NCBI GenBank assembly: GCA_963674595.2
Contig: CAXXFV010000006.1
Coordinates: forward strand, 317,219 to 381,218
Source of the DNA: a bacterium
GTDB taxonomy: Bacteria; Zhuqueibacterota; Zhuqueibacteria; Residuimicrobiales; Krinioviventaceae
Length of the DNA: 64,000 nt
Direction of reading: 5' to 3'
The notes beneath the pieces were generated by a model that did not search any database, was not told the origin of the DNA, and saw nothing but the letters and a program-made list of their open reading frames with translations. Below are positions 1-64,000 of this stretch, piece after piece. Every line of letters starts with the position of its first letter. Position 1 is the first letter of the stretch. The translations under genes and the position numbers were made by a program.

Positions 1-1
1 T

Positions 2-496
2 GCTGATGAGTTTTATTTAATGTCTGGTCAAAAATTACCTGATGCACAAAGATATGAAGATTTTGCGCAAATTGAAAACGGAGTTGGTCTGACGCGTGAA
101 TTTTTGGGTGAATTTCATAATGATCGGAAAAGTTTTCCCAAAAAAGTAAAACCACAAAAGTGGACCGTGGTAACCGGAGAAATGGCATCAACTTTTTTTT
201 CATCAGAAATTATACCGGAATTAAATAAAATAGAAGGGCTGGATGTTCAGTTAAAAGTAATAAAAAATGAATTTTATGGCGGCGGTGTAACTGTTTCCGG
301 TTTGCTGGTCGGACAGGACATTGCAAGTCAATGCGAAAACAATGATCTGGGTGATGTTTTGATATTACCTCCAAATTGTTTAAATTATAATCGTTTATTT
401 TTGGACGATTGGGATATTGATAAATTACATGACAAACTTGATGTATTAATTAGACAACCTCAAGTTGGATTTTTGGAACTATTAGAAAATATATAA
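2..496 (+). CDS. DUF512-domain (radical SAM/PDZ-associated) protein, C-terminal part, 5'-truncated by window edge
   Basis: The frame is open from base 2 (ADEFYLM...). Motifs Q-IENGVGL, NEFYGGGVTVSGLLVGQDI and LFLDD are typical of DUF512 proteins, which often lie directly upstream of der. Confidence 0.75.
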   Translation, partial: ADEFYLMSGQKLPDAQRYEDFAQIENGVGLTREFLGEFHNDRKSFPKKVKPQKWTVVTGEMASTFFSSEIIPELNKIEGLDVQLKVIKNEFYGGGVTVSGLLVGQDIASQCENNDLGDVLILPPNCLNYNRLFLDDWDIDKLHDKLDVLIRQPQVGFLELLENI

Positions 497-498
497 TT

Positions 499-1818
499 AT
501 GAAAAAACCTATTGTTGCCATAGTCGGCAGACCTAATGTTGGTAAATCAACATTATTTAACAGAATATTACAAAAAAGAGAAGCTATTGTTGCCGATGTT
601 TCCGGCGTAACCCGTGACCGTCTTTCGGCAACGGCCGAATGGGCCGGTGTTGAATTTGAACTGTTGGATACCGGCGGCTATGTTCCTTCGTCAGAAGATG
701 TGTTTGAAAAAGCCATCCGTGAGCAGGTTGACTATGCCATCCATGAAGCGGATGTTATTGTTTTTGTAACGGATATTGTAACCGGTATTACCTCGATTGA
801 TGAAGATGTCGCCAAGATATTAAAACAAAAAAAGGTTAACGTAATTTTAGCCGTTAATAAAGTTGATAACGAGTTACGAGAACCTGAGCAGTATGTATTT
901 TTAAAACTTGGTCTTGGTGATCCGGTCCCGGTTTCTGCCATCAGTGGACGCCGAATGGGCGATTTTTTAGACAAAGTAATTGAACAGTTACCTATAACTG
1001 ATCAGGTTGAAGAGATTATTGATGAGGATGCTATTCGAATAGCTATCATTGGCAGACCTAACGTTGGCAAATCCTCCTATATCAATGCGATCCTCGGCAA
1101 AGAAAAACATATCGTCACAGATATTCCGGGAACAACACGTGATGCCGTTGATACCTTGATAAAACGGGAGGATCACAATTTTATTCTTGTTGATACAGCG
1201 GGTTTACGTCGTAAAGCCCGTGTTAAAGAGAATATTGAATATTTCAGCAATGTTAGGACCATACATGCATTACACCGCTGCGATATTGCGATTGTCTTGA
1301 TCGATGCGACGGATGGAATGACAGACCAGGACAAAAAAATTATTGATACGGCTATCCGTGCCGGCAGGGGAGTGGCACTGGCTGTGAATAAATGGGACTT
1401 GATTAAAAAGGACACCAATACGGCCAGAGAGTTTGAATTGGATTTTAAACAAAATTTTCGTGATATGGCTTATATACCGATCATGTTCATATCGGCCCTG
1501 GAAAAGCAGCGTATTTTTAAATTGCTGGATTTAGCTGCCGCCATCTATCAGGAAAGGAAAAAACGTATCCAAACTGCTGATTTGAATAAATTTCTTGAAG
1601 ATGCTATTGAAAAGAACCACCCGCCGGCTTATGGTGACAAGTATGTAAAGATCAACTATGCTACCCAAACAAAATCGGCCCCGCCAATGATTACCTTTTT
1701 TTCAAATGAACCAAAGGGCATTAAAAAGAACTATAAAAACTATCTTGAAAATTTACTGCGTCAACAATTCGGATTTATGGGAGTACCGATCAGGCTTCAT
1801 TTCAGAAAGAAAAACTAG
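499..1818 (+). CDS. der: Ribosome biogenesis GTPase Der (EngA)
   Basis: Two tandem G domains (GRPNVGKS twice, DTGG/DTAG, NKVD/NKWD) and a C-terminal KH-like domain. Confidence 0.97.
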   Translation: MKKPIVAIVGRPNVGKSTLFNRILQKREAIVADVSGVTRDRLSATAEWAGVEFELLDTGGYVPSSEDVFEKAIREQVDYAIHEADVIVFVTDIVTGITSIDEDVAKILKQKKVNVILAVNKVDNELREPEQYVFLKLGLGDPVPVSAISGRRMGDFLDKVIEQLPITDQVEEIIDEDAIRIAIIGRPNVGKSSYINAILGKEKHIVTDIPGTTRDAVDTLIKREDHNFILVDTAGLRRKARVKENIEYFSNVRTIHALHRCDIAIVLIDATDGMTDQDKKIIDTAIRAGRGVALAVNKWDLIKKDTNTAREFELDFKQNFRDMAYIPIMFISALEKQRIFKLLDLAAAIYQERKKRIQTADLNKFLEDAIEKNHPPAYGDKYVKINYATQTKSAPPMITFFSNEPKGIKKNYKNYLENLLRQQFGFMGVPIRLHFRKKN

Positions 1819-1821
1819 ATT

Positions 1822-3550
1822 ATGTCGGCTATTCGTAAATTTAAAATAATATTGGTCCTGCTCACAGGTTGTATGCTTTGGAATCAGGCTGCATTTGCCA
1901 AACCATACCTTGCCAGTGTTTTAGAACAAGATAAAAATGATGGTGTCATATCATTGGGGATGACTTATTATTACCAGTATCAGGCCAGAATTGGTAAGAT
2001 AAATCAATTACCTGAAAAATATCAAACATACTCTGTATCGCCAAATCACTCATTTTCTCTGTTTAAATCAGAGGTTAAATACCATTGGTCTGAATTTTCT
2101 TTACAGGAACAGCAATTACTCATGCCAATGTTTTGGCGTCCGTCGAGTTCAGAATTACCGTTAACTATCAAGAGTCCTTCGGGATATTTTTTAATTCATT
2201 ATACTAACGAAGGTGAAGACGCCGTTTCGCAAGAGTTTTTATCTGCTGCTGCTGAAAACTTTGATCTGACTTATAATTATCTTGTTAACCAATTGGGCTT
2301 TTATCCGCCGCCTGTCGATAATATAGATTCACCTGAATATGATATTTACATCCGTAACCAAAATTCCGGAGATTATGGTAGTACAACATCTGAAAGCGCG
2401 GATTTATCGACTACGAGAGATGACTATAGCAGTTGGATTGAAATTGACAATGATTTTACCCAAACTTTTACAAAAGGATTGAATGGCTTGCGTGTAACGG
2501 CAACACATGAATTTTTTCATGCTATTCATTTTGGTTATAAATCATTTACCAATGAACTGGATCGTTTTTTTTTATGAAGCAAGCGCTACATGGCTGGAAG
2601 ATCAGTTGCAAGATGATATTAACGATTATCTTCAATATCTTCCGGATATGTTTCAAGCTTTTTATATACCTGTTTACAAACATCATTATGCTTTTTGTAT
2701 TTTTAATAAAATGCTGGAAAAAAAGTATGGTGCGGCTATCATTAAAAGGATGTGGGATGAATTCATTTCTTATCGCTCTTTTGAGGCTATAGACAGGGCT
2801 TGTAACTTTTATAACAGTTCTTTTGCCTACGAGTTGACCGATTTTGCCATTTGGAATGTTTATACCGGTGACAAGGCAGATACCCTTCATTATTATTCAG
2901 AGGGTAATTTATTTCCCAGTATACAACCGATGCAGGCTGCTAATTTAAATTCCGAGGTGGTATTTCAGGATAATGCGCAAAATTATTCTTTAAATTATTA
3001 TTCCATATCTGTTAAAACAAACAATAATTTTGTGCTTGAACCCACATTTGAATCATCACAATATTGGAAATGTGCCAGTGTACTGGAGCAGACAGATAAT
3101 CATTTTGAGAACCAAATGACCAGTGGCGAAGGTGAACAGGAATTTAACTTGATAGTTGGTGACAAGTTATGGCTTGCCGCTGTTCATACGACTTGGTCAA
3201 GTTCATCTAATTCAAATCCCTATAAATTGACAGTAAAAACCGGTGATATAACGAACCATTCAGACGATACTGTTGAAATTTTCCCAAATCCTTTCAAGCC
3301 CGAACAAGCAACATGGGTGTTTTTTAAATATTGTATTGATTCACCGTCTGATAATTCCGTTATGTCAATTTTAAATGAAAATGGAACGCTCGTAAAACAA
3401 ATTGAGTTGGGTAAGCAGTTATGCGGGCAAAATACAACCAAATGGGATGGAAAAACAAAAGACGGTGTAAATGCTGCCTCCGGCGTTTACCTGGTGTTGT
3501 TTCAGGGTAACGAAATAAAGAAACCATCCAAATTTTTACTAGTTAGGTAA
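1822..3550 (+). CDS. Secreted zinc metalloprotease (HExxH; MXAN_6640-like) with C-terminal FlgD-Ig/sorting domain; split by +1 indel in T9 run at 2565-2573
   Basis: Signal peptide, TATHEFFHAIH and a C-terminal FPNPF...WDGK...ASGVY domain. Removing one T joins ORFs 1822..2577 and 2507..3550 as ...DRFFYEASATW... Confidence 0.75.
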
Positions 3551-3576
3551 TACAAACCTGTTTTAAATGGATAGAT

Positions 3577-4532
3577 ATGATGAAAGCTTTGATATATGAT
3601 GATAAACTTTTAATTAAAGAAATTCCCAAACCTGAAAGACAAAAGAACCAATCTTTAATTAAAGTGATATTAGCCGGAATTTGCAATACAGATTTGGAAA
3701 TATTAAAGGGCTATATGGCATTTAAAGGCGTATTGGGCCATGAATTTGTCGGTATTGTTGAAGAAAGTGATTCACCATCTCTTATTGGTAAAAGAGTAAT
3801 CGGTGAAATTAACGTTGCCTGTAAGGTTTGTGATTATTGTAGAAAAGGTTTACAACGACATTGTCCTACACGGTCTGTTATTGGTATTGCCGGCCACCAG
3901 GGTGCCTTTGCAGAGTATATTGTTCTACCGGATGATAACATTCATATTATTGATGATGCTATTGCTAATAATGAGGCGGTTTTTACCGAACCCCTGGCTG
4001 CCGCTTTGGAAATTTTAGAACAGATCAAGATTGAACCCGATCATAAAGTTTGCATCATTGGCGATGGAAAATTAGCACTGTTGATTGTACAGGTCCTTTT
4101 ATTAACGGGGGCTGATATTTTAATGATAGGAAAACATACAAAAAATTTGACATTTGCAGAACAACTGGCGCGCGTGTTTATAAATATCCACAAACGCCTG
4201 ACATCAAATATGATATTGTGGTCGAAGCATCCGGCAGCCCTAATGGATTTGATACGGCATTAAACATTATAAAACCACGCGGTATTATGGTATGTAAAAG
4301 TACTTTTCATGAAATGTTAAATTTTAATATCGCTAAAATTATTATAGATGAAATAACACTGGTTGGTTCACGTTGCGGTCTTTTTGCACCTGCACTTCGC
4401 TTGCTAAAAAATAATAAAATATTGGTAGAACCAATTATTTCTGATATTTTTCCTTTTTCTGAATCTGTAGCTGCTTTTGAATATGCTCAGCAAAAGGGAG
4501 TATTAAAAGTACTGCTTGATTTTCAGAAATGA
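3577..4532 (+). CDS. Zn-dependent alcohol dehydrogenase (MDR family); split by one missing G near 4167
   Basis: GICNTD, GHEFVG, structural Zn CxxCxxCx7C and GDGKL. Adding one G gives EQLGARVYKY...YDIVVEASG and joins ORFs 3577..4263 and 4218..4532. Confidence 0.85.
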
Positions 4533-4772
4533 AACTGTGTCTTATTTTAATACATTATTCTTAATTTATTGAAAAAATTAAAAAATAATTGACACTTTCA
4601 ATATTTTTACTTAACTTACGATGGTTTTTAAGGTTTAGCAGTATATTGAAAAACGGCTTTAAAATTAACCTGTTAATTATTAGATGTTTAAGTAGTATAA
4701 AACGGGTAAGTAAAATCTCCTCATAAAGCTCGTTTTCCAAATGGACTTGGAAGGTAAGGCAACTTGGTAAGG

Positions 4773-4787
4773 TGGCATAAAAATTGC
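4773..4787 (+). promoter_or_regulatory. Sigma54 (-24/-12) promoter
   Basis: TGGCAT-AAAAA-TTGC matches TGGCAY-N5-TTGC with correct spacing, about 50 bp upstream of the ATG at 4840. Confidence 0.6.
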
Positions 4788-4839
4788 GTAAAGTAACGCA
4801 AATTAACGAAACCACCATTTAAAGCAACAAAGGTCTAGA

Positions 4840-5373
4840 ATGGAAGAGCTGTTCTATTTTTCCACATTTGATTTATTAATCAAAACAAAATATGCCCAAG
4901 AGGCAAATTCCCTTCGTTATGCCACGCATCGTTCAATATCAATTGACGAAAAAAAGGCTGTTGAAAGCTATGTTTTAGAAGAAGTTGCGCCTAAAACAGA
5001 CTATTACCAAAAGTCTCCTTCTTTATTACTTTACATGGGTGTGGATGTTACTTTGGCTAAAGAATTAAAGTTTTATCGTGTTCAAAACACATTAAAAGAC
5101 ATTCTTGATAACAAAGCGATGGTCGATAAGGAAGTACAAAATGTAATTTCTAAATCGTTAAGCAATTACTATTTTGAAAGAATAGGCGACAAGCTAATAA
5201 TTTTAAGAGATTTTATTCAGGAAGATCAGTCCGATGAAAAAATCGAAAATGTTTTCCTGGAAATTTCTATTTTGCTTGAAGCATACAACATAAACTCTGG
5301 TCAAAATATTGAAATTAAAGATATTTTACCTTTTCAAGCAAAAAAGTTTTATCAACAGTTTACACAACATTAA
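4840..5373 (+). CDS. Hypothetical protein
   Basis: 177-aa ORF with an ATG start and no recognised motif. Confidence 0.65.
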   Translation: MEELFYFSTFDLLIKTKYAQEANSLRYATHRSISIDEKKAVESYVLEEVAPKTDYYQKSPSLLLYMGVDVTLAKELKFYRVQNTLKDILDNKAMVDKEVQNVISKSLSNYYFERIGDKLIILRDFIQEDQSDEKIENVFLEISILLEAYNINSGQNIEIKDILPFQAKKFYQQFTQH

Positions 5374-5433
5374 CAAGCATTGGTTTTGAACAAGGCATTG
5401 ATATTGAGTTCAACACCATGAAGGGAGAATAAG

Positions 5434-6757
5434 ATGAAGTATATAGGAATTTTTTTAACGGTTATTTTTTTTGGTTGTATCTTCAACCGTTTTCTCTCAA
5501 CAATCGAATTCCGGTTCCAATTTTGGTATGGGTTTAAATGTGGGAGTTCAAAAACCATTTTGTGATAAAGAGCATACCGCTGTTGCACCTGCCGGCGAAT
5601 TTATGGCCAAGTACTTTTTCAGCAAAAAATTCAGCTTAACATTTGGGCTTGGCTTTGGCATGCTTGGTGATGGTTATTTTGATGATAGCTCTTTTGAAAC
5701 CAATTTAATCACAGGTGATTTGAGAGCAAATATTGGTCTTCTTGACCCGGGCAAAGTCAATCCATTCGTCACAATCGGTGCCGGTATTTTTAATTTTCAG
5801 TATAATCCGACCGCTAGTTATGCGCCCGGTTATGCCAAGTTAAAAGATCAGGGATTTTCAGATAACCGATTTTTCGACGGTTCACTCATCGTCGGTGGTG
5901 GTATGGAAATTATGAATTCTTCACGTCTCGGCATTAATCTTTCCGCAGACTATCGTTTTACCACAAGCGATGATATTGACGGCGGTTCTTATTTGGGTGA
6001 CAGTAAAGACGGTTATTTAAATTTAAGAGCCGGTTTTATTTACTATATGGGCGACAGACCCACCCGACCTGGACCTACGGATGATGATTTACTCGCCCTT
6101 CAAGGCGTTGAATATGGTGAAGTTGAAGAATCTGAATTTGCAGATGACAGTGATAATTTAGCAATGTTTGAAGCTAAACTGGATAAGCTTGAAGCATCTG
6201 AATCTGATTTTTCAATGGAACAATATGTCAGACTTAAATCAAGAGTTGACGAATTAAATCGGTTAATTGATGATAAGGAACGGGAATTGGATGGTTTACG
6301 GGCAAGTCTTGATTTTAAAAATCAAAGAATTTCCGACCTTGAAGGTGAATTACAACAACCATACAGTTCCAGTTATGTTGGATCAGATCAATTTTCTGTA
6401 GAATATGAAGAAGCGCTGAGAACATTTTATTCACGAGATTATAGTTCCGCAATCAGAATTTTTAGTGATTTAATCCAGAGATTCCCTTCTCATAAACTTG
6501 CCAGTAATTGTCAATACTGGATAGGGGAGAGTTACTTTGGAATGAGTGATTTTTCAAGAGCTTCAGACGCATTTCAAAATGTATTTGATTATCACTTGTC
6601 CTACAAAAAAGATGATGCTACTTTAATGCTGGGACGATGTTATCAAAAAATGCAGGATACCGACACAGCGCGTCGTTACTTTCAGGAAGTTATCGATGTT
6701 TATCCTTCCAGTGAATATGTTGGGAAAGCCAAGGAGTGGCTCGATAGAATTGGATAG
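5434..6757 (+). CDS. Outer-membrane beta-barrel + coiled coil + TPR (CpoB/YbgF-like) protein; +1 indel in T8 run at 5465-5472
   Basis: RBS GGGAG and ATG at 5434. The corrected N-terminus MKYIGIFLTVIFLVVSSTVFSQ is a signal peptide. It is followed by an OmpA-type barrel ending YLNLRAGFIYY, a coiled coil and YbgF-like TPRs (NCQYWIGESYF, DDATLMLG). Confidence 0.75.
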
Positions 6758-6759
6758 TT

Positions 6760-6795
6760 AAAAAAAAAGCCGTCAAAAATGACGGCTTTTTTTTT
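6760..6795. terminator. Bidirectional rho-independent terminator
   Basis: A-run / AGCCGTC-AAAAAT-GACGGCT / T-run between convergent genes. Confidence 0.85.
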
Positions 6796-6803
6796 GTCTT
6801 TAT

Positions 6804-8016
6804 TTAAAACGCACTAACTAATCCCAATGTAATTATATTTTTATCATATTCAAGATTTCGTGTATATTCTCCAATAATTCGTAAATTCCTTGCAATGAGA
6901 AAAGTGCTGCTAAATGTGGCGGTTTCATAGTTTTCCAAAGTTTGTGTAAAATTATTATTCTGATCAGATTTGAACTTGATTTTATTATACAGCAGTGTAA
7001 AATAAACCCTGGATCGATCAAGTTTTGGAGAAATAACGGTTTCCAGTATAATTCCATCGCATTCAATGTCTTTGGTAACAGAGTCGAAAAACGGATTTGT
7101 ATCTTTTCGTTTTAAATATTGTCCTGTTACTTCTACAGGTCCAATGCCTATGTTGAAATCCGTTCCCAGGTAGGTTATTTCATTTTTTTCACCTGAACTC
7201 AGGGTTGTGGCCTCTAACTCTTCATTACCTTTGTAATATAACCCGCCAATACTAAAATGTTCACCAATACCCTGGTTTAAACGAAAACCAATGTTTTTTA
7301 TTCGAATCATTATCGAATTTTTTATCATTTCCTGCTTCGTCCTTCCCGTTGCCATTGACCAGCATCCCAACTAAATCAGTGCCTGTTTTTTCAATCCCGT
7401 AAACAACCATTATGCCGCGATCATAAGCAAGATTGGTATTAGAGTGCCCAACACTGGTTTTATAGATCATATAATCTTCAACCGTTAATCGAAGTTCCCG
7501 TTTCATTAAAGGATCAGAGGTTTGAAACTGACCAACCATAATATCAAAATTCGTATCACCAACATTGTCAAAATGAATATAGGCGTCTTCTATACCGGCC
7601 ACTTCACCTCGTTCAGACATATAAAAGTAAAAATAATATCCTATATTTTTGTAAAGTGCGCCTCCGGATAAAAGTTTAATTCCCCAGGGTGTTTGCAGAT
7701 CTTTTTCCACAAACTGGTCCTGCTCATATTGAGCAAAGGCATCAAAACGAACAGCAATCGGAAAGTCTTTATTCAGCCAAAGAAGATCATCTCCGGCCGA
7801 GACATAATTACGTTTGTTTTCTTCCTCTTTAATTATAAAACCATTTCCTGCAAATTCATCTCCATAGGGTTTTAATTTTGGCATCGGTGAATGGCAGGTA
7901 CTGCATGAAATTTTATAACGCCGTGCAAAAGCAGGAATAGCCATGACATTTGCAGCCAAAAAAAGTAATGTCAATAGAGTTGTCAACATTAATGTTAAAT
8001 TTAAATGCTTTTTCAT
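6804..8016 (-). CDS. Cyc2-like monoheme cytochrome c-porin fusion; +1 indel at 7294-7299
   Basis: Signal peptide, then IPAFARRYKISCSTCHSPMPKLKPYGDEFAGNGF, then a beta-strand-rich body ending in Phe. Removing one A gives DSNKNIGFRL and joins ORFs 7261..8016 and 6804..7370. Confidence 0.75.
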
Positions 8017-8029
8017 GGGAAACCTCCAC

Positions 8030-9368
8030 TTAGTCGTAAACTTCTATCCAGGTTGTTGTAGAATTTACCGGAATAATTTCGCTTTCCTCTGCTGGTACAC
8101 CAAGAAAATCGGCAACCGGTTTTACCAATTTTTGAAAGTTCAACTCTGCGTAAAAAGTAACTTTACCCAAAGCAATATCTTCAGGCAGTTGCCAGGTAAA
8201 TGTTTCAATTTTGGTTTCCCTGGGACCAATTCTATAATCCACTCCTAGTGATTTTGTGTTCCATTGCATTATTGTCATAATCCCGGACGGATCAAAATAA
8301 GGCATTCTGAAAATTCGGTCTCCAACAGGAATTCCATCCCGTTCCACTCCTTTGAAATCAGGAATACCTTTGGGTACACCCATATCAATATAAGCTAAAT
8401 CATTGGAGCCGATTGTATATTCTTCTCCATCAAACCCTTTTTTGTCAACAGGAATATGATATTCTTTACCATCAGCATCTTTGGCTGTAACATGCAGCCA
8501 CATGATTCTATCTTCTACTGAACCGGTTGGAATTTTATGGCCGGCCTTGCCATTAAAAAGCTGAACTTTTAACACAACGGTTTCATCATATTCCAGTTCC
8601 CGAATTTGAGGATGCATACGTAATTCGATTGCTCCGGCTACTTTACCCGGATCGTGTGCACCATGAAACAAGTGCTGCGCAACCATGTCTTCTTTTGCCA
8701 TTTTAGCATTTTTACCCATTGCCTTTGGCATGTGACATTGATGGCAGGGAACTCCCTGCTTGGAATAGGGACCTTCCTGCCATTCTAATTGTGTAGATTT
8801 TACCCAGATACCAAACGGATTTTTTTCATTATGACAGTTACCACAAAATTCGGCTGCTTTGTAGATTTCTAAAAATCTGGTTTCATGATGAGGAGAAACA
8901 AGACCCGGTTTTTGCACCATATTTAACCCGGCCCGGCTCGGACATAAAGCTAAAATTAAAAGGAACATCACCTTTATATCCGGTAATTGTGTGGCAAACT
9001 TCGCAGCTTACACTTTCATTTGCACGTGAGTTTTCAGATGGTCGTGGAGGAGTTACATCTCCTGCCATATAGGCCAATGGCGTATGGCACCCGTTACAAC
9101 CGTCAACAGGTCCTTTTAATTCAGGAACCTTTTCAGCATGCGCAACAGCTAAATCAAAATATTCAATTTCATCCCAATGATGCGTGTAAGCTTGAGACAT
9201 CATAGCCTGTGTCCATTGTTGATAGATATCCGTATGGCAGCTTGCACAGGCTTGCGGTTTTTCATATTGATCGTATTTTTTACTGCCTAATGCCTCTTCA
9301 CCAGCAGGATTGCCGTACAGAGAAACAATACAAAGCAAAAGTACCAAAAAACTAGAAATTACCCTCAT
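8030..9368 (-). CDS. Periplasmic multiheme cytochrome c (5 CxxCH); +1 indel at 8909-8913
   Basis: AGGAG RBS, ATG at 9368 and a signal peptide. Heme motifs CASCH, CNGCH, CEVCH, CGNCH and CHQCH. The corrected junction reads YGAKPGLVSPHH. Confidence 0.85.
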
Positions 9369-9407
9369 CACATGTCTCCTTGATAATGACAATTTACACG
9401 TAATTAT

Positions 9408-9782
9408 TTATTTTGTCCACAATCCATGAAGGTTGCAGTATTCCCGTACCTTAATTATTTCGTCATCTATGGAGAATTCTGCTTCCGGTGAATCACCAGG
9501 ATTTAACATTTTGGTATAAATTTTATTTTTTGTTATTACCTGGATCCATTGAATATAGTGTTTTTCTTCCATTGGGTGAGATACACTGCCGACTTTGACT
9601 AAAACTTTGTTTCCATTTTGCTCGACAACAGGTACATGTTTTTCAACAGCCGCATCAACAGTGTTTTCCGTTAATAAATTCATAGCTTTACCACAACATG
9701 TCAATGTGCCGCCACCTACTGACACAACCTGTATTATATTTCCACAAACACTGCATTTAAATACCTGGTTTTGTTCCAACAT
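9408..9782 (-). CDS. dfx: Desulfoferrodoxin (2Fe superoxide reductase)
   Basis: CSVCGN...CCG desulforedoxin domain, plus EKHVP, HPM, HYIQWI and CNLHGLW. GGAGG RBS before the ATG at 9782. Confidence 0.93.
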   Translation of the reverse strand: MLEQNQVFKCSVCGNIIQVVSVGGGTLTCCGKAMNLLTENTVDAAVEKHVPVVEQNGNKVLVKVGSVSHPMEEKHYIQWIQVITKNKIYTKMLNPGDSPEAEFSIDDEIIKVREYCNLHGLWTK

Positions 9783-10048
9783 GATAATCCTCCATATGTT
9801 TATTCTGTACATTTATTGTTATCTGGTTTCCCAATTATTATCTTAAATATATTAAATATTTAGAGACAATTCCATAACGAAATTAAAAAAATCAAACTAC
9901 ACAACATTTTGCTCAAATTCTGTTATGTATATTTTGTATATACTTAAAATTGTAAAATATTGTATAAAAATTCTTTGCACATCTATATTTTTATTTATAT
10001 ATTGCCTAGATTAGGAACAACTTGGAAATATTATATTTCGGACTACTT

Positions 10049-11118
10049 ATGGGCAGGTTTCATTTCTTTAACTCTTTTTTTAGTAAAATATCTCTTGGAT
10101 TTTTTAAAGAAGTTGCAATTCTACAGGTTTTAAAATGTTTAACAGTTAAACGTTTTATTAATATAATTCAAACAAGTTTATCTTTTTTTTTTATCTGCAA
10201 TTTTAAAAAAGAATATTGTTTGGGGTTACCCGATTATACTTAATATAGAACCCACAAACACCTGTAATCTTCATTGTCCTTTATGCACTACAGGCAGTAA
10301 CAATATGACCCGACCAAGAGGCAAACTGAGTTTTGAACTATTTAAAAATGTTTTAGACCAAATAGGCGATAAAATTTTATACGTTACATTGTATGCACAG
10401 GGAGAACCGTTTTTAAATAAAGACATAAACAAATTCATAAAATATGCCAAAGATAAAGGTGTTTATGTCAATACAAGTACAAATGCTCATTTTTTTACTA
10501 CAAAAGAACAAGCTGTTTCCGTGGTAAAAAGCGGGCTGGACAGTATGATTATTTCTCTTGATGGTGTTACTCAGGAAAGTTTTAGTTACTATCGACGTGG
10601 TGGAGAGCTGCAAACAGTATTAACAGGCATTAAAAATCTCGTTAAATCAAAAAAGGAATATAACGCACGCACTCCTTTTTTGTATTTACAATTTTTAGTT
10701 ATGAAACATAATGAACATGAAATCCCTGAAATAAAAAAATTGGCAAAAGAACTTGACGTTAACAGACTATTGATCAAGACAATTCAGGTGCACAGTCTTG
10801 AGGAAGCGAAGGAATGGTTACCTCAAAATGAAAAATTAAAAAGATATCATGTTACTTTTGATTCATTTACCGTTAAACAAGGAAAGGGAATATGTCCTCG
10901 TCCCTGGTTAACCACATTGGTTGATTGGGACGGACTGGTCGTTCCATGTTGTTTTGATAAAAACGGCGAATTTCCCATGGGAAATGTTTCAACATCTGAT
11001 TTTGACTCTGTCTGGTCTTCTAAAAATTACCAAAATTTTAGAAAAAAAATGGTAAAAAATAGAAATAGTATAAAAAATTTGTAAAAATTGTAATTATGGC
11101 ATCGGTCTTTTTAAATAA
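10049..11118 (+). CDS. Radical SAM/SPASM(twitch) protein; +1 indels at 10183-10192 and 11072-11077
   Basis: The corrected frame gives IEPTNTCNLHCPLC (CxxxCxxC), GEP, CPRPW...DGLVVPCCFD and a C-terminal ICKNC. Confidence 0.8.
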
Positions 11119-11130
11119 ATTGAGCATTAA

Positions 11131-11964
11131 ATGAAGAAAAATATAAATCATGATTTTTATGATGAATATCATAAAAAACTCATATATAATAATCCTGAAA
11201 AACAAAAAATAGCCCGTGACATGCTGGAAAGATATACTGGCACTGATGCCTCGGAATTTAAGGAATATATTATATTAACCAATTTTTTCAATTATTTAAA
11301 AATGTTTTCATCTACTTATAATAGTAAAATAATTGATGGAACTGTTTTGTCTGTGGTACACAGTAACGATGTGAATATCAGTATGGTAGATATTAATATT
11401 GGTGCACCTACGGCTGCACTAATAATTGAAATTCTAAGTGTTATTAGACCCAAAGCTGTACTTTTCCTTGGAATGTGCGGTGGTTTAAATTCGGTTTTAA
11501 ATGTGGGCGATTTTTTAATTCCTATCGCTGCCATCAGAGACGAAGGTGTTTCCTCTCATTTCATTCCACCACAGGTACCATCTTTGCCGACTTTTGAAAT
11601 TCAAAAATTAACCAGTCAGATCATTATTGAAAACGGTTTGGATTATCATACAGGCGTTGTGCATACCACTGACGTTCGATTTTGGGAATTTGATGAAATG
11701 TTTAAACGAGTTCTATATGAAGAACGTGCTGTTGCCATCGATATGGAATGTTCTGCCTTATTTTCTGTAGGATTTGTCTGCAAAGTGCCTATTGGCGCTT
11801 TATTACTTGTTTCTGATTTGCCTCTTGTTGATGGAGGGATTAAAACAAAAGAATCATCTAAAAAGGTTTTTCAAGATTTCACTAATAAGCATATTGAACT
11901 TGGTATAGAAACTATGATTCAAATTCAAAAAAGGGGAGAGCATATTCGATATTATCGCTGGTAA
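11131..11964 (+). CDS. amn: AMP nucleosidase (short PNP/UDP phosphorylase family form)
   Basis: MLERYTG, YIILTNF, LGMCGGL, AAIRDEGVS, RFWEFD, DMECSALF and GALLLVSDLP. Confidence 0.85.
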   Translation: MKKNINHDFYDEYHKKLIYNNPEKQKIARDMLERYTGTDASEFKEYIILTNFFNYLKMFSSTYNSKIIDGTVLSVVHSNDVNISMVDINIGAPTAALIIEILSVIRPKAVLFLGMCGGLNSVLNVGDFLIPIAAIRDEGVSSHFIPPQVPSLPTFEIQKLTSQIIIENGLDYHTGVVHTTDVRFWEFDEMFKRVLYEERAVAIDMECSALFSVGFVCKVPIGALLLVSDLPLVDGGIKTKESSKKVFQDFTNKHIELGIETMIQIQKRGEHIRYYRW

Positions 11965-12022
11965 CCATGTTGTATTATTACAAGACTAATATTTTCATTT
12001 TTTAATATAAGGAGATTAGTTA

Positions 12023-13003
12023 ATGCCCAATCTTGAAACAACATATATGAATTTAAAACTAAAAAATCCCATCATCGTTGCAAGCAGTGGTCTTACAAAA
12101 TCCATTGACCGGTTAAAAGTATGTGAAGAACAGGGAGCAGGGGCTGTTGTTTTAAAAAGTATATTTGAGGAAGTCATTTCAAAAGAAGATTTTGGCCTGT
12201 CGGAATTGACTGAATACCATACAGAAGTTTATGACTATATCCGTTCTAATCTTGAAATGCAATATGGACCTAAAGATTATTGTGATCTGATCGAAAAAAG
12301 TAAAAAGGAACTGTCAATACCGGTAATAGCCAGCATTAATTGTGTATCTGATCAGTGGTGGCCACGATATGCGGTCCAAATTCAGGAATCAGGGGCTGAC
12401 GCACTTGAGCTCAATATTTATTCAACACCTATTGATCCTGGTAAAACCGGTTCTGAAATCGAAAAAATATATATTGAAATAGTTAAAGCTGTTCGCCAAA
12501 AAATTCAGATTCCCATTGCCGTAAAGATAACCAATCAGATTACCTCTTTACCAAACCTGGTGAAACAATTAAGTGATAAAGGTGCCGATGCGGTTGTTAT
12601 GTTTAATCGTTTTACGGAACCTGATATTGATATTAAAACGTTGGATTTGAAAACAACTTTTCATTTCAGCACAGCCAACGAGATGTATAATTCGTTAAAA
12701 TGGATTTCCATATTGTCAGGAAAGACGGATTGCGACCTGGCTGCCACAACCGGTATTCATACATTTGAAAGTATCGTTAAAATGCTATTAGCAGGAGCAT
12801 CTGCTGTTGAAATTGCATCTGTGCTCTATAAAAATGGCGTTGAGAAAATTTCTCTATTTATTAAAGAGATTGAAAACTGGATGCAAAGTAATAATTTTAA
12901 CACAATAGAACAATTTAAAGGAATGGCCAGTTTGCAAAAAACCGAAAAAACTGATCATTTTTTAAGGGCTCAGTTTATTGATAAAATAAGAGGGTATGAA
13001 TAG
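12023..13003 (+). CDS. Dihydroorotate dehydrogenase-like flavoprotein
   Basis: LKNPIIVASS, GAGAVVLKSIFEE, PVIASIN, ADALELN and FNRF motifs. Confidence 0.85.
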   Translation: MPNLETTYMNLKLKNPIIVASSGLTKSIDRLKVCEEQGAGAVVLKSIFEEVISKEDFGLSELTEYHTEVYDYIRSNLEMQYGPKDYCDLIEKSKKELSIPVIASINCVSDQWWPRYAVQIQESGADALELNIYSTPIDPGKTGSEIEKIYIEIVKAVRQKIQIPIAVKITNQITSLPNLVKQLSDKGADAVVMFNRFTEPDIDIKTLDLKTTFHFSTANEMYNSLKWISILSGKTDCDLAATTGIHTFESIVKMLLAGASAVEIASVLYKNGVEKISLFIKEIENWMQSNNFNTIEQFKGMASLQKTEKTDHFLRAQFIDKIRGYE

Positions 13004-13103
13004 TATACAAGGTTAAAAGCACCTGTTATACACTTACTAATCTTGCAAAATATTTACCTGACTACCTGTAATCAAAAATTATCTTATTATAGGAAAAAAG
13101 TAT

Positions 13104-16100
13104 ATGATAAAAGAATCAAAATACATTATTATTTTTATTATATATACTTTACTCTCGGTAAACAGTCTATTTGCCCAGTATCCCCGGATAAACTTTAGGA
13201 GTTTATCAACAGACGATGGTTTGGCAAATAATTCAACGCATTGTATTTTACAAGATAAACAGGGTTATTTATGGTTTGGTACAATTGATGGATTAAATCG
13301 TTATAATGGAAATTCATTCAAAGTATTTAAACATGATCCGGATGATCCCGCATCCATAAGCTCAAATGATATTCGTTGCTTATATATTGATAATCAGGAC
13401 AGGTTATGGGTTGGAACATTAGATAATGGATTAAATTTGTTTGATTATGAAACTGAAAAGTTTACTCATTTTCATCATAATCCGGATGATTCCACATCTC
13501 TATGTCAGGCTCGTGTATCAGCAATTGCCCAGGATGGAAATAATGATTTATGGGTCGGTACATATGAAGGTCTGAATAGATTTGATGCTGAAAATAATTG
13601 TTTTGAGCATTTTTTTACAGGAATTTCAAATCATCCTCTTAAAACTTATGAAATAATTCTTGATTTGTTTAAAAGCCATGACGGAAATTTATGGATCGGA
13701 ACGAGTTTTGGATTAAAAAAATATGACATTAAGGAACACAAATTTATAAATTATGAATATCTTACAAATGAGCCGGGACAATTTATGTTTGGCTCTGTTA
13801 ATACAATTTGTGAAGATATGAATAATGAAATTTGGCTTGGAACTGCCGGGTTTGGTGTTTATAAATTTAATCCTCAAAATGAAAAAGTTAAAATTTACAA
13901 ACATATAATAAATGACTCTGTAACCCTGGTTAATGACAGAATTTCAAGTCTTTTTCATGATTCTCAAAATCGTATTTGGGTCGGCTCGCGAAAAGGACTG
14001 GATCTTTTTGACGAAAAAACTGAGAGTTTCGAGCACATGCCCTATGAACCTCATAATCCGTTGACTTTGACGGATCCCCGGGTTTTCGATATTTATCAAG
14101 ATTCTAATGGTGTTTTATGGGTTGCCACTGGAAAGGGAATTAATTTATTACCCAACTATTCCAAACATTTTTATACCTTTCAAAAGAAAAATTATAATAA
14201 AAATTCTCTTAGCGGATATAGCGTTTCCGCAATTTTGTATGAAAATGAAAGTAAATTATGGATTGGTACATCATACTCCGGGTTAGATAAATATAATTTT
14301 AAAACAAACAAGTTTGAACATTATTTGGCAGATCCAAAAAAATGAAAATAGTTTGAGTAATAACAAAATTAGGTCAATATATAGAACCCGGGAAGGTTTA
14401 CTATTGATTGGCACCTATGGCGGGGGCCTCAATATTTTTGATGAAAAACGGAACCGGTTCCATCAATTTAAAAATATTCAAAACGATTCGTCAAGTCTTC
14501 ATCATAATATTGTTCGCTGTATTCATCAGGATAAAAAGGGCAGGATATGGATCGGCACATTACAAGGGTTAACACGTTTTTATCCGGAAACAAAAACCTT
14601 TGTTGATTATTCCTTACGGTTACCGAATGGTGAGAAAGGACTTCGAAAAAATATTTTTGTGATTGATGAAGACAAAGATGGCATTTTATGGGCAGCTACC
14701 TATGGGAAGGGAATAGCCCGTTTTGATCCTGACCAAATGACATTAAAATACTATATGAACGATCCTGATAATATTAACAGTTTGGCTTCCAATAGTTTAC
14801 TTGGTTTAATGTGTGACCATCGTGGAAATGTCTGGGCAGCCACTCATTATGATGGTGTTGACATGTTAAATCCTGCTAAAAATGAATTTGTTCATTTTAC
14901 AACAGAAAATGGTCTGCCGGCAAATAGTACTTTTTCAATACAGGAAGATAATTCAGGGAATGTTTGGATAGGAACCACTCATGGGCTTGCAAAATATGAT
15001 CCTGATTTAAACAATTTTCATGTATTTACTCAGAATCATGGTTTACAAGATAATGAATTTAATACCGGTGCGTATTATAAAAATAAAAATGGTTTTTTGT
15101 TTTGGGGGGGTATTTCAGGAGTAACTTATTTTCATCCGGATAGTATTAAAAACGAGTTTACAATTCCAAAAATTGTTATTGATGATATAAAATTGTTTAA
15201 TGAGTCTGTTAAAATCAATAAAAAGTATCACGGTGTCAAGATACTTGACAGGCCCATTAGTATGTCGCATGAAATTGAGTTAAATTATAAAGATAATGTT
15301 CTCACTTTTGAATTGGCTGTTCTTAATTTTAAAGATCCTCAAAGCAATTCTTATGCTTATTTTATGGAAGGTTTGGAAAAAGTATGGAATTATGCCGGAG
15401 CGCGTAATTTTGCTACTTATTCAAATATTCCACCCGGTCAATATACATTTCATGTTAAAGGCGCTTCGTCGGAAAATGTTTGGAATGATGACGGTGTTTC
15501 TCTCAAGATAATTATCAATCCTCCTTTCTGGCAAACATGGTGGTTTAAGGGTTTATTAATAGTGTCAAGTTTTATATTAATTATATCTTCACACCTTGTT
15601 CGGGTACATCGTATGACAATGCGCCACCTTGAACTTGAAAATATAAATAATCAATTAAACGATCAAATAACTGAACGTAAAAAGGCAGAAGAAGCCCTTC
15701 AAAAAGTTAACGATGATTTGGAAAAAATTGTTGAAGACCGGACTGATGAATTAAAAGAAACCAACCTGAAACTGCTTGTTGAAATTGATGGTCATAAAAG
15801 AGCTGTTTTTGCTTCACAGGTGAGCGAAGAAAAATATCGAATGCTTGCAGAAACCGCCTCTGATATAATTTTTGTGAATGATCAAAATAAAAAAGTAACT
15901 TATATGAATCCTGCGGGATTAAAAATCAGCGGTTACAAAGAATCTGAAATTTTATCAAAATCATTAGAACATTTACTGCCGGTTGAATTTGTTGTTGATT
16001 TTTTTGAAAAAGAAATAAATATATCTAAAAAAGCAACAGGGATACATTTATATGAAACGGAATTTATTAATAAAGGCGGCAAAAAAATACCAATCGAACT

Positions 16101-16830
16101 AAATTCGTCTTCACTTTATAAAGATAAAACATTTACAGGTACTTTAATTGTCGCACGTGATATTACGGAGCGCAAAAAGGCTGAAGAACAAATCCGTTCC
16201 TCTTTAAAAGAAAAAGAAATTTTACTTAAAGAGATTCACCATCGTGTAAAGAATAATATGCAGGTTATCAGCAGTTTGTTGCACCTGCAAAGCAGACAAG
16301 TAAAAGATGATAAAACACAGAATATTTTTACTGAAAGTCAGAACAGAATTAAATCAATGGCATTGGTACATGAGAGATTATACAGATCAGACAACCTTGC
16401 AAAAATTGATTTTAACAACTATATCAGGAATTTAATTGTAACTTTATACCATTCATATAATATTGACCCCAATAGAATTATATTGGACATAAATGTAAAT
16501 AATGTTTTCCTGAGTATTGACACGGCTATTCCATGCGGACTCATTATTAATGAAATAATTACAAATTCTTTTAAACACGCATTTCCTGATAATGCCAACG
16601 GCGTGATAAATATTGAATTTTTCTCCAAAGATGAACGTTATCATTTGATTATTAAAGATAATGGTGTAGGATTACCGGAAGAGGTCAAATCAGATGGTAG
16701 CCAGTCACTTGGATTGTTTTTAATCAGCGCTTTAATACGACAGTTGACTGCAGAATTGGAAATAGTTCGGGAGAGTGGAACAAAGTATACTATTACTTTT
16801 ACAGAAGTTAAAAAGAATATATTAGATTAG
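13104..16830 (+). CDS. Sensor histidine kinase: periplasmic two-component beta-propeller repeats + Y_Y_Y + TM + PAS + HisKA_2/HATPase; +1 indel at 14336-14342
   Basis: Many D-x-x-G-x-LWxGT repeats, a YSNIPPGQYTF Y_Y_Y domain, PPFWQTWWF TM, PAS and EIHHRVKNNMQ. The corrected junction reads DPKNENSLS. Confidence 0.88.
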
Positions 16831-16846
16831 ATTTAATAAGGTAGGT

Positions 16847-16885
16847 AAAAAAAAAGGACGATTATAACGATCGTCCTTTTTTTTT
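16847..16885. terminator. Bidirectional rho-independent terminator
   Basis: A9-GGACGAT...ATCGTCC-T9 between convergent genes. Confidence 0.85.
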
Positions 16886-16891
16886 AAATTT

Positions 16892-19081
16892 CTATAATAA
16901 CGAAAATGCAACTGTAAGACCAGCCATCACAATCGAAACCATACTCATTAGTTTGATAAGGATGTTCAAACTGGGACCGGAAGTATCTTTAAATGGATCA
17001 CCAACGGTATCACCAATAACGGCTGCTTTATGAGCATCTGAACCTTTACCACCATGAACGCCGCTTTCGATGTATTTTTTAGCATTATCCCAGGCACCAC
17101 CGGAATTTGCCATGAAAACAGCCAAAACAAAACCGGCTGCCAATCCGCCTGTTAATAATCCCATAACACCTGCAACGCCAAAAATAATACCCATTATAAT
17201 TGGGGTAACAATTGCCAGAATAGAAGGAAGCATCATTTCACGTTGTGCACCTTTTGTTGAAATTTCAACACAGCGTGCATAATCCGGAGTTCCTTCGCCG
17301 CTTAAAATACCTTTAATTTCTCTAAACTGACGTCTAACTTCATCAACCATGCTGGCAGCAGCACGACCAACAGCATTCATGGTCAAACCACAGAACATAA
17401 AAGCCATCATAGCGCCGATAAACATGCCTAAAAGGACTTTAGGATTCATAAGAGTTACGTTGTAGAACTCCATAAAGTCAGCCAAGCCGGCTTCAGAGGT
17501 TTTAATTACACCTCGTGATAATGGTATAGTGACTTCGCCAATTCGAATTAAACCAATTTTTAATTCTTCAATATAAGAAGCTAAAAGAGCAAGGGCCGTC
17601 AAGGCAGCAGAACCGATAGCAAAACCTTTACCTGTTGCCGCAGTTGTATTCCCTAAAGAATCCAATGCATCTGTTCTTTTACGAACCTCGGATCCAAGTC
17701 CGCTCATTTCGGCGTTTCCACCGGCATTATCAGCAATTGGTCCGTAGGCGTCTGTAGCAAGTGTAATTCCAAGTGTGGAAAGCATACCAACAGCGGCAAT
17801 ACCAATTCCATACAATCCCATTGCCATATCATCCATTTTCCATTGAGCGGCTGAAAGATAGGCTAACATAGTACCAACAACTATGGTTAAAACCGGAATG
17901 GCGGTTGACAACATACCTGTTCCGATTCCTGAAATAATAACAGTTGCAGGACCGGTTTGAGCATTTTCAGCAATAATTTGAGTTGGTTTATAAGCTTCAG
18001 AAGTATAATACTCTGTCGCTTTACCAATTAACCATCCTGTAATCAAACCGATAATGATTGAACCCCAAATTCCAAATGGATTTGGTAAGCCGAGTATTTT
18101 GATGATTCCAAGAGAAAAAATAACAATAAGTACGGAACTTACGTTAACACCTTTTCCCAAAGCACCCAAGAGTTCTTTTTGTGTAGCATTTTCTTTAGTT
18201 CTAACAGCAAAAATACCAACAATTGAAAGAATGGTACCAACTGCAGCAATTAACATAGGTGCTAAAACACCTTTATACTGCATTGAAACTCCCTGGCCCA
18301 TAAATGCGGCTGCTCCAAGAGCGGCTGTGGCAAGAACAGAACCGGCATATGATTCATAAAGATCGGCACCCATACCAGCTACATCACCAACATTGTCACC
18401 AACGTTATCAGCGATTGTTGCCGGGTTACGGGGATCATCTTCAGGAATACCTGCTTCAACTTTACCAACCAAATCTGCACCTACGTCTGCTGCTTTGGTA
18501 AAAATACCGCCGCCAACACGTGCAAACAGGGCCTGGGTAGAAGCGCCCATTCCAAATGTTAACATTGTTGTTGTAATGATAATTAATTTATGATGAGGAT
18601 CGGCATCGTTAACAAAATAGTTTAATACGATAAACCATAATGAAATGTCTAATAGTGCCAAACCTACTACTACCAAACCCATGACAGCGCCTGATCTAAA
18701 TGCAACCTGTAAGCCTCTGTTCAAGCTTTCACGGGCAGCATTTGCAGTTCTGGCACTTGCATAAGTAGCTGTTTTCATTCCAAAAAAACCGGCAAGACCT
18801 GAGAAAAATCCACCTGTTAAAAATGCGAACCAAACCCAGCCGTTTTGAAAACCAAAAACCGCCATTAACGCAAAAAGCGCTGTTAAAACTATAAATACCA
18901 TAGTTACAACTTTGTATTGTTGTTTGAGATAAGCCATTGCACCTTTTCTAACGTGACTGGCAATCTCAATCATCTTTTCAGTACCTTCACTTTCACTCAT
19001 TAATTTTTTGAAAAAGTAAAAAGCAAAACCTAATGCAAGAATAGACGCAACTGGTACTATCCAAAATAGTCCGTCAAGCAT
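16892..19081 (-). CDS. hppA: Membrane-integral K+-dependent Na+(/H+)-translocating pyrophosphatase
   Basis: [32 protein letters not shown] (K+-dependent Ala), DLYESY and [10 protein letters not shown]. Confidence 0.96.
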
Positions 19082-19121
19082 TTCCTCTCCTATTTAATTT
19101 ACTTGTTTATTTACTATTTAT

Positions 19122-19901
19122 TTAATAACTAAAACCTACTGTCAATGCTGATCTCCACCATGCATGGTGGTGTTCTTCCAGTTCCTGAATTGATGGAAAC
19201 TGATAATAAATAAAATCTTTTTGATCGCCGATAAAGAAGCCATTTTTTATTGTTCTAAACAAAATGTCTCTTGGCAAAGCACGAATAACTGTTTTGGTCG
19301 GTTTTTCCGGATGTTCCTGTAAGCCAATTAAACAATCACGCAAGTGATCGATATTTGGATAGGGAAGGTTATCAGCCGGGGCCAACATTGGGTCTGTTGC
19401 CAAACCGTTTAAATTTAATTCCACAAAAGCCAATTTAGGTACTGATACAGGATGTTTTCTGTCTGTTACAAATCGACAAAATTCTAATGGATTTAAATTA
19501 CTGGCAATGCGGGGTGTTACAGGTGCCAGTTCCTGGTAAAGGTGTAACTGTTTTTCTGTTTCCGGTTTATATTCACTTTTTTCCAGCTCTAAAACACGAC
19601 CGTCATCAGTAACAAGATAAAAATTACCAATGGCGCTCATTGGAATATGTTCCAGTACACGATAAATGGAAAGATACAACGATCTTTTTGGTTCCCCATT
19701 TGGATGAGGAACACATCGATCTTCAATTTCAGATAATGAAATTTCATTACTCTTGAAACTGGGATCGATTTCAAAGAACATAGCAATGCCTCGTGTTCTC
19801 TTTTTGGTTCCGATAGCGTAATAGTTACCAAATTCGACAGGAGGCAACATTGAAGCCACAAGAGACTCTGGTACGATTGAGAGATACAAATACTTTTTCA
19901 T
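19122..19901 (-). CDS. Hypothetical protein co-oriented and closely linked to hppA
   Basis: 259-aa ORF, with the ATG at 19901 after an AGGAAAGGA RBS, ending 40 bp before hppA. Confidence 0.75.
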   Translation of the reverse strand: MKKYLYLSIVPESLVASMLPPVEFGNYYAIGTKKRTRGIAMFFEIDPSFKSNEISLSEIEDRCVPHPNGEPKRSLYLSIYRVLEHIPMSAIGNFYLVTDDGRVLELEKSEYKPETEKQLHLYQELAPVTPRIASNLNPLEFCRFVTDRKHPVSVPKLAFVELNLNGLATDPMLAPADNLPYPNIDHLRDCLIGLQEHPEKPTKTVIRALPRDILFRTIKNGFFIGDQKDFIYYQFPSIQELEEHHHAWWRSALTVGFSY

Positions 19902-20254
19902 AAGAATTTCCTTTCCTCTTAATGACATATCGGCTGGTTTTCTACTACAACCGTGTTTTTTAATAAAATATTCTGAGGAAATTAAATTTTGTATTTTTTA
20001 TAGTTAAATAATAATTATTTGAACCGGTTCATTATTAAATTCTGTAAATATAACTTTTATTTAGATTAAAGTCAACAATTAACTGTTTTTCAAATCCCCC
20101 ATTTATAACCCAAAATGTCACTTGGCTTAATAATTTTGTTTTATCAAGTGTTTAGATGTGAAGCCGAAAAAGTATAATTTGCGATAAAAATTTAATAAGG
20201 TGAAAAGTTGAGTTTGAGAGAGGGATATGCAGGTGAAAAGGAAAGTTTAAAAAT

Positions 20255-20287
20255 AAAAAAAGGTGATGATTAAAAAATCATCACCTT
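20255..20287 (-). terminator. Rho-independent terminator of the Ca-repeat protein gene
   Basis: AAGGTGATGATT / AATCATCACCTT stem followed by a T-run on the minus strand, directly after the stop at 20296. Confidence 0.75.
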
Positions 20288-20295
20288 AAAAATTT

Positions 20296-20898
20296 CTATT
20301 TATTTGGGCCGTTGCTGCCTTTTTTTCCATTTTCATTATCTTTGTTTCCGTTGGAACCGGAAGTTGAGCCGCTAAATCCACTGCCCATATTTGCGCCTCG
20401 TCCAAGACAATCTTCAGGTTTTACCCAATCAGCATCCTGACCATTTGGGATACCGTCACCATCATCATCCAGCATGCGGTCGTTGATGCCATCACCGTCT
20501 TCGTCAACAAAGCCGGCAAAACCTTTACCCATACCCTTACGGGCGCCGGTACCATCCTGAGGTTTTACATAATCCGGGTCCTGACCATTAGGAATACCGT
20601 CACCATCGAGATCCGGTGCATTGTCATTAATTCCGTCTCCATTTTCATCAACAAAGGTCAAACCTTTACCTTTGCCGGTTCCGGTTCTTACATAGTCCGG
20701 GTCCTGACCGTTAGGGATACCATCACCGTCATCGTCCAGTGCGTTGTCGTTGTAACCATCGCCGTTAACATCAACGAATTTTTTGCTGTTTTCCACAGGT
20801 TTTGATTTTTGTGTTTGAGCAAAAGTTTGGGGTACCAGTAAAAAAAGTACAAACAGAAAAACTGTTGTGATTGTGAAAAGTGTTGTTGTGCGTTTCAT
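20296..20898 (-). CDS. Exported protein with three Dx[DN]xDG Ca-binding (thrombospondin type 3-like) repeats and Gly-rich linkers
   Basis: AGGAG RBS, ATG at 20898 and a signal peptide ending TFA-Q. The repeat FVDx[ND]GDGxND-x3-DxDGDGIPNGQDxD[YW]V occurs three times. Confidence 0.8.
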   Translation of the reverse strand: MKRTTTLFTITTVFLFVLFLLVPQTFAQTQKSKPVENSKKFVDVNGDGYNDNALDDDGDGIPNGQDPDYVRTGTGKGKGLTFVDENGDGINDNAPDLDGDGIPNGQDPDYVKPQDGTGARKGMGKGFAGFVDEDGDGINDRMLDDDGDGIPNGQDADWVKPEDCLGRGANMGSGFSGSTSGSNGNKDNENGKKGSNGPNK

Positions 20899-20950
20899 TT
20901 TACTTCTCCTTTGTATTAAGTTAGTTTGTTGTTGTTTCACTTCTCACTAT

Positions 20951-20966
20951 GGCAACAGGTGTGCCA
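20951..20966 (-). promoter_or_regulatory. Sigma54 (-24/-12) promoter of the Ca-repeat protein gene
   Basis: The minus strand reads TGGCAC-ACCTG-TTGC, a perfect consensus, beside a divergent NtrC-family regulator. Confidence 0.8.
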
Positions 20967-21057
20967 AAAATAAAATCCTTTTTTAATTCTGTTGTAAAAT
21001 TATAAAAAATAACAAATAATAATTATTGAAAGTATTTTAACTTATTATTAAATTTAA

Positions 21058-21102
21058 AATATTTCGACCAAGTGGTCGAAATATTCGGTTATTTGGTCGA
21101 AA
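21058..21102. promoter_or_regulatory. Probable enhancer (bEBP binding sites)
   Basis: Perfect 13-bp inverted repeat AATATTTCGACCA-AG-TGGTCGAAATATT plus an adjacent degenerate copy TTCGGTTATTTGGTCGAA, about 90-135 bp upstream of the sigma54 site. Confidence 0.65.
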
Positions 21103-21199
21103 AAACTCGTATGAAACTTATTTGCGAGATTTTTATCTAATAGTTGTTGTTATATTTATTATATGCATGGGTGCATATTTATAAAGGAAGAAAAGAAAA

Positions 21200-23242
21200 A
21201 TGAATTCTTATTTTCAACATACTAAGGTAAAACGGGCCTTGTCCATTAATAAAAAATCAATAATTATTTTGTTTATTGTTTTGGCTGTTTTACTTGTTTC
21301 ATCAGCTATTATTGAATATAAAAGTTCTAAAAATGAGCTTATTGAAGTTTTGCAGGAGCAATCTCTGGCCCTGGTGGCTTCATTAGAGCAGGGCAGTGTA
21401 AATGCTATTCAATCTTTTCAGGTGGCAGAAGAAATATTGGCTGAAAGGTTATTAGGCCTGGCCCGCTTGATAGAAGAGATTGATTATAATGACAAGCTTT
21501 CTCTGCAATTAATAACTAAAATTGCTGCTGAAAACAATATTTTTAGAATTAATGTCTTTGATAAAAACGGTAATAAAGTAATTTCAAATGCCGGTGGCAT
21601 GGGAACCGGCAGAAATAGCAGACAGAATGCATCTGAATATTTATTGGAAAAAATAAAAAATAATGACGAACTTTTAATAGGCTTTGGTCAAAGGCGATTT
21701 GGAACGGCGCAACGGTTTGCCGTTGCTAAAAAACGTCGTAACGGCGGCGTTTTGGTTTTAAATATTGATGCAACGGAAATTTTAGACTATCGTAAGACTA
21801 TTGGTGCGGGCAAACTTTATAAAGATATTGGTGAAAGTAACGGCATAGAATATACGGTTCTGCAGGATTCTACAGGTATTTTACTGGCTTCGCAAAATGT
21901 TGATTCACTAAGTTCGATCTATTCTGATGAATTTTTACAAAAATCATTGATATCAGGTGAGGCCTTAACGAGGATTTTACTGTTTAAAGGGGTATATGTT
22001 TTTGAGATTGTTAAACCGCTTTATGTAAATGATAATTTTCAGGGTCTGATGCGTATAGGCTTGTCTGCCCAACATTTAAAAGATGTTGAAGCGGGGGCGA
22101 AGGCAAGGATTATTTTAGCATCTATTATTTTATTGATAATCGGCAGTGTTGTTATAGGTTTTGTTATCAGCAATCAAAATTATCATGAATTACAAAAAGC
22201 TTACAGTCGCATCGAGACCTATACGGGCAGTATCCTTACAAACATGAACGATGCGGTTATAGCTGTAGATCATAATGAGAATATCAGCATTTTTAATAAA
22301 GCGGCTGAAAAACTTTTTCAGGTAAACGCCAAAGATATTTTATATAAAAAATGTGATCATACTTTTAAAACATTTTGCCCTTTATTACTCACCGCGTTAA
22401 AAAATAGTGAGAATGATGCACCGCAAATATATAACGTCCATATTAATAACCAGGAGTATATCATTTCTTTAGGCACAACGATAATAAGAAATGATAAGGG
22501 AAAAATTGATACGTCTTTTGCTGTAATAAAAGATATAACAGAGCAAAAAACTCTGGAAGAAAACCTGAAAAGAAAAGACCAGATAACCGCAATGGGCCAT
22601 TTGGCTTCAGGGGTGGCACATGAAATTCGTAATCCGTTAAATGCCATTTCAATTATTGCACAGCGTTTCAGGCAGGAATTTAAACCTGTCAGCGAAGCTG
22701 ATGAATACAATAAACTGGCTTCTTCTATGGTTGATCAAACCCGTCGGATTAATACGATTATACAACAATTTTTGAAAATGGCGCGTCCCGGATCGTTATC
22801 AAAATCGACAACAAACATGAACAACGTTATTAACCAGGTGGTAACATTAATTAAGTCAGTCGCGAAAAGTAAAAATATAAAATTAATTACAAATTGTTCT
22901 GAATTACCTGAAATATCAGTGGATTCGGATATGATCCAGCAGGCATTATTAAATATTGTGCAAAATAGTCTGGATGCCTGCGAACAAAATGATACGGTTG
23001 AGTTGAATTGCGCCACAGTACATGATAATTTGGAAATCAGAATAAGTGATACCGGACATGGTATTTCAAAAGATGAATTGCATAAAATTTTTAATATGTA
23101 TTATACAACAAAACAGGAGGGGACCGGATTGGGTTTATCTGTTGTGCAACAGATAATTTCCTTGCACAACGGAACAATTCAGGTCCAAAGTGAGATAGAT
23201 AAAGGTACTGTATTTATAATTCACCTACCCTTGGCGGAGTAA
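21200..23242 (+). CDS. PAS-containing sensor histidine kinase (ZraS/NtrB-like)
   Basis: Two TM segments, a periplasmic domain, PAS, AHEIRNPLN and N/G boxes (DTGHG, GTGLGL). Confidence 0.92.
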   Translation: MNSYFQHTKVKRALSINKKSIIILFIVLAVLLVSSAIIEYKSSKNELIEVLQEQSLALVASLEQGSVNAIQSFQVAEEILAERLLGLARLIEEIDYNDKLSLQLITKIAAENNIFRINVFDKNGNKVISNAGGMGTGRNSRQNASEYLLEKIKNNDELLIGFGQRRFGTAQRFAVAKKRRNGGVLVLNIDATEILDYRKTIGAGKLYKDIGESNGIEYTVLQDSTGILLASQNVDSLSSIYSDEFLQKSLISGEALTRILLFKGVYVFEIVKPLYVNDNFQGLMRIGLSAQHLKDVEAGAKARIILASIILLIIGSVVIGFVISNQNYHELQKAYSRIETYTGSILTNMNDAVIAVDHNENISIFNKAAEKLFQVNAKDILYKKCDHTFKTFCPLLLTALKNSENDAPQIYNVHINNQEYIISLGTTIIRNDKGKIDTSFAVIKDITEQKTLEENLKRKDQITAMGHLASGVAHEIRNPLNAISIIAQRFRQEFKPVSEADEYNKLASSMVDQTRRINTIIQQFLKMARPGSLSKSTTNMNNVINQVVTLIKSVAKSKNIKLITNCSELPEISVDSDMIQQALLNIVQNSLDACEQNDTVELNCATVHDNLEIRISDTGHGISKDELHKIFNMYYTTKQEGTGLGLSVVQQIISLHNGTIQVQSEIDKGTVFIIHLPLAE

Positions 23243-23244
23243 TT

Positions 23245-24600
23245 ATGGCTCAATATAATATTCTCATTGTCGATGATGAGGAAGCCCAGCGGGAAGCGCT
23301 GGCAGGCTATTTAGTTAAAAAAAAGCACACTATATTTACAGCTCAATCCGGCAAACATGCCATAGAAATCGTTTCAAAAGAGACAATTGATTTGATTTTG
23401 ACTGATTTACGAATGCCTGAAATGGACGGCCTGAGTTTACTTTATAAGACACGTGATATTAATCCGGATATTGACGTTATTGTAATGACGGCATTTGGAA
23501 GCATAGAAAGCGCCACAGAAGCCATGAAACAAGGGGCATTTGATTTTATAACCAAACCTGTTGATTTGGAACAACTTGACATAACAATAGCCAAGTCATT
23601 CGAGCGTAAACAACTTGTTTCGGAAAACAAACGGTTGAGGAATTTGGTTGAAGAGAGGTTGAAATTCGGAGGCATCATATCCGCAAGTAAACCTATGGAA
23701 GAGGCTTTGAGCATTGCTTCAAGGGCTGCTTCAAGTATGGCTACCATTCTGATTACCGGTGAAAGTGGTGTTGGAAAGGAACTCATTGCCAAAGCTGTTC
23801 ATTTTGCCAGTGCACGAGCAGATCAGGAATTTATTGCTGTAAATATGGCGGCATTGTCCGATAACCTTGTTGAAAGCGAACTTTTTGGCCATGAAAAAGG
23901 AGCTTTTACAGGCGCTGATAAGCTGCGAAAGGGGCGATTTGAACTGGCTGATAACGGCACATTATTTATCGATGAGGTTGGAGACATTCCCTTATCAACC
24001 CAGGTTAAATTGCTGCGGGTATTGCAGGAACAGCAAATTGAGCGAATAGGATCTGCGGAACCGATAAAAATAAATGTTAGAGTCGTTGCAGCAACAAACC
24101 GTAACCTGGAAGAAATGGTGCAAAATGGTGAATTTAGGCAAGATTTGTATTACAGGTTAAACGTGGTTAAAATACAAATTCCCGCTTTAAGGGAACGTAA
24201 AGCTGATATTCCCATCCTGGCAAGGCACTTTTTGGAAAAATATGCTGAAATGAACGATCGGTCCATTAAAGAAATATCCAAAGAAGCGATGGATATGCTG
24301 GTGAAATATCAATTTCCGGGAAATGTTAGAGAGCTTGAAAACATTATTGAACAGGCTGTTGTATTATGCCGGGATGATATTATTTCAACTCAGGCATTGC
24401 CTTCATTTTTGAAAAATAATACCCATGAATTTATTAATGACGAAAATTTAAACTTTCAGGAAAAAGTGCATGCTTTTGAAAAGAAATTGATCATTGACGC
24501 AATGGAACAGGCGAGCCATGTTCAAACAAAAGCAGCGGCACTTTTAGGAATGAGTGAACGACATTTACGATATAAATTACAAAAGTATAAAATGAAGTGA
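23245..24600 (+). CDS. Sigma54-dependent response regulator (NtrC/ZraR family)
   Basis: REC domain, GESGVGKE, GAFTGA, FPGNVREL and a C-terminal HTH. Confidence 0.95.
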   Translation: MAQYNILIVDDEEAQREALAGYLVKKKHTIFTAQSGKHAIEIVSKETIDLILTDLRMPEMDGLSLLYKTRDINPDIDVIVMTAFGSIESATEAMKQGAFDFITKPVDLEQLDITIAKSFERKQLVSENKRLRNLVEERLKFGGIISASKPMEEALSIASRAASSMATILITGESGVGKELIAKAVHFASARADQEFIAVNMAALSDNLVESELFGHEKGAFTGADKLRKGRFELADNGTLFIDEVGDIPLSTQVKLLRVLQEQQIERIGSAEPIKINVRVVAATNRNLEEMVQNGEFRQDLYYRLNVVKIQIPALRERKADIPILARHFLEKYAEMNDRSIKEISKEAMDMLVKYQFPGNVRELENIIEQAVVLCRDDIISTQALPSFLKNNTHEFINDENLNFQEKVHAFEKKLIIDAMEQASHVQTKAAALLGMSERHLRYKLQKYKMK

Positions 24601-24612
24601 TATTTTATCTTT

Positions 24613-26016
24613 TTACGGGCATGAATAGGGTGGAAGCGCTTTAATGCGATCCAGTTCTTTTTTTAGTGCCTGGACTTTGTCCGGATATTCGCCGGCAAGA
24701 TCATGCTTTTCACTTTTATCATTTTCAATATTATACAATTCTGTTTCGTGAACAAGCTTCCATGGCCCTCGTCTGACCGCATATTTGTCAGCCCATGTCC
24801 ACATAATAGATCGTTCCGGGACTTTGGCTTTGTTTAGCAGTGTTTCGCTGACATCCATTCCGTCTATTGTTTGATTTACCAGTTTTTTATCAAAATTCAA
24901 TATCTTAGCCAGTGTCGGCACGATGTCCATATTACAGATCATCTGATCTTCAACTCTGCCGGATTCAAACCTGTTGCCCCAGCTTACCATTGCCGGAATG
25001 CGTATTCCGCCTTCGTATACGGTTGCTTTTTCGCCACGGAGAACGCCGTTATCTGCATGTTGATAATAACTTTCAGAATATCCTCCATTGTCGGATATAA
25101 ACCAGATCATGGTATTTTCTCGCAACCCGTTTTTATCAAGATATTCCAGTACTCTGCCAATTTGATCATCCATACAAGCAACCATTGCCGTATAATAACG
25201 CCGGTAAGGGTCCTCTATGTGTGAAAACTTTTCAAGATACTCTGCAGGGGCCTGCAAGGTATTCATAACAGTTTGGCCCTGATAGTCGGCTGTTTTTAAA
25301 TTAAGTGTATTTTCAGGAACATCATTTACATCACTTTTTCCATAATGCGGGGCATTGTAGGCAAGATAAACAAAAAACGGATTGTCTTTTAAAGAAGCTT
25401 TTTGCAAATAATCCAGAGCATGGTCTGTTATCAGCTCGGTTGAATAGCCTTTTTCGTCTTTTGGGGCATTATCTACATACCAATCCTTGCCAAGCGGACC
25501 ATAGGTATGCCGAAAATAATCGACACAGCCTCCGGGCATTCCGCAAAACTGATCAAATCCGTGGTGCATCGGCAGGTATTCCGGTTTGCTTTTACCCAGG
25601 TGCCATTTGCCGAATATAGCTGTATTATATCCCTGATTTTTTAGCATTTCCGGTAGGGTGTTTTCACAATTATCAAAATGTATATCATCGCCGGGCATAT
25701 AAACTTTATTGAGGCCATGTTTGCTGCGATGAGGATAACATCCGGTGAGCAAACTATATCTGGACGGTGTACAAGCGGGTGAGGAAACATAAAATTGCGT
25801 AAATCGGATTCCTTTTTGGGCAATGGAATCAATGTTTGGTGTCGGAATTGTACCTCCGTAACAGCCAAGGTCTCCGTAACCCAGGTCATCCGCATATATA
25901 AGCAGGATATTGGGCTGTTTCGTTGTTGGTTTTTGAGAACATCCGATTGATTGAATGGCTGCGTAACTGCCGAGAGCGGTCCCCATTTTCAGAAATTGGC
26001 GTCTGGAAACTGACAT
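24613..26016 (-). CDS. Tat-exported arylsulfatase-family sulfatase
   Basis: SRRQFLK Tat signal, ADDLG, the CTPSR formylglycine motif, GKWHLG and SDNG. Confidence 0.92.
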   Translation of the reverse strand: MSVSRRQFLKMGTALGSYAAIQSIGCSQKPTTKQPNILLIYADDLGYGDLGCYGGTIPTPNIDSIAQKGIRFTQFYVSSPACTPSRYSLLTGCYPHRSKHGLNKVYMPGDDIHFDNCENTLPEMLKNQGYNTAIFGKWHLGKSKPEYLPMHHGFDQFCGMPGGCVDYFRHTYGPLGKDWYVDNAPKDEKGYSTELITDHALDYLQKASLKDNPFFVYLAYNAPHYGKSDVNDVPENTLNLKTADYQGQTVMNTLQAPAEYLEKFSHIEDPYRRYYTAMVACMDDQIGRVLEYLDKNGLRENTMIWFISDNGGYSESYYQHADNGVLRGEKATVYEGGIRIPAMVSWGNRFESGRVEDQMICNMDIVPTLAKILNFDKKLVNQTIDGMDVSETLLNKAKVPERSIMWTWADKYAVRRGPWKLVHETELYNIENDKSEKHDLAGEYPDKVQALKKELDRIKALPPYSCP

Positions 26017-26174
26017 AAAAAAACCTCCGGATTTTATTCGATTCGCTAGTGCAATATAATGGAAAATATAAAAGGTGTAAAGGAGTTTTTATTATTTTTT
26101 ATTGATTCTAAAGCTCATGAAAGTTACATTATAAAAAATTTTATAAAATAATAAATTATGCAAAGGTCGATATA

Positions 26175-27890
26175 ATGGAACGTCGTACATTTTTTAAAAT
26201 TTCCAGTGCTGCCGCCCTGGCCACATTGGGCCAGGAAACCATATTCAGCAAAAGTACATTTGCTGCTGATAAAAAAAATAAAAATCTAATAAAGCAACTC
26301 GTAAAACAAAACGATGAACGCGTTCCTGTATTATTAAATCAACAGGAGAAAAATAAAGATAATCGTTGGTATGGTGGACATATTAATGATTCCGGTATCC
26401 ATACTCCTCAAGGTACTGCCGCATTGATTAAGACATTAATTTGTACTTATACCCATAAAGATTCAAAATATCACCATGATACATCTCTTATTCAACCATT
26501 GGAAATAGCGGCTGATTATATGCTAAAATGTCAGCATGATGATGGAACTATTGATCTGCATACAACAAATTTTCATTCAACACCGGATACGGCATTTGTT
26601 TTAGAAGTAATAACTGCCGCTTATTTTATTTTCGGATTTAATGATTTAAAAGCTATACAATCCGTATTGGATAAACTACAGGAATTTATCTTAAAAGGTG
26701 CAAAAGCTTTAACGGTTGGCGGAATTCATACACCCAATCACCGTTGGGTGGTTAGTATGGCTTTGTCCCGAATAAATAAACTTTTTCCGGATCCCAAATA
26801 TATTCAACGAATTGATCAATGGCTGAGTGAAAAAATTGATATTGACCCTGACGGACAGTTTACAGAAAAAAGTTCATCCATTTACAGTCCCTTAACGGAC
26901 CGTTGTTTCATTACCATGGCCAGATTGTTAGGCAGAGAAGAACTATTGGAGCCTGTTCGTAAAAATTTAAATATGTCCATGTATTATTTTCACCCGGATG
27001 GGGAAGTTGTTACCAATGCCTCGACACGCCAGGATAAAAATAAACGAAGTTTAATGGCCCCTTATTATTATCCTTATCGATATATGGCTATTTATGACAG
27101 AAACGGGCAATATGCTAAAATAGCCAGATGGATTGAGCAGACCTCAACAGAAAATTTAACCGGTATGTTGAGTTATTTTATGGAGGATGAATTTTTAGCT
27201 AAACAGTTACCCGCTAATAAACCGATACCTGATGATTATTGTAAAGTTTTTAAATATTCTCAAATTGCAAGAATTAGAAGAAAAGATACAAGTGCAACAA
27301 TTCTGGCAGATAATTCGATTATTTTCTCTTTACATAAAGGGACAGCAGCATTAGAGGCTGTGCGATTTGCCGGGGCCTTTTTTGGAAAAGGGCAATTTGT
27401 GGGTGACGAGTTAGTCACCGATAAAAACAATACATTTTTATTAAAACAAAAATTATCAGGTCCATACTATCAACCTTATCCTGCTGATTTAATTCCGGGT
27501 GACGGTGTCTGGGAGAATATGCCGCGTAAAAATCGCCCACAAAGTGAGGTGCAGGTTTGGGATTCTCAAATAAAAATTAATGAAGAAAATGGTGCCTTTT
27601 TAATGGAATTTGACATTTCAGGTACTGACAATGTACCGGTCGCTATAGAGATGGGCTTCCGGTCCGGTGGTAAGCTCGAAGGAGTCGTACCTGTTGACGG
27701 TGAGCAAGATGCATATATCCTTGAAAAGGGATTTGGAAAATATACTTTTGATAATAATGTAATTCAGTTCGGTCCGGGAAAAAGTGAACATACTTATGTT
27801 CAGCTTCGTGGAGCTTTGCCGAAACTGGACTTGCAATGTGTTTATATAACTGGATTTACACCGTTCAAGATAAAGCTTTACTTTAAATGA
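26175..27890 (+). CDS. Tat-exported hypothetical protein (possibly carbohydrate-active, alpha/alpha + beta-sandwich)
   Basis: ERRTFFK Tat signal, 571 aa and a GGIHTPNHRW motif. The function is not established. Confidence 0.65.
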   Translation: MERRTFFKISSAAALATLGQETIFSKSTFAADKKNKNLIKQLVKQNDERVPVLLNQQEKNKDNRWYGGHINDSGIHTPQGTAALIKTLICTYTHKDSKYHHDTSLIQPLEIAADYMLKCQHDDGTIDLHTTNFHSTPDTAFVLEVITAAYFIFGFNDLKAIQSVLDKLQEFILKGAKALTVGGIHTPNHRWVVSMALSRINKLFPDPKYIQRIDQWLSEKIDIDPDGQFTEKSSSIYSPLTDRCFITMARLLGREELLEPVRKNLNMSMYYFHPDGEVVTNASTRQDKNKRSLMAPYYYPYRYMAIYDRNGQYAKIARWIEQTSTENLTGMLSYFMEDEFLAKQLPANKPIPDDYCKVFKYSQIARIRRKDTSATILADNSIIFSLHKGTAALEAVRFAGAFFGKGQFVGDELVTDKNNTFLLKQKLSGPYYQPYPADLIPGDGVWENMPRKNRPQSEVQVWDSQIKINEENGAFLMEFDISGTDNVPVAIEMGFRSGGKLEGVVPVDGEQDAYILEKGFGKYTFDNNVIQFGPGKSEHTYVQLRGALPKLDLQCVYITGFTPFKIKLYFK

Positions 27891-28033
27891 TGACTATGTA
27901 ACATGTAAAATATTTAAAACATTAACTGCTCAAAAGAAAAAGTGAAAGTCCAAAGTTAACTTTTTCCTCTTGATGTGAAATTAATTATATAAAAAACACT
28001 TGTTGACCAATAAGGGTTTATGTTGTTTTATGC

Positions 28034-28076
28034 AAAAGCACTGCTTTAGATTGCAGTTATAGCAGTGCTTTTTTTT
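28034..28076 (+). terminator. Rho-independent terminator / possible attenuator upstream of the YeiH-family gene
   Basis: 12-bp stem AAAAGCACTGCT...AGCAGTGCTTTT with a T8 tail, ending 30 nt before the ATG at 28107. Confidence 0.7.
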
Positions 28077-28106
28077 AATAGATCTCTTAAAAGGTAAAAT
28101 ATTAAA

Positions 28107-29090
28107 ATGATGTTGTCTCGAAAATTCATACCCGGCACAGTTTTGGTATTAGGAATTGCCGCTGTTGCCATGGTTTTGAATCATATTCTTTCTCCATATA
28201 TTCAATTGGAAGCACTAACCATTGCCATAATTCTCGGTATTCTGGCAAATAATATTATGACAATCCCTAAAAATTATAAACCAGGCATTAAATTTTCCCT
28301 AAAACAGATTTTAACAGCCGGTATTGTTCTCCTGGGATTTAAATTGAATCTGGATGCTGTTTTTGCACTTGGACCTAAAATTTTGGTTATGGTTGTTATC
28401 TATGTCAGCCTGGCTTTAGGGTTTTCATGGTTAATCGGTCGGTTTTATAAAACCAGCAACAAGCTTGCAATATTAATCGGTGTAGGCTCCAGTATTTGTG
28501 GAGCATCGGCAGTTGTGGCCATGGCACCATGTATTCATGCGGATGAGGATGATGCTGTTGTAGCCGTATCAATCGTGAGTTTTTTGGGTGCAGTTGGGGT
28601 GATTGTATATTCCGCGATAGCGACGAGTTTTACTGCCATTAGTACAATCCAGTACGGCGTATGGTCCGGATTGTCATTACATGGTGTAGCCCATGCTCTG
28701 GCCGCCGCCTTTGCCCGGGGTGCGGCCGCAGGTGAAATAGGAACTTTTGTGAAAATGGCGCGTGTTTTAATGCTTGTTCCCGTTTCGCTCGTACTCGCTG
28801 TTTGTTTTTCAAAAAATGAAGGCGGCGCAAAGCGTGTAAAATTTCCCTGGTATGTTGTTTTGTTTATCCTTGCAGGCATTATAAACGGATTAAATATACT
28901 TCCGCAAGCCCTGACGCAGGTGCTCGTTAAAACCAGTTCCATTTTTATCTTAATGGCCATGACGTCAATGGGACTTTCTGTGGATTTTAAGCAGGTTGCC
29001 CATAAAGGTGCGTCTGCGCTGATGCTTGGGACAATTTTGTTTATTATAATGTCGGTCTCTAGTCTCTTTTGTATCATACATCTGCTTTAA
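28107..29090 (+). CDS. YeiH-family (putative sulfate exporter, UPF0324) membrane protein
   Basis: About 10 TM segments, GVGSSICGASA, GLSLH and VKMARVLML motifs. Confidence 0.88.
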   Translation: MMLSRKFIPGTVLVLGIAAVAMVLNHILSPYIQLEALTIAIILGILANNIMTIPKNYKPGIKFSLKQILTAGIVLLGFKLNLDAVFALGPKILVMVVIYVSLALGFSWLIGRFYKTSNKLAILIGVGSSICGASAVVAMAPCIHADEDDAVVAVSIVSFLGAVGVIVYSAIATSFTAISTIQYGVWSGLSLHGVAHALAAAFARGAAAGEIGTFVKMARVLMLVPVSLVLAVCFSKNEGGAKRVKFPWYVVLFILAGIINGLNILPQALTQVLVKTSSIFILMAMTSMGLSVDFKQVAHKGASALMLGTILFIIMSVSSLFCIIHLL

Positions 29091-29411
29091 TGAGGCAATG
29101 TATAAATAATTTCGTAATTAGAAATATTCCATCACTATTTATTGTTTCTGATATACGTTAAAAAGATATATTATTTCAATTATTAATAAATTAGGGATTG
29201 TAATTTTAATATAAATTTTATATACTACATTTACCTTGGTGGTGTTATATATTTAGCTATTTAATAAGGGTCTTTTTTTATTTTTTAAACTGTATAAAAG
29301 TTATTATTATATAATTTTTTTCAGTTTATATAATATTTTTTTTTTAAATTTAAAGACTATTTAAACATTAAATAAAAAATTTGGTCGATTTTATTATGAG
29401 ATGGAGGGACC

Positions 29412-29513
29412 ATGATGAAAAAATTAACAGGGCACGAATTTATTAGAGAACTAGGTTGGATACTTTTTATAGCGTTTCTTATTATCGTTATTATATCCGT
29501 TCTCTTTTCATAA
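29412..29513 (+). CDS. Small single-pass membrane protein (33 aa), absent from ORF track
   Basis: GGAGG RBS, then MMKKLTGHEFIRELGWILFIAFLIIVIISVLFS* in an otherwise AT-rich intergenic region. Confidence 0.55.
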   Translation: MMKKLTGHEFIRELGWILFIAFLIIVIISVLFS

Positions 29514-29722
29514 TCATTTTTGGTGAAAATTAGTTATTTATGTTTGATCTGTTTTTTGGACGAATCAATTAATTCTATAAAAAAATGTAATTTTACGGGA
29601 ATACAAAAATTTTACAAGCGTTTTTTTAGATAAATATGGTAAACCTTTTTTCTTGACTTTTCTCAACGGGTTTGCTATTATGATTTCGTAAAATTATATA
29701 GAACATCAGGTCCGGAGGACAG

Positions 29723-30883
29723 ATGAAAATTCATGAGTACCAAGCCAGGGATCTATTGGCAAAGCAGGGAATTGCCGTTCAAAATGGAAATGTAGCATTC
29801 ACACCTCAGGAAGTAAAAAATATCTGCCAGACACTTGAAGGGGAAACTTTTGTTTTAAAAGCACAAGTACATGCCGGAGGACGGGGAAAAGGCGGAGGCA
29901 TCAAGCTGACCAAAAGCATTGACGAGGCTGTAGAACTTTCAAAGCAAATGTTTGGTATGAAACTCGTTACACATCAAACCGGTCCCGAAGGCAAAATTGT
30001 TCAGCGACTTTTTGTAACGGAAGCGGCTGATATTAAAAGAGAGCTTTACGCCGGAATTGTTTTAGACAGACAAACGAACCAATTTGTTTTTATGGCGAGT
30101 CAGGAAGGCGGCGTTGAAATAGAAAAAGTTGCTGCCGAATCCCCTGAAAAAATAATTAAAGAGTATATCAACAGGTCATTGGGGCTGCAGGCTTTTCAGG
30201 CCCGGCGAATGGCCCTTGCCCTGGGACTAGACGGAAAGCTGTTAAGACAAGCCGTTTCCTTTTTTATGTCTCTCTACCAGACACTTGTTGCAAATGACTG
30301 TTCTTTAATTGAAGTTAATCCTCTGGTTGTTACCAAAGATGATCAAATTTCTGCCCTGGATATGAAAATAAACATAGATGATAATGCGTTATTTCGACAT
30401 CCTGAAATTGTTGAAATGCGTGACTTGAATGAAGAAGATCCTCTTGAAGTGGAAGCTTCAAAATCCAACCTGAACTATATTAAACTGGATGGAACTGTTG
30501 GCTGTATGGTAAATGGCGCCGGTTTGGCCATGGCTACAATGGATATTATAAAACTGGCCGGCGCTGAACCTGCTAATTTTCTTGATGTCGGCGGTGGTGC
30601 ATCTCCTGAAACGGTTGAAAGCGGATTTCGTATTATTCTTTCTGATTCCAACGTTAAAGCTGTATTGATAAACATATTTGGCGGCATCGTACGATGTGAT
30701 CGTGTTGCTCTTGGTGTTATTGAGGCGACAAAAAATGTGGGTGTTGATGTTCCTGTTATTATTCGTCTTGCAGGGACAAACGCAGATATTGCGGCTGATT
30801 TATTAAAGAATTCCGGTTTAAATTTCCATGTTGCCGAACATCTTGAAGATGCGGCACAAAAAGTAATCAGTCTTTTGAATTAA
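29723..30883 (+). CDS. sucC: Succinyl-CoA synthetase beta subunit
   Basis: [30 protein letters not shown] and [10 protein letters not shown]. Confidence 0.97.
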
Positions 30884-30911
30884 AAAATTCCGGCAATATA
30901 AGGAGATTATA

Positions 30912-31796
30912 GTGAGTATTTTATTAGATGAAAAAACGAATATAATCGTGCAGGGAATTACAGGAGGCGAAGGTTCTTTTCATACACGACAAATGCTTGA
31001 ATATGGTACGAAAATAGCAGGCGGTGTTACCCCCGGTAAAGGCGGAACAAAATTTGATGATAAGGTGGATATATTTAATTCCGTTAAAGATGCTGTCAGT
31101 GAAACCCAGGCAAATGCATCCATAATATTTGTTCCCGCTCCGTTTGCGGCAGACGCCATTATGGAAGCCGCTGAGGCTGGTATAGAACTTGTAGTTTGTA
31201 TCACCGAAGGAATTCCGGTGCTTGATATGGTTAAAGTATATGAATATTTGATTTCTTTTGATACACGCTTAATCGGGCCAAATTGTCCGGGTATTATATC
31301 TCCCGGTAAGGCTAAAATGGGCATCATGCCTGGGTTTATTCATTCGCCTGGTCCTATTGGTGTTATATCTAGAAGCGGCACACTTACCTATGAAGCTGTT
31401 TCGCAATTAAGTCAGCGAGGATTAGGGCAAAGTACGTGTGTAGGTATTGGCGGTGACCCTATCATTGGCACCACCTTTGTTGACGCCTTGAAACTGTTCG
31501 AGGATGATGATGAAACGGAAGCCGTCGTTATGATTGGTGAAATAGGCGGAACTGCCGAAGAAACCGCTGCCGATTTTATTAAGAAAAATATGACAAAACC
31601 GGTAATAAGTTTTATAGCCGGACAAACAGCCCCTCCCGGAAGGAGGATGGGACATGCAGGTGCTATAATTGCAGGCGGAAAAGGAACGGCTGAAGAGAAA
31701 ATGAATGCTTTATCCGATGCCGGTGTACATGTTTGTAAAAGTCCGTCTGAAATTGGCGCAATGACAGTAAAGGCCATTGGCAATAGTTCTATTTAA
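30912..31796 (+). CDS. sucD: Succinyl-CoA synthetase alpha subunit
   Basis: [20 protein letters not shown] and the phospho-His motif MGHAGA. Confidence 0.97.
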
Positions 31797-31811
31797 TTGT
31801 GAGAAAACGGA

Positions 31812-32438
31812 ATGAATATGAAACAAACGGATATTGAAAATATTATTAACGACCCTGATTATCAAACCATAATTGATGTTGAGGAACTAAAGCAATTAAA
31901 AAAAGACAATCCTGATATTTTGATATGGGACTCTCAACTGGATTTTGGTAAGGATTTTTTTTCATTCTGGCAAAAACGATTTAACGAAAATGACCGGCGC
32001 GGTGAAGTTGTTTTATGGATAGAAAATCTTGATAAAAAAATACTTTTACATACAAAACCATACTATCCCAATAATATTTATCGCCTTCTGACCGGTGGTA
32101 TTCATTTTAATGAAACTGTTGTCGAGGCTCTTTTTCGTGAAATTTGGGAAGAAACAAGCTTTACTTTAAAAGATTTTAACTTTAACGGTATAATTTTTTA
32201 TAAATTTAAGCATAACGGACTTGTTTTACCTTTTTGTTCCTATATTTATAAAATATCAAACATTGACAAGGAACCGGTAACAATTGATGATGTAGAGCTG
32301 ATAACGGGTTTTAAATGGATTGAAAAGCAAGAATTAAAGGATGTTAACAAACAGTTTGCAGAACTTGGGGATGACTGGAAAGATTGGGCTGACATGCGTA
32401 TAATTGCTCATGAGTTTGTATTTAAAACGAATGAGTAA
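31812..32438 (+). CDS. NUDIX hydrolase-domain protein
   Basis: Nudix box-like GGIHFNETVVEALFREIWEETS. Confidence 0.75.
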   Translation: MNMKQTDIENIINDPDYQTIIDVEELKQLKKDNPDILIWDSQLDFGKDFFSFWQKRFNENDRRGEVVLWIENLDKKILLHTKPYYPNNIYRLLTGGIHFNETVVEALFREIWEETSFTLKDFNFNGIIFYKFKHNGLVLPFCSYIYKISNIDKEPVTIDDVELITGFKWIEKQELKDVNKQFAELGDDWKDWADMRIIAHEFVFKTNE

Positions 32439-32505
32439 TTAACTTTTTTAATTACTTGTTCCGGTATCCGGCAAAAATAATAATACTTTGAATAAAGAGG
32501 ACATT

Positions 32506-33306
32506 ATGGAATGGTTAAATTTGACTGTTTCTGGATTTGAAGCAGCAAAAGAAGAATCGAAACGTGTTTGCATTGTCCCTTTCGGATGTATTGAGAAACA
32601 TTCGGAACATTTACCATTAGGTACAGACAGTATGCTGGCTTATCGTATTGCCTGTTTGGCTTCTGAAAAAGAACCTGCTGTTGTGTTTCCCGTCCAGCAT
32701 TATACCATGGCAGCATCTGCACCGGCCCAGCCGGGCGCTATCGCTTTGGATGCCAAGTTTTCTATGCAAATTTTTGAAACACTATTCGATGAAATTCATA
32801 GAAATGGCTTTAATAAAATAATCCTGTATAACGGACATGGCGGAAACAGAAATATTTTACCTTTATTGATACAAAATCATTTAACACGTAAAATTTCAAA
32901 TTATACCCTTTATTTACCGCCGTTTGACTGGATCATTGAAGATGTTATTAAAAAGTATTGCACCTCGACCTATGGCGGGCATGCTGATGAATGGGAAACG
33001 AGCTTGATGCTTTATCTCTATCCGGAAACAGTTCATATGGACAAAGTACCGGCCCCGGGTGTGGGGGCGGCGCAGGACCGTTTAAAACACCTTAAAGATG
33101 CCGGGATTCTTGTTCCTCATGCATTTTTTTCCGATTATCCTACTCATTATGCAGGTGATGCAACAGACGCATCTAAAAGTAAAGGAGAAAAAGCGGCTCA
33201 GGCAATGATCAAACGATTGGCAAGGGTAATCCATCTTGTGAAAAATGATAATGAAAGTCTTGATTTGCTTAAGCAGTTTCAGGTACTCACCAAAAGAAAT
33301 GGTTAA
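32506..33306 (+). CDS. Creatininase-family amidohydrolase
   Basis: EKHSEHLPLGTD, NGHGGN and GHADEWETS. GAGG RBS before the ATG at 32506. Confidence 0.9.
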   Translation: MEWLNLTVSGFEAAKEESKRVCIVPFGCIEKHSEHLPLGTDSMLAYRIACLASEKEPAVVFPVQHYTMAASAPAQPGAIALDAKFSMQIFETLFDEIHRNGFNKIILYNGHGGNRNILPLLIQNHLTRKISNYTLYLPPFDWIIEDVIKKYCTSTYGGHADEWETSLMLYLYPETVHMDKVPAPGVGAAQDRLKHLKDAGILVPHAFFSDYPTHYAGDATDASKSKGEKAAQAMIKRLARVIHLVKNDNESLDLLKQFQVLTKRNG

Positions 33307-33476
33307 TTATTTTATTTTTTAGTACAAGATGAGTTGATTTTTTTAATAAGGTATTTTAATTTCGGCATATTTTACTATTTTAAGTAAATACAAGAAAATT
33401 CTTGACATATATACAATAGTTTTTTAGATTAATAGAATTCATTCAAAAAATTAACTTATTTTGGGAGTCACGTATT

Positions 33477-34838
33477 ATGACTGATTATGTCTCTGGTTTT
33501 ATGTCCGAAGTAAAGGCAAAAAATCCCAATGAGCCCGAATTTCTTCAGGCAGTTCATGAAGTTTCTGAATCAATTGCTCTAGTTTATGATAAACATCCGG
33601 AATACCGTGCTGCAAAAGTATTTGAACGTATGATAGAACCCGAACGTCTTATAATGTTTCGCGTTCCCTGGGTGGATGATCAAGGTGAAATACAAATAAA
33701 TCGTGGTTTTAGAATTGAAATGAACAGCGCAATCGGGCCATATAAAGGTGGTTTGCGTTTTCATCCTTCTGTTAATCTCAGTATTTTAAAATTTTTGGCT
33801 TTTGAACAGGTATTTAAAAACAGTTTAACTTCTTTGCCTATGGGTGGCGGTAAAGGTGGTTCAGATTTTGACCCAAAAGGCAAAAGTGATAATGAAGTTA
33901 TGCGTTTCTGTCAAAGTTTTATGAACGAATTATATCGACATATCGGTCCGGATACGGACGTTCCTGCCGGTGATATTGGTGTCGGCGGTCGTGAAATCGG
34001 CTTTTTATTTGGTCAATACAAAAAAATTGTTAATCAATTTACAGGCGTATTAACCGGTAAAGGAATTAACTGGGGTGGATCACTTATTCGTCCCGAAGCG
34101 ACCGGTTATGGTGCTGTATATCTTGCCGCTGAAATGCTGACAACTCGCGGCGAAACGATGGAAAATAAGGTGTGTCTGGTTTCCGGTTCAGGAAATGTTG
34201 CTCAATATACGGTTGAGAAATTATTAGACCTCGGTGGAAAACCGGTAACACTTTCAGATTCCGCTGGTTTTATTTATGATGAAGAGGGTATTGATAGAGA
34301 AAAACTGGCCTTTGTTATGGATTTGAAAAACGTCAGACGCGGACGGATCAAAGAGTATACTGAAAAATTTAAAAGTGCTGTTTACACACCTGTTGATCCG
34401 ACAATTGATTATAATCCACTTTGGGATATAAAAGCTACTTGTGCTTTTCCAAGTGCTACTCAAAATGAGATTAATGAAATAGATGCCAAGAATTTGCTGA
34501 AAAACGGTGTTTACGTTGTCAGTGAAGGTGCAAATATGCCGACTACACCAGATGGCGTTGAACATTTCTTAAATGCCGGAATACTTTACGGGCCTGGCAA
34601 AGCAGCCAATGCCGGTGGCGTTGCTGTTTCCGGTTTGGAAATGACACAAAACAGTATGCGTCTGCCCTGGACACGCGAAGAAGTGGATAATCGTCTTCAT
34701 TTAATTATGAAAAATATTCACAATACCTGTGTTACGATTTCCGAACGTTTTGGTGTTCCCGGAAATTACGTTATCGGTGCCAACATTGGCGGTTTTTTAA
34801 AGGTTGCTGATGCCATGATGGACCAGGGTGTTGTATAA
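33477..34838 (+). CDS. gdhA: NADP-specific glutamate dehydrogenase
   Basis: GPYKGGLRFH, GGGKGG, DVPAGDIGV, RPEATGYG and GSGNVA. Confidence 0.96.
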   Translation: MTDYVSGFMSEVKAKNPNEPEFLQAVHEVSESIALVYDKHPEYRAAKVFERMIEPERLIMFRVPWVDDQGEIQINRGFRIEMNSAIGPYKGGLRFHPSVNLSILKFLAFEQVFKNSLTSLPMGGGKGGSDFDPKGKSDNEVMRFCQSFMNELYRHIGPDTDVPAGDIGVGGREIGFLFGQYKKIVNQFTGVLTGKGINWGGSLIRPEATGYGAVYLAAEMLTTRGETMENKVCLVSGSGNVAQYTVEKLLDLGGKPVTLSDSAGFIYDEEGIDREKLAFVMDLKNVRRGRIKEYTEKFKSAVYTPVDPTIDYNPLWDIKATCAFPSATQNEINEIDAKNLLKNGVYVVSEGANMPTTPDGVEHFLNAGILYGPGKAANAGGVAVSGLEMTQNSMRLPWTREEVDNRLHLIMKNIHNTCVTISERFGVPGNYVIGANIGGFLKVADAMMDQGVV

Positions 34839-34855
34839 TAAATAGTTATGATAAT

Positions 34856-34886
34856 AATCGGGATACTTTGTATCCCGATTTGGTTT
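34856..34886 (+). terminator. Probable rho-independent terminator after gdhA
   Basis: AATCGGGATAC-TTT-GTATCCCGATT stem followed by TGGTTT. Confidence 0.6.
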
Positions 34887-34928
34887 AATTATATTACTGA
34901 CTGACGATAACTAGGTTACAAGCGTTTT

Positions 34929-37900
34929 ATGCAAAAAAATTTTAAAAACGCATTGCCGCATTCTGATCCATTATGGGTCGAGCATGGATATGGGACGCGT
35001 TTCCAGGGGTTTCAGAATTTAATGCGATTGCGAATTCGCGATATTCTTCTAGTCTCCAGTTTATATGATTTGTACGTTTTTGAAGAAGACGGCCGGCTTT
35101 ATGAATTATTACGGGAAAAGTACCAGGGTTTAAACCTCAGCCATGTGCCTGAATTAACACGGGTATCTAGCGGGAAAGAAGCCATTGCCCTTGCAAAAGA
35201 GGAAAGACGGTTTGACCTTATTATCACAACGCTGCATATTGAAGATATGCCGGTGGTTAAATTTTCTCAAATGATTCGGGATTTGAATATTGATATTCCA
35301 ATTGTTCTTCTAGCATTCGATAATCGTGAACTCGTTGAAATGTTACGCCATGAAGAAACTCTGGCCTTTGACAGGATTTTCATCTGGCAGGGTGATTTTC
35401 GTTTGCTGCTCGCAATTATTAAACATCTGGAAGACAAGTTAAATGTCGATCATGACACTCATCTTGTCGGTGTTCAATCTATTATTCTAATTGAGGATAA
35501 CATTCGTTATTATTCCTCATTTTTGCCGATGATTTATCTGGAAATTATGAAACAGTCGCAGCGGCTTATATCCGAGGGCATTAATCTTTCTCATAAACAG
35601 CTTAGGCAGCGTGCACGGCCCAAAATTTTATTGTGCACAAATTATGAAGAAGCCTGGGATTATTATGAAAATTACCAGGATACGATCCTGGGCATTATCT
35701 CAGATATTGATTTTCCTAAAAATGGTAAACCTGATCCAGAGGCGGGAATTATATTTGCCAAAGAAGTAAAAAAGCAGCACCCGGATATTCCGGTTTTACT
35801 TCACTCCACATTGCCCAGTAATGCTGAGAAAGCAAAGGAAACAGGCGCCTGTTTTTTATTAAAAAATTCCCCAACTCTGTTGCACGAGCTTCGTGAATTT
35901 ATGATGGAAAACCTCAGTTTTGGTGATTTTGTTTTCAAAACACCGGAAGGAGTTGAAGTTGCCAGGGCAAATGATCTCATTTCATTGGAAAATTTGATTA
36001 AAATTGTGCCGCCTCAGAGCCTCAAATATCACGCTGAAAGAAATCATTTTTCAAATTGGCTTAAAGCCCGAACAGAATTTTGGCTGGCGCATAAATTACG
36101 TCCGCGTAAAGTATCTGATTTTCCAAATCTTGAGGAGATGAGAAACGATCTTATTAAAGCATTAAAAGACTATCGCAAACTCAGACAACGGGGCATTATT
36201 ACTGATTTTCAAAAACAATCTTTTGATCCGAGCAGCAGCATTTCCCGCATAGGCGGCGGTTCATTAGGCGGGAAAGCAAGAGGTTTGAGCTTTGTTAATA
36301 TTTTAATAAACAACTATAATGTCCATAATCGTTTGGAAGGTGTACAAATATCCATTCCGCCGGCAATTGTTATCGGAACTGATATTTTCGATCAGTTTTT
36401 AGATGATAATGATTTGAGAAGTTTTGCTTTAAACCAAGATGATGACGACAAAATTTTGGAAGAGTTTTTAAAGGCACGTAAATTCCCGGCTGAAATTTTG
36501 GGAGAGCTTGCTGCTTTTCTTGATATTATTACAACACCTATTGCCGTACGTTCTTCCAGCCTTTTAGAGGATTCCCATAATAATCCTTTTGCCGGAATAT
36601 ATAAAACCTATATGCTGCCGAATTCTCATCCGGATTCAATGTCGCGCCTGGCAGAGTTGTTAAAAGCCATCAAACGTGTTTACGCTTCTACATTTATGCA
36701 ATCTGCCAAAGACTATATCAAGGCTACATCTTTCAGACTTGAAGAAGAAAAAATGGCGGTAATTGTACAAAAAATGGTTGGTTCCGACCATAAGGACCGT
36801 TTTTACCCGAATTTTTCAGGTGTCGCTCGTTCTTATAATTTTTATCCTGTTGCACCGCAGAAATTTTCAGATGGTATCACGTCGGTAGCCCTGGGATTAG
36901 GGAAAATGGTTGTTGAGGGAGGTTCTGCTATACGGTTTTGCCCCAAATATCCGACACATATAGAGCAGCTTTCAACAATTAAGAATGCCCTTGAAAATTG
37001 TCAAAAAGAATTTTATGCCTTAAATTTAAACGGAATCGTCGATAACCGACATGAAATGCAGGATTATTTTGTAAAATCCTTTCCAATTAAAAAAGCAGAA
37101 GAAGATCAAACACTGCAATATGTTGCCTCTACTTATTCACCTGAAAATGATGCTATTTACGAAGGTATTTCAAAAGCCGGAGCGCGTTTGGTCTCTTTTG
37201 CCCCCATACTAAAAAGTAAAATATTTCCATTAGCTGAAATCGTCCAGCTTTTACTCGACATGGGAAGTTGGGGCATGGGCACGCCGGTGGAAATAGAGTT
37301 TGCCGTTAATTTAGATGTGCCGGCGGGACAACCAAAGGAATTTGGGCTGTTACAAATGCGACCTATGGTTTTAAACAGGGAACTTGAGGTTTTAAATCTT
37401 GATCATTTTAAAAAGAAAGACCTTATTTGTTCAAGCACCAAGGTCCTTGGTAACGGCATTATTGATAATATTTATGATATTGTATTGGTTGACCGGGATA
37501 AATTCGACAGATCACAAAGCCGGATTGTCGCCAGAGAAATAAGTCAATATAACGGCAAATTAAATAAAGAAAACCGGCCCTATCTTCTTATCGGCGTAGG
37601 GCGTTGGGGAAGTTTGGACCCCTGGTTGGGAATCCCTGTAACCTGGGGACAAATTTCAGGTGCCCGTGTTATTATTGAAGCAGGATTTAAAGATTTTACT
37701 GTTATGCCGTCTCAAGGTTCGCATTTTTTTCAGAATTTACAAGCGCTTATGGTTGGTTACTTTACGGTTAAATCTGATGATTCCGCCAGTTTTGTCGACT
37801 GGAATTGGTTATTGGAAAAAGAACCGTTAAGCAAAAATGAATACACAAGTTTAATTAGATTTAAAAAACCTGTAATTATTAAAATGAATGGCTCTCACAA

Positions 37901-37940
37901 CAAGGGAGTCATCATCAAACCGGAGAGTAATGGTGAGTAA
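34929..37940 (+). CDS. Receiver-domain / PPDK-N (PEP synthase-like nucleotide-binding) fusion protein
   Basis: Two N-terminal receiver-like domains, then GGKARGL, AVRSSSLLED, FAGIY, IEFA and LLQMRP ATP-grasp motifs, and a C-terminal SQGSHFF. No PEP-utilising barrel. Confidence 0.85.
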   Translation: MQKNFKNALPHSDPLWVEHGYGTRFQGFQNLMRLRIRDILLVSSLYDLYVFEEDGRLYELLREKYQGLNLSHVPELTRVSSGKEAIALAKEERRFDLIITTLHIEDMPVVKFSQMIRDLNIDIPIVLLAFDNRELVEMLRHEETLAFDRIFIWQGDFRLLLAIIKHLEDKLNVDHDTHLVGVQSIILIEDNIRYYSSFLPMIYLEIMKQSQRLISEGINLSHKQLRQRARPKILLCTNYEEAWDYYENYQDTILGIISDIDFPKNGKPDPEAGIIFAKEVKKQHPDIPVLLHSTLPSNAEKAKETGACFLLKNSPTLLHELREFMMENLSFGDFVFKTPEGVEVARANDLISLENLIKIVPPQSLKYHAERNHFSNWLKARTEFWLAHKLRPRKVSDFPNLEEMRNDLIKALKDYRKLRQRGIITDFQKQSFDPSSSISRIGGGSLGGKARGLSFVNILINNYNVHNRLEGVQISIPPAIVIGTDIFDQFLDDNDLRSFALNQDDDDKILEEFLKARKFPAEILGELAAFLDIITTPIAVRSSSLLEDSHNNPFAGIYKTYMLPNSHPDSMSRLAELLKAIKRVYASTFMQSAKDYIKATSFRLEEEKMAVIVQKMVGSDHKDRFYPNFSGVARSYNFYPVAPQKFSDGITSVALGLGKMVVEGGSAIRFCPKYPTHIEQLSTIKNALENCQKEFYALNLNGIVDNRHEMQDYFVKSFPIKKAEEDQTLQYVASTYSPENDAIYEGISKAGARLVSFAPILKSKIFPLAEIVQLLLDMGSWGMGTPVEIEFAVNLDVPAGQPKEFGLLQMRPMVLNRELEVLNLDHFKKKDLICSSTKVLGNGIIDNIYDIVLVDRDKFDRSQSRIVAREISQYNGKLNKENRPYLLIGVGRWGSLDPWLGIPVTWGQISGARVIIEAGFKDFTVMPSQGSHFFQNLQALMVGYFTVKSDDSASFVDWNWLLEKEPLSKNEYTSLIRFKKPVIIKMNGSHNKGVIIKPESNGE

Positions 37941-38124
37941 TCGTGAAAAAGTTCCGGAAATTTGTCCTCATTGTGGTCGTGAACTTAGTCTTTGGGAGCA
38001 GGTGCTCTTAAGCGTAGATCGTGCGCTTATGTGCAAAGGATGTTGGTATCGAATAATACTTGATGCCTTTGATGATACGAATTCCCTGCCTCCCCAAAAT
38101 GACAACAAGACCAAGGAAAAATAA
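37930..38124 (+). CDS. Small zinc-ribbon protein (64 aa)
   Basis: GGAG RBS and ATG at 37930 overlapping the upstream stop. CPHC...CKGC. Ends 1 bp before the next gene. Confidence 0.7.
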   Translation: MVSNREKVPEICPHCGRELSLWEQVLLSVDRALMCKGCWYRIILDAFDDTNSLPPQNDNKTKEK

Positions 38125-38125
38125 T

Positions 38126-39373
38126 ATGAAATCATATAATTCTTTTGAAATCGCCCAGAACCATGTCTTGCAAGCCGCAAGAAAGCTAAATCTTAATCAG
38201 GCTACAATCGATATGCTGATCTGGCCGCAACGCGAATTCAAGTTTACGCTGCCTGTTAAAATGGATAATGGAGAAACCCGGATTTTTCATGCCTATCGGA
38301 TTCAATATAATCACGCACGGGGACCGGCAAAGGGAGGTATCCGTTTTCATCCGGATGAAACAGTTGATATTATCCGCGCACTGGCGTGCTGGATGACCTT
38401 GAAAACGGCCGTTGTCGACTTGCCATTGGGCGGGGGAAAAGGCGGTGTTATCTGTGATCCCCGTAACATGTCCCTTCGGGAACTGGAGAATTTATCCCGG
38501 GCTTATATTCGGGCTTCGGCTCCTTATTTGGGTATTACCAAAGATGTTCCCGCTCCAGATGTATATACAAATCCTCAAATAATGGCCTGGATGATGGATG
38601 AATATGAAACGATAATAAATCAGCATCACCCGGGTGTCTTGACAGATAAACCCCTGCAGATTGGCGGAACAGAGGGAAGGCGCGATGCCACTGCCCGGGG
38701 AGGTGTCATTACTGTTAGAGAAGCTTGTAAAACAATGGGTATCGACCCTACCGGCACTTTTGCCATACAAGGATTTGGGAACGCAGGACAACGTGCCGCG
38801 TTATTACATCAGGAGCTTTTAGGCGGCGGAAAACTTGTGGCCGTATGCGATTCAAAAGGAGGTTTATACAATCCCAATGGATTGGATGTTAAAGGATTGG
38901 TTCAACATAAGCTCAAAACCGGTTCTGTGGTTGGATTTGAAGGCGCTCAACCTGTTCACCGTGATTCTATTTTGGAAATGGATGTGGATATCCTTTACCC
39001 GGCTGCTTTGGAAAACGCAATTAATGAAAACAATGCCGATAAAATTAAAGCTAAAATAGTCTGTGAGCTTGCCAACGGTCCGACAACACCGGAAGCAGAT
39101 ATAATACTGAATCAGAAAGGAATTCATGTTATACCGGATATTTTAGCAAGTGCCGGCGGCGTGACAGTTTCATATCTTGAAATGGTACAGGACAGTTATT
39201 CCTATTTTTGGGATGAAAAAGAGGTCCATAAACAACTGGATAAAAAGCTGACAGATGCTTATCACACTGTTAAAGAAGCTATAAGGGAAGAAAAGGTATA
39301 CCCGCGCATGGCGGCGACAATTGTAGGTGTTGCTCGTGTTGCTGAAGCATGTGAGTTGAGGGGATGGGTGTAA
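38126..39373 (+). CDS. Glu/Leu/Phe/Val dehydrogenase (second GDH-family protein)
   Basis: GPAKGGIRFH, GGGKGG, DVPAPDV, QGFGNAG, ELANGPTT and GGVTVSY. Confidence 0.92.
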   Translation: MKSYNSFEIAQNHVLQAARKLNLNQATIDMLIWPQREFKFTLPVKMDNGETRIFHAYRIQYNHARGPAKGGIRFHPDETVDIIRALACWMTLKTAVVDLPLGGGKGGVICDPRNMSLRELENLSRAYIRASAPYLGITKDVPAPDVYTNPQIMAWMMDEYETIINQHHPGVLTDKPLQIGGTEGRRDATARGGVITVREACKTMGIDPTGTFAIQGFGNAGQRAALLHQELLGGGKLVAVCDSKGGLYNPNGLDVKGLVQHKLKTGSVVGFEGAQPVHRDSILEMDVDILYPAALENAINENNADKIKAKIVCELANGPTTPEADIILNQKGIHVIPDILASAGGVTVSYLEMVQDSYSYFWDEKEVHKQLDKKLTDAYHTVKEAIREEKVYPRMAATIVGVARVAEACELRGWV

Positions 39374-39376
39374 AGA

Positions 39377-39721
39377 TTATTGTTTTACAGGCACATAAAG
39401 AATGGTGCCTGTAGCAAGTTTGCTTGTATTTGTAAGTGAATTTAAAAGCTTTAAATAGCGGCATGAAACGTGGTATTGATTGGCAACTTCAACAAAATCT
39501 TCATTTTGTGCTAATTTATGAATTTTACATTTAACCGGAGTGTTACGGTAATACTTTGTAACCGTAACAGACGATTCTGCAATATTTTTAATTGTTTGCC
39601 CCGGATTGGTTTGTTGCAATTTTTCGTTTAGTAATGGTATTTCAGAACCATTATTATAATATTGCATAAACAGAAAAATAACGATTACAAGGGCAAATGC
39701 TATAAATAGATTTTTTGACAT
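39377..39721 (-). CDS. Membrane-anchored LysM-domain protein
   Basis: N-terminal TM segment and a C-terminal LysM-like HKLAQNEDFVEVANQYHVS..LKLLN......LATGTILYVP. Confidence 0.6.
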   Translation of the reverse strand: MSKNLFIAFALVIVIFLFMQYYNNGSEIPLLNEKLQQTNPGQTIKNIAESSVTVTKYYRNTPVKCKIHKLAQNEDFVEVANQYHVSCRYLKLLNSLTNTSKLATGTILYVPVKQ

Positions 39722-39850
39722 ATGAAAAATAAATGTAAATCCATTGGATAACATTTAGAGTTCCATTTTGTATTTAGATTATACTTTTGAATATAAGTTA
39801 ATGTAAAAATAATAAATTGTCAAGTCTCAAAAATAACTTTAGGTAAAAGA

Positions 39851-42655
39851 GTGAAAAAAAATCTTATTTCAGCCATTATTTTTACGTTTTTTAACATTAT
39901 CAATGTTTTTGGCGTAGAAAATAATAAACTTTCGGACAATTTACCGGTTAATCAGCAAACTATATTCGGCAAGCTGGATAACGGTATACAGTACTATATC
40001 CGTAAAAATACAAGACCGGAAAACAGAGCGGAACTGCGGCTTGTGGTAAATGCCGGTTCTATTTTAGAAGATGACGATCAACAGGGTTTGGCCCATTTTG
40101 TTGAACACATGGCTTTTAACGGCACAAAGAACTTTGAAAAACACCAGCTTGTTGATTACCTGGAATCGATCGGAATGAAATTCGGTCCTGAAATTAATGC
40201 CTATACAAGTTTTGATGAAACTGTTTATATGCTGCAAATATCCACGGATTCTGTTGAAATTATGGATAAGGCTTTTCAAATTTTGGCGGATTGGTCTTGT
40301 AATATCAGTTTTAATTCTGATGAAATTGAAAAAGAACGTGATGTTATTATTGAAGAGTGGCGTCAGGGTCGTGGTGCTGAAGCCAGAATGAGAGACAAAC
40401 ATTTTCCCGTTCTTTTTAAAGATTCACAATATGCCAAAAGATTAGTTATTGGAAAAAAAGAAATTATAGAATCCTGTTCGCCGGAACGTTTGATACAGTT
40501 TTATAAGGATTGGTACCGTCCGGATTTAATTTCAATTGTAGCAGTCGGTGATTTTGAACCGGAACAAATTACACAATTGATCCGTGAAAAATTTTCCGGT
40601 ATTCAGCAAAAATCAGATCGAAAACGATTAACCTATCCGGTTCCAAACCATGAAAACACATTGTATTCTATTGTTACTGATCCTGAAGCTTCACAATCTC
40701 GTGTAAGTGTGTATTACAAGCGGGATGTCAAAGATATTTTAACTGTTTCTGATTACCGGGATGATATGGTCAGCTCCATTTTTCAGGACATGTTTAACCA
40801 GCGGCTTTCCGAACTGACAAGTCAGGCTGATCCACCTTACATTTATGCTTATTTTGTACAGGGTCGGTATGTCAGAACCAAGGATGTTTTTTTATTAAGC
40901 GCGGCTGTTAAAGAAACCGGTACGGAGCGGGGTTTGCACGTATTATTAACAGAAGCGGCGCGGGTGCAAAAATATGGTTTTACCCAAAATGAACTTGAAA
41001 GAAGTAAATTATCCACTCTACGTTCCATGGAAAAATTGTATAATGAACGGGATAAAACCGAATCCCGTTCTTTGGCTTCGGAACTGGTGCGGCATATTTT
41101 AGAAAATGAACCGATACCTGGAATTGATATTGAATATGATTTATATAAAAGTTATATCCCGGCCATAACCCTGCAGGAAGTTAATAGTTTGGCAAAAGAA
41201 TTAATTCAGCAGAACAATCGGGCTATTCTGGTCAATTTGCCGGAAAAAGATGACCTTAAAGTGCCTTCCGAGGCGGATTTTGAGAAAGTGACTGCTCAAA
41301 TAGATGATCAGGAAATTCTTCCCTATGATGATCAAACACTGGATGAACCCTTGATTGCAGAGTTGCCTCCCGCAGGCCAAATTCTCTTAAAAAAATCAAT
41401 AAGGGATATTGGCGTGGAAGAGTGGACATTGTCTAACGGTGTTAAAGTTGTATTAAAACAAACGGATTTTAAAAACGATCAAATTTTATTCAGTGCTTTC
41501 AGTCCCGGTGGTCACTCGCTTGTTCCGGATTCATCCTATGTAGCTGCATTAACAACAGACGCTCTCATTCAGGAGAGCGGAGTCGGTAAATTTAATAAAA
41601 TACAACTTGAAAAAAAACTGGCCGGAAAAATAGTAAATGTAGAACCTTATATAAATTCTATGCATGAAGGATTTTATGGCGATGCCGTGCCCCAGGATTT
41701 TGAAACCTTGTTTAAGCTGGTTCATCTATATTTTACTTCACCTCGTATGGACAGCACCACCTTTTCTAGTTATAAAAACCGGCTGACCGCCTATATTAAA
41801 AATAAAAGTGCCGATCCTGTTTCAGTATATAAAGATTCTATTAGAGTTATTTTATCCAATTATCACTTTAGATCACGTCCTTATTCAGTCGAGTTCTTGC
41901 AGGAAATGGATCTGAATAAATCTTTTCAAATTTTTAAGGACCGGTTTGCAGATGCCGGCGATTTTACCTTCTTTTTTGTCGGTGCTTTTAATACTGATTC
42001 GCTGGAATTATATTCAAAAAACTATTTGGCTAATCTGCCTTCCATAAAAAGGAATGAAAACTGGAAAGACAATGACATCTATCCGCCCAAAGGAGTTGTT
42101 GAGAAAAATATTTACAAGGGATTGGAGCCAAAGAGCAAAGTCCGGATAATTTTTACAGGTCCCTATGACTGGAATTTGCAAAACAACTATATCCTGGAAT
42201 CTATGATTGATGCATTGGATATTAAACTGCGGGAGGTTGTTCGTGAAGACAAAGGCGGCACCTATAGTGTATCTGTTGCAGCTTCAAAAACACAATTTCC
42301 GCATCCCGAATATGAAATTCATATCTCCTTTGGATGTGATCCGGAAAGAGTGCAGGAGCTAACGGATACTATTTTTACTCAAATCGACAGTTTGGGAGAT
42401 TATGAATTAAAAGATATTTATCTTGATAAAGTGACCCGGACACAAATCAGAGAGTTTGAAACAGATTTGCGGGAAAACAATTTTTGGCTGTCACAGCTAT
42501 CAAGTTATTATTTTAACAGTGTTGATCCAACACTCATACCGGATTACAAAAAAAGAATTGACACGTTAACACTGGAACAAATTCGTAAAGCTGTTAAAAA
42601 ATATTTTAATACGAAAAATTATATTCAGGTTAATTTATTTCCTGAAAAAAATTAA
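39851..42655 (+). CDS. M16-family zinc protease (PqqL-like)
   Basis: Signal peptide, the inverted zinc motif HFVEH, NAYTSFDET and four-domain length (934 aa). Confidence 0.93.
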   Translation: MKKNLISAIIFTFFNIINVFGVENNKLSDNLPVNQQTIFGKLDNGIQYYIRKNTRPENRAELRLVVNAGSILEDDDQQGLAHFVEHMAFNGTKNFEKHQLVDYLESIGMKFGPEINAYTSFDETVYMLQISTDSVEIMDKAFQILADWSCNISFNSDEIEKERDVIIEEWRQGRGAEARMRDKHFPVLFKDSQYAKRLVIGKKEIIESCSPERLIQFYKDWYRPDLISIVAVGDFEPEQITQLIREKFSGIQQKSDRKRLTYPVPNHENTLYSIVTDPEASQSRVSVYYKRDVKDILTVSDYRDDMVSSIFQDMFNQRLSELTSQADPPYIYAYFVQGRYVRTKDVFLLSAAVKETGTERGLHVLLTEAARVQKYGFTQNELERSKLSTLRSMEKLYNERDKTESRSLASELVRHILENEPIPGIDIEYDLYKSYIPAITLQEVNSLAKELIQQNNRAILVNLPEKDDLKVPSEADFEKVTAQIDDQEILPYDDQTLDEPLIAELPPAGQILLKKSIRDIGVEEWTLSNGVKVVLKQTDFKNDQILFSAFSPGGHSLVPDSSYVAALTTDALIQESGVGKFNKIQLEKKLAGKIVNVEPYINSMHEGFYGDAVPQDFETLFKLVHLYFTSPRMDSTTFSSYKNRLTAYIKNKSADPVSVYKDSIRVILSNYHFRSRPYSVEFLQEMDLNKSFQIFKDRFADAGDFTFFFVGAFNTDSLELYSKNYLANLPSIKRNENWKDNDIYPPKGVVEKNIYKGLEPKSKVRIIFTGPYDWNLQNNYILESMIDALDIKLREVVREDKGGTYSVSVAASKTQFPHPEYEIHISFGCDPERVQELTDTIFTQIDSLGDYELKDIYLDKVTRTQIREFETDLRENNFWLSQLSSYYFNSVDPTLIPDYKKRIDTLTLEQIRKAVKKYFNTKNYIQVNLFPEKN

Positions 42656-42670
42656 GTGCAAGGAGAGCTT

Positions 42671-43054
42671 ATGGCCGTTGTTGATCATTTTGCATTTCAG
42701 GTAGCCGATTTGGATAAATCTCTGGAATTTTATTGTGATTCTTTAGGCTGGCCTTTTTTATTTCGTAAAAGAGATGATGAACACCAGGAAGAGTTTGCTT
42801 ATATTGATTTAGAAGGAGGGAAGCTGGAATTACTGGCAAGTCTGAATGAAAAAGAACCTTTTACTCAAAAGACTCGTCCGTCAAATTGTCCTCACCTTGC
42901 TATCAGAACAGATTCTATGGACGAACTAGTTCAGGATCTGAGCGACAAAAATGTAAATATTTTTAAAGGTCCTTTTGAAATTGAAAAAATGGTTAAATGG
43001 CTTTACATTGCCGATCCGGATAAAAATATAATTGAATTTGTGCAATGGTTCTAG
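42671..43054 (+). CDS. VOC/glyoxalase-family protein
   Basis: DHFAFQVADLDKSLEFY, HLAI and DPDKNIIEF. Confidence 0.88.
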   Translation: MAVVDHFAFQVADLDKSLEFYCDSLGWPFLFRKRDDEHQEEFAYIDLEGGKLELLASLNEKEPFTQKTRPSNCPHLAIRTDSMDELVQDLSDKNVNIFKGPFEIEKMVKWLYIADPDKNIIEFVQWF

Positions 43055-43193
43055 TTTTTCCAGAGAAATTAAGAAGGTAAAAGATATTAAAATTTGTTCT
43101 TTTTTTCTTCACAATAAATTAATATATTTGCGTTTTAATATCTCATCATTTTAACCACGTTCAATAAAATAATATATTTTATGGAGAAAAAAA

Positions 43194-44453
43194 ATGTCCA
43201 AAAAAGTTAATAAAGTTGTACTTGCATATAGCGGAGGCCTTGATACATCTGTTATCATTCCCTGGTTGAAAGAAAATTATGGATGTGAAGTTATAGCCTT
43301 TGCTGCTGATTTAGGTCAGGATGAAGAACTTGACGGTCTGGAAGAAAAAGCGATCGCGACCGGTGCTTTGAAATGTTATATTGAAGATTTGAGAAAACCT
43401 TTTATTGAAGAATATATTTGGCCTACCTTAAAAGCAAGTGCAATGTATGAAGAAACATATTTGTTAGGGACTTCTTTTGCACGTCCTTTAATTGCAAAAC
43501 GACAGGTGGAAATTGCAGAAGCAGAAGGTGCTGACGCCGTTGCTCACGGATGTACCGGAAAAGGGAATGATCAGGTACGATTTGAATTGACATACAAAGC
43601 CTTTAATCCGAAATTAAAAGTCATAGCTCCCTGGCGAGAATGGGATATTCGTTCCCGTGAAGACGCAATTGCTTATGCGGAAGAGAGAAAGATTCCCATA
43701 ACAGCTTCAAAAGAAAAAATATATTCTAACGATAGAAATATCTGGCACATAAGCCACGAAGGCGGAGACCTTGAAAATCCCTGGAACCTGCCAAAAGATG
43801 AAATGTTTGTCTTGTCAAAATCACCGGAACAAGCGCCCGATAAACCAACTTTTGTTGAAGTTGAATTTGAAAAAGGCGTTCCCATTGGTGCTGATGGTCA
43901 GAGAATGGATTCAGTCTCTTTGTTAAAATATTTGAACAAAATCGGTGGTGATAATGCAATCGGCCGGGTTGATATTGTGGAAAACAGACTGGTCGGTATG
44001 AAATCACGTGGTGTATATGAAACACCGGCCGGTACAATTCTTTATAATGCTCATCGTGAAATTGAAATGCTGGTTCTTGATAAAGCCACCCTGCATTTTA
44101 AAGAAATGATTGCCCCCAAATATGCTGAATTGGTTTACAACGGTGAATGGTTTACACCTTTACGTGAATCGCTTGATGCCTTTGTCGAAAAAACACAGGA
44201 AAACGTTACCGGAACCGTCAGATTCAAACTCTATAAGGGAAATTGCATTGTTGCGGGACGTAAGTCACCCTATTCTCTGTATCGTGAAGAACTGGCAACA
44301 TTTGGTAAAGAAGATGTTTATGACCAGGCAGATGCCAAAGGTTTTATTAATCTTTTCGGTTTGCCCTTAAAGGTTCGTTCGCTCGTTGAAATGGATTGGG
44401 GCAAAAGACCGCCATACTCTGAACCGGATTACAGCATATTTAAAAGGGACTAG
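43194..44453 (+). CDS. argG: Argininosuccinate synthase
   Basis: [23 protein letters not shown] and KSRGVYETP. Confidence 0.97.
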
Positions 44454-44460
44454 TTTTTTT

Positions 44461-45837
44461 ATGGCAGGAAAAATTTGGAGCGGACGGTTTCGTCAATCAA
44501 CTGATAAATTAATGGAAGTATTTAGCACCTCCATTAATTTTGATCAAAAACTATTTTATGCCGATATTAAAGTCAACAAGGCCTGGGCACAGGCCCTTGT
44601 TGATGTTAATGTATATTCTCAGCAAGAAGCTGATCTCGTTTGTAAAACTTTGGATGAAATTGAAAAGGATTTTTCCGATGGTAAGCTGGAATTTTCGTCA
44701 TCGGACGAGGATATTCATTCGGCAAATGAACGATGGCTTACGGAAAGACTGGGCGATATTGGTGCCCGAATTCATACCGGGCGCAGTCGAAATGATCAGG
44801 TTGTCACGGATTTCCGTATTTATATTCGTGAAGAACTGACTGAAATCAAATCCGCTGTTACGAATATTCAACAAAACCTTGTAAATCTTGGCGAAAAACA
44901 TGTAGAAACAATTTTTCCGGGACAAACTCATTTGCGTCAGGCCCAGCCTGTTTCTCTGGCCCATTACCTTTTATCGATATTTTTCCAGCTTGAAAGAGAT
45001 AAAGCGCGGTGTAAAGAAGCATTGAAGAGAATTAATCAAATGCCTTTGGGCTCCGGTGCCATTGCCGGCGCCGCTTTTGATATTCAACGAGATAAACTGG
45101 CAGTAACACTCGGATTTGATAAAATTTTAGAAAACAGCTATGACGCAACATCGGACAGAGATTTTGTAACAGAAACACTCTATATTTGTTCTTCGATTTT
45201 GCTGCATTTAAGCCGCATTTCCGAAGATTTTATCATCTGGTCATCTGAACCGTTCCGCTGGATTGAGATCGATGAATTATATGCAACCGGCAGCAGTATG
45301 ATGCCGCAAAAGAAAAATCCTGATTCGTTGGAGCTTTTACGCGGCAAAGCAGCCCGGATGATCGGTAACCAGGTTACGATTCTTTCTTTAATGAAGGGCG
45401 TTCCGACAGCCTATGTTCGTGATTTGCAGGAAGATAAAGAACCTGTTTTTGATTCTTTGGAACAGACTGAACTTTGTTTAAAAATATTTAACGGCGTTAT
45501 CGAAACACTGAAAATTAAAAAAGAAAAAATGTTACAATCCCTGGACCCGGCACTCTATGCAACGGACATGGCGGATTATCTGGTCCGCAAGTGTGTTCCG
45601 TTTCGAAAAGCCCACAGCATTGTCGGTGAAATTGTTGCCGTTGCAGAACATGCTGATATTCCTTTAAATAAACTGACGTTATCACAAATTCAAAAAGTGT
45701 CTCCACTATTTGAATCGGATGTTTTTGATTTATTTCAGCCGTTAGCTTCAATTCAAAAACGAAATATTAAAGGCGGCACAGGTCCAGTTTCCATAAAAAA
45801 TCAACTGGATAATGCTAAAACACTTTTAAAAGCTTAA
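44461..45837 (+). CDS. argH: Argininosuccinate lyase
   Basis: WSGRF, HTGRSRNDQ and GSSMMPQKKNPD. Confidence 0.96.
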   Translation: MAGKIWSGRFRQSTDKLMEVFSTSINFDQKLFYADIKVNKAWAQALVDVNVYSQQEADLVCKTLDEIEKDFSDGKLEFSSSDEDIHSANERWLTERLGDIGARIHTGRSRNDQVVTDFRIYIREELTEIKSAVTNIQQNLVNLGEKHVETIFPGQTHLRQAQPVSLAHYLLSIFFQLERDKARCKEALKRINQMPLGSGAIAGAAFDIQRDKLAVTLGFDKILENSYDATSDRDFVTETLYICSSILLHLSRISEDFIIWSSEPFRWIEIDELYATGSSMMPQKKNPDSLELLRGKAARMIGNQVTILSLMKGVPTAYVRDLQEDKEPVFDSLEQTELCLKIFNGVIETLKIKKEKMLQSLDPALYATDMADYLVRKCVPFRKAHSIVGEIVAVAEHADIPLNKLTLSQIQKVSPLFESDVFDLFQPLASIQKRNIKGGTGPVSIKNQLDNAKTLLKA

Positions 45838-45856
45838 CATCAACCTTGGTAATGTT

Positions 45857-46174
45857 ATGAAATTTAAATTAAAATGGCTCAAAGAACTTGCTCTGGATAT
45901 TATAATAACAATTATAATTGTTATTGGTTCGGTTTATAACCTCCAGGCAATTCGTATCTTTTTATTTATATATACCCCGCTTATTTTAATTGCTAAAATT
46001 CTTGCCCTGACAACAGCAGACAAGAAAAAGAGATTTAAAAACATTGCCCCAACATGGATATATCATACACTTTATGCTCTAAATATTGTATTTTTGATTT
46101 TATGTCATTGGTGGATATTAACTGTTGGCTGGGCCTTGGTATGGCTTTTATCCTATTTATATATTCGAAAATAA
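45857..46174 (+). CDS. Small hypothetical membrane protein
   Basis: 105 aa with 3-4 hydrophobic segments, co-oriented between argH and the YifB gene. Confidence 0.65.
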   Translation: MKFKLKWLKELALDIIITIIIVIGSVYNLQAIRIFLFIYTPLILIAKILALTTADKKKRFKNIAPTWIYHTLYALNIVFLILCHWWILTVGWALVWLLSYLYIRK

Positions 46175-46217
46175 TATATCATTAAATAATTTATATAATG
46201 CTTAAAAAGGGGGCCGA

Positions 46218-47753
46218 ATGCTGGCTAAAATTTTAAGCGCTGCTGTACTGGGAATTGATGCATATCTCGTCAAAGTTGAAGCACACATAGAAGGAAATTT
46301 ACCATATTTTGCAACGGTCGGTTTACCGGATGGTGCTGTTAAAGAATCCAAGGAACGGGTTCAGGCAGCTATAAAAAATTCGGGATTCCGTTTTCCGATC
46401 AAGCGTATCATAATCAATTTGGCCCCTGCGGATATAAGAAAAGAGGGCGCTGCTTTTGATCTTCCGATTGCCATTGGTATTTTAAGTGCAACCGGGATTG
46501 TGAAAAATGATAAACTGAAAAACTATGTTATTTTAGGAGAACTGGGACTTGACGGTAAATTAAGGCCGGTGCACGGGGTTTTATCCATTGCTACACAAAT
46601 TGTACAACAAAATCTGGAAGGTATAATTTTACCCAAAGAAAATGCCAATGAAGCGGCCATGGCACGTAATTTAAAAATAATTCCGGTTTCTTCTTTAGCT
46701 GAAGCTGTCGGATTTCTTAATGGGGAGCCTGTTCAAAATTATTCCAATATCAATATTAACGCCCAGTTTTCACAACGTAAAAACTATCATGTTGACTTTC
46801 AGGATGTTAAGGGGCAAACACTTGTTAAAAGAGCATTGGAAGTCGCTGCCGCAGGAGGACATAATATCATAATGATTGGTCCGCCGGGCTCCGGCAAAAC
46901 CATGCTTGCCAAAAGAATTCCAACCATTTTACCGGACATGTCATTAGACGAATCTATCGAAACAACCAAAATACATTCGGTTGCCGGTTTATTATCAGCC
47001 AAACAAGCCTGGATTGCAACAAGGCCATTCCGTTCACCACATCACACCATCAGCGATGCCGGTTTAATCGGCGGGGGAACCATTCCCAAACCCGGTGAAG
47101 TCAGTCTGGCGCATAACGGAGTGCTTTTTTTGGATGAGCTTCCGGAATTTAAAAAAAATGTACTGGAAGTTATGAGACAACCTTTGGAGGATGGCAATGT
47201 TACTATCTCAAGGGCAACTTTATCTTTAACCTATCCGGCTGTTTTTATGCTGGCTGCAGCCATGAATCCATGCCCATGCGGCTATTATACTGATCCTACT
47301 AAAAATTGCACATGTGCGGCTCCGCAAATTCAAAGATATATGTCCAGAATATCCGGGCCTTTGCTGGATCGAATTGATATACATGTTGAAGTGCCGGCCG
47401 TAAAATATAAAGAATTATCAAGTATGCAGCTTAGCGAAAGTTCTCAACAGATACGCAGCCGGGTAGAAACAACACGTCGCAGACAAATACACCGGTTCAA
47501 AAATATTTCAGGACTCTATTGTAATTCCAGGATGGGTGCAAAAGAGATTCGCGCATTTTGTGCGCTGGATAATCAGGGACAAGAGTTGTTAAAAACAGCT
47601 ATCACAAAACTGGGATTGTCGGCCCGAGCCTATGATAGAATTTTAAAGGTTTCACGTACAATAGCTGATTTGGCCGGGGCGGATAATATTAAAGCCGAAC
47701 ATGTCAGTGAAGCAATTCAATACAGAAGTTTGGATCGGGTAGGGGATTATTAA
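46218..47753 (+). CDS. comM: YifB/ComM-family Mg-chelatase-like AAA+ ATPase
   Basis: [40 protein letters not shown] and NPCPCG. Confidence 0.92.
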
Positions 47754-47794
47754 AAAGAAAAGTAAACAACCAGATGCATTTGAGTATAATAAAA

Positions 47795-47976
47795 ATCCCT
47801 GCAAGGATACAGTGCAAATGAGAACCGAGCTTGACACGGTGGGCACCGCCTGAACATTTTTTACTTCCACTGCACTTTTCGTTAGAAAAGAGGAGGCCTG
47901 TAATACATACTCAGAGCCAAGTTCCCAACTTAGAGGTGTTGGTTCATATATGCTATCTGACACCCAGCAGGGGTTT
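47795..47976 (-). ncRNA. ssrS: 6S RNA
   Basis: About 180-nt GC-richer rod with complementary ends (CCCTGC...GCAGGG), TGAACC pairing with GGTTC, and GTTGGGA and CCCACC segments like those of known 6S RNAs. A TTGACA lies upstream at 48019-48024. Confidence 0.8.
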
Positions 47977-48222
47977 TATTTTAATCTCTAATGGTAATTT
48001 GTTAAAATATGATTAAAATGTCAAGTAAAATATTCCTCCTCTTACTATTATACCGATAGCTATAATTCAACTTATTAAAAAATAGTACGTTATTTATATT
48101 ATAATCGATGTTTCTTAATTATTGAAAAATTAAATGGTTGAGTAAAGATAAAATAAATTTAAAATTTTAAGCAATATGCGGTATATGATAGCAGCTTGTT
48201 AACAAATGTTAATTACTAAAAC

Positions 48223-49619
48223 TGTAATGATTCAAGGTAAACTTGAGAAAAGGCATATTTGAAATAAGTTAGTTTTAAGCTGCCTTTATAATTTTATTGT
48301 TTTCCTGCCTTCTTTGGCGGGCTTGTTCAAGTTTCATATCACGTTCTTTGAAAATACTATCAGCTTTTCCGGATAATTTGTCAGACGGAGTAATAAATCC
48401 AATAGCACTATGTAACCTGCTATAGTTGTATTGATGGATATACGCTACGACTTTATTTCTGGCATCCTCCAGGTTGATCATACTTTGAATTCGGGTGCAT
48501 TCATTTTTAATAATTTTATGAAAAGCTTCAATTTTACCATTCGACTGTGGATGATTGATCGAAGTTCGAACGTGTGTTAAATTATTTAACCTTAAAAAAG
48601 ATTTAAAGTCATTGGCAATAAACTGTGAACCATTATCGGAAATAATTCGAGGTTTTTCATTTGGATATTTTTCCAAAGCTCTTTGCAGTACAATCTCGAC
48701 ATCATATTCCTGCATATGAGTTCTTAATTCATGGTGAACAATAAATCTCGAAAATCCGTCCAGTACAGAAATCAAAAAGAGATGCGAACCATGAAAGGCA
48801 ATATAGGAAATATCTATATGCCAATGCTGATGCGGTTTTTTGGGTTGAATAAAGCCTTTCCTTTTTGATTGTAACGTACTGTTATTCCATTGACTTGTAA
48901 GTCCGGCGTTCCGCAGGATACGATAGGTCGTTGACGGGCTCACAGCAACGACATTTTCATCAAGCATCATATAGGTCAGTCGTTTATAGCCGATTTGCAT
49001 ATGTTCTTTTTTGTATTTTATGATACGTTGACACTCCCACGGTTCCAGCCAAAAGCTGCGAGGTGTGTCGCTGTTATGTTGATTTGGTTGACCAAAACGT
49101 TTTTGCCAGTCATAGTACCGGGTCCAGGACAAACCAATGGTCTTGAGTAATAAACTCAAAGGAACACCGGTCTTTGCCGTTAACGTTTGCAGAGAAGACA
49201 AAACATCATCTCTAACATCAGGAGCAACCCATGTCTTTTTCAGGTTGCCCCAAAATACTTTTTTCGCAAATCAACGACCTCTGTGGAGAGTTCGGTGATG
49301 ACTTCCTGCATTTTGCTGACTTTACTTTCAAGACGTTCTTCTTTGACAGATTTTCCTTTACGCTTTTTATGTTTGCCGGAAAAACCGTCAAGCGCATTTT
49401 CAAAGAGCTCTTTTTTCCATCTGTGTATAACTACAGGATGAATATTATATTGTTTAGCTAATTCGGATATGCTGATCTTATTTTCTAAATGTTCTCTTAA
49501 AATTTGGACTTTTTCTTCAGCAGTAAAGCGTCTTCGTTTGCTCATTGGGCCTCCATTTTTCATCATAGACTAATTTAATATTTTTGGCCCTTTTCTCAAG
49601 TTCAAAGATAAGTATTACA
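48223..49619 (-). mobile_element. Complete IS3-family insertion sequence (1397 bp)
   Basis: TG...CA ends, imperfect terminal IRs TGTAAT-N10-RAACTTGAGAAAAGG, a 4-bp target duplication AAAC (48219-48222 and 49620-49623) and orfA/orfB. Confidence 0.92.
48275..49545 (-). CDS. IS3-family transposase OrfAB (orfA 49240..49545; orfB reached by -1 frameshift at A-AAA-AAG, 49258-49264)
   Basis: OrfA HTH (RRRFTAEEK) and OrfB DDE (WHIDISY, SDNGSQF, NGKIE). The -1 frame reads KKVFWGNLKKTWVAPDVRDD straight into orfB. Confidence 0.9.
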
Positions 49620-49770
49620 AAACTTTTCATTATCTTTCTTAAATATAATAAATAAAATTTCACAATTCTTAAAAATAAGAAAAATTTTAATTTCCCCAAA
49701 TTTTTACCTGAATTAATACCCCTAACTTAAAAATTATCAATACATTTTTTATTTCATTGGAATTTTTCCC

Positions 49771-49785
49771 TGGCATAAATTTTGT
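49771..49785 (+). promoter_or_regulatory. Possible sigma54 promoter of the hydrogenase operon
   Basis: CTGGCAT-AAATT-TTGT: the -24 box is good, but the -12 box has GT instead of GC. About 90 bp before the start at 49876. Confidence 0.4.
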
Positions 49786-49875
49786 GATTGTTATTATAAA
49801 GCATGACCAACCTTTGTTTAATTTTAAATGAATATGAGTGTATGGATTTAAACCCGTAACAAAGGAGCGGCTCAG

Positions 49876-51831
49876 GTGAAAACAATTTCGACCTGTTCTT
49901 TTTGCGGATGCGGTTGTGGAATTATAATTGAATCAGAAAATGATCATGTCATTTCTGTCTCTCCTCAAAAAAATCATCCGGTAAGTCGTGGAACTCTGTG
50001 TATTAAAGGCTGGAATGGACACCAGATTGTGCACCATCCGGATCGGTTAACTACACCCTTGATAAAAGATAAAGATGGATTTAAAAAAGCAAGTTGGGAC
50101 ACTGCTTTTGATTTCATTCTAAATTCCATTCAGGACATTCAAAAAAACAATGGTTCTGATTCTGTAGGTGTTATTGGTTCTCTTCATTGTACAAATGAAG
50201 AGCTATATCTGCTGAACAAGTTGACCAGAACTATTTTAAAAACAAACAATATTGATACGGCAGCCCGTTTATATATGGCCCCTATGTATAATTGTTTTAA
50301 AAATGCCTATAATTGGGCCGGAGCTACGACAGATATTACTGATATAGAACAAACAGATGCTGTTTTAGTTATTGGTGCAAATCCCAAGGTACAGAATGCC
50401 AATGTCGGCTCTTATATACTTCAGGCAGCAAAAAGCGGAAAACGAACAATATTAATTGATTCTCATGAACAGGAATTAAGCCGTTTTTTCACTGTTTATT
50501 TACAGAGTAAACCCAGCTATGAACTTTATATTTTAAACACTCTCATTCACATCATACTAGAAAAAGATCTATATGATCCCTATTGCGAACAGATAAAAAC
50601 CTTACAGCCTCTGGTTGCGGAATTTACACCAGAATTATGTACTGAAAAAACAGGTGTTCCGACAGAAATGTTGTATCGCACGGCTGAATTATTTGCTACG
50701 GCTCCCCGTGCAACTATTTTGTTTGGAACCGGCATCACGCAACAAGCCAAATCTGTTGCGCTTATAAACGCTATTATAAATCTGGCCATTATTACGGGCA
50801 ATATTAATAAAAAAGGCGCCGGTATTTTGCCGTTGCACTATGCAAATAATCTGCAAGGTGCAATCGATATGGGTGCCGCTTCTGATTTATTACCGGGCCA
50901 TCATTCATTTTCAAGTGAAGGTATTGGAAATAATGGATGGCAAAATCTACCTGCCAAAACCGGATTGTCCTTTCAGGAAATGATTGATTCCTGTGGTGAA
51001 AAGATAAAAGCACTTTATGTGGTTGGTGAAAATTTGATGTGGAGTGCACCAAACTCAAATTCAACAGGGGACAAGCTGGATAAACTTGATTTTCTAATTG
51101 TTCAGGATATGTTTTTAAATGAAACGGCCCAAAAAGCAGATGTAGTTTTACCTGCATGCAGTTATACTGAAAAGGAAGGAACCGTAACAAATTTAGAATG
51201 TCGCGTTCAAAAAATTCGCAAGGCAATTCAACCAATCGGTGACAGCCTTTCAGATTTGGATATTATTTCAAAATTTATACAGACATTTACAAAACAAGCA
51301 CAGGAAAATAAACCGGAAAACATTTACAAGGAAATTCAGCAGTATGTGCCTTTTTATCAGGCCGGATATAAAGAACTTGATCCTCCGGGTGGTTTTCTGG
51401 TGCAGGAACGAATCAAGCCGGATGATATCAAGTTGATACCACAGATTCATTCCGAAGAAATGGAAGAACAAGTTGATGAAGAATATCCATTTATATGTGT
51501 TGTTGCAAGAAAATCCTTTCATCGTATTACCGGAACACAGAATATCAGGTCCTTTACTCTGAAGAAAGAGTATGCATCCGGGACTGTAGAAATTAATACC
51601 AATGATGCAAGAGACCTGAAACTACGAAGCGGTTGGAAGATAAAAGTCGTTACCCGTCGCGGAGAAATTATCAGAACAGTTAATGTAACTCATGCAGTCA
51701 AACCGGGAACGATAAACGTGTCCATTCATAATATTGACGGATTGACGCAATCACTTGTTCGCAGTGATTTGGAAAAAGATGCTAAAACACCGATCATGAA
51801 AATTTGTGCTGCCAAATTGGAGAATATTTAA
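49876..51831 (+). CDS. FdhF-like molybdopterin oxidoreductase-family protein lacking catalytic residues
   Basis: N-terminal CSFCGCGC...C 4Fe-4S, NNID..ARL, GITQQ, ADVVLPA and EKEGT. Has RL-Y-M instead of RL-[CU]-H and PL-H-Y instead of PL-R-G. Confidence 0.88.
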   Translation: MKTISTCSFCGCGCGIIIESENDHVISVSPQKNHPVSRGTLCIKGWNGHQIVHHPDRLTTPLIKDKDGFKKASWDTAFDFILNSIQDIQKNNGSDSVGVIGSLHCTNEELYLLNKLTRTILKTNNIDTAARLYMAPMYNCFKNAYNWAGATTDITDIEQTDAVLVIGANPKVQNANVGSYILQAAKSGKRTILIDSHEQELSRFFTVYLQSKPSYELYILNTLIHIILEKDLYDPYCEQIKTLQPLVAEFTPELCTEKTGVPTEMLYRTAELFATAPRATILFGTGITQQAKSVALINAIINLAIITGNINKKGAGILPLHYANNLQGAIDMGAASDLLPGHHSFSSEGIGNNGWQNLPAKTGLSFQEMIDSCGEKIKALYVVGENLMWSAPNSNSTGDKLDKLDFLIVQDMFLNETAQKADVVLPACSYTEKEGTVTNLECRVQKIRKAIQPIGDSLSDLDIISKFIQTFTKQAQENKPENIYKEIQQYVPFYQAGYKELDPPGGFLVQERIKPDDIKLIPQIHSEEMEEQVDEEYPFICVVARKSFHRITGTQNIRSFTLKKEYASGTVEINTNDARDLKLRSGWKIKVVTRRGEIIRTVNVTHAVKPGTINVSIHNIDGLTQSLVRSDLEKDAKTPIMKICAAKLENI

Positions 51832-52934
51832 TGACAATTGGTCAAAAAATAATCCTGTCAAAAGATCAATTATCTCAGTTATTGTCAAAAATACATAAAG
51901 ATAAAAAGCTGATCGGTCCGGTCCGTATGCCGGACGGTGATGTAACGTTTGAAACCATCAAAGATGTCAACGACATTATCTTTGATTATGTAAACGATTA
52001 TGAACCGCTTAAACGTTTTTGGTTTCCGGCTAAGGAGAAACTGTTAGAGTTTGATTTAAATAATAATAAAGAAATTAAAACACCACCGTTGCAAGAACCA
52101 GCCGTGATTTTTGGTATTCGTTCCTGTGACCTGCAAGGATTATTGCATTTTGACCATTTCTTTTCAGGAGCATTCAAGGATAATTATTATTGGGATAAAC
52201 GTGATGCTATTACCGTCATCAGTATGGCCTGTAATACACCGATGGATACCTGCTTTTGTATTTGCTGTGATGGCGGCCCAAGTCTTGAAAAAGGTTTTGA
52301 TTTGCAATTAACGGATTTGGGTGATAATTATCTTGTTGATATCGGCAGTCAAAAGGGGATTGATGTATTAAACCTTTTATCAGCAACTTTTCAATATGCT
52401 GACGAGCAAGAAGAACAAAAACGCCAGCAGTTGATGCAGGCTTGTGATGAAAAAATGGTTAAAACCGCCTATCTGGCAAAGGCAATCATTCAAATAACAA
52501 ATAATCGCATTAACGAAGATTTGCTGGATGAAATGGGAGCCGAATGTTTTAGCTGCGGCGGCTGTACGCATGTATGTCCGATGTGTTCCTGTTTTGATGT
52601 AAACGATGTTATGTGTAGTGAAACCCATGGCGAGCGTTTTCGCTGTTGGGATTCCTGCCAATATTCAGGGTTTACACGGGAAGCTTCAGGACATAATCCC
52701 AGAAACAAAGCCAAAGATCGAATTAAACGCAGATTTTATCATAAATTGAGCTATGCCTATTTAAAACAGGACGGACACCCCGGATGCGTCGGCTGCGGCC
52801 GATGTATAACGGTTTGTCAGGCCCTCAATTTACTTGATATTACCGCCTTTGTAAAAAGACTGCGCAGAGAAGGGCAAACAGATAAAAATCAAAATACACT
52901 GGTAGCAACTCAAGTATCCGGCAGGGAAAATTGA
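51831..52934 (+). CDS. AsrA/HydB (sulfhydrogenase beta)-like 4Fe-4S protein
   Basis: FGIRSCD, CFC, CFSCGGCTHVCPMCSC, RCWDSC and CVGCGRCITVC. TAATG translational coupling. Confidence 0.88.
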   Translation: MTIGQKIILSKDQLSQLLSKIHKDKKLIGPVRMPDGDVTFETIKDVNDIIFDYVNDYEPLKRFWFPAKEKLLEFDLNNNKEIKTPPLQEPAVIFGIRSCDLQGLLHFDHFFSGAFKDNYYWDKRDAITVISMACNTPMDTCFCICCDGGPSLEKGFDLQLTDLGDNYLVDIGSQKGIDVLNLLSATFQYADEQEEQKRQQLMQACDEKMVKTAYLAKAIIQITNNRINEDLLDEMGAECFSCGGCTHVCPMCSCFDVNDVMCSETHGERFRCWDSCQYSGFTREASGHNPRNKAKDRIKRRFYHKLSYAYLKQDGHPGCVGCGRCITVCQALNLLDITAFVKRLRREGQTDKNQNTLVATQVSGREN

Positions 52935-53758
52935 TGGAAAATGTATATTTACCACAACTTGCTGTTATTGAAAACATTGTCCCCGAGACAATTGATACAA
53001 AAACCTTTACGTTACGGTTTGTTGACGAGACATATAATTCAAATTTTAGTTACAAACCGGGACAATTTGTAGAAGCCTCCATTTTGGGTATGGGAGAGGC
53101 ACCCTTTGGATTTTGCTCAAATCCCAATAAAAAGGGTTCCTTTGCCATTACGGTCAGAGCGACCGGTAAAGTAACCAATGCCATGCATGAATTACAAGCC
53201 GGTGATACAATGGGAATACGTGCACCGTTTGGAAATTGTTTTCCAATGGATAATGTTAGAGGCAAGGATATTTTAATCATTGCCGGTGGAATTGGCTTAC
53301 CGCCATTAAAATCACTCATTGAGCCTATTTTGGATGAGCGTGACAGTTTCGGACAGTTTATTATTTTATATGGCGCCAGGACTCCTGAAGATCGTGTATA
53401 TAAACCGATTTTAGAAGAGTGGCAAGCCAGAAAAGATATTGAACTCTATCAAACCGTTGACAAAGCCACTGAAGAATGGAAAGGCCATGTCGGCGTTGTA
53501 ACCACATTATTTGATAAAATAAAAATTGATCCGGCAAAGACTTTTGCATTTACATGCGGTCCGCCGGTCATGATCCGGTTTGTTATTCAGGAGCTTTTAA
53601 CAATGGGTTTTCCTGACGATCATATTATTTCAACCCTTGAACGTTATATGAAATGCGGTATTGGAAAATGCGGTCACTGTGCCATCGGACACAAGTACAT
53701 TTGTGTTGATGGGCCGGTTTTTTCCTATAAACAAATGAAATCATTACCGGAAAAATAG
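52934..53758 (+). CDS. AsrB/HydG (sulfhydrogenase gamma)-like FAD/NAD(P)-binding 2Fe-2S protein
   Basis: PGQF, GEAP, AGGIGL, CGPP and LERYMKCGIGKCGHC...C.DGPVF. Confidence 0.9.
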   Translation: MENVYLPQLAVIENIVPETIDTKTFTLRFVDETYNSNFSYKPGQFVEASILGMGEAPFGFCSNPNKKGSFAITVRATGKVTNAMHELQAGDTMGIRAPFGNCFPMDNVRGKDILIIAGGIGLPPLKSLIEPILDERDSFGQFIILYGARTPEDRVYKPILEEWQARKDIELYQTVDKATEEWKGHVGVVTTLFDKIKIDPAKTFAFTCGPPVMIRFVIQELLTMGFPDDHIISTLERYMKCGIGKCGHCAIGHKYICVDGPVFSYKQMKSLPEK

Positions 53759-53765
53759 AATTTGT

Positions 53766-54251
53766 ATGCAGGAAAACGAATTAAAAACTTTTTTTGCCAA
53801 TAAAAAGATTGTTCTCATGGGCGTTGGAAATACACAACGAGGTGATGACAGTTTCGGGCCTGCACTGGCCACAAAATTGTTAAAACATCCTCACATCAAA
53901 AGTATTGTATGTGAAGAGTTACCGGAGAATTATACGGATGTTGTAAAAAAAGAAAAACCCGCTGTCATTATTTTTGCTGATGTTTTGGATTTTGGCGGCG
54001 AGGCGGGAGAGACGGTATTTTTAAAAGATAAATCCGCATTATCGGACAGATTTTCCTCACATCGGCCGTCGTTAAAATTGGTTATGGATTATCTCGAATA
54101 TGAAACCGGTGCTGAAACAATGATTTTGGGCGTTCAACCTTCTCAAATAGAGTATCAGGAAGAAATGAGCCCACAAATTAAACATTCGATGAATTCTATA
54201 TATGGCTTTTTAAATTCAATAGATTTTTCTGCTTATAAGGAACTCAATTAA
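53766..54251 (+). CDS. hycI: Hydrogenase maturation endopeptidase (HycI-like)
   Basis: GVGNTQRGDDSFG, PENY, D.LDFG, SSH and LGVQP. Confidence 0.85.
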   Translation: MQENELKTFFANKKIVLMGVGNTQRGDDSFGPALATKLLKHPHIKSIVCEELPENYTDVVKKEKPAVIIFADVLDFGGEAGETVFLKDKSALSDRFSSHRPSLKLVMDYLEYETGAETMILGVQPSQIEYQEEMSPQIKHSMNSIYGFLNSIDFSAYKELN

Positions 54252-55708
54252 TGGGAACACTTTTACTACTTTTAATACTCTTTCCGGCATGCGGTGCTGT
54301 TTTTGCCGGCCTTTTACGAAAACGATTTAGTGATCTCATTGCTGTTGTATCGACTGTGGGTATGTTTATCGTTGGTGTTGTTATTATTTTATCGACACCC
54401 CTCTATCGGACTGTCACCAGTTTACCCATTTCGCTTCCCTGGTTGGAAAATGTTGGTGTCAAAGGACTGTTTGGCTATCAGCTTGATCCGTTGGGTTTTA
54501 TTCTTTTGATTGTGGTTATTACACTGGGATTGCTGGTTATTTTATTTGCTACCGGATATCTGAGTCAAAAGAATAAAGAACATCCGTCAACAGAAGGTAA
54601 AGAACGACATCACTTTTGGATGCTGCTTTTTATAGCCTCTATGATTGGTATTGCCATTTCTCCAAATTTTTTACAACTGTATATCTTTTGGGAAATGACA
54701 ACACTTTGTTCATGGGCGCTTATATCTCATTATCGAAATGAAGAATCGTTAAAAGCCGGTTTTAAAGCGTTATTGATGACCTTTTCCGGTGGATTGTTTT
54801 TTGCCATTGCTTTGGTCATTTTATTTGTAAACACAAAGAGTTTTGATTTTTCCGCACTCGGATTGCTGTCACCGAAATTACAAACCTGGATGTTTATTCT
54901 ATTACTCATAGCAGCCTGGGCAAAATCGGCCCAAATCCCATTTTATACATGGCTTCCTGATGCCATGGCCGCACCGACAACTGTTTCCATGTATTTACAT
55001 GCGGCTGCCATGGTTAAAGCCGGTGTATTTCTGATAGCACGAACAGCCGTTGCCAATAGTACGTTATCTTTTGGCAGTGGTTTACTGGTTGGTATTATGG
55101 CTTCGTTGACCATGCTTGTTTCCCTTTTCATGTTCTTTTATCAGGATGACCTGAAACGGCTTTTGGCCTATTCAACCATTGCTCATTTGGCCTATATTCT
55201 GTTTGGTATCGGTATCGGAATAATGGGCTCAAAAACCGCTCTTGCCGGCGGAATTATGCATATTATCAATCACGGAATTGGTAAAGGTTTATTGTTTTTA
55301 TGTGTTGGGGCCATAGCCTATTCAACCGGTACACGGAGCATAAACGCTCTAAGCGGTTTAATAAAAACCGCCCCCATAACCAGTATTGCATTTATTGTCG
55401 GCATGCTGGCTATTTTAGGTGTCCCGCCGTTTTCAGGATTCTGGAGCAAATTTTATCTACTGGTTGGTACGATTGAGTTGGGCGGATTGCCCGGATATCT
55501 GTTGCTGATACCATTTTTACTGGAAATCATTGTTGCCTTTGGCTGGTTTTTACATGTCGGGCATCGTGTCTTTTTCGGACCGGTTTCAGAAGATGCCGCA
55601 CAGGCTTCGCCTTTACCTTTTGTGATGAATTTTGTTTTAATTGTTTTGGTCATATTAACATTAGTTGTGCCATATATCGGTTTAACATTGGTTAAATATT
55701 TGAACTGA
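54251..55708 (+). CDS. Antiporter-like membrane subunit (HyfD/NuoL-like)
   Basis: FWEMTT, KSAQIPFYTWLPDAMAAPTTVSMYLHAAAMVKAG, LKRLLAYST and HGIGKGLLFL. Confidence 0.88.
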   Translation: MGTLLLLLILFPACGAVFAGLLRKRFSDLIAVVSTVGMFIVGVVIILSTPLYRTVTSLPISLPWLENVGVKGLFGYQLDPLGFILLIVVITLGLLVILFATGYLSQKNKEHPSTEGKERHHFWMLLFIASMIGIAISPNFLQLYIFWEMTTLCSWALISHYRNEESLKAGFKALLMTFSGGLFFAIALVILFVNTKSFDFSALGLLSPKLQTWMFILLLIAAWAKSAQIPFYTWLPDAMAAPTTVSMYLHAAAMVKAGVFLIARTAVANSTLSFGSGLLVGIMASLTMLVSLFMFFYQDDLKRLLAYSTIAHLAYILFGIGIGIMGSKTALAGGIMHIINHGIGKGLLFLCVGAIAYSTGTRSINALSGLIKTAPITSIAFIVGMLAILGVPPFSGFWSKFYLLVGTIELGGLPGYLLLIPFLLEIIVAFGWFLHVGHRVFFGPVSEDAAQASPLPFVMNFVLIVLVILTLVVPYIGLTLVKYLN

Positions 55709-55732
55709 GTTATCCTTTAAGGGAGCTGTTTA

Positions 55733-57802
55733 ATGGACCTTGTATTAACATTCGAAATATCTATTCTTATTTTACTCATAGGTTCAGTTATTACTTTTTT
55801 CATGGGTAAACACCGAAAATCTATCGGTTTGATTGCCCTGAGTTTTATGACGCTTGCGGCTGTAGGTATATATTATGTTGTTATAAATGTATTTCTTAAC
55901 GGTCCCGCAGAATCTTTATCGTTATGGACAGTTCCTATTCTTGATTCTTCCCTGGTTTTAAAAATTGATCATCTCAGCGCATTATTCCTTGCCATTATTG
56001 CTTTGGTCAGTGTTCTGGTTTCTCTTTATTCTTTGAAATTTATGAATCTTGAAGATTTTAAAGAGTATAGCCTTAGGGGCTATTATCCGATCTTACTTTT
56101 ATTTTTTGCCGGTGTCATGTGTGTTGTAACCGTAACCGACATGTTTTTCTTTTTCATTTTTTGGGAAGTTATGACAATGGCGTCATACTTTATGGTTATT
56201 TTTCAAAAACGTGAAAAGAAAAATTTACAGGCCGGATTCAAATACTTTTTTATCACACATGTTGCCACGGCTCTTTTATTTATTGCTTCGATTATTTTGT
56301 TTTCCAAAGGCGGATCATTCGCTTTTGATAAAATGAGTGAAACCATGCAGATGATGGCAACACAGCATTCCGGTTTGCTGCATCTGGTATTATTGTTTTT
56401 CTTTCTTGGATTTGCCACCAAAGCCGGTATCCTGCCGATGGGAGACTGGCTGCCGGATGCTTATCCTGCTGCACCGGCTCCTGCCTCCGCTGCATTTGCC
56501 GGAAGCATGACCAAGCTGGGTATTTACGGTATTGTTCGCATTTTTTGTGACATTTTACCTGCTTCTTCATATTCAAACATTTGGGGTATCATTATAGCCA
56601 TCATGGGTACAGTTTCCATTTTTGTCGGTACGGTTACCGCTTTAGTCCAGAATGATTCAAAACGATTGCTTTCATTCCATGTTATCGGGCAGATGGGGTA
56701 TATGTTTTTGGGTATCGGTATTGGTGTGGCTTTTATGGCCACCAATCCTGTTATTGCGATTGTAGCAATAGGCGCCGGTATATTTCACCTGGTTAACCAT
56801 GTCTGTTATAAATCTTGTCTGTTTTTCAATGCCGGTTCAGTTTATTACAAAGTCGGCACACAGGATTTAAATAAAATCGGCGGTCTTTACAGTCTTATGC
56901 CTTTAACAGCCATAACCACAATTATTGCTTCTCTGGCAATTGCCGGTATTCCTCCGTTTAGTGGATTTTCCAGTAAATGGCTGATATACCAGGCTTCCGT
57001 TAAAGCCGGTTTGTCCAATCCTTTGATGATTGCGTTGGGAATTTGTGCATTGTTTATATCCGCTGTAACACTGGCCTCGTTTATAAAATTTTTCAGTTCC
57101 ATGTATTTTGGCAAGTATGCTGATAATAACAGTAATGCGGTTAAAGGTGATGTACCGTTAAGCATGAAAATTCCTCAAATTGTGCTGGCATTTTTGTGTG
57201 TATTTTTTGGTGTTTTGCCTATGTTGCCGATTCATATTGTTTTCAGTGCACTGGAACCGATTTTAAAACAAAATGTGATAACTTTTACAGGATTGTATGG
57301 TGCCGGAACCATGGGTGGAATTACCTTAAATTTTGGTAATGGTGTTTTTGCCGCCTGGAACCCTGTTCTGATTTTAATTGTGGCTTTTATTTGCCTGGCA
57401 ATATCATTTTTCTTTTTCAGAGCAGGTAAAGCGCCAAGACGCCAGGTAGATACATGGTATTGTGGAGAACTTCACGATCCGGAAGAAGTTCGATATGAAG
57501 CACATAACTTTTATTTGCCCTTTAAAAAATTATTTCGGTTAAGAATCGGTCAGTATGAACAGGAGGGAATATATCCCAAAATCACGATTCCTAAATTGTC
57601 TTTAACAAATAAAAACATACTTTACCGATTGGCCCAGATTGATGAATGGTTTTACCAACCGTTGGTAAATAAATTCTTAAAATGTGTCAGGTCGTTTAGC
57701 GCATTGCATTCCGGTATTCCGCATATTTATCTATTGTGGCTTGTATTAGGAGCAATTGCTGCTGTTATTGTTTTATTTACATTATCAGCTAATGGAGTTT
57801 GA
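55733..57802 (+). CDS. Antiporter-like membrane subunit (HyfB/HycC-like)
   Basis: 689 aa with FWEVM, WLPDAYPAAP, KRLLSFH, NHVCYK, PPFSGFSSKW and WYCG. Confidence 0.88.
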   Translation: MDLVLTFEISILILLIGSVITFFMGKHRKSIGLIALSFMTLAAVGIYYVVINVFLNGPAESLSLWTVPILDSSLVLKIDHLSALFLAIIALVSVLVSLYSLKFMNLEDFKEYSLRGYYPILLLFFAGVMCVVTVTDMFFFFIFWEVMTMASYFMVIFQKREKKNLQAGFKYFFITHVATALLFIASIILFSKGGSFAFDKMSETMQMMATQHSGLLHLVLLFFFLGFATKAGILPMGDWLPDAYPAAPAPASAAFAGSMTKLGIYGIVRIFCDILPASSYSNIWGIIIAIMGTVSIFVGTVTALVQNDSKRLLSFHVIGQMGYMFLGIGIGVAFMATNPVIAIVAIGAGIFHLVNHVCYKSCLFFNAGSVYYKVGTQDLNKIGGLYSLMPLTAITTIIASLAIAGIPPFSGFSSKWLIYQASVKAGLSNPLMIALGICALFISAVTLASFIKFFSSMYFGKYADNNSNAVKGDVPLSMKIPQIVLAFLCVFFGVLPMLPIHIVFSALEPILKQNVITFTGLYGAGTMGGITLNFGNGVFAAWNPVLILIVAFICLAISFFFFRAGKAPRRQVDTWYCGELHDPEEVRYEAHNFYLPFKKLFRLRIGQYEQEGIYPKITIPKLSLTNKNILYRLAQIDEWFYQPLVNKFLKCVRSFSALHSGIPHIYLLWLVLGAIAAVIVLFTLSANGV

Positions 57803-57839
57803 TAAACAGGTCCATACCTTTTCTTCGGAGGAATAATCA

Positions 57840-59519
57840 TTGACATTAAATGAATTAAAATCAAATCTCTATGATAATTTCAAATCCACTATAGAGGAAT
57901 CTTCAATTCCTTGTCCGACGATGCTCCTTGTTACGGTGTCCAGAGAAAACGCCGTTTCTATTATACAACATATATTCCATAAAATTAACGGCCGTTTTGT
58001 TGTTTGTGTCGGGACCGATTATCGTGATGCTGATGGGGATTATCTTGTTGATTATGTTTTTGCTTTTGCACAGGACCATTTATTTTTAACTGTCAGACTT
58101 CCCATCCCGTCCAATGACCTTTGGTTTCATGCTGTAACCGGAGATGCCGATATTCCGGGAGCTAACTGGGCGGAAAGAGAAGTGCAGGATTTATTAGGAA
58201 TTAAATTAAAAAATCATCCGGACCCCCGCAGGCTTGTCTTATCAGATGACTGGCCTGAAAATTTACATCCTTTAAGACGTGATGTTCCTTATGATATACA
58301 TCCGCCGAGCAAACCTGAAAATGCCGTACCGTTAAAAAAGAAACCGGAAGGATCAACGGTTGTTCCAATCGGACCGTTTTTTCCGGTTTTGGAAGAACCT
58401 GCTTATTTCCGATTGTTTGTTGAGGGTGAAAAAGTGGTTGGCGGCGATTACCGTGGTTTTTACAGTCATCGGGGTATCGAAAAAATTGCCGACAGCCAGT
58501 TGAATTATAACCAGGTACCGTTCCTTGCGGAACGTATATGCGGTATATGAGGCTCGGTACACAGTACGGCGTACTGTCAAGCAGTCGAAATGGCGGGGGA
58601 GATTCAGGTACCAAAAAGAGCAGAGTTTATTCGTGTTATTCTATTAGAACTGGAACGCATTCACAGTCATTTGTTATGGCTGGGAATTGCAGGTCATATT
58701 ATTGGATTTGATACGGTGCTTATGCAAGCCTGGCGTGTACGGGAACCGGTCATGTGGCTATGTGAGAAAATTACCGGTAACCGGAAACTGTTGGGAATGA
58801 ACCTTGTCGGGGGCGTTCGGAGAGATGTCCCAAAATCCATACATGAGGAATGTCAACAGGTATTACAAAAAGTAGAGCGCGAAACACAAGCGATTATAAA
58901 CGCTGTTATTGATGACACCACTTTGAAAATGCGTTGTGAAAACGTAGGCATTCTTAAACATTCGGACGTTATTGCCTATTCACTATTGGGACCGACAGCC
59001 AGAGCATCGGGTGTTGCCTGGGACATCCGCGCAGATCATCCCTATGCCGCTTACCCTGAAGTTGGCTGCAATGTTATCGTAGAAACGGGTGAGGATATCT
59101 GGTCCCGGGTTTTAGTACGATTAAAGGAAACACTGGAATCTGTCAGGGAAGTTCGTGATGCATTATCCATGATGCCGGATGGACCAATTATGGCGGATAT
59201 AAGACAACCCATTCCTCCCGGTAAAATCGGTTTATCATCTGTTGAAGCCCCACGTGGTGAAACACATCACTTTGTTATTACCGGTGAGGACAATCGTCCA
59301 TACCGCTGGAAGGCCCGCGCCCCAACGTTTCAAAACCTGCAGGGCATTCCTGTTATGATTGCCGGAGAAACAGTTGCAGATGTTCCCATTGGTTTGGGCA
59401 GCATTGATCCCTGTTTTTCCTGTACGGAACGGCTCGAAACGGTTGATATCAAATCAGGTAAAATCAAAGTTTATTCGAAATCGGAATTGTTTGCACTATC
59501 ACGAAATAAAAACAAATAA
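57840..59519 (+). CDS. Group 4 [NiFe]-hydrogenase large subunit (HycE/HyfG-like NuoC-D fusion, 559 aa) with in-frame TGA at 58548-58550 (putative Sec237)
   Basis: ORFs 57840..58550 and 58590..59519 are in the same frame. The read-through gives ERICGI-(TGA)-GSVHSTAYCQAVE (L1 motif). The L2 motif DPCFSCTER is followed by a cleavable extension. Confidence 0.9.
58551..58582 (+). promoter_or_regulatory. Putative bacterial SECIS hairpin
   Basis: Perfect 7-bp stem ACAGTAC-GGC-GTACTGT with a G-led apical loop beginning 18 nt after the TGA. A lower GCT/AGC pairing is possible. Confidence 0.65.
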
Positions 59520-59530
59520 TTGAAATATGA

Positions 59531-60466
59531 ATGGGAATTGATATTTCTATGGAAATTATTACACATAAAATGATTTTACTCGCGTTGTTCAATTTAACGC
59601 TGGTCATATTTTTATCTCCTTTACTTGAGGGGATTGTTAGAAAAGTGATTGCATTTGTCCATTCCCGAATCGGACCGCCTGTATATCAGCCCTATTTGGA
59701 TATTTTAAAACTGCTGGGTAAGGAAGAAATAGACAGTTCTTCACATATTTTATTTAGGACCAGTGCTGTATTTGCATTTGCTTCTGTGTTGACAACGGCG
59801 GTACTTGTACCGATTGGTGCTATTCCGCCGTTATATGCCGGTGGTGAAATTCTGGTTTTTATGTACATCATTACTTTTTCCGCTATCATGGTCATCATGA
59901 GCGGCGTTACCTCGGCGAGCCCGTTCAGTATAATCGGTGCATCCAGAGAGATGATGATGATTTTAACCGTTGAGCCGGTCATTGTTATTGCTCTCATTAC
60001 CGCCGCAGTTAAAGCAAATTCCATGCAGTTTGGTGATATTATCAATTACCAGGTTCAACATGGAACGTCAATTTCCATGATTATTGTTGGTGTGGTACTC
60101 TTTTTGTCCATTGTCGCACAACTGGCCCGTTTGCCGTTTGATATTGTGGAAGCTGATCAGGAAATTATGGAAGGACCGTTTATCGAGCAAAGCGGGCCCA
60201 AACTGGCGCTTTTTAAATGGACCTTTTATGCCAAGCAGTTTATTTTTGCTTCGCTGTTTGTTTCTATTTTTATTCCATGGCTGCACTCTGGTAACTTTTT
60301 ACTGAATCTGTTATTTACATTCTTAAAAATTCTTGTTTTACTTTTGCTGGTTGGAGTTGTCCACGTTGTTAATCCTCGTTTGCGAATTGATCAAAGCATC
60401 CGTTATTTTTTGATTTTAATTTTCGTAGCATCCATCGGATTGGCATTTGCGCTGATAGGATCATAA
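59531..60466 (+). CDS. HyfC/HycD (NuoH-like) membrane subunit
   Basis: SRIGPPVYQPYLDILKLLGKE, GASRE and RLPFDIVEADQEIMEGP. Confidence 0.9.
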   Translation: MGIDISMEIITHKMILLALFNLTLVIFLSPLLEGIVRKVIAFVHSRIGPPVYQPYLDILKLLGKEEIDSSSHILFRTSAVFAFASVLTTAVLVPIGAIPPLYAGGEILVFMYIITFSAIMVIMSGVTSASPFSIIGASREMMMILTVEPVIVIALITAAVKANSMQFGDIINYQVQHGTSISMIIVGVVLFLSIVAQLARLPFDIVEADQEIMEGPFIEQSGPKLALFKWTFYAKQFIFASLFVSIFIPWLHSGNFLLNLLFTFLKILVLLLLVGVVHVVNPRLRIDQSIRYFLILIFVASIGLAFALIGS

Positions 60467-60488
60467 GCATATATCACAGGATAAATGT

Positions 60489-60983
60489 ATGTTCAAATCA
60501 AAAATTAAAGAAGCCATTATCTGTTTTTCAAATCCGAGAGTAACACTTCCATATCCATTCGGAGAAGGTGCTGAGGTTGCTGACGGTTTTCGTGGTAAAC
60601 TTGATATTGATGAACAAAAATGCGTTGGGTGTGGAGGATGCGGTAATGTCTGTCCTTCACGGTGTATCCGGTTTACCGATGATGGTGATAAAACGCGTAT
60701 GGAGTTTATCCTCGACCGGTGCACTTATTGCGGACGATGTGCCGAAGTGTGCCCGGAAGAAGCGATTACAATGACCAAACAGTTCGAAACATCTACAACA
60801 GATAAAACCGATTTGTACATTGAACAGGAAATTTATATGGCTACCTGTGCACGATGCGGAAGATGTTTTGAAACGGAAAATGCCATTGATAAAATTCCGA
60901 CACGCCGACACCGTGCAGGCCGGAATTATGTCGGGCCGTCAATGCCTTTTGGCGCTCCGCCGCTTGAGGAGGACAAGTCATGA
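60489..60983 (+). CDS. HyfH/HycF (NuoI-like) 2x[4Fe-4S] subunit
   Basis: T.PYPF, FRGK, CVGCGGCGNVCP, CTYCGRCAEVCP and an extra CARC. Confidence 0.9.
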   Translation: MFKSKIKEAIICFSNPRVTLPYPFGEGAEVADGFRGKLDIDEQKCVGCGGCGNVCPSRCIRFTDDGDKTRMEFILDRCTYCGRCAEVCPEEAITMTKQFETSTTDKTDLYIEQEIYMATCARCGRCFETENAIDKIPTRRHRAGRNYVGPSMPFGAPPLEEDKS

Positions 60984-61646
60984 CGGAACAAACTTTGATC
61001 ACTTTAACGTTAGGTATTCTTGTCGCTTCTATTGCGGCTGTGGAAATAAGAAACTTGCGCACGACTTGTTTTGCTTATTTAATACATTCTGTTTTTCTAT
61101 GTTGCATTATCATCTGTTATGCTTATCTGAAAGATAATCACAGTTTGTATTTATGGTCGTTGACATGTTTTATTACCAAAGTTGTTATCGTTCCATTTAT
61201 ACTGTTGCGATTTGTTAAAAAAGTGCCGCAAAAAGAACATCAGCCAATTATCGGCGGCGGACTTTCGATTCTTATTGTTACTATCCTGATGGTTGTATTT
61301 TTTCAATTGTTCAAAAAATACATTTACTTTTTAGCGCCGACAGAGGCCGCCCAATTGGAACCGGTCAGGAGTTTACTGGCAGGTGCCTTTACCATTTTTT
61401 CATTAGGACTGTGGGCGTTGCTTACAAGAAGAGATGCCTTAAAAAACCGTTATCGGACTGGCATTGCTTGAAAATGGTGTCCATCTTGTATTATTAGCAC
61501 TGACACCACAATTAAAAGAAACGACAATGATAGGTATTTTAACCAATGTTGTCGGCGTGGTTTTGATTCTTTTATATCTAAGTACGACAATTTACCAGGT
61601 TTTTGGATCCATGGATACAGTTAAACTATCAGAGCTGAAGAGATAA
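60980..61646 (+). CDS. HyfE-like membrane subunit; +1 indel at 61441-61446
   Basis: Hydrophobic protein with TKVVIVP. The corrected junction RRDALKTVIGLALLENGVHL joins 60980..61471 and 61464..61646. Confidence 0.82.
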
Positions 61647-61656
61647 GAGGTTAACT

Positions 61657-63174
61657 ATGGCTGAACCTATTCAGTCTCAATTACCATTGGTATTGATTTT
61701 ACTACCGATTTTTGGTGCAATTTTTACAATTCTGTTCGGTTATTCCAAATTCAAAAATGGCCGAGAAATAAGCACCCTTGTCATTCTGATTATTGAATTC
61801 GTCATTGCAATTCGTGTCGGAATACTGGTTTTTGGCGGACAAACACTAAAAGCTTTAGGCAATGCTATTTTTGTTGATGGTTTAAGCGCTCTCATGATTG
61901 TGCTGGTTGATGGTATGGTGATACTGATTGCGCTGCAATCTATAAAATACATGAGGCACGAGCAGGAAAAAGGAATCGTCAGCGAAGGGCGGTTAACACT
62001 TTATTATGCGCTTATTCTGCTTTTTACCGGTACGATGAACTGGACCGTAAGCACCAATCATATGGTGATGTTATATGTTGCCATGGAAGGGACAACGCTT
62101 GCCACGGCTTTACTGGTCGCTTTTTATCGGAAAAAAGCATCCCTGGAGGCCGGCTATAAATACGTTTTACTGGTCGTCGTCGGTATAACGTTTGCTTTAT
62201 TCGGTATCGTTCTTATCTTTGCAGCGGCATATCCTCATTTAAAAGTAGGTTCTCACGCACTGTTATTGACAGAAATTGGCAAAGTAGTTACACTCATTCC
62301 GAAAAATATTGCTTTGCTTGGTATCGCCTTTATGACCATCGGTTTTGCCACCAAAGCCGGACTTGTACCTTTTCATGCGTGGCTGCCGGATGCTCACTCG
62401 GAAGCGCCGTCACCGATTAGTGCTTTATTATCCGGGTTGATTATAAAAATCGGTGCCTATGCACTGGCACGAACCGTTACAATTTTTGCTCCTACATATC
62501 ATTCCGTCATTATCTTTATTGCCATTCTCAGTTCAGCCAGTATGCTCATTGGAATATTGATGGCTATAGTTCAGGATGATTTAAAACGAATGCTTGCCTT
62601 TTCAAGTGTCAGCCAAATCAGCTATGTATTTGAAGGCCTTGGCCTGGGAACATATTTGGGAATCTATGGCGGGCTGTTTCATCTGGTTAATCATACCATA
62701 ATCAAAGCCCTGCTGTTTATGAGCGTAGGCGCTGTTATGTATGCCACCGGTGGAATGAGGAAAATTTCAGAGCTTGGCGGATTGGCAAAAAAAATGCCGA
62801 TTACTGCATTTTGTTTTATTGTCGGTGCACTTGCAATTGGCGGCCTGCCGCCTTTTAACGGATTTATGAGTAAATTTACCATATTTTTAGCTATTGGTGA
62901 AGAACATATTTATTGGGCCCTTGTTATCTCTATTATTACCGGTGTGCTAACATTGGCTTGTCTTGTATGGGCTGCCTATCGTGTTTTTTGGCAGGCTCCG
63001 GCTAAAAAAACCGAACAATATGACAACATTAAAGAAGTTCCGCCATTAGTTTATATCAGTCTTGTTATTTTAGCCGCTTTATGTATTGTTATCGGTATAT
63101 ATCCGCAAATATTACACCCAATGCTGGACCATGCTACAAATGCTGTACTGGCCATTTGGGCTGCGGGTCAATAA
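61657..63174 (+). CDS. Antiporter-like membrane subunit (HyfF-like)
   Basis: MEGTTLAT, SLEAGYKY, HAWLPDAHSEAPSPISALLSG and LKRMLAFSS. Confidence 0.88.
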   Translation: MAEPIQSQLPLVLILLPIFGAIFTILFGYSKFKNGREISTLVILIIEFVIAIRVGILVFGGQTLKALGNAIFVDGLSALMIVLVDGMVILIALQSIKYMRHEQEKGIVSEGRLTLYYALILLFTGTMNWTVSTNHMVMLYVAMEGTTLATALLVAFYRKKASLEAGYKYVLLVVVGITFALFGIVLIFAAAYPHLKVGSHALLLTEIGKVVTLIPKNIALLGIAFMTIGFATKAGLVPFHAWLPDAHSEAPSPISALLSGLIIKIGAYALARTVTIFAPTYHSVIIFIAILSSASMLIGILMAIVQDDLKRMLAFSSVSQISYVFEGLGLGTYLGIYGGLFHLVNHTIIKALLFMSVGAVMYATGGMRKISELGGLAKKMPITAFCFIVGALAIGGLPPFNGFMSKFTIFLAIGEEHIYWALVISIITGVLTLACLVWAAYRVFWQAPAKKTEQYDNIKEVPPLVYISLVILAALCIVIGIYPQILHPMLDHATNAVLAIWAAGQ

Positions 63175-63195
63175 AAATAAACGAACAGGTTTACT

Positions 63196-63693
63196 ATGTT
63201 AAAAAAACTATGTGCAAAAGCATTTCCCAAATCTCTTTGGGTATACCACACCAATTGTTCTGCCTGCAATGGTTGTGACATTGAAATTATAAATGTATTA
63301 ACACCTTATTATGATGCAGAACGATTTGGTATAAAATTGGTTGGATCTCCCCGTCATGCCGATGTGCTGTTGGTAACCGGAGGAGTCAGTCGTCAGGTTG
63401 CCCCGTCTGTAAAACGGCTATATGAGGCAACCCCAAATCCTAAACTTGTTTTTGCCATAGGTTCCTGTGCATGTGGCGGCGATGTATTTTACGATAGTTA
63501 TAATATGTACGGCGCTGTAGACAAAGCCATACCGGTTGATTATTATATTCCGGGCTGTCCTCCCAGACCGGAAGCCATTCTATATGGTGTAGCTGTTGCT
63601 CTGGGGCTTGCACCGAAACAGGTTGAAAAAAAGATTAAAAATGATTTTCCTTTATCTGAACAAATCGACGTACCAATGTTTAATGAATTATAA
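63196..63693 (+). CDS. Hydrogenase small subunit (HyfI/HycG, NuoB-like)
   Basis: CNGCDIE, SPRHAD, GSCACGG and IPGCPPRP. Confidence 0.92.
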   Translation: MLKKLCAKAFPKSLWVYHTNCSACNGCDIEIINVLTPYYDAERFGIKLVGSPRHADVLLVTGGVSRQVAPSVKRLYEATPNPKLVFAIGSCACGGDVFYDSYNMYGAVDKAIPVDYYIPGCPPRPEAILYGVAVALGLAPKQVEKKIKNDFPLSEQIDVPMFNEL

Positions 63694-63715
63694 AAACCTT
63701 AGATGTGTTGGTTCA

Positions 63716-63753
63716 TAAGGTGCATGTTCAAACGGATATGCACCTTTTTATTT
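63716..63753 (+). terminator. Rho-independent terminator of the hydrogenase operon
   Basis: AAGGTGCAT...ATGCACCTT stem followed by a T-rich tail. Confidence 0.75.
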
Positions 63754-63841
63754 ATTGCGTCATATAGAACAAATTATTAACTTAATTATACAGTTTTGCG
63801 GGTATTTGACTAAATTTTTCATTATCCAAAGGCCTTTGGTT

Positions 63842-64000
63842 ATGCCTGTTGTCCAAACTATTCAAGACAGGTGCAGGAGGTGTTACTCGTGTGTGCGCCA
63901 TTGCCCATCCAAAGCTATACGTATTGAACATGGGCAGGCAATGGTTATCCAGGAAAGGTGTATCGGCTGCGGCAGATGTGTTAAAGTATGTTCCCAAAAG
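63842..64000 (+). CDS. 2x[4Fe-4S] N-terminus of a protein resembling sensory [FeFe]-hydrogenase (HydS-like) regulators; 3'-truncated, absent from ORF track
   Basis: MPVVQTIQDRCRRCYSCVRHCPSKAIRIEHGQAMVIQERCIGCGRCVKVCSQK..., open to the window end. Confidence 0.7.
   Translation, partial: MPVVQTIQDRCRRCYSCVRHCPSKAIRIEHGQAMVIQERCIGCGRCVKVCSQK

Follow-up and report, generated by a model that had tools for sequence, protein, structure and literature searches.

A Group 4 hydrogenase large subunit with a predicted selenocysteine at the second cysteine of its N-terminal motif in a bacterium of the KSB1 lineage

Introduction

To our knowledge, all characterised natural [NiFeSe] hydrogenases carry their selenium on a terminal Ni ligand. 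In the canonical enzymes of Groups 1 and 3 (Desulfomicrobium baculatum, D. vulgaris Hys, and Methanococcus Vhu/Fru), a single UGA-encoded selenocysteine (Sec) replaces one of the four Ni-ligating cysteines, namely the terminal ligand, which comes first in the C-terminal motif. The closest described relatives of the locus reported here are the Group 4b CXXU-type [NiFeSe] hydrogenases of Takano, Inoue, Aono, Ochi and Mihara (Front Microbiol 2026; PMC13582414), described in silico only and published on 3 September 2026. These are Group 4 variants, CXXU types included, with Sec in the N-terminal motif only. The set comprises 47 sequences (27 of them CXXU) from nine phyla, KSB1 among them, and 46 of the 47 were found only by read-through. 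The second Cys position in the CXXU motif was predicted to bridge Ni and Fe, and bifurcation or confurcation was raised from AlphaFold models (PMC13582414). The same paper credits two Group 1 sequences and one Group 3 sequence with an N-terminal CXXU motif, citing Baltazar et al. (2011). In the literature that we searched, Sec in Group 4 hydrogenases was described only by PMC13582414; a 2026 selenoproteome review is reported to list Frh and Mvh/Vhu-type hydrogenases only (PMC13188914), and PMC11291895 deals with VhuU.

For the effect of selenium at the bridging position, one study on an engineered enzyme, the C79U variant of E. coli Hyd-1 (Evans et al., PNAS 2021; PMC8020662), is so far the only informative source. 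There, Sec was inserted artificially at UAG by EF-Tu into a Group 1 uptake hydrogenase, where it took the place of the second Cys in the N-terminal pair C76-x-x-C79. This variant was reported to retain 13% of native H2 oxidation, more than the other three Sec variants, with a reduced KM for H2 and almost no activity at 10% O2.

Results

The large-subunit gene and its in-frame UGA

The window referred to throughout is the whole stretch of 64,000 nucleotides that was analysed (contig CAXXFV010000006.1, positions 317,219 to 381,218). The gene of interest and its landmarks are as follows:

57840..59519, + strand: Group 4 HycE/HyfG-like [NiFe(Se)] hydrogenase large (catalytic) subunit (Pfam, PDB relative)
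58539..58541, + strand: TGC codon of the N-terminal motif (TGC in 18/18 clade rows; HycE alignment)
58548..58550, + strand: UGA codon 237, predicted to encode selenocysteine in place of the second N-terminal-motif Cys (CXXU)
58561..58577, + strand: predicted SECIS upper stem-loop (conserved 6 bp, fixed synonymous sites, match to PMC13582414)
59412..59423, + strand: C-terminal Ni-binding motif C525-F-S-C528 (both Cys are TGT, 59412-59414 and 59421-59423)

The frame runs from a TTG at 57840, with GGAGG 8 nt upstream, to a TAA at 59517-59519 and contains a single in-frame stop, the TGA at 58548-58550. On read-through it encodes 559 amino acids, a fusion of NuoC-like and NuoD-like parts that matched Complex1_30kDa, NiFeSe_Hases, and Complex1_49kDa in Pfam; NF033181 and NF045518 matched at residues 194-280 only, far under their cut-offs. 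The best solved relative was subunit 5 (HycE) of E. coli formate hydrogenlyase (7z0s_E, E = 5.5e-128, residues 24-555), and the alpha subunit of P. furiosus Mbh also matched (6cfw_L, E = 8.5e-75). Homology to these solved enzymes, a NuoB-like small subunit, and membrane subunits in the cluster place the gene among Group 4 large subunits.

Codon 237 stands in the context ...ERICGI-U-GSVHSTAYCQAVE... and aligns to the second Cys of the N-terminal CxxC of HycE (R-I-C-G-I-U-G-S-V-H in the window, R-V-C-G-I-C-G-F-A-H in HycE). At the C-terminus, DPCFSCTER (D-P-C-Y-S-C-T-D-R in HycE) is followed by a 28-aa tail after Arg531, resembling large subunits that are cut by HycI-type proteases; cleavage would be expected by analogy. 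Codon 525, the Sec position of the canonical Group 1 and 3 enzymes, is TGT; Sec would thus occur only at the second N-terminal Cys, which is the CXXU arrangement. The original prediction, made from the bare sequence, had described the lone TGA at this motif position, the unbroken frame to DPCFSCTER, and the all-Cys C-terminal motif, and each of these was confirmed. Its expectation that gene callers would split the gene was also borne out: translation table 11 gave two ORFs, 57840-58550 (236 aa) and 58590-59519 (309 aa).

The surrounding gene cluster

The large-subunit gene lies within a cluster of hydrogenase, membrane, and electron-transfer genes:

49876..51831, + strand: formate dehydrogenase (Fdh)-like molybdopterin subunit without the Sec/Cys Mo ligand and following His (Y-M there; Pfam, NCBIfam)
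51804..52934, + strand: Fe-S subunit resembling HydB (sulfhydrogenase I beta) and AsrA (NF040833, E = 2.5e-51, short of the curated cut-off)
52931..53758, + strand: FAD/NAD(P)-binding subunit resembling AsrB and sulfhydrogenase gamma (NF006220, E = 8.6e-79, short of the curated cut-off)
53766..54251, + strand: HycI-type hydrogenase maturation protease (TIGR00072, 84.6 bits, over the cut-off)
54251..57802, + strand: two antiporter-like membrane subunits (54251-55708 and 55733-57802; Proton_antipo_M)
59531..60466, + strand: NuoH/HycD/HyfC-like membrane subunit (PF00146)
60489..60983, + strand: 2x[4Fe-4S] ferredoxin-like subunit in the HycF position (Fer4 families)
60980..61646, + strand: HyfE-like membrane subunit, in two frames in the assembly (60980-61471 and 61464-61646; NF008556 matches both pieces)
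61657..63174, + strand: third antiporter-like membrane subunit
63196..63693, + strand: NuoB-like hydrogenase small subunit (NF005012, 143.7 bits, over the cut-off)
63755..64000, + strand: 4Fe-4S ferredoxin-type gene, of which the start lies in the window and the rest continues past it

In an alignment of the Fdh-like subunit to 9t1s_L, 'arlYMap' stood opposite 'arlXHsa'. The break in the hyfE-like gene adjoins an A7 run (61441-61447), and the gene was in a single frame at all seven orthologous loci examined; a genuine frameshift might leave this strain with an impaired complex. The original prediction had attributed every other broken gene in the window to indels in base runs, a claim that was checked for this gene only and there agreed. 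The GC content of the cluster (0.395-0.41) was compared with that of the remaining window (0.33-0.40); a difference of this size does not make a case for transfer.

Authenticity and conservation of the TGA

Contigs from four runs of four studies span the TGA site, and none differed at 58548-58550 or contained indels. The same pieces carried 0, 4, 12, and 19 other differences. One of them, X1, was identical and may be the source. Among the 24 runs listed, none was an RNA data set holding the sequence. Genome-wide reassignment of TGA was ruled out, as TGA terminates 7 of the 37 long ORFs in the window.

An orthologue (E <= 1e-120) was found in 32 of the 167 genomes of a phylum survey. Exactly one in-frame TGA was present in 29 of the 32 (67-100% identity); the other three (53-55% identity) had none. 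The original prediction had proposed checking the codon against reads and looking for it in other genomes; independent assemblies retain it, and it recurs across the phylum. The TGA column was identical in all 18 related loci that hold the region, and 12 Cys-type relatives carry TGC or TGT there. Genome G000 alone carries the gene among the 19 genomes of its family. With 29 species-level KSB1 genomes carrying the TGA, compared with 27 CXXU sequences in the whole of the published set (PMC13582414), the clade exceeds published sampling.

A tree was built from rows aligned over >500 residues, excluding partial rows (L040, L041, L042, L077, L084, L085, and L106), NuoD-like rows (L043-L053), non-hydrogenase rows (L107-L115), and 12 exact duplicates; only three Group 4a rows (L090, L093, and L103) were kept. 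The window sequence and L075 (contig prefix JAPLJL01) shared a clade (100/100 against the 4a outgroup), and JAPLJL01 is also the name of a phylum listed as UXXU Group 4b (PMC13582414). Assignment of the window enzyme to Group 4b is suggested by this clade and by the cluster description.

The part of the gene after the UGA evolves as coding sequence. In comparisons with five orthologues, third codon positions held most of the differences; for L025, there were 75, 36, and 202 differences at positions 1, 2, and 3 over 321 codons, with 147 synonymous and 72 amino-acid changes, and the upstream pattern was alike. The ATG that opens the downstream table-11 ORF encodes Met in the window only, the orthologues having K, Q, or S.

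The predicted SECIS hairpin

Bacterial SECIS elements place a stem-loop shortly 3' of the UGA. Here, a stem begins at the 11th base 3' of the TGA: ACAGTAC (58561-58567) and GTACTGT (58571-58577) form a perfect 7-bp stem around GGC (58568-58570), as the original prediction had described. Alternatively, only the six conserved base pairs form the stem, and the loop has five nucleotides, C-G-G-C-G. The loop opens with G or C-G, consistent with the published rule that one of the first two loop positions is a G (PMC13582414). This G, at 58568, completes a Thr codon, ACG (58566-58568), as its third base.

The 27 Sec-type rows, which come from several phyla, reduce to 23 distinct stretches of 66 nt, and the six base pairs did not vary in any of these 23; the loop G was present in 27/27 Sec-type rows versus 1/12 Cys-type rows. 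The hairpin lies within codons of a conserved peptide, H-S-T-x-Y-C, and so its conservation is partly at the protein level. Because invariance alone is uninformative, synonymous sites were contrasted instead. Among residues invariant in the 18 clade rows, single codon use was observed at 5/5 positions in the hairpin versus 2/39 in the surrounding sequence (Fisher p = 1.9e-5); the ACG codon was unchanged in 18/18 clade rows and in all 23 distinct Sec-type stretches. A hairpin both conserved and covarying had been anticipated; conservation was found, while covariation was not, with no compensatory change at any of the 10 predicted pairs in the 23 distinct sequences. Nor did folding energy lend support: the 71-nt stretch showed no excess stability (z = +0.46; 132 of 200 shuffles folded equally well or better), and folding energy was dropped as SECIS evidence. 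The case for the predicted structure rests on invariance rather than covariation.

Selenocysteine and hydrogenase-maturation genes

The search for selA, selB, selC, and selD that the original prediction had outlined recovered all four in the genome, each over its curated cut-off (selA 574 bits, selB 354 bits, selD 389 bits, and tRNA-Sec 65.9 bits). The selD gene is of the Sec type, with a TGA of its own in ...CAG-U-AAKL, making SelD itself a predicted selenoprotein. A PF00374 search of this 97.6%-complete genome matched the large-subunit gene only; hypF and hypD were intact. A '1 TAA' flag on the hypD match, considered as a possible break, was just the gene's own stop codon.

Discussion

Comparison with known systems

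The kind of enzyme described here is already published in silico, and the observation itself is real. The original prediction had not known such an enzyme to have been characterised, which holds biochemically; as a kind, it was in print in silico from the date given above. The window enzyme differs in nothing of kind from the published Group 4b CXXU types (PMC13582414). It likewise places its predicted Sec at the second N-terminal Cys, and the loop G of its hairpin likewise falls at the third position of an ACG codon for Thr. Its cluster likewise contains HyfE- and HyfC-like subunits, several antiporter-like subunits, and ferredoxins; its genome, of the KSB1 lineage, likewise has selABCD. About half of the published clusters have an Fdh-like subunit without the Mo ligand and homologues of the sulfhydrogenase I beta and gamma subunits (PMC13582414), and the window has both.

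Compared with E. coli Hyd-3 (HycE, PDB 7z0s/7z0t, Group 4a), the window shares the NuoC/NuoD fusion, both Ni-binding motifs, and a cluster logic of HycD-, HycF-, HycG-, and HycI-like genes with an Fdh-type subunit. HycE has Cys at all four ligands, whereas the window is predicted to have Sec at one; unlike the HycE system, the window cluster also has three antiporter-like subunits, a beta/gamma NAD(P) module, and an Fdh-like subunit that lacks the Sec/Cys ligand. The HycE-like genes of Vibrio and Photobacterium are only 37-38% identical to the window gene. From the order of the motifs, Hyd-1 C79 probably corresponds to U237.

Alternative explanations of the in-frame UGA

The evidence for Sec consists of the conservation of the TGA, the constraint on the hairpin, the sel machinery, and the coding evolution downstream; set against it are three ways in which the codon might mean something else. 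Were the UGA read through as Cys (by a tRNA-ReC/selC*-type or mischarged tRNA-Sec) or as another residue, an ordinary all-Cys [NiFe] enzyme would result. We consider this very unlikely, although the Sec identity of residue 237 is predicted from sequence, and the possibility that UGA is Cys in tRNA-ReC genomes is a stated limit of sequence-only work (PMC13582414). In the published set, tRNA-ReC turned up in about 56% of UXXU genomes but in only about 2.3% of the other Sec-type genomes (PMC13582414). ARAGORN found 46 tRNAs in the genome, including one tRNA-SeC (tca) and one ordinary 74-nt tRNA-Cys (gca). No long ReC-like tRNA was found by ARAGORN or RF01852, searches that unusual tRNAs may both escape; the sub-threshold RF01852 matches coincided with ordinary tRNAs (e.g. 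Leu, Ser, Tyr, Trp, and Gly).

Less likely again is that the UGA terminates translation, leaving a pseudogene or two polypeptides of 236 and 309 aa. Table 11 yields exactly these ORFs, and a second operon gene, the hyfE-like one, is frameshifted in the assembly. Termination is difficult to reconcile with the retention of the TGA in 29 genomes at 67-100% identity, with purifying selection on the downstream part in the same frame, or with a downstream ATG that is not conserved in the orthologues. A split would also cost one metal ligand and residues 237-250, and the hyp genes have been retained, yet this is the only [NiFe] large subunit detected. An error of sequencing or assembly for TGT or TGC can be given almost no weight: the assembly contains at least one homopolymer-adjacent frameshift, but the TGA site is not within a base run, and the codon is present in contigs from all four runs (one possibly the source) and in the orthologues of other assemblies.

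A selenium-bridged Group 4b enzyme

Very probably, then, UGA 237 is decoded as Sec through a SECIS element, giving a full-length 559-aa subunit of a Group 4b module and a CXXU-type member from the KSB1 lineage. The short hairpin 11 nt downstream would recruit SelB and Sec-tRNA(Sec), and the active site of the product would comprise one selenolate and three thiolates. The original reading of an energy-converting Group 4 hydrogenase with a selenium-bridged Ni-Fe site is thus supported by the TGA conservation, the hairpin, the sel genes, and the HycE alignment, with bridging geometry as a prediction. The enzyme would be the hydrogenase module of a membrane-bound, Hyf/formate-hydrogenlyase-like complex, presumably composed of three antiporter-like subunits, HyfC-, HyfE-, HycF-, and HycG-like subunits, the HycI protease, the Fdh-like subunit without a Mo ligand, and an NAD(P)-linked beta/gamma module.

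The complex may be something other than a formate hydrogenlyase. Given an Fdh-like subunit without the Sec/Cys-His pair, the beta/gamma NAD(P) module, and a sole detected [NiFe] large subunit, the hydrogenase could handle the H2 side of an NAD(P)H-linked, ion-translocating membrane enzyme, possibly an electron-confurcating one. We offer this tentatively and regard it as doubtful; if true, the predicted bridging selenolate, which is fixed across the 29 genomes of the KSB1 clade, would adapt the site to such a reaction. Because confurcation has already been raised (PMC13582414), novelty would lie only in its experimental demonstration.

As the claim itself is already published in silico, the remaining value lies in this instance, in the larger clade, and in the synonymous-site test. 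The instance comes from a near-complete genome in which the sel and hyp gene sets are both full and no second [NiFe] hydrogenase was detected, and the test adds evidence at the RNA level. Annotation is a standing problem, as table 11 halves the gene and nearly all of the published sequences needed read-through (PMC13582414). Natural selenium in the Ni-Fe bridge of an energy-converting Group 4 complex would reveal the effect of selenium at that position, for example on catalytic bias, H2 affinity, or the response to O2.

Reading frame and in-frame UGA

The original prediction that a single in-frame TGA stands in for the second Cys of the L1 motif was confirmed. The frame running from TTG to TAA (57840–59519) is open except for one internal stop, TGA at 58548–58550 (codon 237), in the context R-I-C-G-I-U-G-S-V-H; the C-terminal motif D-P-C-F-S-C-T-E-R is intact. 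Calling under table 11 split the gene into ORFs of 236 aa and 309 aa, as had been expected of standard gene callers. The site was covered by Logan contigs from four runs in four studies, all with TGA at 58548–58550 and without indels, so the codon is not a sequencing artefact. The pieces covering the site carried 0, 4, 12, and 19 other differences; the identical contig may be the source. Seven of the 37 long ORFs in the window terminate at TGA, and the organism therefore uses the standard code.

Pfam recognised three regions in the read-through protein, one NuoC-like, one from the N-terminal portion of the Ni-dependent hydrogenase family, and one NuoD-like; no NCBIfam equivalog matched the large subunit at cut-off. 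Among solved structures, the best match was HycE of E. coli formate hydrogenlyase (7z0s_E, E = 5.5e-128), whose N-terminal C-G-I-C has its second Cys aligned with U237. In [NiFe] hydrogenases, each Cys pair contributes its second residue as a bridging ligand. An in silico description of Group 4 [NiFeSe] hydrogenases predicts a Ni–Fe bridging role for the selenocysteine (Sec) of an N-terminal CXXU motif (Takano et al. 2026, PMC13582414).

Selenocysteine machinery

All four sel genes sought (selA, selB, selC, and selD) were present in the genome, with selA, selB, selD, and tRNA-Sec each above its curated cut-off. SelD is itself a selenoprotein (G000:C4:13190-14113, locus L010), with TGA at the canonical site, C-A-G-U-A-A-K-L. 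ARAGORN identified 46 tRNAs, among them one tRNA-SeC and one ordinary tRNA-Cys; weaker RF01852 matches fell at the same places as ordinary tRNAs, and neither search detected a ReC-type tRNA in the genome. In comparisons with five orthologues, the pattern of differences past the UGA was the same as that before it, with third codon positions enriched, and the start ATG of the second table-11 ORF was not conserved. Taken with the HycE alignment and the conserved TGA described below, the sel genes support the interpretation of a Sec-containing Group 4 large subunit; we consider it very likely that Sec is inserted at codon 237. The genome also holds intact hypF and hypD, and its only match to PF00374 was this gene.

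Conservation of the UGA codon

In a search of 41 related genomes, orthologues at 64–76% identity each contained exactly one in-frame TGA, and the TGA column was identical in all 18 loci holding the region. An orthologue at E <= 1e-120 occurred in 32 of the 167 genomes surveyed for the phylum. TGA was present in 29 of these (67–100% identity, six taxonomic families) and absent from three, all of one family at 53–55% identity. In one further genome (G031) TGA was present in a gene lying in pieces, below the threshold.

The two N-terminal motif codons were then read in a set of 62 loci drawn from the genome collection. CXXU was the type of the KSB1 clade, to which the window's gene belongs, and of one other locus (L069); seven rows were UXXU and one (L071) was UXXC. 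Twelve relatives of the same family were CXXC, as were Group 4a rows (Vibrio, Photobacterium, Campylobacter, and a Rhizobiales MAG). This Sec/Cys mosaic matches the Group 4b pattern reported by Takano et al. (PMC13582414). In a maximum-likelihood tree of 41 rows, the 18 KSB1 CXXU rows formed one clade (100/100), sister to two Cys-type Armatimonadota rows (88/90); the window's gene, placed beside L025, had the longest branch of the clade (0.28).

Locus L071, a relative within the same 4b-like clade (L071:3685-3750, contig MGQB01000001.1), has TGA at the first N-terminal Cys and TGT at the second. It shares the hairpin, and the tree joins it to two UXXU rows as their sister (100/100). This row may represent a naturally occurring UXXU/CXXC intermediate or an assembly variant. 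Takano et al. give the UXXC type for Group 4e only (PMC13582414).

Hairpin downstream of the UGA

A perfect hairpin (58561–58577) begins at the 11th base past the TGA. As an isolated fold it was unremarkable against shuffles (z = +0.46), and the RNA folding check proposed for this region lent the prediction nothing. Conservation did: all 23 distinct Sec-type stretches shared the six base pairs ACAGUA/UACUGU and a G as the second nucleotide of the 5-nt loop. No covarying pair was found among these stretches, so of a hairpin predicted to be conserved and covarying, only the conservation stood. In the 18 KSB1-clade rows, codons +4, +5, +6, +8, and +9 (H, S, T, Y, and C) each used one codon, compared with 2 of 39 comparison codons (positions −20 to +39, amino acid invariant and degenerate; 5/5 versus 2/39, Fisher p = 1.9e-5). 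The loop G, within ACG, occurred in 27/27 Sec-type rows versus 1/12 Cys-type rows. We conclude from the fixed synonymous sites and the distribution of the loop G that the hairpin is under nucleotide-level constraint only where the UGA is present.

The two single-codon comparison sites were the Cys at −3, always TGC, and the Ile just 5′ of the UGA (58545–58547), ATA in 18/18 clade rows, each despite available synonymous codons; judged from these codons, the context upstream of the UGA may also be constrained.

Gene cluster

The hydrogenase cluster genes all lie on the + strand, in the following order:

49876–51831, + strand, Fdh-like molybdopterin subunit, first in the cluster
+ strand, sulfhydrogenase-beta-like Fe-S protein, next after the Fdh-like subunit
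+ strand, sulfhydrogenase-gamma-like FAD/NAD(P) protein, after the beta-like protein
+ strand, HycI, after the gamma-like protein
+ strand, two antiporter-like subunits, between HycI and the large subunit
+ strand, HycD/HyfC-like subunit, directly after the large subunit
+ strand, NuoB-like small subunit, penultimate in this order
+ strand, ferredoxin, last, truncated by the window end

Aligned to 9t1s_L, the Fdh-like subunit has Y-M in place of the formate dehydrogenase Sec/Cys-His, and it retains the N-terminal 4Fe-4S Cys motif; this subunit is unlikely to be a formate dehydrogenase. A hyfE-like membrane-subunit gene (60980–61646) is in two frames (60980–61471 and 61464–61646) whose junction adjoins an A7 run (61441–61447). 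The gene is in one frame in all seven orthologous loci examined; the break reflects either misassembly at the homopolymer or a genuine frameshift. Elsewhere in the window, overlapping ORF pairs on the − strand (6804–7370/7261–8016 and 8030–8971/8883–9392) and + strand (1822–2577/2507–3550) may be further frameshifted genes; among them, only 8883–9392 (multihaem cytochrome c) and 2507–3550 (FlgD_ig) had Pfam matches.

An IS3-type transposase (rve integrase core; 48275–49201, − strand) lies immediately upstream of the cluster. Among 19 genomes of the taxonomic family, the hydrogenase was present in this genome only. Such a distribution is compatible with gain of the gene within the order or with its loss elsewhere; the GC content of the cluster gave no clear signal.

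Relation to described enzymes

The original remark that such a Group 4 enzyme was not known to have been characterised holds only at the biochemical level. Takano et al. describe a set of 47 Group 4 large subunits with Sec, spread over nine phyla including KSB1; Group 4b clusters with Fdh-like subunits lacking the Mo ligand alongside SHI beta and gamma homologues; and a Group 4b SECIS with a conserved G within a Thr ACG codon (PMC13582414). The window has the same cluster type and the same loop G, and because its gene shares each feature, the kind is already known, in silico only. Our search beyond that paper found no further report of Sec in a Group 4 hydrogenase, and none appears in the available part of a May 2026 selenoproteome review (PMC13188914). 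The nearest experimental analogue is the engineered Hyd-1 C79U, whose activity was 13% of native and whose KM for H2 was lowered; at 10% O2 it had almost no activity (PMC8020662).

New here are the synonymous-site test for the SECIS, the UXXC row L071 in the 4b-like clade, and a KSB1 clade that, at 29 genomes by phylum-wide count, exceeds the total of 27 CXXU sequences given by Takano et al. (PMC13582414). New as well is that, in a near-complete genome, no [NiFe] large subunit other than this one was detected.
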